From: Minisyncoccota bacterium
GTDB taxonomy: Bacteria > Patescibacteriota > Minisyncoccia > Moranbacterales > GCA-2747515
Length of the DNA: 64,000 bases
Direction: 5' to 3'
Assembly (NCBI GenBank): GCA_937936355.1
Contig: CALDDM010000002.1
Span: 17,156-81,155, forward strand
Shown: piece by piece, positions 1 to 64,000 of the stretch
Layout: every line of letters starts with the position of its first letter
How positions within the stretch are numbered: the stretch's first letter is position 1
Translations under genes and position numbers: made by a program
The notes under the pieces: generated by a model
What the model saw: the letters and a program-made list of their open reading frames with translations, nothing else
What the model was told of the DNA's origin: nothing
Database searches by the model: none

Positions 1-540
1 AATCATCTCGATACCAATCGAGAAGTCGTTGACTGCTGTGCGACCATCAGGTACTCGTGATCGACCTGCATGATAAGCTATATCCTTGTCTAAGACAAGT
101 CTGTGTATCTGACCATCGCGTGTGATGATATAGTGTGGCGCAACGCCGTAACCCTTGAATATTTCTATGATCTTACCGAGATCATGCACTTTGACAGTAA
201 AAGGATTGTAGACACTGTGAACTATAACCGTGTCAATAGAATCTGCAGATCTATTAGCCTGCGTAAATCCCCAGTCTGTAAGGCGATCCGTAATGACTAA
301 GCTCTGTTGATTTTTTGTAACCGGCTCTAATTGATCACCCCCCTCATCGCCCACCTCTACTGAGGGAGTCGTAGCAACCTCATCAACTTCTTCAATCTGT
401 AGCGATTGCTCTATGGGTACTACAATTTCCGCACTACCGCATCCACTTGTGAGCACAGCCGCTAAGATTATTTTTGTGTATAAAGCCTTCTTCATGAGCA
501 TATTATAGCACCTGTTTGTTTTTCTCATTACTGGTGATAA

Positions 541-568
541 CAAAAAACCTCCCAAAGGAGGTCTTTTG
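541..568 (-). terminator. Rho-independent terminator (GC hairpin acctcccaaaggaggt + T-run on minus strand) after hup
   Basis: Inverted repeat cctccc/gggagg followed by a U-run on the minus strand, immediately after the HU stop. Confidence 0.55.
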
Positions 569-606
569 CTCACCCGATTCATATCGCGAACGCGTCATGA
601 ATTCGA

Positions 607-933
607 TTACATCTTTACCGCGTCTTTCAAAGCCTTTCCAGCTTTGAATTTTGGTACTGTTGTTGCAGCAATCTGAATGCGCTCTCCTGTCTTTGGGTTT
701 ACACCCTGACGAGCTGCACGGTCAGACGTCTTGAACGAACCAAATCCTGTGAAGGTTACTTCGTTACCAGCCTGCAATTGCGATGTGATCTCATCAACCA
801 TCCCATCAACAACCGCCTCAACATCACGCTTTGACATATCAAGTTTTACCGCTAGTGCATCGACGAGCCCACCTTTTGAAATTTTTTCAGCCATATTTTT
901 TTCACCTTCCTTTCTAGTAATTATTTTTTTCAC
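607..933 (-). CDS. hup: DNA-binding protein HU (histone-like). The true start is probably the internal Met at ~894 (MAEKISKGG...)
   Basis: Translation carries HU/IHF family signatures (GFGSFKTSDRAARQGVNPKTGERIQIAATTVPKFKAGKALKDAV); ~95 aa from the internal Met. Confidence 0.85.
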   Translation of the reverse strand: MKKIITRKEGEKNMAEKISKGGLVDALAVKLDMSKRDVEAVVDGMVDEITSQLQAGNEVTFTGFGSFKTSDRAARQGVNPKTGERIQIAATTVPKFKAGKALKDAVKM

Positions 934-1152
934 TGTCTTTAACGCATGTATTGTACATGGTTAAGCGGTTTTGCAGCAAACACTACTTATCCACAGGCTC
1001 ATCATAGCACTTTTACTTGTCGTACGCACCTACTATTTGATCACTTTTTCTCACTTGATTACCACTGGGTGAAATTCTAGCCTCTTTCTCTTACCCCCAC
1101 TTTCACTGCATATCACCTTTTCGACATGGACTGCTTCACACTACCTTCAAAC

Positions 1153-1180
1153 AAAAAACACCATTTCTCTGGTGTTTTTT
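1153..1180 (-). terminator. Rho-independent terminator (aaaaaacacca...tggtgtttttt)
   Basis: Hairpin flanked by an A-run and a T-run, downstream of the 1270..2025 minus-strand gene. Confidence 0.5.
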
Positions 1181-1269
1181 GTAGTATGGTCGAGTACAGA
1201 TTTCTGTACTCAACCCCCACCCTTTTTGCAGCCGTAGTTGGCGCCTTGTCTATCTTTGCAATTGCTCTG

Positions 1270-2025
1270 CTAGAACGCTCCTCTTGCTATTTCACGTAAT
1301 GCTATTTCAACATAATGACTAAAGCTGTGTCTGTTTTGCTCAATAAACTGCTCCAGTTCATTATGTGACCTTTTGTCTACCAACTCTACTGCCCTCAATT
1401 CGTCTGAGCCATTAGCGTTTTTGTAGTTTTCTAGAAATTTACCTGAACTGTGATCTATCGGCAAGTGATAGATTACAGCTACCTTACCCTCACCGCCACC
1501 TTTTACGATGTATGTTGGGTTCAATTTCCCCGCTTTGTACATCGTCGTCAGCTGCAGGTTTAAACCCACCTCCTCATGAATTTCTTTAAGCGTTAGACTA
1601 CTCAGATTGAATATTCCATTTTCATCCAGAACATCCTCTTCTAGGCCGCCACCTATAGCTTGTATGCCACCTGGCCGCGCTGTGTGTTGTGCCATTCGCC
1701 CGAGAACGATGTCTCCATTAGATGTTTCAAGAAAAGCTGCAATATGCAGAACATTGACCGCATATCTTCCTACATGTTGGCATTTGTCTTGTGACCATAT
1801 ATAGTGAGCATAGTCAGTCTCGAGGAGATCACATGCCAACAAAGTACTGCTTATTTGCATATCATGAATATGATATACTGACTTGTTTTCGAATACCCTG
1901 CCAGCATCCTGCAGCTCCTGAAAGTATTGATCAATTTGTTCACGCACTCCCATTGGCAAGTTAACACTCTCCCCTCGGGATTGTACGTGAATTTTCTTTG
2001 GTGCCTTATGAATCGTTAGACCCAT
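1270..2025 (-). CDS. Hypothetical protein with a weak Nudix-like segment
   Basis: 251-aa ORF with protein-like composition; segment GGGLEEDV...LKEIHEEVGL only loosely matches the Nudix box. Confidence 0.4.
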   Translation of the reverse strand: MGLTIHKAPKKIHVQSRGESVNLPMGVREQIDQYFQELQDAGRVFENKSVYHIHDMQISSTLLACDLLETDYAHYIWSQDKCQHVGRYAVNVLHIAAFLETSNGDIVLGRMAQHTARPGGIQAIGGGLEEDVLDENGIFNLSSLTLKEIHEEVGLNLQLTTMYKAGKLNPTYIVKGGGEGKVAVIYHLPIDHSSGKFLENYKNANGSDELRAVELVDKRSHNELEQFIEQNRHSFSHYVEIALREIARGAF

Positions 2026-2130
2026 GTCCTCTCCTTATAGTAAGAACTCTTCTGACTGTATTATTACTCCCACTTCATTATTGTGTCAATTCTCTACTCA
2101 AGATCAACACCTTAATTACTAACTTGCTTT

Positions 2131-2886
2131 ATGGCTACCACGAAAGTTATCATCCTTGCAGCAGGTAAGGGTTCGCGTATGAAGTCAGATACTCCTAAAG
2201 TTCTTCACTGCATTAACTCTAAGACAATTCTTGATCATGTCATTGACGCAGCAACAATCTGTGATAGTAAGCCAATTGTCGTCGTCCGACATATGTCTCA
2301 GGTGATCCGTGACACCTTCAAAGACCGCGTCTTCTATGCCGATCAAAGTGCCGTGCCTGGTACTGGAAGCGCTGTTCGCGCAGGCATCAATTTGGTGCCA
2401 AAAGATGCAGTGAATGTCGTCATTATCTGTGGTGATAAGCCATTTATCCAGTCAGCCTCCCTTGAGTACCTTGTCAGACAGAGACATCATTCAAACGCGC
2501 CTCTGAGTATGGGCTATATTGATGTTCGTGACGCATCAGCGTCTTTGCGTGATCATTGTGCATCTATGGGCAGACTCGTCTGCGATCAACGTGATCGCAT
2601 AACACAGATTATTGAGTATTCAGATGCTACGGACACAGAACAGTCACTCCCCCTCCGTAATGTAAGCTTTTATTGCTTTGATTACTTGTGGCTCATTAAA
2701 AACATCGATGCTCTCACATCACACAATGCCCAACAAGAGCTTTATATTACTGACTTGATCTCAGAGGCCGCGCGTACACCAGAGGGCGTTGTCGGTATTA
2801 AATTTTCGCCAGAGGAAGGTTTTGGAATCAATACAAAAAATGATCTTGAATTTGCCACTAAGCACATTGCTACCCTGACTCGCTAG
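2131..2886 (+). CDS. Sugar-1-phosphate nucleotidyltransferase, like the GlmU N-terminal domain but without the acetyltransferase domain
   Basis: N-terminus VIILAAGKGSRMKSDTPKVLH matches the GlmU/nucleotidyltransferase G-rich loop; 251 aa. Confidence 0.7.
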   Translation: MATTKVIILAAGKGSRMKSDTPKVLHCINSKTILDHVIDAATICDSKPIVVVRHMSQVIRDTFKDRVFYADQSAVPGTGSAVRAGINLVPKDAVNVVIICGDKPFIQSASLEYLVRQRHHSNAPLSMGYIDVRDASASLRDHCASMGRLVCDQRDRITQIIEYSDATDTEQSLPLRNVSFYCFDYLWLIKNIDALTSHNAQQELYITDLISEAARTPEGVVGIKFSPEEGFGINTKNDLEFATKHIATLTR

Positions 2887-3035
2887 TAAGGAAATTAATA
2901 TATGCCACAGATCTATCTCAGTTGCTTATGCATTTTTTAGCCCTCCCCTTCCGACTCCTCTTTTTTCTTACGATATTAAAAAACCTTGCATAATCTGCAA
3001 GGCTTTTATTTCTTTCATCATTTTTAAGCTCTAGG

Positions 3036-4640
3036 TCATCGAGCGTATTCGATTGCGCGATTTTCACGTATAACCATAATCTTGATTTCTCCAGGATATT
3101 TAAGTTCTTCTTGCACTTTATTTGCAATTTCTGCAGCAAGCTTCTGCGCGCCGTAGTCATCAGTTTTTTCTGGATTTACAAAGACACGCACTTCGCGACC
3201 TGCCTGAATTGCATATGACTTTTCTACTGCATCAAAGCTGTTGACCGCCATCTCAAGCTCCTCTAGACGCTTAATATAATTTTCTACGGTATCTTTGCGG
3301 GCACCTGGTCTCGCTGACGAAAGCGCGTCTGCAGCTGTAACGATATACGCCTCTGGGATCGCGTACGGGTATTCATCATGATGCGATCGCATGCCAAGCA
3401 CCACCTTGTCATCTATACCAAATTTCTCCAGAATCTTAATGCCGATTTCCACGTGCGTGCCTTGCACCTCGTGATCTACAGCCTTTCCAATGTCATGGAA
3501 AAGTCCTGCCATTTTTGCTGTTTTTACATCAGCACCCACTTCTGCAGCTATTGCTCCTGCCAAGTATGAAACTTCCAGTGAATGCAAGAGTACATTTTGC
3601 TTGAAGCTCGTACGATACCGTAGCCTTCCCAGGATGTAGAGTAACTTTGGATCAAGTCCCGCAATACCGACTTCATATGCAGCAGCCTCGCCAGCCTCAC
3701 GAATTCTATTATCTATTTCTTTTTCTGCCCACACAACAATCTCCTCGATTTTTGCAGGGTGAATTCGTCCATCTTCAATAAGTTTTTCTAAGGCGATCTT
3801 TGCTATCTCACGGCGGACTGGGTCAAAGGCACTGATCACTACTGACTCTGGTGTCTCATCTACAATCAACTCCACACCTGTCGCCCTCTCAAGCGCACGA
3901 ATGTTGCGACCCTCCTTCCCGATGATTTTTCCTTTGACCTCCTCATTTGGAATTGTCAGTGTTGACGTCATAACCTCAGCTGCGTGAGATCGAGAGTACT
4001 TCTGGATCACCTGCGTCATAATGTTTACAGCCTCTTTCTCCCATTCTTCTTGCTCTCGTCGCTGTAAGGTTGTCATGCGTTGAGCGAGGTTTTCCCGAGA
4101 TCTTTCTTCTGCAAGCTGTAACAACGCTTTCTTTGCTTGTTCGTGTGTAAGTCCAGCTATCTTTTCCAGTCGCTCACTCTGTTCATCCTTGATGCTTTCA
4201 ACCTCTACTCGTGCATCTCGTACCTCAGCCGCTTTCTCCTCGAGAGTTTTGCGGGCTTTTTCCACCTCATCAAATCTCGCATCCATTGTTTCTTCACGCT
4301 TAACTAGCCGTTCACCGGCTTTTTTGACTTCTTCTTTTTGATTTTTGATTTCCTCCTGCGCTTTCTCCAAAGACTCTGCAGCCTTAGTTTTGGCCTCAAG
4401 TATTGTATCTTGTGCCTTTGTTTTGGCATCTGCAACAAGCTTTGTAGCTCGATTTTCCGCTTCACCAACTTGCTTGCTTGCAATATTTTTTCGAAAAAAA
4501 TACCCGCCACTTGCACCCACTACAAGGGCAATGGCTGCCAGCAGTACTGGTCCTGTAATCATAGTATTATAAGTCTCGTGCACACAGCATGTGTTTCCAG
4601 AGAAGAAGTGAGCCTCACTGCTTTTACGCAGTTTCCTCAA
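3036..4640 (-). CDS. rny: Ribonuclease Y (N-terminal TM, KH and HD domains). Likely start at 4562 (MITGPVLLAAIALVVG)
   Basis: Coiled-coil K/E-rich N-region, KH domain (KGKIIGKEGRNIRALE), HD domain (LLHSLEVSYLAGAIA...GLFHDIGKA). Confidence 0.85.
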   Translation of the reverse strand: MRKLRKSSEAHFFSGNTCCVHETYNTMITGPVLLAAIALVVGASGGYFFRKNIASKQVGEAENRATKLVADAKTKAQDTILEAKTKAAESLEKAQEEIKNQKEEVKKAGERLVKREETMDARFDEVEKARKTLEEKAAEVRDARVEVESIKDEQSERLEKIAGLTHEQAKKALLQLAEERSRENLAQRMTTLQRREQEEWEKEAVNIMTQVIQKYSRSHAAEVMTSTLTIPNEEVKGKIIGKEGRNIRALERATGVELIVDETPESVVISAFDPVRREIAKIALEKLIEDGRIHPAKIEEIVVWAEKEIDNRIREAGEAAAYEVGIAGLDPKLLYILGRLRYRTSFKQNVLLHSLEVSYLAGAIAAEVGADVKTAKMAGLFHDIGKAVDHEVQGTHVEIGIKILEKFGIDDKVVLGMRSHHDEYPYAIPEAYIVTAADALSSARPGARKDTVENYIKRLEELEMAVNSFDAVEKSYAIQAGREVRVFVNPEKTDDYGAQKLAAEIANKVQEELKYPGEIKIMVIRENRAIEYAR

Positions 4641-4860
4641 ATAACCTCGTACATTTTTTGATTTTTTGTCGTTGCACCGCTATTTCGTTGATTCTTTTCC
4701 GAAGAGTTCGTCCACTTCTGTATATTTGAGAGATGTGTCATTCATTTATATAAGATTATACTAGCGCAGAACATGTGAAAAGTCAAAAAATCTTGAGCTT
4801 CATTTCTTCTTGCATCCCCTGTATTTCTGCTATAATAGTTAGGCAAATACAAAATTACTT

Positions 4861-6432
4861 ATGATAGCACCAGTAGTCCTTGTAGTTCTTGATGGGTGGG
4901 GTCTTAGCAGTGATCCTGGCAATATCATTAACTCCACTCCACTCCCGACTTTTGATATCCTCAATCAGAATTATCCGATGATTGCCTTGCAGGCCTCGGG
5001 TATTTCTGTTGGCCTGCCATGGGGCGATCCAGGTAATAGTGAAGTGGGCCACATGACTATGGGAGCTGGTCGCATCATGTATCAAAGCCTTCCACGCATC
5101 TCCTTGGCAATTCAAGATGGTAGCTTTGCAAGCAATAAGGCCCTTAATAACCTTGCAACACATGTTACAGAAAAAAAGAGCGCCCTTCACATCATGGGAC
5201 TTGTAGGGGATGGTGCTGTGCATGCTAGCCGTGATCACCTCTACGCTCTTTTGAATTTTGCTAAGTCTCACAACTTTGAGGAAGTCTACGTTCACTGCTT
5301 TACTGACGGTCGTGACTCCTCACCAAAAGCCGCAGGAGACCATGTGATCACACAAATCCAAGAGGAACTCGGTCGCATTGGGATTGGCAAGATTGCCACT
5401 CTCATTGGTCGGAATTGGGCGATGGATCGTAATAACAACTGGGACCGCATCAAAAAAGCATATGATATGCTTGTCCACGGCAAAGGCTCTCTTACCAAGG
5501 ACCCTGTCGCATCGATTTCTGCGTCTTATGATGCAGGAATTACTGATGAGTTTATCGAGCCGCTCATCGTCACTGAGGACGGCACAAATCCTATTGCGCA
5601 AATCAAAGATGGCGATGGTGTTGTATTTTTCAATTTTCGTGACGATCGTGCCCGAGAGATTACCAAAGCCTTTTCACTCCCTGGTTTTGAGAAATTTGAT
5701 CGTGGACCTCAGCTTGACATCCACTTTGTTGCAATGATGGAGTATGAGAAAGATCTCCCTGTAAGCGTGGCATTTCCCCCTGAGTCTATCATCAACTCTA
5801 TTGGTCAGGTTCTCAGCGCGTATGATCGTCCTCAGCTTCGTATTGCAGAAACTGAGAAGTATGCCCATGTTACCTACTTTTTTAATTGTGGGGCTGAAGA
5901 GCCTTTCCCACTTGAAGACCACGTTCTCATCCCCTCGCCAGCCGTTGATCGTTTTGACCAAAAACCTGAGATGAGCGCCTATGGTGTAACGGATAAAATT
6001 CTCTCTACATTGAGTGAGAATAAGTATGAGTTTATACTAGTTAATTATGCCAATGCCGATATGGTAGCCCATACTGGCAATGAGTCTGCTGCGCGCGAGG
6101 CCATAAAAGTTCTTGATGTGTGCATGCACCGACTTGTGAAGGGCGTTCTTGCAACAGGTGGTCAACTCCTTATCACAGCCGATCATGGCAATGTCGAGGT
6201 TATGCATGATCCGCAGAGTGGAGCTATGGATACAAAACACAATACAAGTCCTATACCTTTGTGGCATGTGTCCCCAACAAATCATCGTCAGAAAAGTTCA
6301 GAAGAGCTTGCGACGCAGGAAAGAGAGATTCGCGGACTACTGAGCGATGTTGCCCCTACCATTCTGGATATTATGGACGTCCCTAAACCAGTTGAAATGC
6401 AAGGTGAAAGCCTTCGTGAGATCCTCAAGTAA
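4861..6432 (+). CDS. gpmI: 2,3-bisphosphoglycerate-independent phosphoglycerate mutase
   Basis: VLVVLDGWGLS...GNSEVGHMTMGAGRI, a typical iPGM N-terminus; 523 aa. Confidence 0.9.
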   Translation: MIAPVVLVVLDGWGLSSDPGNIINSTPLPTFDILNQNYPMIALQASGISVGLPWGDPGNSEVGHMTMGAGRIMYQSLPRISLAIQDGSFASNKALNNLATHVTEKKSALHIMGLVGDGAVHASRDHLYALLNFAKSHNFEEVYVHCFTDGRDSSPKAAGDHVITQIQEELGRIGIGKIATLIGRNWAMDRNNNWDRIKKAYDMLVHGKGSLTKDPVASISASYDAGITDEFIEPLIVTEDGTNPIAQIKDGDGVVFFNFRDDRAREITKAFSLPGFEKFDRGPQLDIHFVAMMEYEKDLPVSVAFPPESIINSIGQVLSAYDRPQLRIAETEKYAHVTYFFNCGAEEPFPLEDHVLIPSPAVDRFDQKPEMSAYGVTDKILSTLSENKYEFILVNYANADMVAHTGNESAAREAIKVLDVCMHRLVKGVLATGGQLLITADHGNVEVMHDPQSGAMDTKHNTSPIPLWHVSPTNHRQKSSEELATQEREIRGLLSDVAPTILDIMDVPKPVEMQGESLREILK

Positions 6433-6453
6433 ATTGTTAGCTTTTACCAATAC

Positions 6454-6486
6454 AAAAAGCTCCCCACATGGGAGCTTTTGCTTTTT
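6454..6486. terminator. Bidirectional rho-independent terminator between gpmI and clpP
   Basis: aaaagctccccacatgggagctttt hairpin flanked by A- and T-runs. Confidence 0.6.
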
Positions 6487-6502
6487 ACAGTCTCGAAAAT
6501 AT

Positions 6503-7096
6503 TTACCGTACGACGCTGTCTACTAATCCATACTTCTTTGCCTCTGTTGCACTCATATAATTGTCTCGATCCGTATCGCGTTCAATCGTGGCAATTTTTT
6601 GTCCCGTATGTTTTGCCAGCATCTTGTTGAGCAAGGTTTTTGTCTTGAGAATGTGCTGAGCATGAATCTCTATGTCACTCGCCTGACCCTGCATACCCCC
6701 TAAGGGCTGATGGATCATTACCTCTGCATGTGGCAGTATCGTTCTCTTTCCCTTTTCTCCGGCAGCAAGGAGAAGTGACGCTGCGCTTGCAGCCATCCCG
6801 ATACACGTCGTGCGCACATCTGGTCCAATATGATTCATTGTATCGTAGATTGCTAGCGCACTCGATACTACTCCCCCAGGAGAGTTAATGTAGAGTGTGA
6901 TATCTTCTTTTTTGTCCTGTGCGGCGAGAAATAGCAACTGCGCAATTACTGCGTTTGCGATTTCATCGTTAATCCCACTACCGAGGAAGATTATCCTGTC
7001 TTTGAGGAGTCGAGAGTAGATGTCATACGCCCTTTCTGTGTGACCGGATTTTTCAATCACAGTTGGTATGATGTAATTTGCGTGCTCTGTACTCAT
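6503..7096 (-). CDS. clpP: ATP-dependent Clp protease proteolytic subunit
   Basis: [23 protein letters not shown]...INSPGG...[10 protein letters not shown] (catalytic Ser motif). Confidence 0.9.
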
Positions 7097-7127
7097 TTTT
7101 TTGCATTATTGTCTTATGCGATAAAAG

Positions 7128-8450
7128 CTATAGGCCTGCCAACTTATCAAACACACTATTGTTGCGCATGATGCCTTTTGTGTACCCATACATTTCCTCC
7201 ATGTTGATCTTATCCTGCATACCTTCCATTCCTTGGTATGCGCCAAGTACCTTGTTCATTTCCTCTTGGATCTCTTCACTACTAGGCTCGATCTTGAAGT
7301 GTTCACCAAACTTTTCCAAAAGCATTGCGCTCACAATCCTTTTCTTTGCTTGTGGCCTCCACTGCTCCTTAAGTGCGCCCTCATCAATTCCTGTTCTCTC
7401 GAGATACTGCGCAAAATCCATCCCACTTCCCGCAACTTGTTGCTGCATTTCCCTGAGCATGCGCTCTACCTCTTCTGAGATCAGTGCGTCTGCTACGTCT
7501 ACATTTGTTTTTTCACTTAGCTGTTCTAAGTAGGCAGTTCTCCGCGCTTCAGCTAGTTCATTTTTTTTGCCTTCGAGCATGCCATCCTTCATATCCTCTT
7601 TAAGCTCTTTGAGAGACGTTAGCTCCTTAGCGGCACCCTTAGAGAGCTCCACTGCAAACGCATCGTTTAGCTCTGGCACTATGCGCTGTTGCACTTTTTT
7701 GATCGTTACATCAAAATCCGCTTCCTTGCCTGCTAAGTGCTGCGCGTGATATTTCTCAGGAAATTTTAGAGAGAAATTTTTCTGATCCCCAGCACTCAAA
7801 CCAATTACCTGCTCTTCAAATCCTGGAATAAACGCACCAGATCCAATGACGAGATTGTGATCTGTACTTGATCCCCCCTCGATAACAACTCCGTCTTGCT
7901 TTACCTCAAAATCTAGAATTACCTGGTCACCGTCAGCGACTGCGCGCCCTACGTCCTCACTCTTTGTTCGTGATTGTGCTAGTCCTTCTAACTCCTTCTG
8001 GACATCTTCGTTGCTTATTGCAACCTCTTTTTCTTGCGCATTAAAGTCTTTGTTAATTTCTTTGATCGTCTTTTCCCACTCTTCTGGAAGCTCACACATT
8101 GGAATCAGAGCGAGAGATATTTCTACCTCAACATCATTTCCCTCAGCAAGCTTTTTCACATTCACCTCTGGTGCTCCAGCTACTTTTAAACCATCTTTTT
8201 CTATTGCGTTTGTGAGCACTTCACGTAACTGGTCATCTACAACTTGCGAGAGAACTTGCATGCGGTCGACCTGACCTTTTGCCACGCTTTCTGGCACATG
8301 CCCTTTTCTGAATCCCTTCATACTCGCTGTGCTCTTTGCATTTTTTGTTGCCTCCTCAACACCTTCGTCAAAAGCTTTTTCTAAGTCAGTCCAAGCCAGT
8401 GTCACGTCTACAACTGCATTTCCATCCTTTTTTTCAATCTTGTAACTCAT
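7128..8450 (-). CDS. tig: Trigger factor
   Basis: 440 aa immediately upstream of clpP (conserved tig-clpP synteny); N-terminal ribosome-binding-like region and a central PPIase-like region. Confidence 0.8.
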   Translation of the reverse strand: MSYKIEKKDGNAVVDVTLAWTDLEKAFDEGVEEATKNAKSTASMKGFRKGHVPESVAKGQVDRMQVLSQVVDDQLREVLTNAIEKDGLKVAGAPEVNVKKLAEGNDVEVEISLALIPMCELPEEWEKTIKEINKDFNAQEKEVAISNEDVQKELEGLAQSRTKSEDVGRAVADGDQVILDFEVKQDGVVIEGGSSTDHNLVIGSGAFIPGFEEQVIGLSAGDQKNFSLKFPEKYHAQHLAGKEADFDVTIKKVQQRIVPELNDAFAVELSKGAAKELTSLKELKEDMKDGMLEGKKNELAEARRTAYLEQLSEKTNVDVADALISEEVERMLREMQQQVAGSGMDFAQYLERTGIDEGALKEQWRPQAKKRIVSAMLLEKFGEHFKIEPSSEEIQEEMNKVLGAYQGMEGMQDKINMEEMYGYTKGIMRNNSVFDKLAGL

Positions 8451-8521
8451 CTGCGTAATTTACTACTGTAATTATCTTCCCTCATGGAACCCTCTAATTC
8501 ACGGCAGCCCATGATATCCCG

Positions 8522-9070
8522 CTATTTTTTTGAGAACTTTTCTTCATAGAGTGCAATGGACTTTTCTACTGCTGCTATAGCGTCCTCTTTGCCTTTTATC
8601 CCATTTATCTGCACAATGTTTTTTTCACCTTTTTTGAGCTCTTTGTATGTCTCAAAGAAGTGCCTGTACTCTTTTAGATTGTGCTTATTGATGTCTTCTA
8701 AGTCTTGCACATCGTCCCATCTTTTATCTTCTACGGGAACACCAATCACCTTATAATCAGATTCCCCGCCATCGATCATCTCTATCACCGCCACAGGTCG
8801 CACAGATACTAGGATCCCTACATTGAGAGGAAACGTCGTCAACACAATCACATCGAGAGCATCGTTGTCGTCCCACAATGTCTGGGGTACGAAACCATAG
8901 TCAAATGGATATGGGTGCATCGAGTAGTTTGCGCGGTCAAGGGCGATCAGACCGGTTTCTTTGTCGATCTCGTACTTATTTGGAGAATTTTTTGGAATTT
9001 CGATGATCACATTTATTTCCTGCGGGATATTTTCCCCACGTGACACATCGTGCCAGAGATTCATTGCCAT
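8522..9070 (-). CDS. ppa: Inorganic pyrophosphatase (family I)
   Basis: NVIIEIPKNSPNKYEIDKETGLIALDR...DALDVIVL matches soluble PPase motifs. Confidence 0.9.
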   Translation of the reverse strand: MAMNLWHDVSRGENIPQEINVIIEIPKNSPNKYEIDKETGLIALDRANYSMHPYPFDYGFVPQTLWDDNDALDVIVLTTFPLNVGILVSVRPVAVIEMIDGGESDYKVIGVPVEDKRWDDVQDLEDINKHNLKEYRHFFETYKELKKGEKNIVQINGIKGKEDAIAAVEKSIALYEEKFSKK

Positions 9071-9102
9071 AATCTTAATGTTATTCGTTAATTTTTTGCA
9101 TG

Positions 9103-10689
9103 CTATGCCTTGCCTCCGTCGAGCTCATCCTGCAACTCCTTGAGCTCATCCCACTTACCAGCGGTGGCTAGCCCTGCTTGCTGCGGCCATGTGGTTGGGT
9201 CATGTGAGCCGCGCACTGATGCAATTTTTTCGCTCACATCTTTGGCATCTGCTTTGGCAAGATCTGCAAAAGTGATAATACCCTCTTGGACGAGTGTCTG
9301 CGCTATTTTTGGTCCGATGCCCTCAATCTTTGTCAGATCATCGGCGTCTGAGCTGTCTGATTTTACAACTTCCTTTTCCTCCTCTGCATCTGCAGCAACG
9401 TCTTTGCTTTCTTCTTTTTTATCAGTATCATCGCTTTTTGCATCGGTCGTAGCTTTGGCTACCTTGTCCTTAGCCTCTTTCTCAGCAAGTGACTGCTCAG
9501 ATTCGACGTCGAGATTCCAGCCTGTCAATTTCACAGCAAGACGTACATTCTGACCGTGCTTTCCAATTGCTAGCGATAGCTGATCATCTGGGACCATGAC
9601 GCGAGCATGTTTTGTTTCCTCATCAATCTCTACAGAAAGCACATTAGCTGGTGAAAGTGCCGCAGCGATGAAGTCTTCTGTTTTTTCGTTCCACTCTATA
9701 ATGTCTATTTTCTCGCCACCAAGAGCGTCTATGACAGTATTGACACGCATTCCTTTTTGACCGACACATGACCCGACCGGATCGATGTCCTCATCATCTG
9801 TCCATACTGCAATCTTTGATCGTGATCCTGCTTCTCGCGCTACCGCTTTGAGTTCTACGACACCAGAGTAGATTTCTGGCACCTCCATCTCAAACAGACT
9901 TCTCACCATTTCGGCATGTGTGCGTGATAACTTGATACCAGGACCTCGCGTGTCGAGCTCTACGCTCTCAATGTAGACTTTTACGCGCTGTCCAACACTA
10001 TAGTGCTCACCTCGTACCTGTTCGCGTGGAAAAAGCACTGCAACTGACTTTCCTAAGTCGACGAATACTGTGCGACCTTCAATGCGCTGCACAGTTCCAT
10101 TTACGATCTCACCCTCTTTTTCTTTGTACTCTTTGTACATCGCGTCTCGCTCAACCTCGCGTATTCTTTGGATGATTACCTGCTTTGCAGTCTGCGCTGC
10201 TACACGTCCAAATTCTGTCTCGGTTGGGAGTGTTTCTTCGATCGTATCTCCAATTGCAATGTCTTTGTCACGTTTTTTGGCTTCTTCGATCAGTATGTCC
10301 CTCTCTTCATTGTAGCGCTGCTTTTTTTCCTCTTCATCCTCATCACTACCTTCTTGCGCACCCTTTTCTAGACTCACGTTTTTTTCCGCTGTTTTGTGGT
10401 CGTCTTTTTTGACGTCGCTGTCTGTCTCTTCGTCTTCCTCAGACTCCTCTATAAATTCACGCGTTGTCTCGTCGACTACTTCTTTTACAAGGAAAAACTT
10501 CATTTCTCCTGAGATCGCATCCATCTCTGCTCGAATGTTTTGACCGCGTTTTCCGTACTCCTTTTTGTATGCAGCTGCGATTGCTGCCTCGACAGTTGAA
10601 TGAACTTGCTCCTTATCAATTCCTTTTTCTTCTGCAAGCGCTCCAATTGCGCCTGTGAAATCACCCATACTGATTTTTTCTTCAGACAT
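9103..10689 (-). CDS. nusA: Transcription termination/antitermination factor NusA with a long acidic/lysine-rich C-terminal extension and HhH
   Basis: NusA N-terminal domain (EAAIAAAYKKEYGK...FFLVKEVVDE), S1 and KH regions, C-terminal KIEGIGPKIAQTLVQEGIITFADLA. Confidence 0.85.
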   Translation of the reverse strand: MSEEKISMGDFTGAIGALAEEKGIDKEQVHSTVEAAIAAAYKKEYGKRGQNIRAEMDAISGEMKFFLVKEVVDETTREFIEESEEDEETDSDVKKDDHKTAEKNVSLEKGAQEGSDEDEEEKKQRYNEERDILIEEAKKRDKDIAIGDTIEETLPTETEFGRVAAQTAKQVIIQRIREVERDAMYKEYKEKEGEIVNGTVQRIEGRTVFVDLGKSVAVLFPREQVRGEHYSVGQRVKVYIESVELDTRGPGIKLSRTHAEMVRSLFEMEVPEIYSGVVELKAVAREAGSRSKIAVWTDDEDIDPVGSCVGQKGMRVNTVIDALGGEKIDIIEWNEKTEDFIAAALSPANVLSVEIDEETKHARVMVPDDQLSLAIGKHGQNVRLAVKLTGWNLDVESEQSLAEKEAKDKVAKATTDAKSDDTDKKEESKDVAADAEEEKEVVKSDSSDADDLTKIEGIGPKIAQTLVQEGIITFADLAKADAKDVSEKIASVRGSHDPTTWPQQAGLATAGKWDELKELQDELDGGKA

Positions 10690-10967
10690 AGTATCTATTA
10701 CTAAGATTAATTACGATTCATTATTTTGCACTGCTCTATTGCCGGTCAATGTTCGTTAACAACGATTGGTAAAAAAAATTCGCGCTTCTGGAAGAAACAG
10801 CGAACACACAGAAAACTCTGATACGTCAATCATACTCCCCATGCCCTTCACTGTCAAATTGCGGATTTATCATCTCCGCATCCTTGGTATTGACAATTTT
10901 TGTTATTTAGTGTATATTATCCTTACATGTATTTTCACATGTGACTCGTCCAGGAGGACATTTAATA

Positions 10968-17744: not shown

Positions 17745-18296
17745 TTACTCCGCTTTTTTCTCTGAGTCCTTGCTCGTATCTTTTTCTACCACTGTATCTG
17801 AAGCCTCTTTTGCATCTTCCTTTGCTTCCTTGGTAGATTCAGCATCATCACTTTTTTCTGCGTCTTTTGAAGCCCCCTCTGACTCTTCCGCAGCTTCGTC
17901 CTTTTGTGCTGCTATAAATGCTGGCACCGCAATATCTTTGACATCTGTAAATTTAAACCGAAGAGCTTTTGCAGCCTTGTCTCGTACGTAGTATAGCTTT
18001 GAGCGACGTACCTTTGCACGCTTTACAAGCTCTACCTTTTCGATACTTGGTGAATTTACTGGCACAATTATCTCCACACCGTAGCCTCCAGCTGATACTT
18101 TTCGCACTGTGATCATAGGCGAGCTGCTCTGACCACCCTTCACAGCAATGATCATTCCTTCGAAGATTTGAATCCTCTCCTTATTCCCCTCTTTAATCTT
18201 GCGGTGAACTTTTACGACATCACCACTCCTGAGTGTACACTCACCCTTTGCGCTTGCGCGCTGTGCGTTGTTGAACGCGATTACCTTGCTCTGCAT
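17745..18296 (-). CDS. rplS: 50S ribosomal protein L19 with a K/E/A/D-rich C-terminal extension
   Basis: RSGDVVKVHRKIKEGNKERIQIFEGMIIAVKG...TVRKVS.GYGVEIIVPVNSPSIEKVELVKRAKVRRSKLYYVR matches L19; ~70-aa low-complexity tail. Confidence 0.85.
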   Translation of the reverse strand: MQSKVIAFNNAQRASAKGECTLRSGDVVKVHRKIKEGNKERIQIFEGMIIAVKGGQSSSPMITVRKVSAGGYGVEIIVPVNSPSIEKVELVKRAKVRRSKLYYVRDKAAKALRFKFTDVKDIAVPAFIAAQKDEAAEESEGASKDAEKSDDAESTKEAKEDAKEASDTVVEKDTSKDSEKKAE

Positions 18297-18448
18297 TTTC
18301 GTATGTTTAATAAAGGCGGCAGAGGTCTTTGCACGTGCATCGACATGTCCTAAAAAGTTACTCTATATTACAGCGATTGTAGGATTTCGTCAAGCATTTC
18401 AGTGTGTCACTGGTATTTGCTATACTTATTGACACATAATCATAGTTC

Positions 18449-19636
18449 TTGCACATGCCTTATTTTCTTTATTTCATTCTTCATTACCTCCTACTGCTCT
18501 TGGGTGCGTTATTTATCTCTGGCCTTATTTTTTTTCTGACACCTGAACTCCTGGATGATCAGCACGCTAACCGTGATACGCCTACAATTGAAGATCGTAT
18601 GGGTATTGACCCCTATGACAACGTCATCGTCCTCGAAGAACAGTGGACTCCCCCTCCGCTCAATCTCGCCGACATCCGATCACGTGGCTGTGTTGCAGAT
18701 GGTCTTTTGAGTGAGTACAACCACCCAGAGACAGATATTCCACTTGCACGATCCAGCTCTTGCTTGTATTTTCATCGCGCTCTCGAAACATGGCTTGACC
18801 CCCCTGATTTTTCTGACGCACTTGCGGTGATCGAAGAAATTGGTCGTGATGATGTTCACTATGGAATGTTTCTTGCAGAAGCGATCCGAACAAAAGCGAA
18901 CTATCTTTATCGCCAAGAAGGAAGAGATTTCGAATTTTCTGATATGTGTCGCAAGCAAAGCCGAAATTTTTGGGGAGAACACACTTGCAAACCCTCCCTC
19001 AAAAAACCAGAATATCAAGCATATCTCAAGCAAGTTACTCGTGATGCTATGGACATCGGTATTCGCGTTTTCCTGTTTGGGCAAATTCATTACCAAGAGG
19101 AGAAAATTAACTTTCCTAAAGTCGATAATGTCATACGGGATATGCGTGCATATGCCGATGAAAAGGGCTATGATATTTTGATTGGCGCACAAACTGGAGA
19201 TATCACCAATCGTCGCTACCTTGGATTCTTTGACTTTATAGAGGGAGGTGTTGGTATCAGCGCAGCAGGCACGGTAGAAGATGGTCCATGCTTTTCTAAG
19301 TACTGGAAGAAGCCTGGTGATTGGTGCTGGCCTCTTATGTGGCACAGTCGCTTCAAAGACCGCGCTGATAACGTCTTTGTCTACATGGATTGGAATGGTC
19401 AGGTTGGAGATGACATGCATACATTTGCATCACTCCCTGAAGATGCCCGCCATCGCGCACTTCAAACCATTCGCTCGCGCATGGATTCAGAAGGCGTTAG
19501 CTTTTTTCCGCCATTGATCACACCACTCCCCAAAGAAGGTACGGCTAACTGTAGCGGCCCAAAGAAAAGGTTTTACTCTCCCTCTATGGATCATGGATGC
19601 AGAGACTATGATGCAATTAATGCACTTTTGCAGTAA
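18449..19636 (+). CDS. Hypothetical membrane-anchored protein (395 aa)
   Basis: N-terminal TM helix (LLLLLGALFISGLIFFL), globular C-terminal region, no recognised motif; the antisense 246-aa ORF on the minus strand was judged spurious. Confidence 0.45.
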   Translation: MHMPYFLYFILHYLLLLLGALFISGLIFFLTPELLDDQHANRDTPTIEDRMGIDPYDNVIVLEEQWTPPPLNLADIRSRGCVADGLLSEYNHPETDIPLARSSSCLYFHRALETWLDPPDFSDALAVIEEIGRDDVHYGMFLAEAIRTKANYLYRQEGRDFEFSDMCRKQSRNFWGEHTCKPSLKKPEYQAYLKQVTRDAMDIGIRVFLFGQIHYQEEKINFPKVDNVIRDMRAYADEKGYDILIGAQTGDITNRRYLGFFDFIEGGVGISAAGTVEDGPCFSKYWKKPGDWCWPLMWHSRFKDRADNVFVYMDWNGQVGDDMHTFASLPEDARHRALQTIRSRMDSEGVSFFPPLITPLPKEGTANCSGPKKRFYSPSMDHGCRDYDAINALLQ

Positions 19637-19716
19637 TGCGTACCCTTGTCGTTACCTACCTTCTCGAATTCTAAATGTATGCTATACTTTACATTATTAT
19701 TTCATCATTTTTATAT

Positions 19717-20346
19717 ATGAATCAGAAGTTTCTCCTTATAGGTGTGGTTGTTTTCGTTGGTTTCATTGCTGGACTCATGTATCTTGCTCATCTTGATGCT
19801 ACAACACCATCCTCTAGTGAAAGCAAGTTTCTTTCTTATGCGGAGGATCTTGGTCTTGATATGGATCAGTTTAAGAGTGACATTGCTAGCGATGCAGTTG
19901 CTGCGCGTGTGCAATCTGACCTTACGCTTGGCGAGAGTAAGAATGTCTCCTCTACACCAACCTTCTATGTAAACGGCTCCCCCGAACGACTTCCTAACGA
20001 TGTGGCTGCGATCAAGACATTCCTCGATACAAAAATTGAAGGATCAGAACCACAGCAGCTTCCTGAAGGGGCTCACTTCAAGGGATCAACTACGCCAAAA
20101 GTAATCATTGAGGAGTTTAGTGATCTTGAGTGTCCTGGGTGTGGTGCTTATGCCCCAACGCTCAAGGAGTTCTTTGAGACATATCCAGATAATGACATCG
20201 CTCTGGTCTATCGACACTTCCCCCTTACAAGTATTCACTTCTATGCAGAGTCAGCGGCTAAGGCATCTGAAGCTGCTGCGTTGCAAGGTAAATTCTGGGA
20301 AATGCACGATATCCTCTTTGAGAAGCAACGTGAGTGGAGCCGATAA
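19717..20346 (+). CDS. DsbA-like thiol:disulfide oxidoreductase (thioredoxin fold, CPGC active site)
   Basis: N-terminal TM anchor then ...FSDLECPGCGAYAPTLKEF...FPLTSIH; start chosen at MNQKFLLIG. Confidence 0.7.
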   Translation: MNQKFLLIGVVVFVGFIAGLMYLAHLDATTPSSSESKFLSYAEDLGLDMDQFKSDIASDAVAARVQSDLTLGESKNVSSTPTFYVNGSPERLPNDVAAIKTFLDTKIEGSEPQQLPEGAHFKGSTTPKVIIEEFSDLECPGCGAYAPTLKEFFETYPDNDIALVYRHFPLTSIHFYAESAAKASEAAALQGKFWEMHDILFEKQREWSR

Positions 20347-20368
20347 ATGTTGAAAAAGACTCAGTTAG

Positions 20369-20406
20369 AAAGCCTCCCATCACTTGGATGAGGAGGCTTT
20401 TTTTGT
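20369..20406 (+). terminator. Rho-independent terminator after the dsbA-like gene
   Basis: aaagcctcccatcacttggatgaggaggcttt + T7. Confidence 0.6.
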
Positions 20407-20464
20407 GTTCATATTTCTCCCATCTTGTATTGCACCACTTACACACAGGAACAATGCGCCTTCT

Positions 20465-21586
20465 TTAGAATGGATTTCGTGGTGCTCCTGCGCCGCGAAT
20501 TTCAAAGTGGAGATGCGGACCTGTTGAGCGACCAGTACTTCCCACGCGACCAATCAATTGACCCTTTTTAACTTGTTGTCCTTTTCCAACATCGAGTCGA
20601 GAGAGATGCGCATACAGCGTGATCAGGCCGTCAGGATGTGTAATAACGACATGCTTTCCATATCCACCACCCCAACCATTCGCAAGAACCTTCGTTACTT
20701 TTCCCGCATTGACAGCATAGATCTTTGTGCCCAAAGGTGCCGCGAGATCAACTGCATTCGTTGGGTGTAAAGTCTGCGTTTTTACGCGCATACCAGGTAG
20801 TGGATGAGTAAACCGACCCTTTGTCTGTGCAGAAATTTCTGCACGCCCCTGCAAGATTGATGGTGCAGTTGCTACTGTTACCGGTTTTGGACGCGGCGCA
20901 GGTGCAATTTGACCGCCTGGCACTATAATCTCTTGTCCACTTTTGATTTCGCCATTTGCAGGCAAATCATTGAAGGCAATAATCTCATCACGACTCGCCT
21001 TGTACTTGCGAGCAATTGTGTCGACTGTATCACTTGTGCGGACCTTATACTTGATTCCCGTTATTGGCAGTATAAATAATGTATCACCTGGGCTTATAGA
21101 GTCCTTGTTGGTGATGTCATTTGCCCACAGCAAGGTATTTACACTAATGTTGTTGTTACGAGCGATCACTGCTAGTGTGTCGTTTTTTTGTACTGTGTAA
21201 AGCTTTACCTCTGCACCAAGCTCGCCTGTTTCCGCATCGACGCCGTACACAAACAGATCTGCGCTGTCTGTCACTAGCTCGTCTGTGTTTGCTGGTCCAT
21301 CCTCTGCCGCAACCTCCTTACGCGTTTCGATGTCAGTGCCGAGTGCGAGTTGCAATGTCATGTCATCCGTCTGTGCAATGCCGGTTCCATCTTGGCCGCC
21401 AGTGTTTTGTACTTGTGAGATGAGCTGTGCTCCTGTTCCACTTGAGTAGTATCCTTCTAGGGACTCGCTGTTGTTTTTTGCACTCAGATTACTTCCAGTC
21501 ACAAACAGCGATGCTGCGATCACAGCTGTCAGACTTCCGTTATTACGTATAAAACGCCCAAGTGCAAAAAATACCTTTCCGCGCAA
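20465..21586 (-). CDS. LysM-domain M23 family metallopeptidase (peptidoglycan hydrolase)
   Basis: LysM repeats (YTVQKNDTLAVIARNNNISVNTLLWAN...; YKVRTSDTVDTIARKYKASRDEIIAFN) and a C-terminal M23 motif (HLSRLDVGKGQQVKKGQLIGRVGSTGRSTGPHLHFEI). Confidence 0.8.
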   Translation of the reverse strand: MRGKVFFALGRFIRNNGSLTAVIAASLFVTGSNLSAKNNSESLEGYYSSGTGAQLISQVQNTGGQDGTGIAQTDDMTLQLALGTDIETRKEVAAEDGPANTDELVTDSADLFVYGVDAETGELGAEVKLYTVQKNDTLAVIARNNNISVNTLLWANDITNKDSISPGDTLFILPITGIKYKVRTSDTVDTIARKYKASRDEIIAFNDLPANGEIKSGQEIIVPGGQIAPAPRPKPVTVATAPSILQGRAEISAQTKGRFTHPLPGMRVKTQTLHPTNAVDLAAPLGTKIYAVNAGKVTKVLANGWGGGYGKHVVITHPDGLITLYAHLSRLDVGKGQQVKKGQLIGRVGSTGRSTGPHLHFEIRGAGAPRNPF

Positions 21587-21821
21587 AATTGTAATGAATA
21601 ATTGCTCTCCCCTTGCAAAGAAGTGCCCGAGAAACTTGAAAGATTCCCTTATTTTTTCTAGGATGTCACCTTGGACTTTTTTGATAAACGAAGCTTATTT
21701 CATTATGACTTCATATTTACAATAAGAATAGACTCAGCTAAATTCCATCGCGACTGATTTACTCGTAAAATAAAGTTTCTTTATAGTAGTCCGACAAAAC
21801 CTCGATGTCAACTCTTTTTAC

Positions 21822-22838
21822 ATGACTCCACTCCCCTTACTACATGGTAAAATGCATATATCCTTGTTATTCTGGATTCATATGACTTCCCAACGGAAAC
21901 AACAAATCTTATCTTCCTCGATTGGCACCCTTTTAAAGGACTACCTTGTATACCTTGAGCTTGACCGTGGACGTAGCCTCTTGACGAGAGATAACTATGA
22001 ACTCCTTATCATGCGCTTTCTTGATTTTGCTGATGCGCCTGAACCTGCTGCGATCGACCTTGATACTGTAAAGTTTTATAGACAATACCTCAATCGACTT
22101 ACTGCAAAAAATAAAGGCTCTGACGAGCATACACTCAGCGTTGGCACACAAAATGCACACATGATTGCCTTGCGCGGTTTTCTTAAGTATCTTGCGCGAC
22201 ATGACATAGAAACACTTGCAGCAGAAAAAATTGAAGTGGGCAAAACTCCAGAACGTCACGTAGACTTCCTCGAACCAGAAGAGGTTGATCGCCTTTTACA
22301 ATCTACTAACGGCAAAGACTTGGCTAGCTTACGAGATCGCGCCCTCCTTGAGCTGCTTTTTAGCTCTGGTCTGCGTGTTAGTGAACTTGTTGGTCTTGAC
22401 CGCGAACATATCAACTTGGAACGACAGGAGTTTAGTGTGCGCGGTAAAGGCGGTAAGATTCGTATTGTCTTTATTTCAGACACAGCACGCGACGCAATCC
22501 AGAGATATATTGATCAGCGTACTGATATCGATCCAGCGCTCTTTATCAGACTCAAGACTGGGACTAACCCACTGGCAGATGAGTCAACACTGCGCTTGAG
22601 CGCCCGCAGTGTACAGCGCATGGTTAAGAAGCATGCTGTAAGCGCTGGCATCGTCAAGGACGTACATCCGCATACGTTGCGTCATTCTTTTGCAACAGAC
22701 CTCTTACAAAATGGCGCAGACATCAGAAGTGTTCAGGCTATGCTTGGTCATGCCAATATCACTACAACCCAAATCTACACACATGTCACAGATCAAGGCC
22801 TCAAAGAGATTCACAAAAAATTCCATGGAAAAAAATAA
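21822..22838 (+). CDS. Tyrosine site-specific recombinase, XerC/XerD family (start possibly at 21882)
   Basis: C-terminal catalytic region HTLRHSFATDLLQNGADIRSVQAMLGHANITTTQIYTHV (R..H..R..Y motif). Confidence 0.8.
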   Translation: MTPLPLLHGKMHISLLFWIHMTSQRKQQILSSSIGTLLKDYLVYLELDRGRSLLTRDNYELLIMRFLDFADAPEPAAIDLDTVKFYRQYLNRLTAKNKGSDEHTLSVGTQNAHMIALRGFLKYLARHDIETLAAEKIEVGKTPERHVDFLEPEEVDRLLQSTNGKDLASLRDRALLELLFSSGLRVSELVGLDREHINLERQEFSVRGKGGKIRIVFISDTARDAIQRYIDQRTDIDPALFIRLKTGTNPLADESTLRLSARSVQRMVKKHAVSAGIVKDVHPHTLRHSFATDLLQNGADIRSVQAMLGHANITTTQIYTHVTDQGLKEIHKKFHGKK

Positions 22839-22887
22839 AGGCAGCGCGGAAATCACACTGACTTTGGAGGCGAACTTTCTGCTCTGC

Positions 22888-23436
22888 TTAATTCTCAGAT
22901 CCATCTCCTGAGAAGATTGCATCGTAGTAGTCGATGATGCACTCCCTTGCATTTGCTGCAATTAAATCTTCTCGCGTATACTCTGTAAAGCCTTGCTCAA
23001 GGTCATATTCTTTACTCTCTAGTCCCTTGCGCATTATTTCTACCTCGGCATCAGACACCTCTAGTGCAAAGATTCTGTTGAGATCATGTCGCCCATTTTC
23101 CTGGCCAGGCGCTTCAGATCGATATGCCCACATAAACTCTCGACTTCCTAGGTGCTGCAATCGACTTTCCCCTACCTTAAGACCTGTTTCTTTTTCTAGC
23201 CGACGAATTACTGTTTCTGCAGCCCTCTCACCCTTTTGAGTGCGGCCACCAATGACCCAAATACCTTCTGCTGGCTTGTGTATGCGTATAGGCAGAATTA
23301 CCGTACCTCGCTCTCTACTATATGGAACAACATCGCTACATACCACCACACATCCATCAAGATATTCAACTAAAGCCTTACCTGAGAGAAAATTATTCTC
23401 AAGAGAATGCTCTATGTGTATTTTTTCTTCTAACAT
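22888..23436 (-). CDS. Nudix hydrolase
   Basis: Nudix box GGRTQKGERAAETVIRRLEKETGL (GG-x5-E-x7-R.L.KE.G). Confidence 0.6.
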   Translation of the reverse strand: MLEEKIHIEHSLENNFLSGKALVEYLDGCVVVCSDVVPYSRERGTVILPIRIHKPAEGIWVIGGRTQKGERAAETVIRRLEKETGLKVGESRLQHLGSREFMWAYRSEAPGQENGRHDLNRIFALEVSDAEVEIMRKGLESKEYDLEQGFTEYTREDLIAANARECIIDYYDAIFSGDGSEN

Positions 23437-23452
23437 TTTTAATTAGTTTTGT

Positions 23453-25735
23453 CTATACCTTTGTGAGATTAGTGTAAGTTTTTGCAATTTTCTTGAGTCC
23501 CTTTTTCTTAAAGACAATACTAATGGCCTCTGCATCACTCGCCACAACGACACCGATACCAAACTCTTCATGCTTAACGCGGTCACCATCTGCAAAATTC
23601 TGATTTTGCATTGTATCCCTCTTGTTATTACCTTCATCATCTTTACATATGACTTCCCTTTCACCTGTTGCTAAGTCGACTACTTCTGTGTCGTCTTCAA
23701 AATCATAGTATTTCTGAACCTTAGCTGGTCTATTTCTATAAGAATAGTCGTTCATTTCTGATTGCTCAGTTGTGATCAGCTCTAGCGGTATGTCATCGAG
23801 AAATCTACTTGGTGGGTTTGCCTGTACCGACCCAAAGAGCAGTCTTTGCCGCGTGTAGAGAAGGTAAACTTTTTGTTTTGCTCGTGTGATCCCCACATAC
23901 ATGAGTCTGCGCTCCTCCTCCATCTCACCGTGAGAGACAAGTGCCCGGTTATGTGGAAGTATGCCTTCCTCGAGACCAACAACAAACACCACAGGAAACT
24001 CAAGTCCCTTTGCGCTATGGAGCGTCATGAGATGTACCATATCAGTATCTTGCGCGATTTTGTCCGTATCGCTGGCAAGTGCAACCTCTTCGAGAAATTG
24101 TGGTAGAGCATCTGAGACATTGTCGTATTTTGCTGCAACAGAAAGTAGTTCTTGTACGTTTTCATGTCTTGCTTCGCCCTCTGGCGTTCCATCACTGAGC
24201 GCTGCACTGTAGCCGCTATTTTCATAGATATGCGCTATGAGATGCGTAAGTGGTTTCTCTCTTGCAATTTTTGCTGCGTTCGTGATAAATGTCGCAAACT
24301 CTGTGATCGTTTTTTGCTTTCCTTTTGGGAGTGCTTTTTGATATGCCTGCGCGTACTCTTTCTTTGCTGCAAAATCAATGAAATTTGTGTTAGCCTCTCG
24401 AGCACCAACGATCCAATTCTCTAGTGTTTTTGCTCCTATCCCTCGTCGTGGCTCCCCTACTGCACGCTCCAGCGCAAGGATGTTTGACGCATTAAAAACC
24501 AATTGCAAATACGCCATCATATCTTTTACTTCCTTACGCTCATAGAATCGTATCCCTCCAACGATCCTGTATGGAATCGCATTTTTGAGAAAGTATTCCT
24601 CTACAGCACGAGACTGCGCGTTTGTACGATATAGCACAACAAAATCACTATACCCGTGTAACCCATCTTGATTTGCCTTTGTTACAATATCAGCAATGTA
24701 TGCGGCCTCACCAGCCTCACTACTTGCTTCGTATACCGTCAGATTTTCCCCCTCTTTCTGATCAGTCCAAATTTTCTTATCTGTGCGCGCTGTGTTTTCT
24801 TTGATTACGCCAAATGCAGCGTCGAGTACTTTTTGCGTCGACCGGTAGTTTTGTTCTAGCTTGATAACTTGTGTTTTTGGATAGTCTTTCTCAAAGTTTA
24901 AAATATTTCTGACATCTGCCTGTCGCCATCCATAAATTGACTGCCAGTCATCTCCAACTGCAAAAATGTTTCCATGTCGCTGTGACAGTAGATTGATGAG
25001 CTTGTACTGCGCGTGATTGGTATCTTGATATTCGTCAACGAGAATGTACTCATATGTACGTTGAAACTTCTCGAGAACTTCTGGGAAATCTGTGAATAAC
25101 TTTATTGTCAATCTAATTAAATCATCAAAGTCCATTGCCTGATCATCCTGCAATCGTATTTGATATCTGTCATAAATTGCACCCAATTGCTCATCATAGT
25201 AACTATCCGCTTGTTGTTGAAACTCTGCCGGTGTAATCAGATTGTTTTTGGCCCGTGAAATCCCTTCCAACAGTGCGCGAGGCGCAAACTGCTGTGTTGA
25301 AATTTCCATTTCTCGCATGATTTTTTTGATCAAAGTGCGTTGGTCCTGCGCATCAAGGATCGTAAATGCCTTATCATAGCCAAGCATTCCAGCATATTCA
25401 CGTAGAAAGCGTACGCAAATACTGTGAAACGTGCCAATTAGCGGACCAGCTCCACGACTATAGCTCTCGTCAAGTAGATCATTAACACGTTCACGCATCT
25501 CACCAGCGGCCTTATTGGTAAATGTCACTGCAAGTACTGATGTAGGATGTACTCCTGATACCCTAATTAGATAAGCAATACGCCTCGTGAGGGCTGTGGT
25601 CTTTCCTGATCCCGCTCCTGCAATGATCAAATATGCTCCTTTATCCGCTTTTACAGCGCTTATTTGTGGCTTATTCAACCCCTTTAAGAGCTTTCTTTCT
25701 TGCTCATCTTTTTGTGCGTTGGTTATCTTATTCAT
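23453..25735 (-). CDS. pcrA: ATP-dependent DNA helicase, UvrD/PcrA family
   Basis: Walker A AGAGSGKTTALTRRIAYLI; helicase motifs; Tudor-like C-terminal domain. Confidence 0.9.
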   Translation of the reverse strand: MNKITNAQKDEQERKLLKGLNKPQISAVKADKGAYLIIAGAGSGKTTALTRRIAYLIRVSGVHPTSVLAVTFTNKAAGEMRERVNDLLDESYSRGAGPLIGTFHSICVRFLREYAGMLGYDKAFTILDAQDQRTLIKKIMREMEISTQQFAPRALLEGISRAKNNLITPAEFQQQADSYYDEQLGAIYDRYQIRLQDDQAMDFDDLIRLTIKLFTDFPEVLEKFQRTYEYILVDEYQDTNHAQYKLINLLSQRHGNIFAVGDDWQSIYGWRQADVRNILNFEKDYPKTQVIKLEQNYRSTQKVLDAAFGVIKENTARTDKKIWTDQKEGENLTVYEASSEAGEAAYIADIVTKANQDGLHGYSDFVVLYRTNAQSRAVEEYFLKNAIPYRIVGGIRFYERKEVKDMMAYLQLVFNASNILALERAVGEPRRGIGAKTLENWIVGAREANTNFIDFAAKKEYAQAYQKALPKGKQKTITEFATFITNAAKIAREKPLTHLIAHIYENSGYSAALSDGTPEGEARHENVQELLSVAAKYDNVSDALPQFLEEVALASDTDKIAQDTDMVHLMTLHSAKGLEFPVVFVVGLEEGILPHNRALVSHGEMEEERRLMYVGITRAKQKVYLLYTRQRLLFGSVQANPPSRFLDDIPLELITTEQSEMNDYSYRNRPAKVQKYYDFEDDTEVVDLATGEREVICKDDEGNNKRDTMQNQNFADGDRVKHEEFGIGVVVASDAEAISIVFKKKGLKKIAKTYTNLTKV

Positions 25736-25883
25736 TGCGAAATTATACCATGAGTGTGTTGTAATTTTTCTTTTTATTTCATATCTCGTACTCCCTCGCC
25801 TTTGAGCGTTTATTTTGCTATAATTTGTTGTTACCTAGCTATTTCTATTCTCATACCATCCACAATTCGTCTGATTTCCTCCT

Positions 25884-27692
25884 ATGGCCAAGCGAACTTC
25901 ATATTTTTTGGGAAAAATTTCTCGTGTATGTACAATATTTCTTGATAAAGTTGAATCTTCCCACCTCACACCAAGTCTTTTTGTTGTTGCCTTTAGTGGG
26001 ATTGTCGCTCTTAGAATTGTCATTGAGTCGCTCCTTTCAAGCACTGTTGTGAATAACCCGCATGCCTCATCTTTCTTTAGTCTGTCGCGCTTTATGATGT
26101 ATGAATTTATGCACTTCTACTTTTTGATGTCGTGCATCCTCCTTCTTCTCTTTGTTTGCTTTACTTGTATTTTGCGCTATGACTATGTGCACACACTCAA
26201 GTTTCTCATCATAGGCTTGGGCGTTTTTATACTCCTCCCCCCTGTCATTGATGCGACAGTTTTTTCTGGTTACGCCATAAGAAGTTATTATGAGTTCTAT
26301 AGCCTTAAAGAAGTCTTTGTACACTTCTTTACATTCATGTCTCATGAACCCCTCCTGGGTACTACTCCAGGGCAACGTATTGTCATTGGTCTTTCCCTCT
26401 TATTTCTCATTCCTTTTGCGCGCACTATCCTTGTACGACGCTCTCCATCTCCTTTGTCCATATTCCCCCGCATCGCAACCCTCCTTTTTTTTGTGTATCT
26501 CATTTTTTATGCAGCTGCCACAGCACCATCACTTTTTGTTCTGTGTGCTAGCGCCCTTACTGGTGGCCTCTTCAATGGTGAGATTTTTATGATTTCCTAT
26601 GCCCATATTGCTCAGTTTTTCTTTGGCCCGCTCCTCTCCCCACCCTCACTCGTCCAACCTGATATAACAGCTGTTAGTCATTTTAAGATGTCGCTCATTT
26701 TCTTTATTCTTTCTCTCTTCCTCCTTCTTTGTGTTGTCTTTGTATATACTCGCCAGCTTTTCATAGGACTTCTTGTAAATATGCGCCCAGCTCAAACTCT
26801 CTACCACTGTGCACTTTTGCTTTTTGGCATTATTATTGCCATACTTGTTCGCGGTTATGGACTCGACTTTTCCTTTTTTAATCTCCTTGTGATCACAGCA
26901 CTCCTTTTAAGTGTTGTACTTGCGTGGCTAGGGAGCGTCGTGATTAATGACCTCTATGATGTTGATGTGGATGTCATCTCAAACTCAGATCGACCACTCG
27001 TTTCTGGTATCATCTCTGATACACACTACTTACAACTTGGCATTTACCTCATCGCCCTCTCTAGCACCGTAGCACTTTTTATTAATCTGTATGTCGGACT
27101 TCTTATCGTTGGCTACCACGCCCTCTCCTTCGTCTACAGCATGCCACCATTACGACTCAAAAAATATCCTCTTATAGCTACTGCAACCGCATCACTTGCG
27201 TCGCTTCTTATCATCTTTGCGGGCTATGCCCTCGCATCCCCAACGCAAACAACCCTGCATTTCCCACAGTCACTTGGCTGGCTTATTTTTATCTCGCTTA
27301 CATTTTGCCTGCCGATCAAAGACCTTAAGGATATTGATGGTGATCGAGCAGATGGCACTATCACTCTTCCCACTCTTTTTGGTCCGTATTATACACGTGT
27401 CGTTGTTGCTATGAGTATTTTTACTTCCTATATTGCAAGTGTTTTTGTTTTTCGTGATTTCAATCTTTTTATCCCTGCTCTTGTTTGCGGTAGCGCAAGC
27501 TTTGCTGTCATTCTTTGGCGATCTTCTCGTGCGACTCAACATACCCCATCAGACCTCCTCACTCCTCTCTACACAAAAAAATCCGCACACGCACATTCTT
27601 TTGCATTTCACAGACAGCGCCTTCTCTTATTTCTCGTTGTCTTTGGTCTTGTGTACTGTGCGTACTTTTCTGGTCGCATCAACCTCTCCTGA
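25884..27692 (+). CDS. Polytopic membrane protein with a C-terminal UbiA-family prenyltransferase domain fused to a ~330-aa N-terminal membrane domain
   Basis: UbiA motifs NDLYDVDVD and KDLKDIDGDRADG in the C-terminal half; >12 predicted TM helices overall. Confidence 0.6.
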   Translation: MAKRTSYFLGKISRVCTIFLDKVESSHLTPSLFVVAFSGIVALRIVIESLLSSTVVNNPHASSFFSLSRFMMYEFMHFYFLMSCILLLLFVCFTCILRYDYVHTLKFLIIGLGVFILLPPVIDATVFSGYAIRSYYEFYSLKEVFVHFFTFMSHEPLLGTTPGQRIVIGLSLLFLIPFARTILVRRSPSPLSIFPRIATLLFFVYLIFYAAATAPSLFVLCASALTGGLFNGEIFMISYAHIAQFFFGPLLSPPSLVQPDITAVSHFKMSLIFFILSLFLLLCVVFVYTRQLFIGLLVNMRPAQTLYHCALLLFGIIIAILVRGYGLDFSFFNLLVITALLLSVVLAWLGSVVINDLYDVDVDVISNSDRPLVSGIISDTHYLQLGIYLIALSSTVALFINLYVGLLIVGYHALSFVYSMPPLRLKKYPLIATATASLASLLIIFAGYALASPTQTTLHFPQSLGWLIFISLTFCLPIKDLKDIDGDRADGTITLPTLFGPYYTRVVVAMSIFTSYIASVFVFRDFNLFIPALVCGSASFAVILWRSSRATQHTPSDLLTPLYTKKSAHAHSFAFHRQRLLLFLVVFGLVYCAYFSGRINLS

Positions 27693-27708
27693 CTTCTCGC
27701 CTCAGCCT

Positions 27709-28521
27709 TTATAGCCTTTTTATCAAATCCTTCCATTGCTGCATACTCATCTCCTGCGCACGAGCCTCATGCACGATATTTAGCTCAGTAAAAAATTTCT
27801 GTAGCTGTTCCTTCGGAATCCCCAAGGAGTTACTTAAGTTGCTTACTACCTTCTTTCGCTTTGCACTAAATCCTGCGCGCAGTACGCGAAAGAATGCCTT
27901 TGTAGACTCTGGCGTGCACCCTCCATACGACTTGATATCGCTTACATGCAGTACAGCACTATCTACTTGTGGCACTGGATCGAAAGCTTCTGCTGGAACT
28001 GTCAGCACGATATCTGGTTGTCCAAAGTACTGAACAGAAAGACTGAGCAGCGTATGATTACCTGACCGTGCGATAATCCTTTGCGCAACTTCCTTTTGTA
28101 CCATTATTGTCATTTCTTTTGGTGGTAACTGCGACTCGAGAAAAATCCTAATAATCATCGATGTAATGTAATATGGCAAGTTTGCGACGACTTTGTACGT
28201 CGCAATATTATTGTCAGCTAAAAATTGTGGTACGTTAAACATGCGAATATCCTCGTGGAGAAGCGTCAGATTCTCGTGACCATCAAATCTCTTGCGCAGA
28301 GTTGGTATCAGGTCACCATCTGTTTCAATGGCAACCACGTGAACACCTGTCTCAAGCAATCTCTGCGTCAGTGCACCGTCACCTGGCCCCACTTCAAAGA
28401 CCACATCGCTACAGTCTAGACTTGCTGCTATTATTATCTCTTCAATCACACCCTCATCCCTAAGGAAGTTTTGTCCCAAACTTTTCTTGAGTGATTTTTT
28501 TTGCCCTTTCTTTTTTTGCAT
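27709..28521 (-). CDS. rsmA: 16S rRNA (adenine1518/1519-N6)-dimethyltransferase
   Basis: LGQNFLRDEGVIEEII...VFEVGPGDGALTQRLL, a KsgA SAM-binding N-terminus. Confidence 0.85.
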   Translation of the reverse strand: MQKKKGQKKSLKKSLGQNFLRDEGVIEEIIIAASLDCSDVVFEVGPGDGALTQRLLETGVHVVAIETDGDLIPTLRKRFDGHENLTLLHEDIRMFNVPQFLADNNIATYKVVANLPYYITSMIIRIFLESQLPPKEMTIMVQKEVAQRIIARSGNHTLLSLSVQYFGQPDIVLTVPAEAFDPVPQVDSAVLHVSDIKSYGGCTPESTKAFFRVLRAGFSAKRKKVVSNLSNSLGIPKEQLQKFFTELNIVHEARAQEMSMQQWKDLIKRL

Positions 28522-28900
28522 AGTTTTCTAGTATAGACCCAACCTACCACACAGCATGGATAATGACAAAGTTTACTTTTTTCCTTCAGTTCCTTGCGCT
28601 ATACTTTTAGCATATATCTGATAATCAGAATAAGTTCTTCGACACGATTTATCATCCTACCCCACCCTTATCGCGACGCACCTCATAGAGCTTCTCATTT
28701 CGAGACCTGCGTGTTCTCAATTGGCTCTACAGTATTGTAAGACTTTTTACTTTCGTGCATTTTACCTTATGTAATTCATCTAGTATCTACATCTTGGCAT
28801 CTACATACACCATCTCGTATCAAAAAAGCACCATACTCCATGATGCGCTCTTGGTTTCGTCGAAAGCTCGTTTTCTGAGCTTTCGACTTTTTGTGACAAT

Positions 28901-29248
28901 TTAATTGCTCACCTCTTCCCAGACAAGATATCCATCACTTGTCACTGTAAATTTCCACCGCATACCGACTGGTTGAAACTCGTTGTTTTCGTCAAGATTA
29001 ATTGGCTTTGTAAGCCAAAATTTTTCTCGCGATTTATTATAGTATGCAATGACAACAATGTATTTGTTACCTTGCACTACCACTTCGTAGTATTTTTTTT
29101 CACAATCAGGTGCCTCAGAAGTTTTTTTGCCATTCACTGCACTGCAGTCATTGACTTCCACACTTTTCGCCTTGTTCTGAGCACCCACATTACTTCCATA
29201 CAGGCTAAGAAATAATGCTATTGCAACCTTATAAAGAGTCTTGCTCAT
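28901..29248 (-). CDS. Small secreted hypothetical protein (signal peptide)
   Basis: MSKTLYKVAIALFLSLYGSNVGA signal; 115 aa. Confidence 0.4.
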   Translation of the reverse strand: MSKTLYKVAIALFLSLYGSNVGAQNKAKSVEVNDCSAVNGKKTSEAPDCEKKYYEVVVQGNKYIVVIAYYNKSREKFWLTKPINLDENNEFQPVGMRWKFTVTSDGYLVWEEVSN

Positions 29249-29458
29249 TTTTGGTTTACCCTTATTGCTCGTCCAGATTGACCAATATACTTTAGACCAT
29301 ATCCTTTATTTTGTCTAGCTCATTGTTCCAATGTGCCTATCTATCTTTGCACCCCCTCTGACGATGAATTTTATATTGCCCCCCCCTTTTTTTTCTTGTG
29401 ACAAAAACCTCATACAAGCGACTTACGCCTTTTTTGTATGAGGTTTGAATAGCCCTAT

Positions 29459-30049
29459 CTAAGCTTTTATTATTTCAATTTTCCTTGCGTGCCCTGTGAG
29501 CAGTGCAATTGTTTCCAGTACTAGTCTTGTGTATTGATCATCACTCATGCCAATAAGTCTTTTTGCGGCGCGTGAGTGCGTATCATCTTCTCGATGTATC
29601 ACCGTTTCCCAGTCAATTTCTGTGAGATTTCCGCAGATTCGCATGCTAGTGCTCAACATAATATGTCCCCCTAATTCAGGCGGACCTTCGATTACTGCAC
29701 ACTTATTCTGGTTATCAGACTCACGCACTGCCCCACCCCATATAGCAGGTGGTTGACGCACCTCAAGGCTACTTAAGATTTTCGAATGGGACTCCAACGC
29801 AATGGTCATGCGTTGTGCTTTCTCCTCAGACTTACTCTGATTAGGTAGCTCTCCAAATATGAACTGTGATTTGGACTTTTCCATGTCATACCCCGCTATT
29901 TGAAGGAGCATTCCTCGGTGATTGAAATTGCCTGCATAGACGTGTGTTTCCACTTCGGCGCCGTATTGGGCCCACGGAATGCTCTTGATGTCTGGCCAGG
30001 CAGAAGTAAAAAGTCGTCGCATCTTTTGCGGATACTCGCTATTATTCAT
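29459..30049 (-). CDS. Hypothetical protein (196 aa)
   Basis: Protein-like ORF, no motif recognised. Confidence 0.4.
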   Translation of the reverse strand: MNNSEYPQKMRRLFTSAWPDIKSIPWAQYGAEVETHVYAGNFNHRGMLLQIAGYDMEKSKSQFIFGELPNQSKSEEKAQRMTIALESHSKILSSLEVRQPPAIWGGAVRESDNQNKCAVIEGPPELGGHIMLSTSMRICGNLTEIDWETVIHREDDTHSRAAKRLIGMSDDQYTRLVLETIALLTGHARKIEIIKA

Positions 30050-30151
30050 GAAAGCTCCTCGGCTTGCTGTAGGGTTTGAATGTTTGAAAGGTACTTCATT
30101 TGGGTATCACAATAGCACAACTGGTCCCTTTTTTCAATGCGTGTTGTTTTT

Positions 30152-31678
30152 TTACTCAGTTTTTGTTCTATACTGAATTGCTTCCGCTATGTGTTGCTTT
30201 TGGACATGGTCTTTTCCTGCGAGATCTGCAATCGTGCGTGCTAGCTTGATGATGCGATGGTATGCTCGTGCAGAGAAGTTGAGTTTCTCAGCAGCGCTCC
30301 GCAGAAGTGCTTCACTTTCAGTATCGAGAGGTGCACAGGTCTTGATTTCGCGTGTACTCATCTGAGCGTTTGTCATCGTTGTCGTATCAGCAAAGCGAGT
30401 GCCTTGCATGTCGCGGGCGCGGTCAACGCGATCCCTAATACTCTCACTTGACTCACCGTCCTTTGCATCCTCTAATTTATTGATATGAATTCTTGGGACC
30501 TCTACATGCATGTCGATTCTGTCGAGAATTGGCCCAGATATTTTCTTGGTATATCTTGCAACTTGTGACGGAGTGCATGTACACGCTTTGTCAGGATCGG
30601 TCACAAATCCACATGGACATGGATTCATTGCCGCGATGAGAATGAAGTCTGCTGGGAAGGTGAGTGTGCCTTTTGCCCGAGAGACGGTGACAATACCATC
30701 TTCCAATGGTTGGCGGAGATTCTCTATAACGTTTCTGGGAAATTCTGCAAACTCGTCAAGAAACAGTACGCCTCTGTGTGCGAGCGATATCTCTCCAGGT
30801 CGTGGACTTGTTCCGCCACCTATGAGTGAAACACTGCTTGCGCTGTTGTGTGGTGCGCGGAATGGTCTCTGTGCAATCAACCGCCTCTCTTGACCAAGTA
30901 AGCCTGCTATGGAATATATTTTGGTGACTTCAAGCGCCTCGCTCATCGTTAGCTTTGGTAAGAGGGAGACAAATGTCTTTGCGAGGAGAGTCTTACCAGA
31001 ACCTGGTGGCCCATTAAAGAGTATGTTGTGGCCACCTGCAGCAGCAATCTCTAGGGCACGTTTAGCATGCTCATGACCTTTGACATCACGCATATCAAGT
31101 GGCGTCTCTGTGTGAGAAAATAACTCCGCAGATGTTATAGGTTTAGCTGACGTGATTTGCACCCTTCCACTCAAATGATCTGAGAGTGACAGTAGATCTT
31201 TAATGCCGGTGACCTGGATTCCTTGTACGACTGCAGCTTCGTCAATGTTTTCCTCTGGAACAAAAATTTCACTATAACCCTTTTCTTTGGCAAAAAGGGT
31301 GATGGGCAAAATCCCATTAACTGGCCTGATGATCCCATCAAGTGCCAGCTCTCCAACAAATATTTTTCCTTGCGGATTAAAGTTAAGTTGTTCGGTAGCT
31401 GCGAGAAATCCAAGTGCGATAGGCACATCATAGATCGGACTTGCTTTCGGTAGATCAGCAGGTGCTAGATTGACTGTTATGCGTCCACATTGGTGTGGTG
31501 GCTTGAAGCCACTGTTTTTTATGGCGCTACTTACACGTTCTCGAGACTCTCTTACGGCGACGTCTGGCAGTCCGACAAGTGTAAAATTATGCAAGCCACC
31601 AGAAAGCACATCTACCTCCACCTCCACTGGCGCACCAGACAATCCAATTGTAGCTGCTGAGAAGATTTTTGATGACAT
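30152..31678 (-). CDS. comM: Mg-chelatase-like AAA+ protein, ComM/YifB family
   Basis: N-terminus MSSKIFSAATIGLSGAPVEVEVDV...; Walker A GPPGSGKT; Lon-like N-domain. Confidence 0.85.
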   Translation of the reverse strand: MSSKIFSAATIGLSGAPVEVEVDVLSGGLHNFTLVGLPDVAVRESRERVSSAIKNSGFKPPHQCGRITVNLAPADLPKASPIYDVPIALGFLAATEQLNFNPQGKIFVGELALDGIIRPVNGILPITLFAKEKGYSEIFVPEENIDEAAVVQGIQVTGIKDLLSLSDHLSGRVQITSAKPITSAELFSHTETPLDMRDVKGHEHAKRALEIAAAGGHNILFNGPPGSGKTLLAKTFVSLLPKLTMSEALEVTKIYSIAGLLGQERRLIAQRPFRAPHNSASSVSLIGGGTSPRPGEISLAHRGVLFLDEFAEFPRNVIENLRQPLEDGIVTVSRAKGTLTFPADFILIAAMNPCPCGFVTDPDKACTCTPSQVARYTKKISGPILDRIDMHVEVPRIHINKLEDAKDGESSESIRDRVDRARDMQGTRFADTTTMTNAQMSTREIKTCAPLDTESEALLRSAAEKLNFSARAYHRIIKLARTIADLAGKDHVQKQHIAEAIQYRTKTE

Positions 31679-31736
31679 GTGCGAATACTTTAGTAGTAAT
31701 TACAACTGCCTTACCAGAAAACATTCAATTATCCTC

Positions 31737-32168
31737 CTAAACATCATCCGTGTCAAATTTATCCCCCCTCTTTCCTGAGCAAAAAATGACAAGAGCAGCC
31801 CCACAGAAGATTGCTGTGTCTGCAAGATTGAAACTATTCCACGACACAAGTGATATGTAGTCAATCACGCACCCATGGATTAGCCTATCGACCATGTTCG
31901 CCATGCCTCCACTGACAATAAGCCATAGCCCCATGCGTTTAAGCCGAGAGTCCTCCCCCTTTCCTGTGATCAGAAGAAAAGTGACAAAGAGCATCACACC
32001 ACTCCACAAGAGCACAAAAAATGTCTGTGGTAATACAATGCCAAAAGCGATCCCTGGATTACAATGCACATCCAGCGCACTCCCTGCAATTACGTAGTTT
32101 ATACTTATTAGGAGTCCTACAAAAAGGCCGCTTAGCACTATTTCGAGCATGTAGTCAGTTTTCTTCAT
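31737..32168 (-). CDS. lspA: Lipoprotein signal peptidase II
   Basis: 4-TM 143-aa protein with NSFNLADTAIFCGAALVIF and MANMVDRL motifs typical of LspA. Confidence 0.65.
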   Translation of the reverse strand: MKKTDYMLEIVLSGLFVGLLISINYVIAGSALDVHCNPGIAFGIVLPQTFFVLLWSGVMLFVTFLLITGKGEDSRLKRMGLWLIVSGGMANMVDRLIHGCVIDYISLVSWNSFNLADTAIFCGAALVIFCSGKRGDKFDTDDV

Positions 32169-32197
32169 TTCCTTCTTTATGGTTAGCTTGTTGTCAA

Positions 32198-32626
32198 TTA
32201 GTAGAAAATATTCTTGAGGTGATTTATTTTTGGTTTTTCACTGCCTGCTTTGTATAGCACCGTGATCGCATCTATGCGCCATACTGCATCCCACAATCCC
32301 TTTTGTGTGATGTACTTTTGTGCAACACGATTAATTTTTTCAATCTTTTTTCTTGTGATTTGCTCTTCAGGTAGTATGACGTTCCCAAGACCTTTTTCTC
32401 TTTTACTAATTGCCCGCGATTTTACCTCAATAAATACTATTTCCTTGTCTTTTTTTGCAATGATGTCAATCTCACCAAGGCGCTTAGCTCCACTGTTGTA
32501 CCAGTTAAAATCAACCACTTCATACCCAGAATCTCGAAGGTACCCTGCTGCATCATTCTCACCTCGCCCGCCTATGCCTTTCTGATTTGAGGCTTTGGCA
32601 CTCACTTTTTTGAATGGAATCCACAT
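32198..32626 (-). CDS. yraN: YraN/UPF0102 family endonuclease
   Basis: GENDAAGYLRDSGYEVVDFNW...GEIDIIAKKDKEIVFIEVKSR matches the UPF0102 signature. Confidence 0.75.
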   Translation of the reverse strand: MWIPFKKVSAKASNQKGIGGRGENDAAGYLRDSGYEVVDFNWYNSGAKRLGEIDIIAKKDKEIVFIEVKSRAISKREKGLGNVILPEEQITRKKIEKINRVAQKYITQKGLWDAVWRIDAITVLYKAGSEKPKINHLKNIFY

Positions 32627-32666
32627 GAATCAACTATATCATACTCAGCGTGTGGTTTTTGAACAC

Positions 32667-32705
32667 AAAAAATCCCTCTTGAGACTTCTCTCAAAGGGAT
32701 TTTTT
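32667..32705. terminator. Strong bidirectional terminator-like hairpin upstream of the yraN start
   Basis: aaaaaatccctcttgagacttctctcaaagggatttttt. Confidence 0.5.
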
Positions 32706-33699
32706 GGACTTCATTTATGCATGAGCAGATCACTTACCAGTGAAACATTTCTTGCAGAAATGGGTCCACTGGGCACGTGAGCCCAAAGTATATATATGGC
32801 TCGTGCCGCAATGGTTGTCCGGTTGAACAGACACGTCACTCTCTAAGTCATTATTTCCGGGTGAAAAAACAATGGTTAGGGTATTGTAGCAATGTACAAT
32901 GTTGCGTGAATTTTCAACAGACTTTTCTCATGGTTTCATCATGATACTTCTTCTTTCCGAATCAAGGACTGTGTCCCTTTGCTCTCAAGGAGCTTTAATT
33001 AAGGTACTGGTTACAAATTCATGTAAAGCTTTTTTTATTTTTGTTTTGCTTTTTGTCGAAGATGATACTTCGGATGGAAGTCCATCCGACTAGGTAGTAG
33101 ATCAACTATGCGCGATGCATATTGGATTGGTTACCTAGCGGATGAACCGCCACGTGATTTTGTTTTTGTTTTTTATGCGTGGTTTTGAAACGTATATTTC
33201 TTTGAAATAAAAACCGCACGAATAAAGCGGGTCAATAAACCCCCAATATTTTGATTCAGAGAGAAGTGTTTCCAACCATAAATAGGGGGTAATTATGATT
33301 GGAAACACTTCCTCCGATTCTTTTTGTTAATGATCTTGCTCTTTGTATACTGTCTAAGGTTTTTGTTTGGTGTTGCCTCTGTCTCAACCTTATAGAACCA
33401 TTATAGCAAGAATTTTACACTTGGTCAATGTGACTTGTCTTTTTTTGTTTTAAACACTAGCGTTTTTGATTATTTTCTTTCTCTTGCACGCCTCTCTTAA
33501 CTTTTATACTTTTATTTTTCTTTTTATAAAGTAAATTCCTTTTCTATTTTCACCCACTCTTTTGTGTTTTTTCTTTTTTTATAAACAGGTTGTGCACAGA
33601 TTTTCTCATTTACACATCTTCTTTGCCCTTATAATTTGATTCTGATTTTCACACTTGCATGAGAATGTAAAAGCCTCACAAATTGCGAGGCTTTCTAGA

Positions 33700-35535
33700 C
33701 TAGAGCGTTGATGGGGCATTAAAGATTTCTGTGTTTGTATCAGTCGGTCCCGTTTGCTGTGAGCCTTCCGCTACGTCACTTCCCTGTCCAACACCCTGGG
33801 CGGTTATCTCATCTTGATCATAGCGATCTAAAATAGTGCGCTGCGATAATTGGCTTGTTCCTATGTAAACATTTTTATCTGTGACCGTGTAGTCAATTGA
33901 GATTGATTCTGATTCTGTCATGTTCAGATACCGTACTACGTAGTCACCGTAAATGTTATCACTAAATGATCCAAGTGGAGACTTGAATGGAATCTCTGGA
34001 TAAAAGGCCTGCGCCAAGTTTGGCATTGATGGCTCTGCTGCAAGTAGCGCAGATCGCATCTCCTGTTCTTTGTCTGCCTCGATGCCTAATCCTAGGCCAA
34101 ACCGCACCTCGCCATTGTCTGGGACCGCATAGATCTTGAATGCATCACTTGCCGCATCTAGTATAGACTGGTCTAGTGCTGTCTCTGTGAGAAATACGAA
34201 TGACTCAAGTGTTATGGGATTTCCAGCTGCATCGGTAACCAAGAATTCCACTGGTAGCCGATCTTCTTGAATAGGTAGGTTCCTATTGATCTCGTCTATT
34301 TTTTGTGAGAAATCCTGTGCTGCGGTTGTGCCATCTGTGATCTCGATCGTATTTGGTAGCTCTGTACTATATTGCTTTATACTGTTCGAAGGTTTTTCTG
34401 GCTGCGTATCACCTGCTTCTTCTGGCAACTCTGTGTTTACCTGATCCTCGGTAAGATTAGTTGCCCCCTCCTCTTGTTTTTCATCTTTCTTCAGTAAATC
34501 TGCTATAAAACCTCCCTTTGTCTGCCATAGATACCACGCTAATATTGCACCACCGATCAAAAGTAATAATGTAGTAATACCTGCAATTATTTTTCCGATT
34601 TTTCTGGACGATGATTTGGCAGGGCTTGGCATTCCATCTATCTTTAACCCAGGTATATTTATGTCTTTGGAGCTTCCAATCTCAGCGCTGCGAAGTGCAT
34701 CATCTAAGGGACTAGGCTGGGACTTATTTTTTGCGGTCTTCCCAGTCTGTGGCATCTCTGAAACAAGCTTTTCAAATGCTGCGTCTGCATCCTTTTGGGA
34801 TTTTGTTCCTGCAGGTAACTGATCAGCAGCACCTTCTTTTGTAAAAAAACTTGTCTCTGGAGTGAATGATTCCTTCGGTGCTGCTTGCTGTGCAGCATTA
34901 TCCATCGTCGGTTGCTCAGGGCTCGCAAAAAATGGATTGTCTGCTTGACTGCTAGATGGTGTCATCATATCTTGCGTTTGTGTTTTGGCTCCTGGCAGAT
35001 CAGCACTTGCAAGCTTGGTGTTCTGATTGTTTGCAGCCGCGCCTGTGCGGTCTGTTTGTACGCCCATACTTACATTAGCAGCTATTTGATCTTTTGTAGC
35101 TAACTGTATTGGGTTTGCAACCTCTTGATTTGGCAATTTGCTATTGACACCCTGAGCAGATGGCTGACTTGTTGGCTGAACTGTGTTGGGTTGGGGTTGT
35201 GTTGTAGCTATGACTGGCTCTTGCACGTTCAAGAATGGACTTGCCTCTAGTTCTTGACTAGGCAGAGTACCCTTCACTGGTTGGTCAGCGGTCGCACCTA
35301 GATTGTTGACAGCCTGGGACTCTTCAACGTCTTTTTTCTTGCTTCTTCCGAAGAATCCTAACTTCTTCTCCTTGGGCTGTGTGTCCGTAGTGTGCTGATT
35401 ATTTGCCGTGCTAGATGTGGGAACAGCACCTTGCGTCAATGCTGCAATATCGTCTTGCATTGTGTGTACAAGCAGGTCGTCGCCAGACTGTTGAGCTTTC
35501 TTTTTAGGCGCCTTCTTTTTTTTAAGTCCAAACAT
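33700..35535 (-). CDS. Large low-complexity (Q/T/P/A-rich) single-pass membrane protein
   Basis: 611 aa: disordered N-terminal ~330 aa, TM helix (IIAGITTLLLLIGGAILAWYLW), globular C-terminal domain. Confidence 0.5.
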   Translation of the reverse strand: MFGLKKKKAPKKKAQQSGDDLLVHTMQDDIAALTQGAVPTSSTANNQHTTDTQPKEKKLGFFGRSKKKDVEESQAVNNLGATADQPVKGTLPSQELEASPFLNVQEPVIATTQPQPNTVQPTSQPSAQGVNSKLPNQEVANPIQLATKDQIAANVSMGVQTDRTGAAANNQNTKLASADLPGAKTQTQDMMTPSSSQADNPFFASPEQPTMDNAAQQAAPKESFTPETSFFTKEGAADQLPAGTKSQKDADAAFEKLVSEMPQTGKTAKNKSQPSPLDDALRSAEIGSSKDINIPGLKIDGMPSPAKSSSRKIGKIIAGITTLLLLIGGAILAWYLWQTKGGFIADLLKKDEKQEEGATNLTEDQVNTELPEEAGDTQPEKPSNSIKQYSTELPNTIEITDGTTAAQDFSQKIDEINRNLPIQEDRLPVEFLVTDAAGNPITLESFVFLTETALDQSILDAASDAFKIYAVPDNGEVRFGLGLGIEADKEQEMRSALLAAEPSMPNLAQAFYPEIPFKSPLGSFSDNIYGDYVVRYLNMTESESISIDYTVTDKNVYIGTSQLSQRTILDRYDQDEITAQGVGQGSDVAEGSQQTGPTDTNTEIFNAPSTL

Positions 35536-35684
35536 TTTTTCGTTTTGATTTTTATGAGGCCTTCGTTTTGCTGTGTTTTTGCATACCCCTTAGTGTATTG
35601 GAGTATTTTACAGACAAAGACACGATGTCATTTTCGTGTCTTTATTGTATCATATTTTATTGACTTGAGTTATAGCGTCTTTAC

Positions 35685-37844
35685 CTATAACTCTGGTATT
35701 GATGATGGCTTTTCTTTCAATGCTTTTATTGATAGATTTATCCTTCCCTTATCATCAATCTCTTTGACCTTCACGCGGACCTTATCTCCTGCCTTTACTA
35801 CATCAGTCACCTTTTCAACTCGCTTGTGATCTAATTCTGAGACATGCACAAGCCCATCTTGCCCTGGTAGTAACTCAACAAATGCCCCAAAGTCCATAAT
35901 GCGGACAACCTCTCCTTCGTAGATTTCACCGACCTCTACTGATTTAGTTAGGTTATTTATCCACTCCTGAGCTCGTGAGCCACCATCACCGTCAGGTGCT
36001 GTGATAAATACAGTTCCATCATCCTCTATATCGATGGATGCGCCTGTTTCGTCGATGATTTTGTTTATTGTCTCTCCGCCCTTACCGATTACATCTCTAA
36101 TCTTTTCTGGATCGATGATCATGGTAATAATACGTGGCGCGTATGGTGAAAGATCCTTGTTAGGCTGCGCTATCGTCTTTACCATCTCTCCGAGAATGTG
36201 TGCTCTTCCTGTATTTGCTTGTGTAATTGCTGCTTTGAGCATTTCCAAGGTTACACCGTCCAGCTTTACATCCATTTGTAGTGCTGTTATTCCCTTTTCG
36301 GATCCGGCGACCTTGAGATCCATGTCACCATAGTGATCTTCTGCGCCCTGTATGTCAGACAATACCTTGTAAGATCCGTCTGACCCTACAATCATACCCA
36401 TAGCTATACCACTCACTGGACGTTTAATTGGCACTCCTGCATGCATAAGCGATAGCGTTGACCCACATGTGCTAGCCATTGATGATGATCCATTTGACTC
36501 CATAACCTCTGATACAAGCAGTACGGTATATGGGAACTCTTCTTTGCTTGGGATCACAGGAACTAAGGCTTTTTCTGCAAGTGCACCGTGACCAATCTCC
36601 CTCCTTCCAGGTCCGCGGTTTGGTCGCACTTCTCCAACAGAATATGCAGGGAAGTTGTAGTGGTGAATATAATGTTTCTTGATGTCCACTTCCATCGTAT
36701 CGATAATTTGATGGTCTCCAGGGGCTCCGAGGGTCGTCACAGTTAGGACCTGTGTTTCACCACGTGTGAAAACGCCCGAGCCATGCGGTCGCGGAAGAAC
36801 ACCGATCTCGCATGTGATCGGTCTGATCTCATCTATCTTGCGGCCATCTGGTCTTTTTTCACTTTGTAAAATATTCTTGTGAACGATCTCATCAGCTATT
36901 TCGTCGAAGATTAGGTTAAATGCATCTTTGAACATGTCTGGTAGTGCATCGTTGTCGTCGAGAATCTTTTCTTCTACTTCCTTTTTCACCGCCTCTTGCA
37001 CCGTTGCAGTTTTTGTAGCAATCTCCTTTTTACTCCCATAAAGAGCGCCTTCAAGGCCTGATGCCTCAATGGTCTCTCTAATCATCTTCTCAACATCATC
37101 TTCGAGCTTGAGCAAGAATGGCTCAGCCTTCTCCCTGCCTGCCTCATCTCGGATTTTTTCTATGAAGGCTGCGATCTCTTTTATGACACTATGCCCAAGT
37201 TCGAACGCTTTTTGAAGATCTGCATCTGTTATCTCTTGTGCGCCGGCTTCAATCATGTTGATCTTGTCTTTCGTGCCTGCAAGCGTGAGATTGAGTGTAC
37301 TTTTCTCCAACTCTGACTTTGTTGGGTTCACAACCAGCTCTCCGTCGATCATGCCGATGCGAACTGCAGCAACCGGACCACCCCATGGTATATCACTTGT
37401 ATGCAGGGCTGCAGATGCAGCTATTACACTTATGACGTCTGGATCATTCTCCCCATCGAATGAATGAGCTGTAACGACGACCTGCGTGTCGTTGCGCATC
37501 CTCCCGTTAAAAAGTGGCCTAATTGTTCGATCGACGACACGTCCTGCTAGAACTGCTTCATCACTTGGTCGACCCTCTCGCTTAATGAATCGTGATCCTT
37601 TTATCTTTCCCGCAGCGTAATATCGCTCTTCATAATCTACCATGAGTGGGAAGTAGTGTGTCACAAAGCCAATACCAGCACTCATTGTTGCTGTTGCAAG
37701 CATCTGCGTATCACCATATCGAACACTTACTGCGCCATTTGCTTGCTTTGCCCAATGCCCTGTTTTAAAGGTCATTGATCGACCCGCTACATCGAGGGTC
37801 CATGTTTTTGCTGCCATATATTTAAAAAGGTTTGCGCTTGCCAT
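35685..37844 (-). CDS. pnp: Polyribonucleotide nucleotidyltransferase (PNPase)
   Basis: Two RNase PH domains, KH (IRDVIGKGGETINKI) and S1 C-terminal domains; rpsO directly upstream. Confidence 0.9.
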   Translation of the reverse strand: MASANLFKYMAAKTWTLDVAGRSMTFKTGHWAKQANGAVSVRYGDTQMLATATMSAGIGFVTHYFPLMVDYEERYYAAGKIKGSRFIKREGRPSDEAVLAGRVVDRTIRPLFNGRMRNDTQVVVTAHSFDGENDPDVISVIAASAALHTSDIPWGGPVAAVRIGMIDGELVVNPTKSELEKSTLNLTLAGTKDKINMIEAGAQEITDADLQKAFELGHSVIKEIAAFIEKIRDEAGREKAEPFLLKLEDDVEKMIRETIEASGLEGALYGSKKEIATKTATVQEAVKKEVEEKILDDNDALPDMFKDAFNLIFDEIADEIVHKNILQSEKRPDGRKIDEIRPITCEIGVLPRPHGSGVFTRGETQVLTVTTLGAPGDHQIIDTMEVDIKKHYIHHYNFPAYSVGEVRPNRGPGRREIGHGALAEKALVPVIPSKEEFPYTVLLVSEVMESNGSSSMASTCGSTLSLMHAGVPIKRPVSGIAMGMIVGSDGSYKVLSDIQGAEDHYGDMDLKVAGSEKGITALQMDVKLDGVTLEMLKAAITQANTGRAHILGEMVKTIAQPNKDLSPYAPRIITMIIDPEKIRDVIGKGGETINKIIDETGASIDIEDDGTVFITAPDGDGGSRAQEWINNLTKSVEVGEIYEGEVVRIMDFGAFVELLPGQDGLVHVSELDHKRVEKVTDVVKAGDKVRVKVKEIDDKGRINLSIKALKEKPSSIPEL

Positions 37845-38026
37845 AGCCTACAAATCTACACTTATACTTGCTAACGTTTTTATATATGTAGCAATCATAA
37901 ATGTACACTCGTAAAGCATTTTAGCTTATACACTTCCCTTATTATAAGTTATTTGCCCAATTAAAATGAGCCGTACCACAAGTGTGACAGGGCTCATTAC
38001 TTTTGTCAATTTGTTGTCACTGACAA

Positions 38027-38596
38027 CTATTTTTTTCTTTTGGGTGTTGTTTTTTTTCTTGTAGCACTCTTTCCCGCCGCACTCCCCCTTGTGTTTCTCT
38101 GGCCAATGAGAAATTTTCGCTTATCATCGCTAAGATTGAGAAAATCGTCACACGTTCCAATGAGGCGTGTACTTGTACTTTCTGCAAATGCAACACCTTC
38201 CACGCGACAACCTGTTACGATTTGTAAGTACTGCACAAGTGGGATGTAGTCGCCATCGCCCGACGCTATGATTATGACATCGCATTTACTTGCCAGAGTG
38301 ATTGCATCTACTGCTATGCCGACGTCCCAGTCAGCTTTTTTGTTCCCTCCATGAAAAATCTGTAATTCCTTTGTCTTTACTTCATAGCCAGACTTCTCTA
38401 GTGCATCAAAAAATGACTCCTCATGCGCCTCTTGTGTGGATATGCCATAGCCTATTGCGCGAATCAGCTTTCTGCCGGCAACCGCCTCTGTGAGAAGGTT
38501 TTTGAAATTCACTTTCCGCTCATGTAAGACACGAGCACTGTAATAAAGATTCTGAATGTCTACAAGAACACAAACTCGTTGGTCAGCATGTTTCAT
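38027..38596 (-). CDS. NYN/LabA-like PIN-domain protein
   Basis: VCVLVDIQNLYYSARVL...IIIASGDGDYIPLVQYLQ (NYN domain pattern). Confidence 0.7.
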   Translation of the reverse strand: MKHADQRVCVLVDIQNLYYSARVLHERKVNFKNLLTEAVAGRKLIRAIGYGISTQEAHEESFFDALEKSGYEVKTKELQIFHGGNKKADWDVGIAVDAITLASKCDVIIIASGDGDYIPLVQYLQIVTGCRVEGVAFAESTSTRLIGTCDDFLNLSDDKRKFLIGQRNTRGSAAGKSATRKKTTPKRKK

Positions 38597-38750
38597 AAAA
38601 AATATTTATAAATTATCTCGCGGTAGGCATTACCGTGTCGAGAAGCTTCATAACATTGATTATGGCGCTGTGCCACCTTTGTGTCAAATAGCACCTCTTG
38701 TTACAAATGCAAAACACTCCTTGCGGAGTGTTTTATTGAAATGCCTAATA

Positions 38751-39023
38751 CTATTTTTTGTCTTTTAGGCCGAGCTTTTTTGTGACAGACTTATAAGCCT
38801 TTGGGTTGTTCTCTTTTAGATAGTCTAGAAGCTTCTTACGCTTTGATACCATCTTGAGAAGACCGCGGCGTGAGTGAAAGTCATGAATATTCTTTTTGAG
38901 ATGCTTTGTCAGCTTCTCTATGCGCGTTGTAAAAAGCGCAATTTGATACTCAGGTGATCCACTATCTTTGTCATGGCGAACAAGATCTTTTGTCGCATTG
39001 ACTTTCTGACGTTTTGTCAACAT
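38751..39023 (-). CDS. rpsO: 30S ribosomal protein S15 (start at the internal Met MLTKRQK)
   Basis: [50 protein letters not shown] matches S15; rpsO-pnp synteny. Confidence 0.85.
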
Positions 39024-39209
39024 GTTTTTTGCTTCTGCTATGGAGTCGTCAGCTTCCTGACCACGCCACACGAGAAATAAAGTAATTTAATAGAGTAACT
39101 ATACCACTACAGTGCAGTTAGCGCAACTTTCCGTCATTGAGATCTCCTCGGTCAATGCCTTCTCTCACCAAAAGCACCCTGAGAGAGTGCTTTGTTTGGC
39201 ATTGTCCTC

Positions 39210-41681
39210 CTAGAGGATTGCTGCTGCTGCTATGTGATCACCTTTTTTAGGCTTCATAATACTTACACCCTGCGTTGCCCTTCCTAGTGTGGATATGTCC
39301 GAGAGCTTAATCCTAATAATCTGGCCATTATCACTTGTGATAATGAGATCGCTGTCTGGATCATCCGCACTGACGACATATGATGCAACTATTTTACCTG
39401 TTTTTGGCGTAATATTTGCTGTTTTGAGGCCTCCTCCGCCACGCTTCTGAATCTTGTATTGTGTGAGATTTGTGCGCTTACCCATTCCGTTTTCTGTCAC
39501 AATGAGCAGCTGCGCGCCTTTCTGTGCTTTGAAAGAAAGATCCATGCCGACAACAATATCGCCTTCTTTAAGTTTGATGCCGCGTACGCCGGCTGCATTG
39601 CGTCCCATTGACCGTACGTCTGATTCTTTAAACCTGATTGCCATACCTTTAGCTGTAGTCATCGTGATCTCGTCTGTGCCAGTTGTTGGTTTTACCCAGT
39701 TGAGCTTATCACCTTTTTCAAGCTTCACTGCGATTAGTCCACTTCTTCGCACATTGTCAAAGTCTTCAATTTTTACCTTCTTCACTACTGCGTGGCTCGT
39801 AGCCATGAAAAGGTATTTCACATTGTCTTCTTTGTTGAATGGGATAATACTTGTCACCTCTTCCTCACCCGAGAGCTGGAGAAAGTTGACTACCGCATTC
39901 CCTTTCGCCGTACGCGTCGCTTCTGGAATTTCATAGGCCTTGATTTGGTACACCTTACCGCTTGAAGTAAAGAAGAATAAATTGTCATGCGTTGTGATGC
40001 TCAGAACGTGTTTTACGCTTGTATCTTCTTTTGTTGTTGCTCCTATTACACCTTTTCCACCTCGTTTTTGTGTCTTATAGACGTCTGGGCTCATGCGCTT
40101 GATGTAACCATCACTTGTGAGCGTGATGATTGCCTCTTCATTTGGGACAAGGTCCTCTTGCTTGAATTCTCCAATGGCTGATTTGTTGACCTTTGTTTTG
40201 CGCTCGTCACCAAACTTTTCTGTCAACTCCTTGAGCTCAGTACTGATAATCTTGAGCATCTTCTTCTCGCTTCCAAGGATTGCCTCAAGCTTCTTTATTA
40301 ATGCCAACTTTTCCTTGAGCTCGTCCTCAATCTTCTTTCTCTCAAGGCCGGCAAGTGTTTGTAAGCGCATTTCAAGAATTGCCTGTGCCTGAATAATTGA
40401 GAATTTGAATTTCTTGATCAGGTTTTTCGCAGCTTCCTCGCGTGTTTTGGAGTTTCGAATAATCTTTATGACCTCATCTATATGATCCAGAGCCTTTTTG
40501 AGACCTTCTAGTATGTGTGCACGCTCTTTTGCACGATTTAGCTCGAACTGTGTCCTTCTTTTTACAACCTCTTTCCGATGGATGATATAGTACTCGAGAA
40601 TTTCCTTGAGGTTGAGAATCCGCGGCTCTATGCCATCTACGAGGGCAAGCATATTTACATTGAAGTTCTTCTGCAGGTCTGTGAGTGTGTACAGTTGATT
40701 GAGTATCTTTTGTGGATACGCCTCTTTTTTGATATCAACAACAATTCTCACACCCTCTTTGCTTGACTCGTCGCGCAGGCCCTTGATCCCGAGAATTTTC
40801 TTTGTTTGCACGAGCATTGCGATTTTTTCCACCAGTGTCTGCTTATTCGTCAGATATGTGATCTCTGAAATAATGATCTGGAACTGTCCTGCTCGCTCCT
40901 CTTCAATTGTAGCCCTTGCTCGCATTGTAATCTTTCCTCTTCCTGTTGCGTAGGCTTCGCGTATTTCTTTTTTGTTATATATCACACCCCCCGTTGGAAA
41001 GTCAGGACCACTGACATGCTCCATGAGTTCGTCTGTATTGGCCTCGGGATTATTGATGAGCACTTCAACGGCCCCTGCGATCTCACGCAAGTTGTGCGGG
41101 GGAATGTTCGTTGCCATACCAACAGCAATACCCATCGTTCCATTTAGGAGTAGCTGTGGCAGCTTTGCAGGTAGAACTGCAGGCTCTTTTTGTGTGCCAT
41201 CAAAGTTTGGTCGGAAATCTACTGTGTCTTTTTCGATGTCAAAAAGCATCTCCTCGGAAATGTGTTGTAGCTTTGCCTCTGTATAACGATAAGCAGCTGG
41301 CCCGTCACCATCCATGGATCCAAAGTTTCCCTGACCCCAGATGAGTGGGTAGCGCAGAGACCATTCTTGCGCCATGCGAACCATCGAATCATAGACGGCC
41401 GTGTCACCATGCGGGTGATACTTACCAAGTACTTCACCAACAACAGTTGCGCTTTTACGAAACTTTGCTCCTGGCTTGAGTCCTGTCTTCCACATAGAGT
41501 AAAGGATGCGTCTATGGACTGGCTTCATACCATCTCTCACATCAGGCAAGGCACGCGCAATAATCACACTCATTGCATACTCAAGATAGGATTGCTGCAT
41601 TTCCTGCACAATCGGTCTTGCAGTTACACTGTGTAATGGTTGCTCTGTTTCTGCAATTTCTGCGTTTTTTTTCTTGGCCAT
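39210..41681 (-). CDS. gyrA: DNA gyrase subunit A
   Basis: N-terminus IVQEMQQSYLEYAMSVIIARALPDVRDGMKPVHRRILYSM...; C-terminal beta-pinwheel repeats. Confidence 0.9.
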   Translation of the reverse strand: MAKKKNAEIAETEQPLHSVTARPIVQEMQQSYLEYAMSVIIARALPDVRDGMKPVHRRILYSMWKTGLKPGAKFRKSATVVGEVLGKYHPHGDTAVYDSMVRMAQEWSLRYPLIWGQGNFGSMDGDGPAAYRYTEAKLQHISEEMLFDIEKDTVDFRPNFDGTQKEPAVLPAKLPQLLLNGTMGIAVGMATNIPPHNLREIAGAVEVLINNPEANTDELMEHVSGPDFPTGGVIYNKKEIREAYATGRGKITMRARATIEEERAGQFQIIISEITYLTNKQTLVEKIAMLVQTKKILGIKGLRDESSKEGVRIVVDIKKEAYPQKILNQLYTLTDLQKNFNVNMLALVDGIEPRILNLKEILEYYIIHRKEVVKRRTQFELNRAKERAHILEGLKKALDHIDEVIKIIRNSKTREEAAKNLIKKFKFSIIQAQAILEMRLQTLAGLERKKIEDELKEKLALIKKLEAILGSEKKMLKIISTELKELTEKFGDERKTKVNKSAIGEFKQEDLVPNEEAIITLTSDGYIKRMSPDVYKTQKRGGKGVIGATTKEDTSVKHVLSITTHDNLFFFTSSGKVYQIKAYEIPEATRTAKGNAVVNFLQLSGEEEVTSIIPFNKEDNVKYLFMATSHAVVKKVKIEDFDNVRRSGLIAVKLEKGDKLNWVKPTTGTDEITMTTAKGMAIRFKESDVRSMGRNAAGVRGIKLKEGDIVVGMDLSFKAQKGAQLLIVTENGMGKRTNLTQYKIQKRGGGGLKTANITPKTGKIVASYVVSADDPDSDLIITSDNGQIIRIKLSDISTLGRATQGVSIMKPKKGDHIAAAAIL

Positions 41682-41716
41682 ATTATTGGTAATTTATTCT
41701 AAAAGTCAGTGTCCAT

Positions 41717-42124
41717 CTACCGCAGTGGAGTGTCCTCTGTAGACTCAATGCTTGTTGTATTATTTTCTGATGGTGATGTTCCGAGTATGCTATCCAGTGC
41801 GCCTCCGAGATTGTCTGAGTCCTCTGCTCCCTGCAGCACTTCACCAACCGCCCTCGTTTCATCTATCGCATCCTTTGAGTCTTCGATAACTTCTGTGAGT
41901 GATGGCTCCCCCTCCTTATTAAAGGTTTCTGAGAATCTATTGCTAATATCACTAATGCCTCCACTTGATTCTAATATGTCTTCGCGAAGACTCACGCGGA
42001 GAGAAAGTATCCATATGATAAATATTAGTGCCATCGAAACAGTCACACAGCCCCAGACCCAGCGCATACGTATATGCTCTGGCTGCTTGCGAATACTAGC
42101 GATCTTTCCTTCTATTTTTGACAT
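41717..42124 (-). CDS. Small membrane hypothetical protein
   Basis: TM helix MRWVWGCVTVSMALIFIIWILSL; 135 aa. Confidence 0.35.
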   Translation of the reverse strand: MSKIEGKIASIRKQPEHIRMRWVWGCVTVSMALIFIIWILSLRVSLREDILESSGGISDISNRFSETFNKEGEPSLTEVIEDSKDAIDETRAVGEVLQGAEDSDNLGGALDSILGTSPSENNTTSIESTEDTPLR

Positions 42125-42193
42125 TGCATTGTGATGAACAAATTGAACAAACGATCAACTCTCTTGTTTGTCTGCCCGGATGATCTCTTGCAA

Positions 42194-42907
42194 TTATACA
42201 ACCTTAAGCATACAAACCTCCATTACCTTAGACTCAAGATCTGGCGCCTTGATTGTTAGCTTATCAAGTAGATCCTTGGGACAGTTGCCAATATTTGAGC
42301 AGAAGTCTTTTTGATCTCTCAGATCCTTTACTTTCACACCCGCTGTCTTATAGTGCATTGGTATAATTACCTTTGCCTCAAGCTTGCGTGCCACGTCCTC
42401 AGCCGTCTTGCCGTCCAAGCCTTTTTCGTCCCCGATAGGCAAGAACACTATATCTGCTCCAGATGCTGCATCGTACTGGTCTGGTGAAAGCTCACTTCCC
42501 AATGCGCCAAGATACACGACTTTCATATCCTCAATGTCGAGGATTGAGATGGTCGCATTGCCTCGCTCACTTCCACCCTGCAGGTCTGCTGGGGCTGCCA
42601 GTGAGACAATGTTTATACCTACAACAGAATACTCTCCTGGAAAGTCCAGAATAATTGGATCATTCCTCAGACCTTCTGGCGTTCCAAATACTTCGTCTGC
42701 ATGTGGCAGAAGTACAAGATTTGCTTTGCCCTGAAGAGGTTTTAAGCCTGTTTTTTTATCAAAGGGTCCTAGAACGACAGTGACATCGTCTGAGCCGCGA
42801 CCTGCAGTTTTTGCAACGATTTTGAAGCACGAAAGACCGTGGTATGTGATGTGCATAGATTTTCTATAAGTATAGCGAAAAACGCTTGGATAACTGTAAG
42901 TATACAT
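42194..42907 (-). CDS. Metallo-beta-lactamase-fold hydrolase (UPF0173-like); start may be at 42856
   Basis: MHITYHGLSCFKI..., a beta-lactamase-fold N-terminus; metal-binding His/Asp pattern. Confidence 0.6.
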   Translation of the reverse strand: MYTYSYPSVFRYTYRKSMHITYHGLSCFKIVAKTAGRGSDDVTVVLGPFDKKTGLKPLQGKANLVLLPHADEVFGTPEGLRNDPIILDFPGEYSVVGINIVSLAAPADLQGGSERGNATISILDIEDMKVVYLGALGSELSPDQYDAASGADIVFLPIGDEKGLDGKTAEDVARKLEAKVIIPMHYKTAGVKVKDLRDQKDFCSNIGNCPKDLLDKLTIKAPDLESKVMEVCMLKVV

Positions 42908-43274
42908 AAGAGTATATCACGCACAAACATGCGTGCCAATGCTTTGTATTTATATATAATCTATTCTATTGTATGTATCGAAATGTAGATTTTTAGTATC
43001 TCAAGGCTTTCCTCACCTTGAGCCGCTTGCATATATCACCTTCTTATAGTATACTTTTCCTACTGGTAATTATTAGACAAGTGAAGATGCTCGCTGCTTG
43101 ACCACCTCATGACTTGCTTTGTATAGCTTTTGTGATGTTGTCAGCCAAAGTTTAAGCGAAGCTCGTCAATGCACTTATGTGCCGTTTGGCTTTTTGTCTT
43201 GTAATTTCCACTTTTTAGTGGTTTTTTTGTTGCTAATCCCTGTGGGGTGCAATATCTGTGTACAGTAATTATTT

Positions 43275-44660
43275 ATGATGCGGGCACAGCGCATCGTCAC
43301 TTATATTTATATGGTTACAGATGAAAAAGATCTTCTCGATAAGATCGTTGAGGAAGTAAAGAATGAAGACAAGGCAAAGTCTGTAGTATCAAAGAGCGCC
43401 CCTGCAGACAAGAATTCTTCTGATGAAAAGGTGAAAAGAGCCGTCAAGAAAGAAGTGAAAGTGCCTGCTCCAGAGCAGAAAGAGGCAGCGCCTGTGAAAA
43501 ATGCTTCTGTTGCTGGCATGCCACCACGCGTTCAGGCTTCTGGCGTTTCTATGACAGAACTTTTCGAGAAAGATGAGACGCATATTCCCCAACTCGGAGA
43601 GCCTATTACTGGTACTGTAATTGATATTTCAGGTAATGTCGTACTCGTTGATCTTGGCGGCGTTGGCACCGGAATGGTTATAGGACGCGAGGCAAAAAGC
43701 GGACTGAGTGAGGATGCAAAGCTTGCTGTTGGCTCAACGATTGAGGCTGTTGTTACAGACATGATCAACGAGGAGGGTTATATGGAACTTTCTATTCGTG
43801 AGGCTTCCTACGAAAAGGCTTGGGATGACCTTCGCGCAAAGAAAGATGACGAACTCACTGTCAAAACAAAGATTCTTGATGCAAACAAAGGCGGATTGAT
43901 TGTCGAGATGAATGGAATTACTGGCTTTCTTCCAGTTTCACAACTTTCGAGCAAGAATTACCCTCGCGTTGAAGACGGTGATCGCAATAAAATCCTCGAA
44001 CTTCTCAAGCAACTCCTCGGTAAGGAGTTACCTGTTCGCATTCTTGATGTTGATCAGGAGACTGAGAAGTTGATCGTCTCCGAAAAGGCAGCTCATTCAG
44101 AAGAAGAGCGACAAGCAATTTCTGGACTCAGTGTTGGTGATGTCGTTGAGGGAGAAGTAAGTGGCGTTGTTGATTTCGGAGCGTTTGTTAAGTTTGCACC
44201 TGCTGGTAGTGATGATGATGCAGACCGAAATCTTGAAGGGCTCGTTCATATCTCTGAGCTTGCGTGGCAGCTGATCTCTGATCCTCGTGAGATTATCAAG
44301 GTTGGTGAGAAAGTACAGGCTAAGATCATCGGTATCGATGACACGCGTATCTCGCTTTCTGTTAAGGCACTTCTTGCAGATCCATGGACAGTGATTGGTG
44401 AAAAGTACGTTGTTGGCAAAGAGTATACGGGAGCTGTTGATAAAATTAATCCTTTTGGAGCATTTGTTTACCTCGATAAGGATATTCATGGTCTTGCACA
44501 TGTTAGTGAGTTCCAGGAAGCTTTCCCTGGGAAAAAGCTTGATGAAACGATCAAAGCAGGATCGTCATATAAGTGGAAAGTCCTTTCAATCGAGCCTAAG
44601 GGCCACCGCATGGGACTTCTCCTTGTTGACGGGAAGGAAGTGCCAAAGGAGGACGCCTAG
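43275..44660 (+). CDS. rpsA: 30S ribosomal protein S1 (four S1 domains, K/E-rich N-terminal extension)
   Basis: Repeated S1 OB-fold motifs (GTVIDISGNVVLVDLGG; GEVSGVVDFGAFVKF; GAVDKINPFGAFVYL). Confidence 0.8.
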   Translation: MMRAQRIVTYIYMVTDEKDLLDKIVEEVKNEDKAKSVVSKSAPADKNSSDEKVKRAVKKEVKVPAPEQKEAAPVKNASVAGMPPRVQASGVSMTELFEKDETHIPQLGEPITGTVIDISGNVVLVDLGGVGTGMVIGREAKSGLSEDAKLAVGSTIEAVVTDMINEEGYMELSIREASYEKAWDDLRAKKDDELTVKTKILDANKGGLIVEMNGITGFLPVSQLSSKNYPRVEDGDRNKILELLKQLLGKELPVRILDVDQETEKLIVSEKAAHSEEERQAISGLSVGDVVEGEVSGVVDFGAFVKFAPAGSDDDADRNLEGLVHISELAWQLISDPREIIKVGEKVQAKIIGIDDTRISLSVKALLADPWTVIGEKYVVGKEYTGAVDKINPFGAFVYLDKDIHGLAHVSEFQEAFPGKKLDETIKAGSSYKWKVLSIEPKGHRMGLLLVDGKEVPKEDA

Positions 44661-44683
44661 GGATTTATTGGACCCCTGTACAA

Positions 44684-44712
44684 ACACGCACTCAGGTGCG
44701 TGTTTTCTTTTA
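44684..44712 (+). terminator. Rho-independent terminator after rpsA
   Basis: aacacgcactcaggtgcgtgtt + T-rich. Confidence 0.55.
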
Positions 44713-44778
44713 CTTGCGTCCTATTTGCTTAGAGGATCTTCTGCGTTTATACTACTATAATCAACTTATCATATATTT

Positions 44779-45348
44779 ATGCGTAATCTTTTTGTTATAA
44801 CTGGTGCAACAGCGGTAGGCGAAGATAGCATCATAGACGCCCTCGGTCTTCGACGTCAATTTTCAAAGATCATTACATCGACTACCAGATCGATGCGTGA
44901 GCATGAGTCGCCGGGCTCTCCATATTACTTTGTTTCCAGGGAGGTTTTTGAGAAAGATATTGCTGATGGGGCTATGGTTGAGTACGCCACTGGCACCAAC
45001 GATGAACTCTACGGCGTCACACGATCTGAATTTACACGGCATGCAGAATCTCCGCTTCCTGTCATTTGGAAAGTTGACTTTAAGGGTGCTATGACTGCGC
45101 GGGAGCTTTTTCCTGAGTGTACAATCATCCACATAACAGTTCCTTCACCTGATGTCATAAGGGCGAGATTGCTCAAAAGAGATGCTGGTTCATCCCAGAC
45201 TTATATTGATGAGCGTCTAGCATATGCTAAAAATTGGGATCTTCACCCAGAGCTCTATGATTTTACTGTTGTAAATTCAGATGGCGAGCTGGATGCATCT
45301 GTTGATACAGTTGACCAAATCATATCATCTCGGATGGCCTCAGAGTAG
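44779..45348 (+). CDS. gmk: Guanylate kinase
   Basis: VITGATAVGEDSI...TTRSMREHESPGSPYYFVSREVFEKDIADGAMVEYA. Confidence 0.85.
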   Translation: MRNLFVITGATAVGEDSIIDALGLRRQFSKIITSTTRSMREHESPGSPYYFVSREVFEKDIADGAMVEYATGTNDELYGVTRSEFTRHAESPLPVIWKVDFKGAMTARELFPECTIIHITVPSPDVIRARLLKRDAGSSQTYIDERLAYAKNWDLHPELYDFTVVNSDGELDASVDTVDQIISSRMASE

Positions 45349-45360
45349 AGGCTTCCTGTT

Positions 45361-46374
45361 ATGCTACCGTTACCCACTACAATGAAAAACCTCACAAAAT
45401 TTTTGCAAAATGAGAATGCTGCCTATCATATGTGGGATCGCGGCTCCACTTTGATTGTGGCCGTGAGTGGTGGCCGAGATAGTATGTGCCTCCTCGATCT
45501 CCTTATTCGACTTCAGAATAAAGAAGATCTCACCCTTATTGTAGCCCATGTTAACTATGGCCTTCGGGGTTCTGATAGTGATGATGATGAGGCGCTTGTC
45601 CGCGCAGCGGCAATGCGGCACTCACTTAGATGTGAGGTTCTTACTGTTGATCCTTCCAGAGATTCGTCCACTCCTCAGAATGAAGCACTGTGGCGCTCTA
45701 TTCGCTATGATTTTTTTGAATCTATGGCACGGAATCATAGTGCCCACGCGATTGCCGTTGGGCACCATGCACATGATCAAGCTGAAACTCTCCTTCTCCA
45801 CTTGTTGCGTGGGACTGGCTTAAAAGGCCTTGCTGGCATGCAATCACGGAGTATGAGAGGTAATGTCTCCCTTATCAGGCCACTTTTGCATAGCTCTAGG
45901 GATGATATTGACGAACACTGCAAGAAATTTTCTTTGCGCTATCGGGATGACTCCAGCAATACAGACACAACACTTTTACGTAATAAAATCCGACACGAGT
46001 TGCTCCCAAATTTAGCTGAGAGCTATAATCCTAATATCATTGCAACCCTCGCGCAAACAGCAACAAATCTTTTCCATGACGAGTCACAATCTTTGCCGCC
46101 TCACTTTTGGCATACTACCTATACCGAAGAAATGACCCCGCAGTCTATTTCTTTTTCCCGTGAGACTTTTCTTCAGTATGATTTTTTCATGCAGAATATT
46201 CTCATCCGTCATTTTGCATCCCTCCTTCGATCAGAGGCATACTCTCCTAATTCTTCTCTGGGGTCGGAGTGCATTAAAGCTATCGTGAGTACGAAGTCTA
46301 AAGTACGTGAAAAGTCACTTTCAGGCTTGATTCTTACGTGTAATGGTGATATAGTTGAGCTTACACTTCCCTAG
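45361..46374 (+). CDS. tilS: tRNA(Ile)-lysidine synthetase
   Basis: PP-loop LIVAVSGGRDSMCLLDLL; N-type ATP pyrophosphatase fold. Confidence 0.8.
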   Translation: MLPLPTTMKNLTKFLQNENAAYHMWDRGSTLIVAVSGGRDSMCLLDLLIRLQNKEDLTLIVAHVNYGLRGSDSDDDEALVRAAAMRHSLRCEVLTVDPSRDSSTPQNEALWRSIRYDFFESMARNHSAHAIAVGHHAHDQAETLLLHLLRGTGLKGLAGMQSRSMRGNVSLIRPLLHSSRDDIDEHCKKFSLRYRDDSSNTDTTLLRNKIRHELLPNLAESYNPNIIATLAQTATNLFHDESQSLPPHFWHTTYTEEMTPQSISFSRETFLQYDFFMQNILIRHFASLLRSEAYSPNSSLGSECIKAIVSTKSKVREKSLSGLILTCNGDIVELTLP

Positions 46375-46484
46375 ACTATCGCTAGATATTTAGCAAGTGA
46401 TTGCTGAGTGGATGTGTGAAATTCATGCTCCTTTTTGGACTGCGAGCGTGTAGATTCAATTATATTTACTGCCTTACTAAATTT

Positions 46485-48365
46485 ATGCAAAAACTTATTA
46501 AACACCTTGGAGCAATTGTTTTAATTGCTATCTTCCTCAGTGGCCTTGCAATCCTCGTACAAGGTGATCAAGGTGTCCCAGCTGATATCGAGCTCTCTAC
46601 CCTCGCGCAACAAATCACAGACGATAAAGTTGCCAAAATTACGGTAGATGGAAACAAGGTCTCAGTCGAACTGAAGCCAGAAGAGGGCAAGGACGAAGGT
46701 GTCAAGCAGCGCACCAACAAGGAACGTGAAGCCAGTCTCACAGAGAGCCTTACAAACCTTGGTGTCACAGAGGACAAGCTTCGTGGGCTTCCGATTACAT
46801 ATGAGGAGCCATCTGATGGAGAGAAAGCTGCGAGTGCTGTTCTCCCTATCATTGTCCCCGTTCTTCTGATCGGTCTTCTGATCTGGTTTATGATGCGGCA
46901 GGCAATGCGTGGTAATAATCAAGCACTTTCTTTTGGTACGTCACGCGCACGTATGATCGATCCAAAAGACAAGAAGAATAAAGTCCTCTTCAAAGATGTT
47001 GCTGGTAACAAGGAAGCCAAGGAAGAGCTTAGTGAAATTGTTGACTTCCTCAAGGCGCCTCAGAAGTTTCTTGAATTAGGAGCAAAGATTCCAAAAGGTG
47101 TGCTACTTCTGGGGAACCCCGGGACAGGTAAAACCCTTCTTGCGAAAGCTGTTGCGGGTGAGGCTGAGGTGCCATTTTTTACTATAAGTGGTAGCGAATT
47201 TGTGGAGATGTTTGTTGGTGTTGGCGCATCCCGTGTACGAGATCTTTTCAAGCAAGCTAAGAAGAACGCGCCATCTATCGTGTTCATTGATGAAGTAGAT
47301 GCTGTCGGTAGACAGCGTGGTGCGGGACTTGGCGGTGGCAATGACGAGCGAGAACAAACGCTCAACCAAATCCTTGTTGAAATGGATGGCTTTGAGAGTG
47401 ATACAAATATCATCGTCATAGCAGCAACTAATAGGCCTGATGTTCTGGATCCTGCACTCCTTCGTCCAGGGCGCTTTGATCGTCGTGTCACAGTTGGGCT
47501 ACCAGATCTTAGTGATCGTATTGCAATCCTCCAGATCCATGCAAAAAACAAGCCGCTGACAAAGGATGTGGACTTAGAGCAACTTGCACAACGCACGCCT
47601 GGCTTTGCTGGTGCTGATCTTGCTAACCTCATGAATGAGGGCGCCCTCCTTGCTGGAAGGCGTGACAGCAAGACAATAAATATGACAGATCTCGTTGATG
47701 CAATTGAAAAAGTCATGCTAGGACCTGCCCGAAAGAATAAACGCATGGATGAAAAGGAAACAGAGATGACTGCATACCATGAAGCTGGACATGCCCTGGT
47801 TGGCGCTAGCCTCGAGCATGCTGACCCTATTCACAAGGTCTCCATCATATCTCGTGGAGGTGCTGGTGGTTATACACTAAGTGTTCCTGAAAAGGATGTC
47901 CACTATCATTCTCGCTCATACTTCATCGATCAACTTGCAATGCTCTTTGGTGGTTATGCAGCAGAGCAGCTCATTTATGGAGAGACTTCAACTGGTCCGT
48001 CGAGTGATTTGGAGCGCGCGACCTCTATGGCACGCAAATTTGTCACACGTTACGGCATGAGTGAACTTGGAGCTCGTACCTTTGGGAAGCGAGAGGAGCA
48101 TGTCTTCCTTGGTCGCGAAGTTTCTGAAGAGAAGGATTTCTCGGAGAAGACGGCTGAAGATATTGATCGAGTGGTGAGCAAGATTGTTGCTGAAGCACAA
48201 GAGACTGCGACTTCAATCATTACACAGAAGCGTGACCTGCTGGAAAAAATTACACAAGTCCTCTTGGAAAAAGAAACCATTGAGAAGGCCGAGTTTGAAG
48301 CAATCATGGCAGGCAAGGAGTATACCCCACCTGCGGAAGAGAAGCCTGCTGTCGCTGCAGCATAA
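46485..48365 (+). CDS. ftsH: ATP-dependent zinc metalloprotease FtsH (start chosen at MQKLIKHLG)
   Basis: Two TM helices, AAA Walker [22 protein letters not shown] zinc motif. Confidence 0.9.
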
Positions 48366-48387
48366 GAACTTCTCGTATTCCAATTAA

Positions 48388-48416
48388 GCTCTGCTCTGCA
48401 CGTGCAGGGCTTTTTT
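48388..48416 (+). terminator. Rho-independent terminator after ftsH
   Basis: ctgcacgtgcag palindrome in a GC stem followed by tttttt. Confidence 0.55.
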
Positions 48417-48547
48417 GTATGCGTTAAAGTATTCAGCTTTTCTCCATTAACTAGACTCTTTATATGTGGTCACCTAACAGTTGCCTATTTCCCATGTTTG
48501 CTGTATTATTTATCGTACATTGTTCGTGGCATTTCACGCTACGTCTT

Positions 48548-48621
48548 GGGCAGTTAGCTCAGTTGGTTAGAGCGCTTGGTCGACATCCAAGAGGTCACAA
48601 GTTCGAATCTTGTACCGCCCA
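48548..48621 (+). tRNA. tRNA-Val (GAC)
   Basis: gggcagt...accgccc acceptor (one A-C mismatch), anticodon loop tcGACat, T-arm acaag-ttcgaat-cttgt. Confidence 0.7.
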
Positions 48622-48633
48622 CATGTTAAAAAA

Positions 48634-48656
48634 ATCTCCATAGGGAGATTTTTTTA
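48634..48656 (+). terminator. Rho-independent terminator after tRNA-Val
   Basis: atctccatagggagat + ttttttt. Confidence 0.6.
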
Positions 48657-48682
48657 CTGTCTTATTTTTTTGTATAGTTTTG

Positions 48683-49651
48683 CTACTGTGTATTCGTTGA
48701 TCCTCCAAAATCTCTTTTACGTATCTCTTGGATTTTTTCACTCGCCCTTCTCTTAGAGCGATTTACCTCCCTCTCGATCGCCTTGTCTGTCGCGTCGAGG
48801 AGAGCTGGCATTGCTGCCGAATAGATTAGCTGCGCAATTGGGTGATCCCACTCTTTATCTATGAGTCTGTCATACACTTTTGACTTGTACTCCTTCAGGT
48901 CATTTAGCTTGTCTAAGGCAGGACGGACAGTGACTCCGAATTCATCTTCATCGGGTAGCACACCTTCCGCTGTGAGCGCTTTGATCTCACGTTCACTCTC
49001 TCTTTCTTGGATTGCATTGTCAAAAGCAGTTCTCGTGGCTGTCTTTATGCCTGCAGGATGGTTGTACGGATTTGCAAATACGCCAGAAAAACAAGTAAAT
49101 GATGCGCTCGTTGCCTCTCCAAATAATAGCAGCTTCCCCTCTCTCATCGTGCAGTAGTCTGCGATGTCTACACCGATGTGCTTTGCAGCATCTGATCGCG
49201 CACCAGTTACAATACCCTCTGCGGCTGCGATCCTCAACCTGCTTTCATAGTGTCCAAGAAGGCCATCAAAACCATCACCAAATCCATAGTCACCCGGCTC
49301 TCGTCCGTGCAGCACCTCAGTAAGAAATGCTTCAGCATAGGTTGATGCTTCATCTACAGGCTCCTTAAAAAGAAATGCTCTGTAGTCTTGGATAAATGTG
49401 CTTGAGCTTCCTGATCCTAAGTTACCCAGAATGAAAGTGGTGACGCTTTTTGTCGTGACAATTTCCTGCGTTGCACCTAGCAACTCTTTTATGATTGCTA
49501 GAAGCTCATTTGTGATCATCTCTAGCCCCGTGGATCCGATGTCAGAAAACCCCCAGAATGATGCTTCAACCTTCTTTGTCGGGAGGCTAATAATGAGCGC
49601 GCATATAATGCAGAGAGCGACTATCTGTATTTTTGTTTTGGATTTTTTCAT
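48683..49651 (-). CDS. Secreted hypothetical protein (322 aa)
   Basis: Signal peptide MKKSKTKIQIVALCIICALIISLP. Confidence 0.45.
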   Translation of the reverse strand: MKKSKTKIQIVALCIICALIISLPTKKVEASFWGFSDIGSTGLEMITNELLAIIKELLGATQEIVTTKSVTTFILGNLGSGSSSTFIQDYRAFLFKEPVDEASTYAEAFLTEVLHGREPGDYGFGDGFDGLLGHYESRLRIAAAEGIVTGARSDAAKHIGVDIADYCTMREGKLLLFGEATSASFTCFSGVFANPYNHPAGIKTATRTAFDNAIQERESEREIKALTAEGVLPDEDEFGVTVRPALDKLNDLKEYKSKVYDRLIDKEWDHPIAQLIYSAAMPALLDATDKAIEREVNRSKRRASEKIQEIRKRDFGGSTNTQ

Positions 49652-49662
49652 GACTTAAATCT

Positions 49663-50631
49663 TTATTGTAGTGCTTTTACATCTATGCCGAATGATTCAA
49701 ATTTCTCAGTTATTTTTTTAGTCACGTCGCTGATTAGCGTCAGTGCTGCACTTGCTCTCTGTATGTGTAACATGAAGTCTAGTGGGTCGTTGGTTACGTC
49801 TATTCCTTTGCTTGTTTGTGCAAGTGATCCAATGTATTCAAATGTCTGTAGAGCTTCTATGTGCTCCTCCATTAGCGTCTCCGGGACTGCAACGTCAATG
49901 AGCTGGTCACCAGCTTCCGCCGCTGCTTCTGCAAGGTTTATAAAGTAGGATGAGTTTGTTGCGTCGCGGGAAACAATCTCAGCATTTTGGTAGATCTCCT
50001 GCATGAATTCTGTCGATGACTTCCTGCTAAATTCTGATCCAAAGCTTTGCTCAATGATGTATGTGAGTGCCGTATAATAATCAACTGCATCTTGTTGTAG
50101 CTTTTGCTCACGTTCCTGCCCTGTAAGATCCTCATAGCTCTGTGATTTTATATGCAACCTCTCTTGATCTATATCGTCAAACTGTTGACTTGGATCTGAT
50201 TCCTCAATATATTTTTGCACCTGTAAATCTAGACTTTCTTGATCAATCTCTCCAGACTCCTCGGCTGCAAGAGTAAACTCTTTCATAATGTCGGCGTATC
50301 CAGCAGAAAGATTTTTTTCGATGCCACCCCTTCCTTCCGGTATGGATTTTTCTTTCTCCTGTATGACACGGTCTCCGGGTGCTGGCTTCAGTGGATCAAA
50401 TCCTGATTCAATTTCCACGCCATCCCTGTAGCCGTCACCATCTGTGTCGGGGTTGCGTGCGTCGGTGCCAATGACTTTTTCCTCAGAATTACTGAGACCA
50501 TCCCCGTCAAAATCTTCGAAGTATGTTGTTTCACTTTGCCTGTTGTCAGCGCCAGCGTACAGAGAAACCGCACAGGTAAGCAGCACAGCAAACACTGCAA
50601 AAGGTATAATATTATGGAGGTTAAATTTCAT
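49663..50631 (-). CDS. Secreted protein with Ca-binding-like DxDxDG repeats (start at MKFNLHN)
   Basis: Signal peptide; DFDGDGLSNSEE...NPDTDGDGYRDG repeats (thrombospondin-type-3/EF-like). Confidence 0.45.
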   Translation of the reverse strand: MKFNLHNIIPFAVFAVLLTCAVSLYAGADNRQSETTYFEDFDGDGLSNSEEKVIGTDARNPDTDGDGYRDGVEIESGFDPLKPAPGDRVIQEKEKSIPEGRGGIEKNLSAGYADIMKEFTLAAEESGEIDQESLDLQVQKYIEESDPSQQFDDIDQERLHIKSQSYEDLTGQEREQKLQQDAVDYYTALTYIIEQSFGSEFSRKSSTEFMQEIYQNAEIVSRDATNSSYFINLAEAAAEAGDQLIDVAVPETLMEEHIEALQTFEYIGSLAQTSKGIDVTNDPLDFMLHIQRASAALTLISDVTKKITEKFESFGIDVKALQ

Positions 50632-50918
50632 TTTGTTTAGTGTAATTTTTTTTATTATACCACGTTCTCTTTCTTGTCGTCGACTTTTTGTAGTGCTGCA
50701 CTCTTGCCTCATCCTCATTTTTTTCTTATTATTTTTGTGTTTCTTGCATTTTTTTATTTCTAGTCCTCACTTCGTCCAGTAGAGTTTTGCGCGTTCTGCA
50801 TTCCACATTGCTGTCGCTCTAGTATTTGTCGTTATTTTTCTTGTATTTGATTTTTTGTCAAATTTGTGTTATTACGTTTTCTAAGTAGGTCGTTTGCTTC
50901 CTTTTTTCTGATTTCCTT

Positions 50919-51406
50919 GTTCACGTTCCACGTGGAACTTTTATTTTTGTGCGCTCTTGCGCAGTTTTTCTTACTGCTTTTCCCAGCGCTCTGCACCTGT
51001 TCCACGTTGAGCTATTCTGTCTCTCTGTTCTACGTGGAACTTTTTCATATCTTTGACTTTTCATGTTCTACGTGGAACATGATTTTCTCTGTTTCATCTT
51101 TCTTGCGTGAATTTTGATATTTCAACTCATTATTTATATTGTTCCATGTAGAACTAATTTTTCTTATCTGATTCTTATATTTTTCTGTTTTGAGCGGATT
51201 TGACTATGCTTCCTTGTTTTATTCTTCCGCATCATTGTTCCATGTGGAACATTTGAAACTTACTAACATATTTTTGATCACTTTTTCTGCACCATTTTAT
51301 TTACTATCCTTCACATTCTGTTCATTTCTCATTCTATGTGAAGTTACTCCTTTGTTCTACGTGGAACACTTTCTCCGCCTTTCATCTACTATGTTCTACG
51401 TGGAAC
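50919..51406. repeat. Array of at least 8 copies of the 14-bp palindrome GTTC[C/T]A[C/T]GT[G/A]GAAC (parS-like) at irregular 28-117-bp spacing
   Basis: Copies at 50925, 50999, 51037, 51065, 51141, 51237, 51354 and 51393, each usually preceded by T (TGTTC...GAAC). Confidence 0.85.
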
Positions 51407-51472
51407 AGCCTGCATATTTTTTCAATAATGTTTTGATCCTAGTGACTCTTGAATTCCATAAAGCAAGAGGGT

Positions 51473-51527
51473 ACTTGACAAAGTTATTACAAAATTGCTA
51501 TATAACTACGTCTTGCACATGTGGTAT
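51473..51527 (+). promoter_or_regulatory. Candidate sigma70 promoter(s) for the tRNA-Arg/rbfA transcript (TTGACA-N18-TATATA; extended -10 TGgTATAAT)
   Basis: cttgacaaagttattacaaaattgctatataac and tgtggtataat upstream of tRNA-Arg. Confidence 0.45.
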
Positions 51528-51590
51528 AATTACGCTATATTAAGCAGTCTAACTCCTTTGTGAGGAATTTTGACAAAACTATCAAAAAAT

Positions 51591-51662
51591 GCTTCTGTAG
51601 TTCAATGGATAGAACGAGAACCTCCTAAGTTCTAGATGTAGGTTCGATTCCTGCCAGAGGCA
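51591..51662 (+). tRNA. tRNA-Arg (CCT)
   Basis: gcttctg...cagaggc acceptor, anticodon loop ctCCTaa, T-arm gtagg-ttcgatt-cctgc. Confidence 0.75.
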
Positions 51663-51681
51663 CACAATTTTATTTCATCTA

Positions 51682-52017
51682 ATGGTCCACATGCGAGATC
51701 GTATATACAAAATCAACAGCCTCATAAAGAAGGAGATCTCCTCTCTTATTGTCAGTGAAATTGACTTTAAGTCTGGAGTGCTTGTTACAGTGTCAGATGT
51801 TTCTACAAATCAAGATTTGAGTCATTCACATATTAAAGTTCAGATATTGCCTGTGACAGAGACGGACTATGCAATGGCGACGTTAAAACATGAACAACCT
51901 GTACTCCAGAAAATTCTTCATAGACGTCTGCATATGAAAATCGTACCAAAAATCTCATTTGACCCGGATCTGCGCGGGGAAGATGTCGACACCCTCACCG
52001 ACCTCCTCTCCCAATAA
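51682..52017 (+). CDS. rbfA: Ribosome-binding factor A
   Basis: RIYKINSLIKKEISSLI...VTVSDVSTNQDLSHSHIKVQI, an RbfA KH-like pattern. Confidence 0.8.
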   Translation: MVHMRDRIYKINSLIKKEISSLIVSEIDFKSGVLVTVSDVSTNQDLSHSHIKVQILPVTETDYAMATLKHEQPVLQKILHRRLHMKIVPKISFDPDLRGEDVDTLTDLLSQ

Positions 52018-52033
52018 AACCTATACTTCAGTT

Positions 52034-53017
52034 ATGCATGTATCCAATGTCTTTCACCGTCAGTTTACTCACCTTCAAGGCGTATTACATGTTTCACATA
52101 AGATTCTTCTGGTTGCTCATATGAGACCAGATCCTGATGCTGTTGGGAGCGTTGTTGCGCTCAAGCATTATATTGAGGACAACTATCATGCAGAGGTTAC
52201 GATCGGTTGTTCTCACCCACTCCTACCAAGCCTTGCACCACTCTTTCCGGACATTCGATTTTCGATTGTTGATAGTGATCAAATTGATCTCACTACGTAT
52301 GATCTTGCTATAGGTTGTGACAGTGTTAATCGTGGTTTTGATGTAGTTTTACCCCGACTGGATAGTCAATGCGTCACCGTTGTAATTGATCATCACCATG
52401 ATATACAGATATCAGCGGATATCAGAATTATAGATCCTTCCTTCGCCTCTACCACAGAGCTCTTGTATCACTTTTTTCTCTTTGACCACGGCACGATTTC
52501 TCCGCGCACAGCTACCGCACTCCTCACAGGCATCATTGGGGATACTGGTATTTTTCAGTACGCTAACACATCGCCGCGCACACTAGAAGTTGCTGCAGCC
52601 CTGTCTCGCCTTGGCGCTTCGATTCCAGACATTGTCTCTGCTTCTTTTACAAATCAGAAGGTAGAGACGCTTAATCTGTGGGGAAGCGCACTTGAGAACG
52701 CGTCCTTTGACACAAAAACAGGTATCGTGACAACAGCGCTAACAAGCGAGGATTTGGCAGGTCGCACACCCACTTCAGAAGAGGTTAAACACATCGCAAC
52801 AATCCTCACGAACTCACCAAATGTCAAAGCTGTCCTTTTTCTTTTTCAAGCAGGACCGTCGACGATTAAAGCAAGTCTTCGTGCACGACCTGATGCTGGC
52901 ATTGATGTTTCTGCAATTGCTCGGAAGATTGGTGGGGGAGGGCACCCGCTTGCATCCGGTTTTGAAGTTGCTGGTCGACTGAATCTTCTCAGGCAGGGTG
53001 TTTGGGAAGTTACATAA
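52034..53017 (+). CDS. nrnA: DHH-family phosphoesterase (NrnA-like oligoribonuclease/pAp phosphatase); start taken after the rbfA stop
   Basis: ILLVAHMRPDPDAVGS..., DHH motif VVIDHHHD, GGGH C-terminal (DHHA1). Confidence 0.7.
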   Translation: MHVSNVFHRQFTHLQGVLHVSHKILLVAHMRPDPDAVGSVVALKHYIEDNYHAEVTIGCSHPLLPSLAPLFPDIRFSIVDSDQIDLTTYDLAIGCDSVNRGFDVVLPRLDSQCVTVVIDHHHDIQISADIRIIDPSFASTTELLYHFFLFDHGTISPRTATALLTGIIGDTGIFQYANTSPRTLEVAAALSRLGASIPDIVSASFTNQKVETLNLWGSALENASFDTKTGIVTTALTSEDLAGRTPTSEEVKHIATILTNSPNVKAVLFLFQAGPSTIKASLRARPDAGIDVSAIARKIGGGGHPLASGFEVAGRLNLLRQGVWEVT

Positions 53018-53030
53018 AAGATCAGATACC

Positions 53031-53603
53031 ATGCATCCACATTCATCACTTACCACACTTAATGCCGAGATGGCACAGACTCCTGCATGTACCCTTGCTC
53101 GTACTGCCACACAGCCAGTTTTTGGTTTTGGTAACCCTGCATCGAAAGTCGTCTTTATAGGTGAAGCCCCAGGGAAGTCTGAGGACTTGTCGGGTAAGCC
53201 TTTTGTGGGTGCAGCAGGAAAGATACTTGATCAGCTCCTTAGGAGTATTGATCTGGATCGTGGAGATGTTTATATCACCAACGTCGTAAAGTACAGACCT
53301 CCAGATAACAGAGACCCTCATAAATCTGAAGTTGAGGCTTGCTGGCCATGGCTTGAGCGTGAGATTCACCTCATTGATCCTGAAATCATCATTCCACTTG
53401 GACGTCATGCACTGAATCGATTCTTACCAGAGGCAGTTATCTCAGTTATGCATGGAAAGACATTTACCTGCACACTCTCCGGATTTGAACACTACACCTA
53501 CTACGCTCTTTACCACCCGGCAGCAGCACTCTATAACGGCTCACTGCGGGTAACTCTCTTTGATGACTTTTCGCGGATTCCCTCACTTCTCAAACAGTCC
53601 TAG
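53031..53603 (+). CDS. Uracil-DNA glycosylase, family 4
   Basis: VVFIGEAPGKSEDLSGKPFVGAAGKILDQLL (GEAPG...FVG.AG motif). Confidence 0.75.
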   Translation: MHPHSSLTTLNAEMAQTPACTLARTATQPVFGFGNPASKVVFIGEAPGKSEDLSGKPFVGAAGKILDQLLRSIDLDRGDVYITNVVKYRPPDNRDPHKSEVEACWPWLEREIHLIDPEIIIPLGRHALNRFLPEAVISVMHGKTFTCTLSGFEHYTYYALYHPAAALYNGSLRVTLFDDFSRIPSLLKQS

Positions 53604-53673
53604 AACCGTTGACCAAAGTATTGGAATTTGATATCTTTGTATGTACTGCTCTCCTCTATGATGACGAGCACAT

Positions 53674-53744
53674 GGTCCGTTGGCCGAGTGGTTAGGCAAG
53701 GGTCTGCAAAACCCTGTACGCCGGTTCAATTCCGGCACGGACCT
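53674..53744 (+). tRNA. tRNA-Cys (GCA)
   Basis: ggtccgt...acggacc acceptor, anticodon loop ctGCAaa, T-arm gccgg-ttcaatt-ccggc. Confidence 0.65.
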
Positions 53745-53834
53745 CACAATAAAGACGAGAGGCTCAAGCGTTGCGTGCGTATCGTTGATAGTACGTTTGC
53801 ATGCTTTAGTTTCTGGGAATTTGCAATTACACTT

Positions 53835-53919
53835 GCCGTGGTGGTGGAACTGGTAGACACGAGGGACTTAAAATCCCTTGGATGAATAATCCGTGCGGGT
53901 TCAAGTCCCGCCCGCGGCA
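53835..53919 (+). tRNA. tRNA-Leu (TAA), long variable arm
   Basis: gccgtgg...ccgcggc acceptor, anticodon loop ctTAAaa, T-arm gcggg-ttcaagt-cccgc. Confidence 0.75.
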
Positions 53920-54064
53920 CACAAAAGATATATTCTGCTTTACACATACAAGTTAGCTCCCCATATTGGAGTGTTTAGTTACCTGTAATACCCCTCACTT
54001 CAAAATAAAATCCCACTGTGTGTGGGATTTTATCTTTCTCATCCTTTACTTTTGTAACCCCTTG

Positions 54065-54766
54065 TTATTCCACAACTGATACTGGTAAATTCCTTCGCCC
54101 AAAGGCAAATGCCTCTGATTTTGTCACCACGTATATATCGAATTTATTTCCTTTGATTGCTCCACCACGATCTTCGCACGTATATGTTCCATAGCCCTCT
54201 ACTTTGATCCTTGTTCCAAACGGATAACTCCGCGGACATGCTATCGTATGATTTGCTTTCACGCGTTTTCCTGAGGCTGTGATCCCATCACCGCTATCTG
54301 TCTCATCAAATGCTGCTGTATACGCACTTATATTCGCAATAAATTGCCCACCGGATGCACTATCAGAGGATTGCCTGACTGGCGCAGTTATCTTTTTTGG
54401 CGTCGGTTTTGGCTTATCCTTTGCAGCTGCTGCGGCAAGCTGTGCAATCATTTTGGCTCGGGCAATGCGCGATTTACTCTGCTTGTCATCTAGATCACCT
54501 GCCTCATCGTTGCTCATGGCGCTTTCTACATTTTTCAGCGCAAGTTCTTGTATCAACTTACTTCTGCGTACTCTTGCTGGCGTGGTGCTTTCACCTACCC
54601 CATCAGAGAGGTCTATGTGCACGCCGCTTGCCTCAATGTCAAAGTACGCTAGTTGCTCAACCTCTTTGATCTGTCCGCCATACCAAACACTTTGCGCATT
54701 GCCCTCCAGGGGTAGCACGATCATCGATGTTATAATAGTAGCGTTGAGTATTTTGTTTTTAGTCAT
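54065..54766 (-). CDS. 3D-domain (RlpA/MltA-like double-psi beta-barrel) cell-wall-binding/lytic protein with a signal peptide
   Basis: C-terminus AAFDETDSGDGITASGKRVKANHTIACPRSYPFGTRIKVEGYGTYTCEDRGGAI.GNKFDIYV is the 3D-domain signature with three conserved Asp. Confidence 0.6.
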   Translation of the reverse strand: MTKNKILNATIITSMIVLPLEGNAQSVWYGGQIKEVEQLAYFDIEASGVHIDLSDGVGESTTPARVRRSKLIQELALKNVESAMSNDEAGDLDDKQSKSRIARAKMIAQLAAAAAKDKPKPTPKKITAPVRQSSDSASGGQFIANISAYTAAFDETDSGDGITASGKRVKANHTIACPRSYPFGTRIKVEGYGTYTCEDRGGAIKGNKFDIYVVTKSEAFAFGRRNLPVSVVE

Positions 54767-54996
54767 GACTTTAAGTTTTGTGGTTTTGTCTGCGTGCCAA
54801 AATTGCACACTCGTATCGTGATTACCATCTTCTTTGACACACAAAAAAATCGGCCACCCTTGGTCGATCTAAAACATCTCTATCAGCGCCATCACTATAA
54901 GGTACCTATAGCTATTACATAGCGCATGCGGATTTGTGCGTATTTCTACCTACAACTATTATAGCAAAAAAATTAGCTCTAGTCAATACACCTTTT

Positions 54997-55803
54997 ATGT
55001 CTCTCCAATCTCTTTTCTCTCGTTTTCGTCAACTCCATTTTATACTTCGCATCGTTATAGGACTTCTGTTTTTTGGTGTCTTTTACTTCCTCTGGCGTGA
55101 ACGCTTTGTCGTGACGCGACAGTTTCTTGCTCCAGAAGAGATGCTTTTTTCCAACACGCAACCCTGGGGCATCCTCCTTCGCCTCAAAGAATCTCAGAAG
55201 GGCTACACTAATCGCCAGTTCTCTGCCATCACCCTTTCTGCGCCACACACCAACACTGATCCGCGGACCCAGGATGAAATTGCAGATCTTCATGAACTAG
55301 TACGTTTACGCACACATGACGTTATTGCACGCATAGATCGTGAACGTTTCGATGTACGAAAGCTTACCATGGCGGACAAAACCTTGAGATCGCTACTTCG
55401 AGACGGAGCGCACCCACTGTCTGATGAATTGATTGATGCGGTGCTTTACGATTTCGATGCATATGTTTTGCATTTTAAGCGTATACATGACCGCGTTCGA
55501 CCTACAATCCTTGATCCATCTCTTCCGCATGCTTTTCCTGTGCCCAAGCATCCATCATATCCTAGCGGTCACAGCTCACAAGCTCACCTTATCGCTGAAA
55601 TCCTGAGCATCTTTCAACCTAAGCAGCGTGAGGCTTTTTTTGCAGATGCATGGCGCGTCGCTACTGACCGCGAGATTGCAGGCTTTCATTATCGCAGTGA
55701 TACTGTTGCGGGTCGGATTCTTGCACAGCAGTATTTCGCACTGCTTATGGAGTCAGATGATTTTCGTAGAGACCTCGCCGCTGCAAAGTCTGAGTGGGAG
55801 TAG
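54997..55803 (+). CDS. PAP2-superfamily phosphatase (membrane-anchored)
   Basis: Motifs RVRPT...PSGHSSQ...HYRSDTVAG (KxxxxxxRP / PSGH / SRxxxxxHxxxD). Confidence 0.65.
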   Translation: MSLQSLFSRFRQLHFILRIVIGLLFFGVFYFLWRERFVVTRQFLAPEEMLFSNTQPWGILLRLKESQKGYTNRQFSAITLSAPHTNTDPRTQDEIADLHELVRLRTHDVIARIDRERFDVRKLTMADKTLRSLLRDGAHPLSDELIDAVLYDFDAYVLHFKRIHDRVRPTILDPSLPHAFPVPKHPSYPSGHSSQAHLIAEILSIFQPKQREAFFADAWRVATDREIAGFHYRSDTVAGRILAQQYFALLMESDDFRRDLAAAKSEWE

Positions 55804-55995
55804 CTCGTGGCAGAACAAATAACATTGTCAGAGCGCGGAGTTACACACAGAGATTTCCTCATGCATAGTGTGCGCTGTGATATAATGAAGTGTGTCAAAA
55901 GTGTGCATTTTGTGCACGACGATTTCTGTATGATAGTTGTTACGGGGAAGTCATATAGGAACTGGTTGCAGTTTTTCAAAACCAAAAAACTCCCA

Positions 55996-58062
55996 ATGCT
56001 TACGAGATTATTCTCTTTACGCTCACCACGTCGACCTGCAATTATCTTTGCCTTATTTATAGTGTCACTTTTTGTGATGCCTTTTTATGGTGCCCCCGAT
56101 ATGACAATCCACACTTTAAATGCCTCAGCTAATAATACTGACCTAGATCTAGATCCCGGAACTATTAGTGATATAGTCGAGTGTAGACTGCGTGATGATG
56201 GTCCAATTATTGCCTGTCTTATAAACAAACTACTTTTCTTACCTGCTCAGCTTTTCTCTGTTGGCGTTTCTTTCGCGGTTAGCTTGCTGGATATATTCAC
56301 TGATCCAGTTCTCTACAATGCGCAATTTAAAAGTGAAGCCCTCTATGCTGGCTGGGGCGTAGTGCGCGATCTTTTTAATATTATCTTCATCTTTGCACTT
56401 CTTTTCAGCGCCTTTGCAACGATCTTCCAGATTCAGAAGTATCATTTGCGCAACATCCTCAAAAACGTTATCATCATGGCACTGCTGATCAATTTCTCGT
56501 GGCCGATTGCCCGCGTGATCATCGATTTCTCAAATATTCTCATGTTCTTCTTTTTGGGAGACGGTAATGGACTTCAGCTTGCAGCCCGAGTAAGTGAAGG
56601 AAAGGGCTTGCACAACATACTTCTTGCTGGGGCTGATATAAGACAATTCGGCTCCATGGGTAATGTGGTTTTGATAGATATATTTATGTTTATCTACATG
56701 ATCACGATGCTTACTGTTGCTTTTCAATTTATCATTAGATTGGTTGCTCTCCTCATGCTTATGGTCTTTGCGCCAATTGGCTTCGCTGGCGCTGCAATCC
56801 CCCGCATGGAAGGCCTATCTTCTAGTTGGTGGAGCGCTTTTCTTAAGTATTGCTTTGCTGGCCCAGTAATGATGTTCATGGTCGTACTTGCCAGCTTTAT
56901 AATGGTTGAAACAAATAAAGCAAATGAGGGTACGATCTTTGTAGCAACTAAAACTGGTGCCTTTGAAAATTTTCTAGGTAACGCAGTCGCCTTCACAGTA
57001 CCTATGGCGATTTTGTGGGGTGCAATCATCGCCTCCGGAAAGCTAGGCGATGCGGGCTCAAATTTTGTCACGAGCAAAGCAAAAAGCGCGCTCAGACGTG
57101 GTGGGGACTTTGTGACGCGCCCAGTGGTGGGTGTTGGGAAGGGTGCTGTGGGTAGCGCTACAGGTGTAGCTAAGAGAGCTGGACGCGCGTTTCCGGGCGT
57201 AGCAGCTGGGACTGGCATCATCAAAGGTGTTGGTAATAGCCTTGCCAAGAGCTCTGCAACGTCTAAGGCAAAGTTTGAAGCTCGCCAAGCAGCTGTTGCT
57301 GCAAACACACAACAACAAATGCCTGGTTTTGTGGGTGGAGATAGCAATGCAGTGGCAAAGTATGAGAAAACCGCCGCAATCAAGCGATCTTCGGAGTTCA
57401 AGGAGGCCGGCATAGGAGCCAAAGTTGCAGCTGACCAGTTCAAAAATGCTCAAGGCGTAGAAAAGCAAGCTCTTATGAGCTACATGACAAGCAAGGATGC
57501 TGTGAAAAGTGGGGAAGACCTACAACATGTTTTGACAGCTTTAGAGGTTGATCGAGTTAAAAGCCTGGAGGGTGTTACTGATCAAGCTTTTATAGATAAG
57601 ATAAATTCGGATTCACAAAAGAGTGCTCTCAAGTCTTTGGAGTCGATCGATGACTTTGCAGCAAGTCAGTTTAAAGAAGGCGATTATAAAAAGATAGCAT
57701 CTGCGTATAGCGGGTCTGATGAGACCGGCAAAGAGCTTTTGTCTGCGGTCAATAATAAGCTCCTTAGCAAGAATCGACTTGATCTTCAGCTCAGTCACGT
57801 AATTACTGATAAGCGTCAAGGTCCAGCGGCTGCAGCTGAAGTCGTGGAAAACCTCACGTCAACTCAACTGGCATCAAACGTGAAAGTGGCGCAGGTTCTC
57901 GAAGATAGTAAAGATGATCATTACCAAGAGACACTTGCTGTTGTCAGCGCAATCAACAATCAAGTCTTGTCTACACCAAAGTCTCGTGAGCAATTTGGCT
58001 TAAGGGCAGGAGCAAAGCAAAAAGATAAGCTCTCAAGCGTAGGCGTAAAAACTACTGTTTAG
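55996..58062 (+). CDS. VirB6/TrbL-like polytopic membrane protein of a type IV secretion-like system (the ORF is open from 55807; the signal-peptide start at 55996 is preferred)
   Basis: N-terminal signal, ~6-8 TM helices in the central region, long hydrophilic A/K/S-rich C-terminal tail, as in VirB6/ConG-type proteins; adjacent to VirB4. Confidence 0.45.
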   Translation: MLTRLFSLRSPRRPAIIFALFIVSLFVMPFYGAPDMTIHTLNASANNTDLDLDPGTISDIVECRLRDDGPIIACLINKLLFLPAQLFSVGVSFAVSLLDIFTDPVLYNAQFKSEALYAGWGVVRDLFNIIFIFALLFSAFATIFQIQKYHLRNILKNVIIMALLINFSWPIARVIIDFSNILMFFFLGDGNGLQLAARVSEGKGLHNILLAGADIRQFGSMGNVVLIDIFMFIYMITMLTVAFQFIIRLVALLMLMVFAPIGFAGAAIPRMEGLSSSWWSAFLKYCFAGPVMMFMVVLASFIMVETNKANEGTIFVATKTGAFENFLGNAVAFTVPMAILWGAIIASGKLGDAGSNFVTSKAKSALRRGGDFVTRPVVGVGKGAVGSATGVAKRAGRAFPGVAAGTGIIKGVGNSLAKSSATSKAKFEARQAAVAANTQQQMPGFVGGDSNAVAKYEKTAAIKRSSEFKEAGIGAKVAADQFKNAQGVEKQALMSYMTSKDAVKSGEDLQHVLTALEVDRVKSLEGVTDQAFIDKINSDSQKSALKSLESIDDFAASQFKEGDYKKIASAYSGSDETGKELLSAVNNKLLSKNRLDLQLSHVITDKRQGPAAAAEVVENLTSTQLASNVKVAQVLEDSKDDHYQETLAVVSAINNQVLSTPKSREQFGLRAGAKQKDKLSSVGVKTTV

Positions 58063-58079
58063 AATCAGAAATTGAAACT

Positions 58080-59483
58080 ATGGATATCAACTCACAATCA
58101 ATCTATCCACTTCTCGTACCATTGCGGGATGGGTCTGAGGACTTGCCTGCGGAGCTAGAGCTTAAGTGGGATAAGGTACGAGCGTTGCCTGAGCGCAATC
58201 GCTTGATTTTGCTCTCGGATGAAATCAAGGAGCTTATTCTGCGTTATTCCATTCAGCATAATCTGACAGAAAAACAAGCAGAGCATTTTTCGCGCTTGAT
58301 TCGCTCCTTTTTCTTTGGGGAGAACTCATCAGCTGAGACTGGCGTAGCGATTGGTGCCATTTTCCACCAAGACCAAGCTTTTGGTGTTGGCGTTTTGAAC
58401 GAAATCCAAGGCATATCTGCTATGCCAGCACCCGCCACTGCCGCACAAGCGAACACCCCCCCAACTCAAGTCATTCCATCTGAAATGCTTCCACTTGCAG
58501 AGGCGCGCGATAAGTATCCACAGTTGGGTCAACAGCTTGTCACCAAAGGTCGGATCATTGCGAAGCAGTTTGTCACACCCATGACGCCAACTGTTGCGCA
58601 CTGGATTAGTGCTTACGAGGCAATCGCAGGCGTGCAGAAGCATACTGCAATCGAGCGTGGTGAGTTTCTCTACCGATCCCAACCATGCAGAGGGCTTAGG
58701 GAGATCGATCGGACCAAGCTTGCACAGCTCCTCAAGGCACATGATGAGGGCACATCACTTAAGATCTCTACCGAAAAGGGTGGGATCATCTGGCAAAAGG
58801 ATTCAGCAGAAGCACAGAATCTCACACCTCAAAATCCGCAACCCGTAACGCCGACACCTGCGCAGAATCCTACTCCCGCTCCTACTTCAGTACAAACAAC
58901 CCAGCCAGTTATTGTCGCACCGAACCCACCAATCCAAGAGCTGCCTGCAACGCCCTCCCTTCAACAAATCCCTCAACAAACCGATTTACAACCTCACACT
59001 CAAGATTCCACACAAGCACCGCCACCGGCCCGACAGTCGCAGCAGATACCTCGCGCATCAAAGTCGCCACGCAGATCGTCTTCGCTGGAACCACAGCTTC
59101 ACTCTCTCCCAGATAGCCGCATAGAGAACGCGCAACCCGCCTCATCACCAGCACTTGGATCTGTGCGTAAGTCCCTTCCGAAACCTCAACCAATGCCGCA
59201 ACCCACTACACAGCCAACCAGTCGACCAGGCGTACAACACACAAATCAACAAGCGCCCGCAACACCGTCCCTTCAGCATTTTGCTCATCAACAGACTGGC
59301 ACCCAGCAACCATTACAGCGCGCGCAACCAAGCAAGCAGCAAAGCACGCAGCCACCTAAGAATCTTCCTACCACAGTCAACTTCAGTTCTGGTCAGACTC
59401 TTCCGACAGAAAAATCAGGTAACATGACGCCACATACTACCGACAAAAAACGCAACCCTTTTCACATTAATCCAATTGGATAA
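58080..59483 (+). CDS. Hypothetical protein with a P/Q/T-rich C-terminal low-complexity tail
   Basis: 467 aa; structured N-terminal ~250 aa then a PQ-rich repeat-like region. Confidence 0.4.
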   Translation: MDINSQSIYPLLVPLRDGSEDLPAELELKWDKVRALPERNRLILLSDEIKELILRYSIQHNLTEKQAEHFSRLIRSFFFGENSSAETGVAIGAIFHQDQAFGVGVLNEIQGISAMPAPATAAQANTPPTQVIPSEMLPLAEARDKYPQLGQQLVTKGRIIAKQFVTPMTPTVAHWISAYEAIAGVQKHTAIERGEFLYRSQPCRGLREIDRTKLAQLLKAHDEGTSLKISTEKGGIIWQKDSAEAQNLTPQNPQPVTPTPAQNPTPAPTSVQTTQPVIVAPNPPIQELPATPSLQQIPQQTDLQPHTQDSTQAPPPARQSQQIPRASKSPRRSSSLEPQLHSLPDSRIENAQPASSPALGSVRKSLPKPQPMPQPTTQPTSRPGVQHTNQQAPATPSLQHFAHQQTGTQQPLQRAQPSKQQSTQPPKNLPTTVNFSSGQTLPTEKSGNMTPHTTDKKRNPFHINPIG

Positions 59484-59540
59484 AGTGCTGAGGAAGCAAT
59501 GTATTAGCACTCTTATTACATATTATTCTATTGTTAGCTT

Positions 59541-60044
59541 ATGGAGGAGGTACCACAATTCATCAATACGCAGGACAAAATAGCGGGTCCATTTACGTGG
59601 AAGCAACTTGCATGGCTTGGGGGTGCTGGGATGATCCTTGCGCTTCTATGGCAGCTTCTTATTCGGCCAGTCTTCTTTGTCGTAGCTGTACCAATTGTTA
59701 TTATTGCCGGACTGCTGACATTCTTTCGTCCATATCAAATGTCATTTATTTCTTATCTTGGTCACTTGTTGGCCTACCTCTTCAAGCCACGTACATACCT
59801 CTGGCAACGGGAAGTCATCACACATGACGATGATGTTCAAGAGAATCAACCACAAGAAGTCCAACACTCTCAAAAGAGTGTCTCTCTTGAGGATGTGCAT
59901 GCCCTAACTGAGGCACTTGATAGTCATGGGTCTGTTCGCAACGAACGTTTGCAGGCAATTATTGCACAGAATCTTTCTCAGTCTGCGCATAAAAACAGCT
60001 TAGGTCTTGGTCGTACAAAGAAACCTGAGAACAAAGAGGCGTAG
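59541..60044 (+). CDS. Small 2-TM membrane protein, possible VirB3/ConD-like T4SS component
   Basis: Two adjacent TM helices (LAWLGGAGMILALLWQLLI; VFFVVAVPIVIIAGLLTFF) directly upstream of VirB4-like genes. Confidence 0.35.
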   Translation: MEEVPQFINTQDKIAGPFTWKQLAWLGGAGMILALLWQLLIRPVFFVVAVPIVIIAGLLTFFRPYQMSFISYLGHLLAYLFKPRTYLWQREVITHDDDVQENQPQEVQHSQKSVSLEDVHALTEALDSHGSVRNERLQAIIAQNLSQSAHKNSLGLGRTKKPENKEA

Positions 60045-60163
60045 ACTAACTGTCATTGTACGCTTCTTTTTATACACATGTCCTTTGTGTGCAAAATTTA
60101 GTACAATGTATGTAGTAGATTGAGAATGTTATATACGATTACAAATATTACTAGTGAAACATT

Positions 60164-60844
60164 ATGGAAAGTCTTGGTAGAGCGCAATCCTCCGCAAACA
60201 CACTAAACTATGTGGATATACAATCTGTAGAAGATGGTGTTGTTATACTCAAAAATGGAACCTTGCGCGCTGTCATCCTTGTCTCCTCTATCAACTTTGA
60301 TCTCAAATCTTCCGTTGAACAGGAAGCGATCATTGGAAGTTATCAGAACTTTCTCAACTCGCTTGATTTTCCTGTGCAGATTGTTGTGAGCTCTCGTAAG
60401 CTCAACATGTCATCTTATCTCTCGTTGCTGAGCTCCGCTGAAAAAGCCCAGCGCAATGAGCTCTTACGTATCCAAACGACAGAGTATCGCTCCTTTGTGA
60501 AGAATCTTGCTGACGTTACAAATATTATGAGTAAGTTTTTTTATGTCGTGGTGCCGTTTGCCCCTGTAGAGAATGCGAATGTTGGTGTCTTAAGTAAAAT
60601 TTCTAGCCTGGTTAACCCACAGGGTGCCCTCAAAGCACGTGGTGAACTCCTCGAGACGTACAAAAGCCAACTCTGGCAACGTGTTGACCATGTTGCAGCC
60701 GCGCTTGAGGGGACTGGACTGAATTTTACAGCTCTCACAACTGACGAGTTAATCGAGCTCTACTACAATGCATATAATCCATCTGTGTACTCACAATCCG
60801 GTGTAAAGGATGTCTCTCAATCAGAACTTGCAACACGCAGTTAA
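60164..60844 (+). CDS. T4SS-associated protein resembling the N-terminal domain of Gram-positive VirB4 (ConE/TcpF-type); possibly a split VirB4 N-domain
   Basis: YVDIQSVEDGVVILKNGTLRAVILVSSINFDLKSSVEQEAIIGSYQNFLNSLDFPVQI matches the start of ConE-like ATPases; combined length with the next ORF (226+604) equals a full-size VirB4. Confidence 0.4.
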   Translation: MESLGRAQSSANTLNYVDIQSVEDGVVILKNGTLRAVILVSSINFDLKSSVEQEAIIGSYQNFLNSLDFPVQIVVSSRKLNMSSYLSLLSSAEKAQRNELLRIQTTEYRSFVKNLADVTNIMSKFFYVVVPFAPVENANVGVLSKISSLVNPQGALKARGELLETYKSQLWQRVDHVAAALEGTGLNFTALTTDELIELYYNAYNPSVYSQSGVKDVSQSELATRS

Positions 60845-60893
60845 TCTCGTTCACTACAGCTTGTTGTAGAAAATATTACCAACCACATAAAAC

Positions 60894-62708
60894 ATGCTTG
60901 TGCTATTTGGAAAAAAGAAAAAAAAAGAAAGTAGTCTCGAGTCGGATATGATGCAAGATGAGAAGGTTTATCAGCAGGGCATTGCCACAGTTCGTGGCTT
61001 AATCGCTCCGAGCGCATTTCAGATTCAAGCCTCCCAGATCCAAGTGGGTGACACAGTTGCGACAACTCTCTTTGTCATTGCGTACCCACGCTACCTGAGC
61101 AATAATTGGTTTTCTCCGATTATTAACATTGACTTTCCAATGGATATAGCAATGTTTATCCATCCCGCTGATTCTGGTATCGTTCTCAAAGATCTCCGCA
61201 AACAAGCAACGCGACTAGAGTCTCAAATCTCTATGGAAGCACGAGCTGGTAAAGTACGCGACCCCAAGCTTGAGGCAGCAATTGCGAATGTTGAAAATCT
61301 TCGCAACAGTCTCCAGCAGGGGACTGAACGATTCTTTCGTTTTGGACTCTATATCACCTTGTATGCAGCTGACCAGAAAGAACTCCGCAAGCAAAAGAAT
61401 GAAATTATTACCATCCTAGAGGCACAGCTCATCTATGCAAAGTCTGCGACCCTTCGTATGGACAAAGCATTTATCTCTACCTTGCCGCTTGCAGATGATA
61501 CGCTCAATATTGGCACAAACCTTAATACTGGTCCTCTTTCTACGACATTTCCTTTTGTCAGTGCAAGCCTTTCCTCTAACGATGGGATCTTGTATGGTGT
61601 CAATCGACATAACAACAGCCTCATACTCTTTGACCGCTTCAACCTCGAGAATGCAAATATGACCGTTTTTGCAAAATCTGGAGCGGGGAAGAGTTACTTT
61701 GTCAAACTTGAGATTTTGCGTTCAATGATGTTTGGAACGAGTGTGATCGTTATTGACCCAGAGAATGAGTACAAACACCTTTGTCAGACAATTGGCGGCT
61801 CGTTTATCAATATATCGCTCGGCTCAAAGGTGCACATCAATCCATTTGAACTTCCCGATATACCAGAAGGGGAGCGACCAGAGGATGTCTTTCGCAATGC
61901 AATTGCAAACCTCATCGGACTCATGCATATCATGCTGGGATCACTTAATGCAGAAGACGATACAATCATCGAACGCGCTATACGTGAAGCCTACGCTGTG
62001 CGTGATATTTCAGAGACACGTGACTTTTCAAAAATTGCACATGAGGAATTCCCCACAATGACCGATCTCAAATCAATCCTTGAGAACATGGAGGGTGGAA
62101 ACCGCCTTGCACTACAACTAGAGAAGTACACCGAAGGTGTTTTTGCAAATTTTCTCGATCAGCCCACCAACATCATTGTTGATAATCAAATTATTGTCTT
62201 TAATATACGTGATCTCGAAGAAGAGCTCCGACCAATCGCGATGTACCTGATCCTTCAGTTTATATGGAATGAAATGCGGGTTAATATGAAAAAGCGCCTG
62301 GTCATTGTTGATGAGGCGTGGCTCATGATGCAAAATGAAGATGCTGCGTCGTTTATCTTTGGTATCGCTAAGCGTTGCCGCAAATACTACACAGGCCTCA
62401 CGACGATCACACAGGACATTTCCGATTTTCTCACGAGTCGCTATGGAAAACCAATCATCACTAATTCGTCCCTTCAACTCCTTCTTAAGCAGTCCCCAGC
62501 ATCAGTAGACCTTCTCAAAGACACTTTTTATCTGACAGACCATGAGAAGTTCCTCCTCCTTGAGAGTGGTGTAGGTGAGGGAATCTTTTTTGCTGGCCCA
62601 AAGCATGCTGCTATTAAAGTTATTGCATCCTACAGCGAGGACCAAATCATCACCTCTGACCCCAAGCAACTCCTTGCCATCAAAGAAGTTCGTGAGTCCC
62701 TTGAGTAA
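60894..62708 (+). CDS. VirB4/ConE-like type IV secretion ATPase
   Basis: YPRYLSNNWFSPII...; Walker A FAKSGAGKSYFVKLEI; Walker B LVIVDEAWLMM; 604 aa. Confidence 0.8.
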   Translation: MLVLFGKKKKKESSLESDMMQDEKVYQQGIATVRGLIAPSAFQIQASQIQVGDTVATTLFVIAYPRYLSNNWFSPIINIDFPMDIAMFIHPADSGIVLKDLRKQATRLESQISMEARAGKVRDPKLEAAIANVENLRNSLQQGTERFFRFGLYITLYAADQKELRKQKNEIITILEAQLIYAKSATLRMDKAFISTLPLADDTLNIGTNLNTGPLSTTFPFVSASLSSNDGILYGVNRHNNSLILFDRFNLENANMTVFAKSGAGKSYFVKLEILRSMMFGTSVIVIDPENEYKHLCQTIGGSFINISLGSKVHINPFELPDIPEGERPEDVFRNAIANLIGLMHIMLGSLNAEDDTIIERAIREAYAVRDISETRDFSKIAHEEFPTMTDLKSILENMEGGNRLALQLEKYTEGVFANFLDQPTNIIVDNQIIVFNIRDLEEELRPIAMYLILQFIWNEMRVNMKKRLVIVDEAWLMMQNEDAASFIFGIAKRCRKYYTGLTTITQDISDFLTSRYGKPIITNSSLQLLLKQSPASVDLLKDTFYLTDHEKFLLLESGVGEGIFFAGPKHAAIKVIASYSEDQIITSDPKQLLAIKEVRESLE

Positions 62709-62754
62709 TCCATGGAGACTTCTGCGTTTGGATCTAATACGCTAGCGTACTGAT

Positions 62755-63315
62755 ATGGCTACACCCACCGCAACAACACTTGGCAAACCACTCCGACGCA
62801 TCACATCCAGTACATCTCGCAATGCTGTACACCGCCTGCGCAAAGCAACACAAGAGCACGTCACTCGCAACCCCGTACTTGACCAAGAAATACTCGTGGC
62901 GAAACAGCACGCCAAAGATACTATACGGAATATAAAAAGCGAGTCTGATATGCCTTTTTGGATTTTGATTTTTAGCTCACTCTTTGTTACGTTTATTGGC
63001 TTTATAAGTCTTATACCTGTTGTAGGGTGGGGGTTTTATATGGTTATCAAGCTCTGTAATATGATCCTTGGAATCATGGCGATCAGCTACGCGAATCACA
63101 TGACGCATAGCAGGCTCAAGAGCCATGGTCGTTTGTTCACGCGTATTATCATTCTCTCGCTTACAATGCTCTTTGGCTTACTTTTTCCACCAGTAAATGC
63201 AATACTCTTGAATATGCCAACACTTTTGACCGAGGCTTGGATTCTTTGGAGTGCCCGCCGTCATCGCAAAGAGGCAATAGCAGAACTTGAGAAGACCCTT
63301 ACCCTCTCTGCATAG
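62755..63315 (+). CDS. Membrane hypothetical protein (T4SS-neighbourhood)
   Basis: 4 TM helices; 186 aa. Confidence 0.4.
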   Translation: MATPTATTLGKPLRRITSSTSRNAVHRLRKATQEHVTRNPVLDQEILVAKQHAKDTIRNIKSESDMPFWILIFSSLFVTFIGFISLIPVVGWGFYMVIKLCNMILGIMAISYANHMTHSRLKSHGRLFTRIIILSLTMLFGLLFPPVNAILLNMPTLLTEAWILWSARRHRKEAIAELEKTLTLSA

Positions 63316-63383
63316 AGTTCATTTACTCTCAGGATATAATGCTCTCACGCCTTGTCATGATATAATTGTGAAAAATATCCTTA

Positions 63384-64000
63384 TGCTTAACTCTCCTTCT
63401 CAGGCGGTGAGACAATATATTATTTCTCTCGCCATCCTCATTCTCTCGTTGGGTCTTTATATCCTTTTTCCTACGGAAGGTATGTTGCAGTCTATTATCG
63501 TCCTCCTGTCTTTTTTGTGTGTTCTTCCCGCTCTTTACATCCGCTTCGTTCTTCATAGAAAATGGTCTTCTTTCATACCCCCGCTTGTGCACTTTTCAGC
63601 CGGAAAAGTTGCAGCCCTTCTTGGTGCGAGTCTTTTGTGTGCAATCTGTATGATTATTATCGCTTTCTTGCCGTATAACGCAGGCTACATCGTTCAAATG
63701 CGTGATGTTTTTTCTAGTTTTCGTGGTTTTTTGCTTTATCAAGCTGTCTTTACTGTACCGCTCTTACTTGTGATTACCTTCTTCTGTGTGCGTCTCACGC
63801 ATCTCATGGATTTTGGAGGACGTGCTCATAGCATCATAGCAATCATCTTGCTTTCTGTTGTCATCCAAATTTCGACGCCGCTGCCACTTTTGAGCATAGC
63901 CCCCCTTGCGATCACTGTTCTCATACTTGCACGCTTCAAGATTTTAAATGAATACATAGTCTTTCTTGTTTTTTTTCTTGGTCTTGCCTGCTACGATGCT
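63384..64000 (+). CDS. Polytopic membrane protein, partial (runs off the window end)
   Basis: Open frame from the ATG at 63384 to the window end with 6 or more hydrophobic helices (manual translation); not in the ORF track because it has no stop. Confidence 0.35.

Follow-up and report, generated by a model that had tools for sequence, protein, structure and literature searches.

The window, as the whole 64-kb stretch of DNA analysed here is called, carries between a secreted-protein gene and a tRNA-Arg(CCT) gene an array of eight 16-bp palindromes that, judged by sequence, is very likely a chromosomal centromere, that is, an eight-site parS cluster at which ParB dimers would load. A parS-like centromere or nucleation site for ParB was among the possibilities raised in the original prediction, and this one is supported by the identity of the motif with validated sites, its association with parA-parB operons elsewhere, the conservation of the array in relatives, and the presence of a canonical parS in one of these relatives (L096). 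The array appears to be an unusually dense but otherwise ordinary parS centromere that is conserved in related genomes, and it reveals no new mechanism. For an uncultivated, Moranbacteria-like lineage of the CPR (Candidate Phyla Radiation)/Patescibacteria, it is a tangible candidate for a centromere and one that is conserved; no discussion of parS or ParB in the CPR/Patescibacteria was found in the open-access literature.

Seven distinct exact matches to GTTCNANGTNGAAC start at positions 50925, 51027, 51065, 51141, 51237, 51354, and 51393, and a degenerate eighth copy, TGTTCCACGTTGAGCT, starts at 50998. Counted strand by strand, there were 12 matches to GTTCNANGTNGAAC in the 64-kb window compared with 0.04 expected, and none of 100 shuffles reached 12. 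The seven exact sites and the degenerate one span 484 bp (50924-51407). The putative parS sites are listed here as 16-mers, with the aligned position in L143, a contig from a relative, where there is one:

50924..50939, site 1, CGTTCCACGTGGAACT; the 14-bp core is perfect and only outer positions 1 and 16 deviate
50998..51013, site 2, TGTTCCACGTTGAGCT; degenerate, with a perfect left half and two core mismatches in the right half
51026..51041, site 3, TGTTCTACGTGGAACT; with T at both positions 6 and 16; aligns with L143 8972
51064..51079, site 4, TGTTCTACGTGGAACA; aligns with L143 9014
51140..51155, site 5, TGTTCCATGTAGAACT; the weakest full site, lacking a perfect half-site
51236..51251, site 6, TGTTCCATGTGGAACA; the central CpG is changed to TpG
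51353..51368, site 7, TGTTCTACGTGGAACA
51392..51407, site 8, TGTTCTACGTGGAACA; aligns with L143 9342, with T at position 6 in both

The predicted number of eight parS-like palindromes was thus recovered as seven exact sites and one degenerate site, but the full 16-mer that had been given for them, TGTTC[C/T]A[C/T]GT[G/A]GAACA, fits only four of the eight; three of the others deviate at outer position 1 or 16, and one by two core mismatches. The most common form of the site was TGTTCTACGTGGAACA, with four copies, all in one orientation. None of the eight 16-mers is a perfect palindrome. Each differs from the palindrome by one to three bases. In the chromosomal parS palindrome, tGTTNCACGTGNAACa, G2, T3, T4, A7, and C8 are conserved; in the array, as read from the site list, G2, T4, C5, and A7 were present in each of the 16 half-sites, T3 in 15 of them, and C8 in 14. 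At least one perfect GTTCCAC half-site was retained in seven of the eight sites, and of the 11 GTTCCAC heptamers in the window all but three are inside the array. The imperfect sites may reflect weakened binding or ongoing decay. All copies in the window fall within the one 484-bp stretch, and no site with two or fewer mismatches to TGTTNCACGTGNAACA was found outside of it anywhere in the 64 kb. Sites occur at a density of approximately one per 50-60 bp, separated by irregular gaps of 74, 28, 38, 76, 96, 117, and 39 bp, and Tandem Repeats Finder detected no repeat unit in the array.

The same 16-bp palindrome is known from Pseudomonas species. In P. aeruginosa parS2 and parS3 are both TGTTCCACGTGGAACA, a perfect palindrome, parS5 is TGTTCTACATGGAACA, sharing a T at position 6 with the main form in the window, and G2 and C5 are invariant in all of the half-sites (PMC4368675); the array shares both the T6 natural variant and the invariant G2 and C5. 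A review tabulates TGTTCCACGTGGAACA for P. putida as well (PMC7022226), and the consensus of 22 sites in M. xanthus, for which ParB binding was demonstrated by EMSA, is TGTTCCACGTGGAACG (PMC3899335). TGTTCCACGTGGAACA is an experimentally validated parS of P. aeruginosa, P. putida, and M. xanthus, and the symmetric T to C change (GTTCCACGTGGAAC), which was first thought to be a departure from the canonical ParB site, is one of the ways in which parS is commonly spelled in nature, validated in Pseudomonas and Myxococcus. A second spelling, TGTTCCACGTGAAACA, is reportedly that of the parS bound by Spo0J in B. subtilis, in work said to be by Lin and Grossman in 1998; the half-site TGTTCCAC is shared between B. 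subtilis parS and the array, and the exact hybrid 16-mer occurs eight times in L096. A site for a Noc-family protein, which had also been suggested, does not fit the sequence. The Noc-binding site, TATTTCCCGGGAAATA, is likewise a 16-bp palindrome and is bound by a paralog of ParB, but no match to it with three or fewer mismatches was found in the array. Positions 2 and 7, which are said to separate parS from the Noc site (Jalal et al., in 2020, reportedly), are G and A in the array, as in parS, and not A and C, as in the Noc site.

A scan of metagenomic sequences for two copies of the motif 10-40 nt apart identified at least 120 contigs with GC contents from 26 to 74%. Among the matches listed, 183 of the 278 instances were the exact 16-mer TGTTCCACGTGGAACA. 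In a motif screen, an open reading frame with a ParA Walker-A motif was found in 55 of the 119 listed contigs, nearly always directly beside the pair of sites, and one with the ParB GERRxRA motif in 28 of the 119, again nearly always adjoining the pair; among the contigs listed, these par genes were typically located just downstream of the motif pair. Four operons were checked against Pfam (L055, L092, L023, and L043), and all four encoded both ParA (AAA_31/CbiA) and ParB (ParB_N, HTH_ParB, and ParB_C). In other genomes, then, the motif is linked with parA-parB operons, and because of this adjacency it is, for many phyla, the usual site at which ParB binds the chromosome.

The tandem pairs of TGTTCCACGTGGAACA upstream of parA-parB in these contigs (within L010-L129, for example L055 3977-4327, L092 7509-7654, and L023 3620-3677) sometimes expand to four to seven copies, and the copies are spaced 25-55 bp apart in contigs across the whole 26-74% range of GC content. 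Paired parS upstream of parA-parB would seem to be a very common arrangement, serving either autoregulation or the loading of ParB.

The survey also indicated how unusual the density of the array is. In the densest 1 kb of each of the 120 listed contigs there was one site in 2 contigs, two sites in 88, three in 14, four in 8, five in 3, six in 1, seven in 3, and 14 in 1, and the sole contig with 14 sites was L096, the relative of the window. In L055, seven sites are packed into the 340 bp that precede parA-parB, and M. xanthus has 22 parS sites on a 3.12-kb fragment (PMC3899335), so the array of the window is at the dense end of the known range, not beyond it. The prediction had stated that chromosomal parS is normally present in one to a few dispersed copies, but dense chromosomal clusters are documented, as in M. 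xanthus. Like the array described here, that cluster has the same motif in a dense chromosomal group, and its 22 sites bind ParB as a large complex (PMC3899335), although its density is approximately one site per 140 bp compared with one per 50-60 bp in the window. According to its description, the M. xanthus cluster belongs to the origin-proximal parABS locus, whereas the array of the window is upstream of tRNA-Arg/rbfA and away from any par genes seen. P. aeruginosa has four strong sites in a cluster described as close to oriC (PMC4368675), compared with eight imperfect sites in 0.48 kb here and no parAB or origin marker within 12-50 kb. The array described here is in a CPR genome. In B. subtilis, approximately ten parS sites are scattered around the origin-proximal portion of the chromosome, several of them inside genes, and they are not known to form a sub-kilobase array.

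The array is located in a long divergent intergenic region, as had been predicted, with a TSP3 gene to its left and tRNA-Arg(CCT) and rbfA to its right:

49663..50631, minus strand, gene whose product has a signal peptide and TSP3 repeats (Pfam, bacterial TSP3), the divergent left neighbor
50632..51590, divergent intergenic region, 959 bp, 34% GC, containing the array as well as the tRNA/rbfA promoter block
51475..51534, plus strand, promoter-like block, conserved with L143; a putative promoter
51591..51663, plus strand, tRNA-Arg(CCT), the first gene 3' of the array in all five array-bearing genomes
51682..52017, plus strand, rbfA (ribosome-binding factor A)
52034..53017, plus strand, nrnA-like DHH/DHHA1 phosphoesterase gene, with its start set to fit the 327-aa database protein P0001
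52998..53603, plus strand, uracil-DNA glycosylase family gene (udg), the final gene of the conserved block

The intergenic region is strongly T-rich on the plus strand (AT skew -0.40). The promoter-like block contains TTGACA at 51475-51480 and an extended -10 element, TGTGGTATAAT, at 51520-51530, and the last parS site ends 68 bp 5' of the TTGACA. A search of the array region against Rfam found no RNA family besides the tRNA, and a non-coding RNA or riboswitch was rejected. The window is housekeeping chromosome, with gyrA, pnp, ftsH, tilS, gmk, an rpsA-like S1 gene, nusA, tig, clpP, rny, and nine tRNAs. A further short element, TTTGACA(A/T)AACTATCA, is found directly 5' of tRNA-Arg(CCT) in the window (51570-51590) and in L143 (9520-9542); it is conserved between the two and may serve as a promoter or as a signal for processing.

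Analysis of the proteins encoded in the window (approximately 50 open reading frames of at least 115 aa) with Pfam identified no ParA, ParB, or DnaA, and a motif search of the six-frame translation of the window found none either, which bears out the earlier statement that the window contains no parA or parB genes. Genes for ParB, ParA, and SMC were likewise absent from the 64-kb window and from the 21 kb around the L143 array, and no DnaA was encoded in those 21 kb either.

That the region might be a replication origin, or part of one, with the palindromes serving as paired inverted elements resembling DnaA boxes (TGTGGAACA compared with TGTGGATAA), is suggested by the length and AT-richness of the intergenic region, by gyrA only 10 kb from the array, and by gene orientation, which flips from mostly minus to mostly plus at approximately 43 kb. 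However, there were no DnaA boxes (TTATCCACA-like, with one or no mismatch) within 50.6-51.6 kb, and their number in the 64-kb window (18, with 16 expected) showed no enrichment. The dnaA and dnaN genes are absent from the window. GC skew and GC3 skew were negative across the window with no change of sign, and the cumulative curves had no minimum at 51 kb. The half-site itself fits the DnaA box at only six or seven of nine positions but fits parS at eight of eight. An origin or DnaA-box cluster was rejected on these grounds and is hardly credible. As to an origin-proximal position of the array, gyrA is again close, but dnaA, a DnaA-box cluster, and a skew switch were not found in the window.

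Relatives of the window were found with NrnA as an anchor, with the exception of L096, which the motif scan happened to pick up. The array was present in five genomes, the window and four others, at one locus, upstream of tRNA-Arg(CCT)-rbfA-nrnA-udg:

Window, the reference; 8 sites in 484 bp
L143/L144/L145, 310-kb contigs, NrnA 75% identical; 7 sites in approximately 550 bp
L140, NrnA 60% identical; 8 sites in approximately 450 bp
L130-L133, NrnA 59% identical; 9 sites, all nine of them perfect, in approximately 450 bp
L096, FtsH 62%, RbfA 48%, and TSP3 30% identical; 14 sites in approximately 870 bp

L143 was colinear with the window over 21 kb, a stretch that includes an MBL-fold gene, S1, gmk, tilS, ftsH, TSP3, rbfA, nrnA, udg, and the genes of a type IV secretion system (T4SS). 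The TSP3 gene was the divergent left neighbor in four of the five genomes (the window, L143, L140, and L096). The distance from the last site to tRNA-Arg(CCT) was 173-262 bp in all five. The nearest named homologs of NrnA, with only 41-50% identity, were from Candidatus Moranbacteria/Moraniibacteriota, which places the organism in the CPR/Patescibacteria, at some distance from any named relative. In the more distant relatives L134, L142, L136, and L001 (NrnA 50-56% identical) there were no sites at the locus, and other genes were located upstream of rbfA. When genome contigs were searched with NrnA, a single CPR relative was recovered (50% identical, Moraniibacteriota), in which the array was missing.

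In L130, two overlapping plus-strand open reading frames (119 and 297 aa, at 19-1261, with no Pfam match) are found upstream of the array instead of the TSP3 gene; by eye, the pair is similar to an insertion sequence or transposase.

Comparison of the arrays indicated that the sites have been maintained and the DNA between them has not. In the alignment of the intergenic regions of the window and L143, only three parS sites and the promoter-like block could be aligned, and the spacers were unalignable; the conserved promoter-like pieces were TTGACAAA, TGTG-TATAATTACG, and TTTGACA-AACTATCA. Between 52 and 61% of the 10-mers shared with each relative were inside sites, although sites make up 13% of the region. 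With arrays of 7, 8, 9, and 14 sites and spacers that cannot be aligned, the sites appear to be under purifying selection relative to their flanks, and by this sequence comparison selection would act on the sites only while the spacers drift. L143 shares the variants of the window, T at position 6 and T at position 16, and T6 half-sites, TGTTCTAC, are also found in L140 (60%) and in the CPR contig L097. Because they recur in L143, L140, and L097, the T6 half-sites look to be tolerated by the cognate protein of this lineage, presumably its ParB, rather than to be the result of random decay. The sites of L096 include one perfect canonical parS, TGTTTCACGTGAAACA, eight copies of TGTTCCACGTGAAACA, which we take to be the B. 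subtilis spelling of parS, and several GGAAC forms.

These comparisons bear on whether the palindromes are binding sites for ParB at all. They could be operators of an unrelated dimeric transcription factor recognizing a palindrome centered on CACGTG, with the likeness to parS a coincidence; no ParB gene was seen in the window, and the region is one from which promoters diverge. The match to validated parS, however, extends beyond the core to all 16 positions, L096 mixes the motif with canonical parS in a single array, and in 55 of the 119 listed unrelated contigs the motif goes together with parA-parB. Furthermore, no regulator is conserved beside the array, its left neighbor being either the secreted TSP3 protein or the insertion sequence-like open reading frames of L130. 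An unrelated factor is thus highly improbable. So, to a slightly greater degree, is the proposal that the palindromes are selfish or structural repeats of the REP or MITE type, or weak intrinsic terminators. Several sites are followed by T-runs on the plus strand (50920-51082), and a terminator scan flagged four sites, with seven terminator-like matches compared with 0.7 expected. On the other hand, the stems are only 5-7 bp, there are no T-runs around the sites in L096 and L130, and, because the TSP3 gene diverges, no plus-strand transcription enters the array from the left. As for repeats, the rest of the 64 kb contains no further copy, and there was no Rfam match. Neither repeats nor terminators would explain the identity to parS across phyla.

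If the array is a centromere, as is preferred here, it could belong to the chromosome or to a mobile element, and both a plasmid or integrative conjugative element (ICE) partition site and a sopC-type cluster had been proposed. A type IV secretion cluster, PAP2-TrbL-PrgI-TraC-VirB4, is located 3.5 kb downstream of the array (54934-63315). L130, however, has the array without T4SS genes downstream, so the array is separable from the secretion cluster, and a T4SS-linked ICE or plasmid centromere was rejected for this reason. A mobile-element centromere was also rejected in view of the viral contigs that have the motif, which contain only pairs or triplets, with three or fewer sites per kb. The sopC locus of the F plasmid consists of about a dozen 16-bp inverted-repeat sites for SopB within a few hundred base pairs, arranged as a regular 43-bp tandem repeat of a different sequence beside sopAB. 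Dense packing of sites for a ParB-family protein is common to sopC and the array, but unlike sopC the array is irregular, with a spacing of 28-117 bp and no unit detected by Tandem Repeats Finder, has sites of the chromosomal type, and has no par genes nearby; a tandem centromere of the sopC type was rejected.

The AT skew turns positive over 57-62 kb, in the region of the T4SS cluster.

The viral contigs were 41 sequences from IMG/VR (L146-L186) with a close pair of chromosomal-type parS sites, and in the motif screen only one of the 41 had an adjacent ParA/ParB. These contigs may represent phages or phage-plasmids relying on the ParB of the host, or host DNA mis-binned as viral.

A chromosomal centromere of this kind would be expected to function in the manner established for other ParB systems. 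A ParB dimer would bind each 16-bp palindrome through its helix-turn-helix domain, and upon binding CTP it would close into a clamp, leave the site, and slide onto the flanking DNA. Because clamps would leave the site and slide, eight loading sites approximately 60 bp apart would feed one compact, robust partition complex, which would then be moved by ParA, would recruit SMC, or both. The complex would also cover the tRNA-Arg/rbfA and TSP3 promoters, and therefore a mild secondary effect on expression is possible; by analogy with parS3 and parS4 of P. aeruginosa, a cloud of ParB could damp the flanking promoters.

An alternative in which such regulation is the main role of the array was also considered, namely that ParB, or a CTP-dependent clamp of the KorB/BisD type, silences or tunes the TSP3 gene and the tRNA-Arg/rbfA/nrnA/udg operon, with segregation being secondary or absent. 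The array is always 173-262 bp upstream of tRNA-Arg, with a conserved promoter block in between, parAB is not adjacent to it, and P. aeruginosa ParB represses the genes beside the intergenic sites parS3 and parS4 (PMC7022226). Direct repression in the manner of an operator is unlikely because the array stops 68 bp short of the -35 element and leaves the extended -10 element free. Moreover, 8-14 operators far exceed what would be needed to repress one promoter, and the motif is a segregation centromere wherever it has been tested. A regulatory effect is compatible with a centromere, as a side effect of it, and so the two are not exclusive; as the principal function of the array, regulation is improbable.

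A more specific possibility, which is unlikely but less so than a regulatory array, is that in this clade the entire centromere may have been compacted into one 'super-parS' of less than a kilobase with 7-14 sites, which would have no linkage to parAB, would be fixed upstream of tRNA-Arg/rbfA/nrnA, and would be served by a ParB of relaxed specificity that accepts TGTTCTAC half-sites. If this were true, the 'super-parS' could be an adaptation of ultra-small cells that have very few ParB molecules, and it could couple the loading of ParB clamps to the expression of ribosome-maturation genes. The natural series of arrays, with 7, 8, 9, and 14 sites and with both perfect and T6 variants, is a test set for the influence of site number and quality on the loading of ParB-CTP clamps, and the array could be used as a landmark for closing and orienting CPR genomes.

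Several of the other contigs had parS sites in distinctive settings. L128 (Ga0224524_1001045) contained seven perfect parS sites at 385-1291, within an open reading frame of 532 aa (214-1812, minus strand) with a Pfam match to Wzy_C (O-antigen ligase); either the array is inside a coding sequence or the open reading frame is mis-called. In the low-GC contigs L020, L037, L038, L051, and L028, which from their gene content we guess to be Bacteroidota-like, a pair of parS sites flanks mnmG (gidA). The surroundings of mnmG are a classic origin-proximal neighborhood.

Within the window, a gene-free, low-GC stretch of 1.07 kb (32627-33699) lies between yraN and an open reading frame of 611 aa that has no Pfam match; no Rfam family, tRNA, or parS-like site was found in this stretch. 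The yraN gene itself (32198-32626) contains no parS sites. In two CPR-like contigs from the 0.1-um fraction of Hainich groundwater (L097 4747-4983 and L017 2281-2793), there were three to five parS sites in yraN (UPF0102) and at its start codon, and L097 is syntenic with the pnp-NYN-yraN region of the window, with 29-51% identity. Because yraN has sites in L097 and L017 and has none in the window, the position of the centromere would appear to differ between CPR lineages.

Follow-up and report, generated by a model that had tools for sequence, protein, structure and literature searches.

Does a run of co-directional genes near the end of a 64,000-nucleotide stretch of a Minisyncoccota bacterium contig (CALDDM010000002.1; the whole stretch is referred to as the window) encode a type IV secretion system (T4SS), and is such a system built for conjugation, for DNA uptake or for contact with a host cell? 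Patescibacteria, which may make up a quarter of all bacterial diversity, rely on host cells, and few machines besides their T4SS have been demonstrated to be essential for this host-dependent lifestyle. Quinonero-Coronel 2025 recorded VirB4 in 2,417 of 3,035 Patescibacteria genomes, in a clade nested within MPF-FATA; TrsD, PrgI, VirB6 and VirB2-like genes occur close to virB4, relaxases are very rarely found, the coupling protein is encoded at a distance from virB4, and KsgA belongs to the wider neighbourhood (PMC12102498). Wang 2023 found T4SS genes to be essential by Tn-seq for the epibiotic growth of Southlakia epibionticum (PMC10633639). The function of the Patescibacteria T4SS is stated to be still unknown (PMC12857230, PMC11665869).

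Our analysis indicates that the cluster is very probably a chromosomal, vertically inherited T4SS of Patescibacteria (CPR), derived from monoderm MPF-FATA conjugation machinery and lacking adjacent DNA-transfer genes. The source genome has its affinities with Moraniibacteriota and Paceibacteria. Such systems have been described before, as near-universal in ultrasmall host-dependent Patescibacteria, so the locus adds nothing new in kind.

Operon Layout and Extent

Six ORFs (A–F) occupy positions 55807–63315, all on the + strand and separated by intergenic gaps of 17–119 nt. Every ORF listed for this interval by the first-pass annotation was recovered in the same orientation, and the co-directional gene run is real and not due to chance. 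Within the cluster, GC content (0.43–0.49) is close to that of the flanks, with no compositional anomaly. Promoter and terminator scans of the locus performed no better than on shuffled sequence.

To see past the window end, a 10.6-kb contig of identical sequence (L001) was used. It places the end of the next gene, encoding protein G (start at 63383), at window-equivalent position 64039 and the start of a further large gene at ~64142. As G is cut by the window end and a large gene lies beyond it, the cluster extends past 63315 and past the window, and the boundary originally drawn at 63315 is too early. Of the two membrane proteins that had been placed after VirB4, F falls inside the original interval, whereas G lies outside it. 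The visible sequence downstream of virB4 amounts to ~1.3 kb within the window. Nor does the description as a minimal T4SS module hold, with at least B, F, G and the secreted protein H as extra conserved components and pilin genes downstream in the closest relative.

A Split VirB4 ATPase

Protein E (60894..62708, + strand, 604 aa) comprises the remaining N-domain and the RecA-like C-terminal domain of a VirB4 ATPase. It matched the NCBIfam family conju_CD1110 (NF045971) with 352 bits, above the cut-off of 325, over profile positions 179–729 of 752, and carries intact Walker A (AKSGAGKS, residue 260) and Walker B (LVIVDE, residue 469) motifs. Further matches were obtained to Pfam P-loop_TraG (E 7e-27), to Pfam CagE_TrbE_VirB (E 4.7e-6), a profile that had been proposed as a check, to the VirB4 C-terminal domain structure PDB 4AG5 (E 1.5e-50) and to TrwK (E 1e-8). 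These comparisons identify E as a true VirB4, as was first proposed. E has more than 8000 relatives in the database; the top 120 share 65–88% identity with it, a range that covers more than 100 proteins from Patescibacteria sources, so that by similarity ranking E groups with Patescibacteria VirB4s. No plasmid VirB4 exceeds 35% identity; the best of these, at 29–35%, all belong to the CD1110 family and originate from Bacillota or Actinomycetota, in line with the Gram-positive type originally assigned to the system.

The missing part of the ATPase is encoded immediately upstream. Protein D (60164..60844, + strand, 226 aa), a soluble TrsD-like protein, ends 49 nt before E and matched NCBIfam VirB4_plasma at positions 99–233 (E 1.2e-9), TrsD/TraD (E 1e-7) and CD1110 at positions 10–104; a precomputed Pfam match to PF26593 (TraC-like) is also available. 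The score against the NCBIfam TrsD family is 32 bits, far under the cut-off of 200. In BLASTP, residues 23–130 of D aligned with residues 38–145 of the full-length VirB4 of pCDC3875 (E 7e-7), and E aligned with residues 205–794 of the same protein (E 9e-74), with 30% identity over the whole VirB4 length. Together, D and E tile a plasmid VirB4 end to end, and by these alignments VirB4 is split here into E and a detached N-terminal piece. The ConE-N-domain-like ORF of the first-pass annotation corresponds to D and is supported by its VirB4 N-terminal profile matches.

VirB3- and VirB6-like Membrane Proteins

Protein C (59541..60044, + strand, 167 aa) matched Pfam PrgI (PF12666) with an E of 9.3e-11 and 42.6 bits against a cut-off of 27. 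Its two transmembrane (TM) helices, at residues 23–41 and 44–62, are followed by a hydrophilic tail of ~100 aa, and the protein is conserved in 64–76 loci. The small two-TM VirB3-like protein that had been predicted is thus a member of the PrgI family. No VirB8-like protein was recognised at the locus.

Protein A (55885..58062, + strand, 725 aa by the gene caller) is assigned to the VirB6 class of polytopic membrane proteins on the basis of topology, position and weak profile matches, an assignment that is weak at the sequence level. The mechanical ORF begins with a GTG at 55807 and the gene-caller product at 55885; alignment with relatives suggests that the true start may be Met-16 of the latter, at ~55930. 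Seven TM helices are predicted within residues ~50–385, followed by a hydrophilic C-terminal extension of ~340 aa (“extended VirB6”), and in 64 loci the gene is consistently found upstream of PrgI. A matched the NCBIfam CD3337/EF1877 mobilome membrane protein at E 4e-4, and its orthologues (n = 42) gave weak matches to CD3337/EF1877 (14), TraJ (3), TrbL (1), pLS20_p028 (1) and MMCAP2_0566 (1). The VirB6-like label given at first is favoured by the seven helices, the canonical position and these profile matches, but not by our own hmmscan, which returned no Pfam match and did not reproduce a precomputed TrbL_3 match on the identical product, nor by hhalign, where the comparison with CD1112 VirB6 was not significant (E 0.057). 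Solved VirB6 proteins gave no match.

Conserved Components without Canonical Names

Between A and PrgI lies protein B (58080..59483, + strand, 467 aa), a soluble protein without a TM helix that belongs to no named family and had no match in Pfam or NCBIfam. The P/Q-rich character noted earlier is evident in its C-terminal half, which contains 19% P and 16% Q. An N-terminal helical domain (~23–110) and a conserved alpha/beta domain (~134–245) are accompanied by a disordered P/Q-rich linker and two conserved C-terminal peptide motifs, FSSxxxLPxEK and NPFxIxP. The gene occupies the same position in 72 loci and in two more distant metagenome contigs, and the central domain was found in 711 cluster representatives at E<=1e-3. 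The AF2 model of B reached a pLDDT of 90.6, and Foldseek found no match for it in PDB (best E 0.74) or BFVD (best E 0.36). This T4SS-linked family of ~700 clusters, with a confidently predicted fold that lacks a PDB or BFVD match, is modestly new.

Downstream of VirB4, protein F (62755..63315, + strand, 186 aa) is a small membrane protein whose N-terminal region is charged and which has two TM helices. It is not part of any named family; it matches the HMM of its positional equivalent in 65 loci (E 2e-8), and no consistent Pfam match was obtained for the 45 members of its family. Protein G (63383..64000, + strand, cut by the window end; 218 aa at full length in L001) has six TM helices, matches the HMM of its positional equivalent in 63 loci (E 3.5e-17) and represents a divergent CPBP/Rce1-like family, 22 of whose 47 members match Pfam PF02517 (Rce1-like; best E 2.8e-7). 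The catalytic motifs of CPBP/Rce1 intramembrane proteases are EExxxR, FxxxH and HxxxN. This set was found neither in the G family (n = 47), which retains no more than a YE...E-x-x-x-R-G motif and lacks a conserved His, nor in the window copy, which has Q, T and V in place of the conserved Glu, Glu and Arg of the family, with R replacing the next Gly. In relatives, G is followed by H, a large secreted, C-terminally anchored protein encoded entirely outside the window. Since H and the pilin genes lie beyond the window, we infer their presence in the source genome from relatives.

It is possible, though rather doubtful, that the unnamed conserved genes represent lineage-specific T4SS subunits replacing the missing canonical parts, with B as the main candidate. 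B could be a cytoplasmic adaptor docking on the VirB4/TrsD ATPase in place of the coupling protein; alternatively, it could be a translocated substrate whose C-terminal motifs act as a secretion signal. If the subunit reading is true, a pilin-processing and host-contact module unseen in other T4SS classes would be made up of the CPBP-like G together with the giant secreted H.

Cell-Wall and TSP3-Repeat Genes Next to the Cluster

The 3D-domain hydrolase and PAP2 phosphatase reported directly upstream of the cluster are real genes by Pfam, but they neighbour the operon only in its closest relatives. The divergent 3D-domain gene (54065..54844, − strand; Pfam 3D, E 8.5e-11) encodes a putative peptidoglycan-cleaving enzyme that also matches the NCBIfam cell-wall-binding Ent and SpsC families. 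It adjoins the T4SS only in L001 (the same sequence), L002 and L051, and is a candidate VirB1 stand-in in this lineage only. The PAP2-family membrane phosphatase gene (54934..55803, + strand; Pfam PAP2, E 4.2e-9) lies directly upstream of A in L001 and L002 only. Both neighbours are lineage-specific. In most relatives, a LysM-CHAP hydrolase gene lies directly upstream of the VirB6-like gene; in the window, this gene has been parted from the operon by a rearrangement.

A further gene pair (48683..50718) encodes, on the − strand, a 322-aa protein (48683-49651) matching the HMM of our protein cluster 24 (E 1.5e-14) and a TSP3-repeat protein (49663-50718; Pfam TSP3_bac, E 9.5e-12). In a sister sub-lineage, the pair directly precedes the VirB6-like gene and shares its strand, whereas in the window it is inverted and 5 kb away. 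Clusters 22 (TSP3) and 24 directly precede A in six loci (L045, L059, L061, L063, L065 and L075), and the same arrangement is present in two metagenome contigs. The TSP3 gene pair is probably T4SS-associated, in a peripheral capacity.

Conservation across Relatives and Chromosomal Context

Conservation was assessed in 82 related loci from species-level genomes, mostly of Moraniibacteriota. The order VirB6-like, B, PrgI/VirB3, TrsD-like, VirB4, F, G, H was detected in ~60–80 of them, and in ~80 species-level genomes the operon of this order is flanked by housekeeping genes (UvrD, Xer, the CCA-adding enzyme, IF-2 and KsgA). The TrsD-like D was present in 78–80 of the 82 loci. Relative to the window proteins, median identity reaches 66% for E and 56% for D, against 25–34% for A, B, C and H; in the closest relative, L002, VirB4 is 88% identical and the flanking RbfA, DHH and UDG are 55–72% identical. 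The excess of E and D over the other components, and of E over the flanking housekeeping genes, indicates strong purifying selection on the ATPase. L002 also encodes two T4SS_pilin (PF18895) proteins 5.7–7.8 kb downstream (E 2.5e-7); no pilin homologue was found in the rest of the window.

Outside the cluster, the window encodes RNase Y, iPGM, ClpP, trigger factor, NusA, L19, UvrD, KsgA, PNPase, GyrA, S1, Gmk, TilS and FtsH, together with tRNA genes; the window ORFs scanned included neither dnaA nor dnaN. Pfam scans of window ORFs >=150 aa revealed housekeeping families only and no relaxase or coupling protein, and a clostridial VirD4 query had no tblastn match to the window or to the 82 loci, which bears out what the first-pass annotation had said of these two genes. 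In relatives, no relaxase or VirD4/TcpA coupling protein was found within 10 kb either side of virB4. The annotation had likewise reported no integrase; one tyrosine recombinase is in fact present (21822-22838), but this only recombinase of the window is Xer-like, lies 34 kb from the cluster and sits in a conserved housekeeping UvrD–Xer–hydrolase block. The window is ordinary chromosome, and the operon is very probably not mobile. These scans cover 64 kb of the source genome, and a relaxase or coupling protein may be encoded elsewhere in it.

Proposed Function and Alternative Explanations

In the proposed mechanism, C would anchor the D+E VirB4 hexamer to the channel formed by A in the cytoplasmic membrane, and ATP hydrolysis would drive assembly of VirB2-like pilins, substrate passage or both. 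By analogy with the closest relative, the pilin genes would follow past the window end, and the wall-crossing, host-contact part would be built from F, G and H. A wall hydrolase would open the peptidoglycan, namely the divergent 3D-domain protein here and the LysM-CHAP enzyme in most relatives. The machine would serve episymbiotic host-cell interaction, through protein export or the import of host molecules, not conjugation; such a role is most likely because no relaxase or coupling protein is encoded nearby. The chromosomal, non-conjugative host-interaction T4SS suggested at the outset, and its likeness to the Saccharibacteria T4SS, match the published view (PMC12102498, PMC10633639, PMC12857230).

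The reading most at odds with a T4SS, that of a HerA/FtsK-type translocase among unrelated membrane proteins, draws on a match of Pfam DUF87 (HerA central domain) to residues 256–321 of E (E 6.8e-10) and on several database entries for E relatives named only “DUF87 domain-containing protein”. That match is confined to the P-loop region, whereas full-length E matches VirB4 families above the curated cut-off and the solved VirB4 structures 4AG5 and TrwK; PrgI and TrsD genes lie directly upstream. With D and E also tiling a plasmid VirB4, the HerA/FtsK identity of E is refuted and this reading is practically untenable. The first-pass annotation had named exactly such an ATPase, with neighbours devoid of T4SS profile matches, as the result that would count against it, and the opposite was found. 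Scarcely more credible is an integrative and conjugative element (ICE), intact or decayed, with its relaxase, coupling protein and integrase encoded past the end of the window. All recognisable components do come from conjugation families, the nearest non-CPR homologues reside on conjugative or mobilisable plasmids, and little sequence past VirB4 is visible. Nevertheless, the operon keeps its order amid housekeeping genes in ~80 species-level genomes, VirB4 is more conserved than its housekeeping neighbours in L002, and in relatives with 10 kb of downstream sequence, H, pilins or housekeeping genes come after the operon, and VirD4 or a relaxase in no case. No mobile-element borders were recognised: the only recombinase of the window is the distant Xer-like one, and the operon is conserved across the relatives with unremarkable GC content. 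No more than 103 of the 3,035 Patescibacteria genomes encode a relaxase (PMC12102498).

A competence-type T4SS, similar to Helicobacter pylori ComB or archaeal Ced and taking up host or environmental DNA for nucleotides or recombination, is unlikely but deserves more weight than either. It would accord with the outcome of the relaxase and coupling-protein scans of the window, with an organism presumably devoid of nucleotide synthesis, as established for Patescibacteria, and with the naming of the T4SS as a candidate route of nucleotide acquisition (PMC11665869). The window also carries a gene for a ComM-type Mg-chelatase ATPase (30152-31678), and E weakly matches the NCBIfam DNA-import protein CedB (E 3.9e-14). 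However, the CedB score is 52 bits against a cut-off of 700 and that for CedD 22 against 600; being far below the VirB4 conjugation-family match of 352 bits, the CedB match reflects only the shared P-loop fold. ComB- or Ced-specific partner genes were not found in the window. In S. epibionticum, transformation requires ComEC and type IV pili. Growth proceeds without ComEC but not without the T4SS, so classical competence does not account for the essential role (PMC10633639, PMC12857230). A vertically inherited T4SS for host interaction remains our preferred reading. The sequence-only call of the locus as a T4SS proved accurate, and B, F, G, H and the TSP3 gene pair emerge as candidates for the missing adaptor, substrate or host-contact parts.

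Comparison with Known Systems

Outside Patescibacteria, the nearest plasmid loci run VirD4, VirB6, PrgI, x, VirB4, SLT hydrolase. The MPF-FATA systems of CTn2/CD1110 type (Clostridium botulinum pCDC3875, L083) share with the window a backbone arranged as VirB6-like gene, PrgI, x, VirB4 and wall hydrolase, in that order. Unlike them, the window has no VirD4 (CD1115), relaxase or SLT-CHAP VirB1, its VirB4 is split into D and E, and it has the extra components B, F, G and H; the CTn2/CD1110 type is mobile, whereas the window locus is chromosomal and vertically inherited. The Trs systems of the Staphylococcus plasmids pGO1/pSK41 (TrsC–TrsD–TrsE) resemble the window in placing a small TrsD between the VirB3-like gene and VirB4, but their TrsG hydrolase, TrsK coupling protein, TrsI topoisomerase and Nes relaxase are absent in the window. 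H. pylori ComB and crenarchaeal Ced are T4SS machines without a relaxase and set a precedent for inward transport; the window differs in showing only the P-loop-level similarity to CedB and none of the ComB/Ced partner proteins.

The closest resemblance is to the Patescibacteria-clade T4SS, whose functional examples are SEML1_0006-0019 of S. epibionticum and the TM7x locus of Nanosynbacter lyticus. As in that clade, to which the best VirB4 relatives belong, TrsD- and PrgI/VirB3-like genes and a putative VirB6-like gene adjoin virB4, the locus is chromosomal among housekeeping genes with KsgA nearby and no relaxase or coupling protein in the neighbourhood, and VirB2-like pilin genes lie downstream in the closest relative of the window. 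The arrangement is of the Moraniibacteriota/Paceibacteria type, in contrast to the Saccharimonadia type of the published examples, and B, F, G and H are conserved components unnamed in the main text of two earlier reports (PMC12102498, PMC10633639). The locus provides a clean Moraniibacteriota-type example of this T4SS, with a defined conserved set of at least 9 genes.

Operon Organization

A tight run of co-directional ORFs occupies the plus strand of the window from 55.8 to 64.0 kb, with intergenic gaps of 17–119 nt; minus-strand ORFs in this region are short and nested within the long plus-strand ones. The run opens with the VirB6-like gene A (55807/55885–58062), whose product carries seven predicted TM helices followed by a hydrophilic tail of ~340 aa. 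It continues with the P/Q-rich B (58080–59483; no TM helix, C-terminal half 19% Pro and 16% Gln), C (59541–60044; two TM helices), the soluble D (60164–60844) and E (60894–62708), F (62755–63315; two TM helices) and G, which starts at 63383 and is truncated by the window end. A public 10.6-kb Logan contig, completely identical to the window across 9,939 nt, gives the full length of G as 218 aa and places the start of H, the gene of a large secreted protein, ~100 nt after it. The first-pass annotation had thus described the ORF run correctly and ended it too early, at 63315, as the cluster runs on beyond that point and beyond the window; its observation of a T4SS-like cluster was confirmed, and that interpretation is supported by the results below. 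A promoter and terminator scan of 53.5–64 kb returned counts not above those of shuffled sequence.

VirB4 ATPase and Its Detached N-Terminal Part

E matched the NCBIfam model of the CD1110-family VirB4 with 352 bits (cut-off 325) over profile positions 179–729 of 752, followed by other VirB4, TraC and TrbE models. Pfam assigned P-loop_TraG, AAA_10 and CagE_TrbE_VirB, and the search against solved structures retrieved the VirB4 C-terminal domain 4AG5 (E 1.5e-50) and TrwK (E 1e-8). Walker A (AKSGAGKS) and Walker B (LVIVDE) are both intact, as had been read from the sequence at first pass, and by these profile matches E is a VirB4. A HerA/FtsK-type ATPase, the identity that would have removed the T4SS reading, was excluded, the Pfam DUF87/HerA match being confined to the P-loop region.

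The ORF preceding E, initially called ConE-N-domain-like, likewise held up: in NCBIfam, D matched VirB4 models in their N-terminal regions, and also the TrsD/TraD family. When the full-length 797-aa VirB4 of Clostridium botulinum plasmid pCDC3875 was used as reference, D aligned with residues 38–145 (E 7e-7) and E with residues 205–794 (E 9e-74), so the two jointly tile one VirB4. In 78 of the 82 related loci D is an ORF of its own, so the split is ancestral rather than a frameshift. Longer VirB4 homologues (769–844 aa) were considered as D–E fusions and rejected, their N-terminal extensions not aligning with D.

Membrane Components A and C

The small 2-TM protein C, proposed as VirB3-like, proved to be a member of the PrgI family with a score exceeding the Pfam cut-off. 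For A the two sources disagree: a precomputed Pfam annotation places TrbL_3 (PF19590) on the exact product (window 55885–58062; positions 1824–4001 of the identical contig), whereas direct hmmscan against Pfam-A returned no family at E ≤ 0.1. The same search with 41 A orthologues (E ≤ 0.1) gave none either, apart from one TrbL match. Neither hhalign of A against a CD1112 VirB6 nor a profile search of PDB sequences was significant. Weak matches recurred in NCBIfam only, and all were of one kind, VirB6-class families: CD3337/EF1877 mobilome membrane proteins in 14 of 42 A orthologues, with TraJ, TrbL, pLS20_p028 and MMCAP2_0566 among the others. Assignment of A to the VirB6 class is therefore our weakest call; the earlier label is favored by topology, position and these convergent weak matches, and our own Pfam, PDB and hhalign searches did not add to it.

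Conservation of the Operon across Relatives

A scan restricted to one genome per species yielded 80 loci, mostly from Moraniibacteriota MAGs; gene order across the related loci was determined by tblastn and all-against-all clustering. The co-directional order is conserved, with A found in 64 loci, B in 72, C in 64–76, D in 78–80 and E in 82. After E come a gene for a small membrane protein in 65 loci, one for a six-TM protein in 63 and H in 62. The window copies of F and G have diverged beyond the reach of BLAST; HMMs nevertheless matched them to the families at these positions (E 2e-8 and 3.5e-17, respectively). Median identities to the window proteins reach 66% (E) and 56% (D), against 25–34% in the fast-evolving membrane and surface parts.

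VirB4 matches from Patescibacteria sources number in the thousands; the best among the matches listed are 65–88% identical, with Moranbacteria/Moraniibacteriota, Paceibacterota and Parcubacteria as named examples. Many TPA MAG records (L007, L010, L015–L018, L020 and others) bear the title uncultured Bdellovibrionales, Micavibrio, Pseudobdellovibrionaceae or Fimivivens; they carry the Patescibacteria-type operon with a VirB4 65–72% identical to that of Moraniibacteriota, and their taxonomic labels look wrong. The metagenome contig encoding P0131 ends in a mirror image, with VirB4, 180-aa and 222-aa genes followed by the same three reversed, probably an artefact of assembly and not a biological feature.

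Uncharacterised Partners B, F, G and H

B received no family assignment. In its alignment, a helical region at the N-terminus is followed by a conserved domain of ~110 aa, from which a variable P/Q-rich linker leads to two short conserved C-terminal motifs, FSSxxxLPxEK and NPFxIxP. Of 1.84 billion cluster representatives, 711 match the central domain at E ≤ 1e-3; the genes of distant members (29–31% identity) are likewise flanked by an A-like gene on one side and PrgI–TrsD–VirB4 on the other. AF2 modeling of full-length B from 3 sequences was unusable (pLDDT 41.6); with 121 sequences from an exhaustive HMMER search, residues 1–260 were modeled at pLDDT 90.6.

No family was found for F. The G family is a divergent CPBP/Rce1-like one, with PF02517 matched by 22 of 47 members. 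Because the catalytic histidines are missing from the family, and even the family's conserved Glu and Arg from the window copy, a proteolytic role of G is doubtful. H is a large secreted, C-terminally anchored protein of 940–1365 aa across the 62 loci that encode it.

Chromosomal Context

Outside the T4SS cluster, the window has the gene content of an ordinary chromosome, with genes for RNase Y, phosphoglycerate mutase, ClpP, trigger factor, pyrophosphatase, NusA, L19, a DsbA-like protein, a LysM–M23 peptidase, an Xer-type recombinase, UvrD, UbiA, KsgA, ComM, PNPase, GyrA, S1, Gmk, TilS, FtsH, RbfA, DHH phosphoesterase, UDG and nine tRNAs. No relaxase or coupling-protein family matched among the window ORFs of 150 aa or more, as the first reading had it, and a search with a clostridial VirD4 was negative for both the window and every related locus. 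The GC content of the cluster is close to that of its surroundings. VirB4 of the window is 88% identical to that of the nearest relative, compared with 55–72% for the neighboring housekeeping genes; this conservation above the neighbors argues that the operon is a vertically inherited core machine rather than a mobile element. Conjugation is unlikely, because neither relaxase nor coupling protein lies nearby; effector export and uptake of host molecules are both live options.

In that same relative, L002, the nearest with long flanks, the operon extends through H (1365 aa) to genes for two T4SS_pilin-domain proteins (PF18895, E 2.5e-7) and one for a protein of 383 aa. Homologues of these genes were not found elsewhere in the window, nor were pilin or T4SS genes concealed in its low-GC stretches; by analogy with L002, they presumably lie just past the window end.

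One such stretch, a minus-strand island at 11400–16500 (GC ~0.38), holds small secreted or membrane ORFs without family, including paralogues at 13061–13417 and 13639–14262 with a common N-terminus, MKNNIDSNFAIAILALVAAC. It also encodes a DUF2200 protein (12464–12847) and a Barstar-family immunity protein (15322–15606, E 5e-12), which is encoded shortly downstream of an unannotated ORF of 241 aa (15766–16491), its possible toxin partner. A 395-aa plus-strand ORF (18449–19636) and a 611-aa Q/P/T-rich minus-strand protein with a single mid-protein TM segment (33700–35535) have no Pfam family. The tRNAs include a minus-strand cluster at 16695–17568 (Gly-Met-Phe-Val-Leu) and a plus-strand one at 53674–53920 (Cys-Leu), the latter just upstream of the 3D/PAP2/T4SS block and adjoined by a strong terminator-like hairpin (54005–54033).

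Flanking Genes and Rearrangement

The 3D-domain and PAP2 genes that the first-pass annotation placed directly upstream are real; their association with the operon is confined to the closest relatives. In 40 of 64 loci, the gene immediately upstream of A encodes a LysM–CHAP hydrolase, preceded by an Xer recombinase and UvrD, and in most Moraniibacteriota this block directly adjoins the T4SS operon. The window holds the same three genes in inverted orientation at 20465–25735, as LysM–M23 peptidase (minus), Xer-type recombinase (plus) and UvrD (minus), with an M23 domain in place of CHAP. The inverted, distant block therefore implies a rearrangement of ~35 kb in the window lineage that parted the usual VirB1-like hydrolase from the operon, plus a swap of catalytic domain. 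This hydrolase may have been replaced by the divergent 3D-domain protein.

A TSP3-repeat protein and an adjacent 322-aa protein (48683–50718, minus strand) are probably peripheral T4SS members: in six related loci, and in two metagenome contigs, A is immediately preceded by a homologous pair on its own strand. The window pair runs in the opposite orientation, and tRNAs, rbfA, DHH phosphoesterase, UDG, 3D and PAP2 genes lie between it and the operon.

Between the TSP3-repeat gene and tRNA-Arg/rbfA, a low-GC non-coding stretch of ~870 bp contains seven copies of the 14-bp palindrome GTTCYAYGTRGAAC (50925–51406), with ~0.1 expected by chance; the rest of the window has none. L002 (161–421, same position upstream of rbfA) and the related locus L006 (99–873) carry similar arrays. 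The half-site loosely resembles a DnaA box; an oriC at 50.9–51.4 kb was judged unlikely, GC skew having the same sign on both sides, and an operator array for a regulator is possible.

Proposed Mechanism and Comparison with Known Systems

In T4SSs, VirB3 anchors VirB4, VirB6 forms the inner-membrane channel and VirB4 drives pilin extraction. Drawing on this biology and on the Patescibacteria literature, we propose that C would tether the D+E VirB4 assembly to A, with ATP hydrolysis powering the passage of substrate, the assembly of a pilus from VirB2-like pilins, or both. F, G and H would complete an envelope-spanning, host-facing structure, for which the wall hydrolase could make room in the peptidoglycan.

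The cluster is the already known Patescibacteria system of Quinonero-Coronel et al. 2025 (PMC12102498), who found VirB4 in 2,417 of 3,035 Patescibacteria genomes, as a clade nested in MPF-FATA, with TrsD, PrgI, VirB6 and VirB2-like genes in the virB4 neighborhood, relaxase nearly always absent and the coupling protein distant. Southlakia epibionticum requires the homologous locus for its epibiotic growth (PMC10633639), and reviews call the role of the Patescibacteria T4SS unknown (PMC11665869, PMC12857230). Such novelty as remains is in the conserved uncharacterised partners, chiefly B. Outside CPR, the nearest systems are the CD1110/CTn2-type conjugation modules of Bacillota and Actinomycetota, which share the same backbone order at 29–35% identity.

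What the first reader, a model, noticed from the sequence alone, without database searches (positions are those of the whole stretch)
60164..60960. VirB4 appears split into an N-domain ORF and an ATPase ORF; A6GA9 tract at the start of the ATPase ORF
The 226-aa ORF resembles the extreme N-terminal domain of ConE/TcpF-type VirB4. The following 604-aa ORF begins at the conserved YPR region. Together they equal a full-length VirB4 (~830 aa). They are in different frames, separated by ~48 nt with stops in two frames, and two compensating shifts would be needed to fuse them, so a genuine split is more likely than a single error. The ATPase ORF starts with MLVLFGKKKKKESS, encoded by ggaaaaaagaaaaaaaaagaaag. 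An A9 run in the first 15 codons is a classic slipped-strand site that could make VirB4 expression phase-variable.
Basis: partly seen in the sequence, partly recalled or inferred. Interest (0 to 1): 0.55.

Follow-up and report, generated by a model that had tools for sequence, protein, structure and literature searches.

The report
Naturally split VirB4 secretion ATPase
The type IV secretion motor VirB4 really is encoded as two separate genes here, but this two-gene layout is the conserved, already published norm in these ultra-small bacteria and in some Gram-positive plasmids, and the run of nine A's is most likely a by-product of a conserved lysine-rich tail, not a switch.

Summary
ORF1 (60164-60844, 226 aa) and ORF2 (60894-62708, 604 aa) lie in different frames, 49 nt apart, and A6GA9 sits at 60911-60926.

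ORF1 is a stand-alone TrsD / "TraC-like" (PF26593) protein. Its predicted fold matches VirB4 (TrwK), and it aligns with the N-terminal part of full-length VirB4 models. ORF2 covers the rest of VirB4 and scores above the curated cut-off of the CD1110 family.

The split is not an error or decay:
- All 120 closest ORF1 homologues are 213-249 aa.
- 84 of 85 distinct related loci are split, with every frame offset and 55-890 nt between the ORF1 stop and a conserved motif near the start of the ATPase.
- One 797-aa fused relative is colinear with ORF1 plus ORF2.
- The same layout occurs in Bacillota megaplasmids and in S. aureus pSK41 (TrsC-TrsD-TrsE).

The pairing was published in 2025 for Patescibacteria (PMC12102498), so it is already known.

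The phase-variation idea is not supported. The tract encodes a basic tail (M-x-F-G/S-K-K-x-K) that is conserved as far as pSK41. A-runs of 7-9 are common there and always in frame. The closest relatives have interrupted tracts. No population data exist, so slippage is not strictly excluded.

The parts
59541..60044 (+). PrgI-family (VirB3-like) small membrane protein, 167 aa, immediately upstream of the split VirB4
   Evidence: Pfam PF12666 PrgI, E 9.3e-11, above cut-off. The same gene sits directly upstream in the orthologous loci L001, L004 and L005, in the fused locus L092 and in the C. perfringens plasmid locus L008.
60164..60844 (+). ORF1: stand-alone N-terminal module of VirB4 (TrsD-like / Pfam PF26593 'TraC-like'), 226 aa
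   Evidence: Precomputed PF26593 hit on the identical protein P0001 and on all 120 best homologues, which are 213-249 aa. NCBIfam hits fall on the N-termini of VirB4 models (NF045975 positions 99-233, E 1.2e-9; NF045971 positions 10-104, E 7.7e-6) and on TrsD/TraD NF041427 (E 1e-7). In the Foldseek search with the AF2 model, the top 14 PDB hits are all TrwK/VirB4. ORF1 is 44% identical to residues 5-216 of the fused 797-aa P0191.
60845..60893 (.). 49-nt intergenic spacer, with stops in the ORF1 frame and the ORF2 frame
   Evidence: The region is poorly conserved with the 86%-identical orthologue L001. The spacing varies widely among orthologues.
60894..62708 (+). ORF2: VirB4 remainder, 604 aa. 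It holds the rest of the N-terminal domain plus the C-terminal ATPase. Walker A SGAGKSY is at 61677-61697 and Walker B IVDEAW at 62304-62321. The true start may be the conserved GTG at 60900.
   Evidence: NCBIfam NF045971 (CD1110 family), 352 bits against a cut-off of 325, model positions 179-729 of 752. Pfam P-loop_TraG, AAA_10, DUF87 and CagE_TrbE_VirB. PDB 4AG5 VirB4 C-terminal domain, E 1.5e-50. Motif coordinates. The GTG is conserved in L089, L090 and L001, whereas the ATG at 60894 is not.
60911..60926 (+). A6GA9 tract, encoding K7-K11 within the basic N-terminal tail MLVLFGKKKKKESS
   Evidence: The tail is conserved as protein across orthologues and in pSK41 TrsE. The homopolymer is not conserved: L089/L090 have A6TA5CA3 and L001 has A6GA4CA3TA3.
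60948..60953 (+). ATGATG (Met18-Met19), a possible internal or re-initiation start. It is conserved in the close relatives.
   Evidence: conserved in all four sequences aligned. A JGI gene call for the orthologue starts here (585 aa). A -1 slip in A9 ends at a UGA overlapping the second ATG.
55807..58062 (+). 751-aa ORF upstream in the same + strand run as the secretion genes. It is a candidate VirB6-like channel subunit; this is inferred, not shown.
   Evidence: No Pfam hit here. In the closed genome, the gene at the corresponding position (658 aa, L005) has only a weak TrbL PF04610 hit. The paper reports VirB6 homologues near virB4 in Patescibacteria (PMC12102498).

Best explanation
This is the chromosomal type IV secretion locus of a Patescibacteria bacterium; the closest relatives found are labelled Candidatus Moraniibacteriota, Pacebacteria or Paceibacterota. 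VirB4 is encoded as two cistrons by design. The first is a 226-aa TrsD-like protein that corresponds to the extreme N-terminal subdomain of VirB4. The second is a 604-aa protein that carries the rest of the N-terminal domain and the ATPase domain. The gene order PrgI(VirB3-like) - TrsD-like - ATPase mirrors the N-to-C order of VirB3 and VirB4. The likely mechanism is inferred, not shown: the two polypeptides assemble non-covalently. By analogy with the VirB4 N-terminal domain in the R388 structure (general knowledge), the TrsD-like module would contact PrgI and the membrane. The ATPase half would form the hexameric motor. The A6GA9 tract is the coding sequence of a conserved basic N-terminal tail (M-x-F-G/S-K-K-x-K) of the ATPase half. 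Its homopolymeric form in this genome is a lineage-specific synonymous or near-synonymous accident, not a conserved switch.
For: Identity of the parts. ORF1 and ORF2 cover complementary, non-overlapping parts of the CD1110 VirB4 model (positions 10-104 and 179-729). They are colinear with the fused 797-aa P0191: residues 5-216 match ORF1 at 44% identity and residues 226-797 match ORF2 at 50%. Conservation of the split: all 120 best homologues are 213-249 aa. Of the best 150 cluster representatives from 1.84 billion proteins, only one is full length. 84 of 85 distinct loci are split, frame offsets 0/1/2 number 27/36/22, and the distance from the ORF1 stop to the conserved YQxG motif is 55-890 nt. 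The split loci include the closed genomes CP175956.1 and CP064994.1. ORF1 is under constraint: 44 invariant columns in 42 sequences with 65% mean column identity. The same architecture is found in Bacillota plasmids and in pSK41, where a 135-aa protein, TrsD (227 aa) and a 672-aa ATPase follow one another. Literature: TrsD is a remote homologue of the VirB4 N-terminus, is the most abundant T4SS component in Patescibacteria, lies next to virB4 in 1,664 cases, and is essential in Ca. S. epibionticum ML1 (PMC12102498). Tract: the Lys-rich tail is conserved. A-runs of at least 7, 8 and 9 occur in 27, 14 and 3 of 81 distinct leaders, all in frame. The closest relatives have interrupted tracts.
Against: No experiment or complex model shows that the two proteins assemble. 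The AF2 model of ORF1 is only moderate (pLDDT 68), and the Foldseek E-values are modest (6e-4 to 2.5e-2), although all top hits are VirB4. Direct similarity to pSK41 TrsD is weak: hhalign probability 10% with E 0.003, and the NCBIfam TrsD score is 32 bits against a cut-off of 200. A9 is the longest A run in the window and lies within the length range where slippage is known to occur, so some frameshifted product is plausible.
Confidence: 0.88

Rival explanations
1. The A9 tract is a slipped-strand contingency locus. Gain or loss of one A switches the ATPase half of VirB4, and hence the secretion system, on and off.
For: A9 lies within the first 11 codons and is the longest A run in the window. 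A +1 or -1 change truncates the reading frame after 13 or 18 codons. Homopolymers of this length can slip during replication or transcription (general knowledge).
Against: The tract encodes a Lys-rich tail that is conserved from Patescibacteria to pSK41. With 54% AAA usage, three AAA codons in a row are expected in about 16% of cases. The closest relatives carry interrupted tracts. All 81 distinct leaders are in frame. After a -1 slip the stop UGA overlaps AUG 60951, which would allow re-initiation. The fused relative P0191/L092 lacks the tail altogether. T4SS genes are essential for epibiotic growth in the one Patescibacteria member tested (PMC12102498).
Confidence: 0.06
2. The split is an artefact or recent decay: a sequencing or assembly indel, or a pseudogenised full-length virB4.
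For: The two ORFs are in different frames and together add up to a typical VirB4 length.
Against: Two compensating shifts would be needed to fuse the ORFs. The split is present in 84 of 85 loci from independent assemblies, including closed genomes, with all frame offsets and spacers of up to hundreds of nucleotides. ORF1 length and sequence are conserved.
Confidence: 0.01
3. The lysine-encoding A run is a translational or transcriptional attenuator. Ribosome sliding or RNA polymerase slippage on poly(A) would lower ATPase output relative to the TrsD-like protein without an on/off switch.
For: A-runs of 7-9 recur in the ATPase leaders of many orthologues. Consecutive AAA Lys codons are known to cause ribosome sliding, and A9 or longer to cause transcriptional slippage (general knowledge, not tested here).
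Against: Several orthologues encode the same lysines with mixed AAG/AAA codons and no long run, for example L009 with K6 and a longest run of A5. This argues that the protein, not the nucleotide run, is what is selected. No expression data exist.
Confidence: 0.05

Closest known systems
TrsD + VirB4 pairs of the Patescibacteria chromosomal T4SS (Quinonero-Coronel et al. 2025, Microb Genom, PMC12102498)
   Same: A TrsD-like gene sits immediately upstream of virB4 and a PrgI/VirB3-like gene lies nearby. The context is chromosomal, and no relaxase was noticed in the part of the window examined. The closest homologues come from Moraniibacteriota and Paceibacteria MAGs.
   Different: Nothing substantive; this locus is one more instance. 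The paper describes TrsD as a remote homologue of the VirB4 N-terminus with no assigned function. In the passages I retrieved it does not describe VirB4 as 'split' (the word does not occur in the paper) or mention the basic tail of the ATPase half.
TrsC-TrsD-TrsE of S. aureus pSK41/pGO1 (MPF_FATA, pGO1 subclass)
   Same: The three-gene layout and sizes match: 135 / 227 / 672 aa in pSK41 against 167 / 226 / 604 aa here. The ATPase starts with a similar basic tail, MIMAFLKKKKQEQ.
   Different: Sequence similarity of ORF1 to pSK41 TrsD is marginal. pSK41 is a conjugative plasmid with a relaxase and a VirD4 coupling protein, whereas this locus is chromosomal among housekeeping genes.
Full-length monoderm VirB4 (CD1110 family NF045971; ConE/PrgJ-type)
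   Same: ORF2 passes the CD1110 cut-off. ORF1 plus ORF2 cover the model end to end.
   Different: Those proteins are single polypeptides. Here the first ~175 model positions are supplied by a separate gene.
TrwK/VirB4 of plasmid R388 (PDB 7O41-7O43, 8RTB, 8RTD)
   Same: The ORF1 model matches TrwK structurally. The ORF2 ATPase domain matches it by sequence (E 1e-8).
   Different: It belongs to a diderm MPF_T system, is a single 823-aa chain, and shares only about 12-16% identity with ORF1.

Membership tests
VirB4 T4SS ATPase (NCBIfam NF045971, CD1110 family) | Whole-protein score at or above the curated cut-off (325 bits) | tested here: met
   ORF2 scores 352.3 bits, E 5.3e-105.
VirB4 T4SS ATPase (NCBIfam NF045971, CD1110 family) | Walker A and Walker B motifs, and a C-terminal domain homologous to a solved VirB4 C-terminal domain | tested here: met
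   SGAGKSY at residues 262-268 and IVDEAW at 471-476. PDB 4AG5, E 1.5e-50.
VirB4 T4SS ATPase (NCBIfam NF045971, CD1110 family) | A single polypeptide covering the whole model, including the N-terminal ~175 positions | tested here: not met
   ORF2 covers model positions 179-729 only. Positions 10-104 are matched by ORF1.
TrsD/TraD conjugative transfer protein (NCBIfam NF041427) | Score at or above the curated cut-off (200 bits) over the full model | tested here: not met
   32 bits, E 1e-7, model positions 22-68 of 201 only. hhalign against pSK41 TrsD gives E 0.003 and probability 10%.
TrsD/TraD conjugative transfer protein (NCBIfam NF041427) | A ~200-230 aa protein encoded directly upstream of a short (~600-670 aa) VirB4, with remote homology to the VirB4 N-terminus | tested here: met
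   TrsD homologues in Patescibacteria were assigned with the MPF_FATA TrsD profile in PMC12102498.
Pfam PF26593 'TraC-like' | Significant match to the family model | tested here: met
   A precomputed PF26593.2 hit is listed for P0001 (100% identical to ORF1) and for all 120 best homologues and in gene tables. My own scan of the local Pfam copy did not return the family, presumably because that copy lacks it.
Simple-sequence-repeat phase-variable (contingency) gene | A homopolymer tract in the 5' coding region whose length change shifts the frame | tested here: met
   A9 at 60918-60926. A change of one A in either direction gives early stops.
Simple-sequence-repeat phase-variable (contingency) gene | Tract-length polymorphism, including out-of-frame alleles, among reads or strains | not testable with these tools
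   There are no reads, and only one contig of this species is on record. The metagenome scan found only one relative.
Simple-sequence-repeat phase-variable (contingency) gene | The tract is maintained as an uninterrupted repeat in related lineages, beyond what the coding sequence requires | tested here: not met
   The tract is interrupted in L089, L090 and L001. All 81 distinct leaders are in frame, and run length varies with AAA/AAG/AAC choice.

The most novel reading that the evidence does not exclude
The basic tail M-x-F-G/S-K-K-x-K at the N-terminus of the ATPase half is a hallmark of split-type (TrsD + TrsE) VirB4. It may act as the docking peptide that replaces the covalent link to the N-terminal module. 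It is absent at the junction of the one fused relative. In lineages such as this one, where the tail is encoded by a long A run, slippage could make ATPase dosage tunable.
Probability: 0.1. Interest if true: 0.4.

Novelty: already known. Interest (0 to 1): 0.15.

Why it matters
The result mainly guards against mis-annotation. The 226-aa 'hypothetical protein' and the 'short' VirB4 should be read as two halves of one functional unit, not as a pseudogene or an assembly error. The T4SS of Patescibacteria is essential for their epibiotic lifestyle (PMC12102498, citing Wang et al. 2023), so knowing that its motor is a two-chain protein is relevant for structural and genetic work. That point is already in the literature. 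The one fresh detail is the conserved Lys-rich tail of the ATPase half, which is shared with pSK41 TrsE and missing in the fused relative. It is a small, testable lead.

Tried and rejected
- **Sequence search of ORF1 against PDB chains:** nothing significant. The link to VirB4 needed the structure prediction and fold search.
- **Exact-protein look-ups for more contigs of this species:** ORF1 (P0001) and ORF2 gave no record. Only a >=90%-identical relative was found (L089/L090).
- **Metagenome scan with a pattern bracketing the tract:** it returned only that same relative (L091 is the same contig as L089), so tract-length polymorphism could not be assessed.
- **Literature search for the phrase 'split VirB4':** no papers. 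The phenomenon is described under the name TrsD.
- **tblastn of ORF1 against plasmids:** it found Bacillota and Actinomycetota megaplasmid homologues among the 25 of 29 matching records listed, but no Staphylococcus. pSK41 had to be fetched by accession, and its TrsD is only marginally similar.
- **Shine-Dalgarno motifs to fix the ORF2 start:** this genome has almost none, so the start (ATG 60894, GTG 60900 or ATG 60948) rests on conservation only.
- **Rfam and tandem-repeat scans:** these found only tRNAs (Rfam, whole window) and no tandem repeats in 54000-64000.
- **Complex model of ORF1 + ORF2:** not attempted. The tool predicts single chains and accepts only window or database sequences.
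Full report
**1. Observation**

The ORFs are as described. ORF1 runs 60164-60844 on the + strand (226 aa) and ORF2 runs 60894-62708 on the + strand (604 aa). ORF2 is in the +1 frame relative to ORF1, and the spacer is 49 nt.

The ORF1 stop lies upstream of two stops in the ORF2 frame, and only the third frame is open across the gap. One frameshift therefore cannot join the ORFs; two would be needed.

The tract is A6 (60911-60916), G, A9 (60918-60926), and it encodes the lysines of MLVLFGKKKKKESS. A9 is the longest A run in the window; the only other 9-mer is a T9 at 14262.

**2. What the two ORFs are**

ORF2 is a VirB4 ATPase.
- It scores 352 bits against the NCBIfam CD1110-family model, above the cut-off of 325, but covers only model positions 179-729 of 752.
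- It has the Pfam domains P-loop_TraG, AAA_10, DUF87 and the end of CagE_TrbE_VirB.
- It carries Walker A and Walker B motifs.
- It matches the solved VirB4 C-terminal domain 4AG5 at E 1.5e-50.

ORF1 has no significant hit in the local Pfam copy. The identical database protein P0001 and all its homologues carry a precomputed PF26593 'TraC-like' annotation.

NCBIfam places ORF1 on the N-termini of VirB4 models: NF045975 positions 99-233 (E 1.2e-9), NF045971 positions 10-104 (E 7.7e-6) and TIGR00929 positions 6-75. It also matches the TrsD/TraD family at E 1e-7, below that family's cut-off.

An AlphaFold2 model built from 42 homologues has pLDDT 68. In a Foldseek search of the PDB, its top 14 hits are all TrwK/VirB4 chains of the R388 T4SS, with probability 0.99-1.00 and E 6e-4 to 2.5e-2. 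The next hit has E 0.48.

ORF1 and ORF2 therefore cover complementary, non-overlapping parts of VirB4.

**3. Colinearity with a fused relative**

A search of 1.84 billion cluster representatives with ORF1 gave 2,192 hits at E <= 1e-3. Of the best 150, nearly all are 156-443 aa and one is 797 aa (P0191).

P0191 residues 5-216 align with ORF1 residues 10-213 at 44% identity. P0191 residues 226-797 align with ORF2 residues 29-602 at 50% identity. It lies in a MAG contig directly after a PrgI gene and close to dnaA (L092).

This shows that ORF1 + ORF2 equals one VirB4. It also shows that a fused version is rare.

**4. The split is the conserved state**

- All 120 best homologues of ORF1 are 213-249 aa.
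- Orthologous loci at 86%, 64% and 67% identity (L001, L004, L005) have the same layout: PrgI, then a 225-230 aa gene, then a 585-623 aa ATPase. L005 comes from the closed genome CP175956.1.
- A scan of one genome per GTDB species returned 530 relatives, and the best 80 loci were kept.
The one fused locus is L092, which I fetched on purpose. Frame offsets 0/1/2 number 27/36/22. The distance from the ORF1 stop to the conserved YQxG motif of the ATPase ranges from 55 to 890 nt.

That pattern fits two independent cistrons. It does not fit a frameshift site or an assembly artefact. ORF1 is also under constraint, with 44 invariant columns in 42 sequences.

**5. Beyond Patescibacteria**

tblastn of ORF1 against plasmids found stand-alone homologues, at 22-30% identity among the records listed, in Bacillota and Actinomycetota megaplasmids. 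In Pontibacillus and in C. perfringens pJFP838A, the homologue sits directly upstream of a 621-641 aa VirB4-like ATPase. In pJFP838A it also follows a PrgI gene.

S. aureus pSK41 has the same layout: a 135-aa protein, TrsD (227 aa) and a 672-aa DUF87 ATPase (TrsE). Direct similarity of ORF1 to pSK41 TrsD is marginal, however (hhalign E 0.003, probability 10%).

**6. Literature**

Quinonero-Coronel et al. 2025 (PMC12102498) make the following points:
- It is the most abundant T4SS component they detected in Patescibacteria, with 2,272 homologues, of which 1,664 are associated with virB4.
- It is present in only the pGO1 subclass of MPF_FATA.
- It has no assigned function.
- It is essential in Ca. 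S. epibionticum ML1.

The arrangement found here is therefore published. The window itself is chromosomal: genes for an S1-domain protein, guanylate kinase, a PP-loop protein, FtsH, tRNAs and a uracil-DNA glycosylase lie upstream. This matches the paper's picture of a chromosomal T4SS that mostly lacks a relaxase.

**7. The A tract**

The N-terminus of the ATPase half is a conserved basic tail:

| Source | N-terminal sequence |
|---|---|
| window | MLVLFGKKKKKESS |
| L001 | VLFGKKKTNKEP |
| L005 | MFSKKQKETKK |
| L004 | MLFSKKQKKQDQ |
| several more distant loci (e.g. L037, L070) | MFGINKNKK |
| C. perfringens plasmid (L008) | MKFGFKKKNQKNN |
| pSK41 TrsE | MIMAFLKKKKQEQ |

The fused P0191 has no such tail at its junction.

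Because the tail is Lys-rich, A runs are frequent in these leaders. Among 81 distinct leaders the longest A run is at least 7 in 27, at least 8 in 14 and exactly 9 in 3. All are in frame.

The homopolymer itself is not conserved.
- The closest relatives, L089 and L090 (ORF1 in the same 90% cluster), read A6TA5CA3, encoding KNKNKE.
- L001 reads A6GA4CA3TA3.
- L009 encodes six lysines with no run longer than A5.

AAA makes up 54% of Lys codons in the window, so three AAA codons in a row are unremarkable. These same relatives lack the ATG at 60894 but keep the GTG at 60900 and the ATGATG at 60948, so the exact start is uncertain. The genome has almost no Shine-Dalgarno motifs to settle it.

A -1 slip would end at a UGA that overlaps AUG 60951. 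A +1 slip would end after 13 codons, upstream of the ATGATG. Re-initiation could therefore still give an ATPase lacking only the tail.

No reads or conspecific contigs could be found, so slippage is not excluded. Nothing comparative supports a switch.

**8. Verdict**

The 'genuine split' reading is supported but already known, as TrsD + VirB4. The 'phase-variable' reading is unsupported.

The most likely mechanism is non-covalent assembly of a two-chain VirB4 next to PrgI. This is inferred from homology and synteny and is not shown. Interest is low. The only small new lead is the conserved Lys-rich tail specific to split-type ATPase halves.

Noticed in passing
window 60894-60947; L093:26584-26625; L008 (ATPase gene starting at 5929): The ATPase half of split-type VirB4 starts with a conserved basic tail, M-x-F-G/S-K-K-x-K. 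It is shared by Patescibacteria, C. perfringens pJFP838A and S. aureus pSK41 TrsE, and it is absent at the junction of the single fused relative (P0191/L092). I found no mention of it in the passages of the Patescibacteria T4SS paper that I read.
   Followed up: partly
L031, L035, L038, L046, L052, L057, L059, L064, L069, L082 (start of the ATPase gene): In a subset of more distant Moraniibacteriota loci, the ATPase half carries a long N-terminal extension of 80-300 aa. The extension is rich in Pro, Ala and Val, begins M-D/E-R/K-I-V-F-R-D-N-K-G-P, and stands in place of the short Lys-rich tail.
   Followed up: no
window 58080-59483 (+): A 467-aa ORF lies between the large 751-aa ORF and PrgI. 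Its C-terminal half is very rich in Pro, Gln and Thr (low complexity) and it has no Pfam hit. Genes of 401-518 aa occupy the same position in L001 and L005.
   Followed up: no
window, whole: Almost none of the 41 long ORFs examined has a Shine-Dalgarno-like motif upstream. Leaders are A/T-rich instead, for example A8 directly before the ATG of the minus-strand ORF 13639-14262, which accounts for the T9 at 14262.
   Followed up: partly
window 1-64000: There is a strong strand asymmetry: T 20,442 against A 15,553 on the + strand, and negative GC skew through most of the window. A block of five tRNA genes lies at 16695-17568 on the minus strand.
   Followed up: no
L092 (GCA_964615945.1 contig CAZTUR010000004.1): The one fused TraC-like + VirB4 gene (797 aa) lies about 2.4 kb from dnaA, dnaN, rnpA and yidC. 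This fits the published remark that Patescibacteria T4SS genes often sit near the replication origin.
   Followed up: no
L014, L018, L020, L021, L029 and others (record titles): Many public MAGs carrying this typical Patescibacteria locus are labelled 'uncultured Bdellovibrionales', 'Micavibrio' or 'Pseudobdellovibrionaceae'. These are probably taxonomic mislabels in the deposited records.
   Followed up: no
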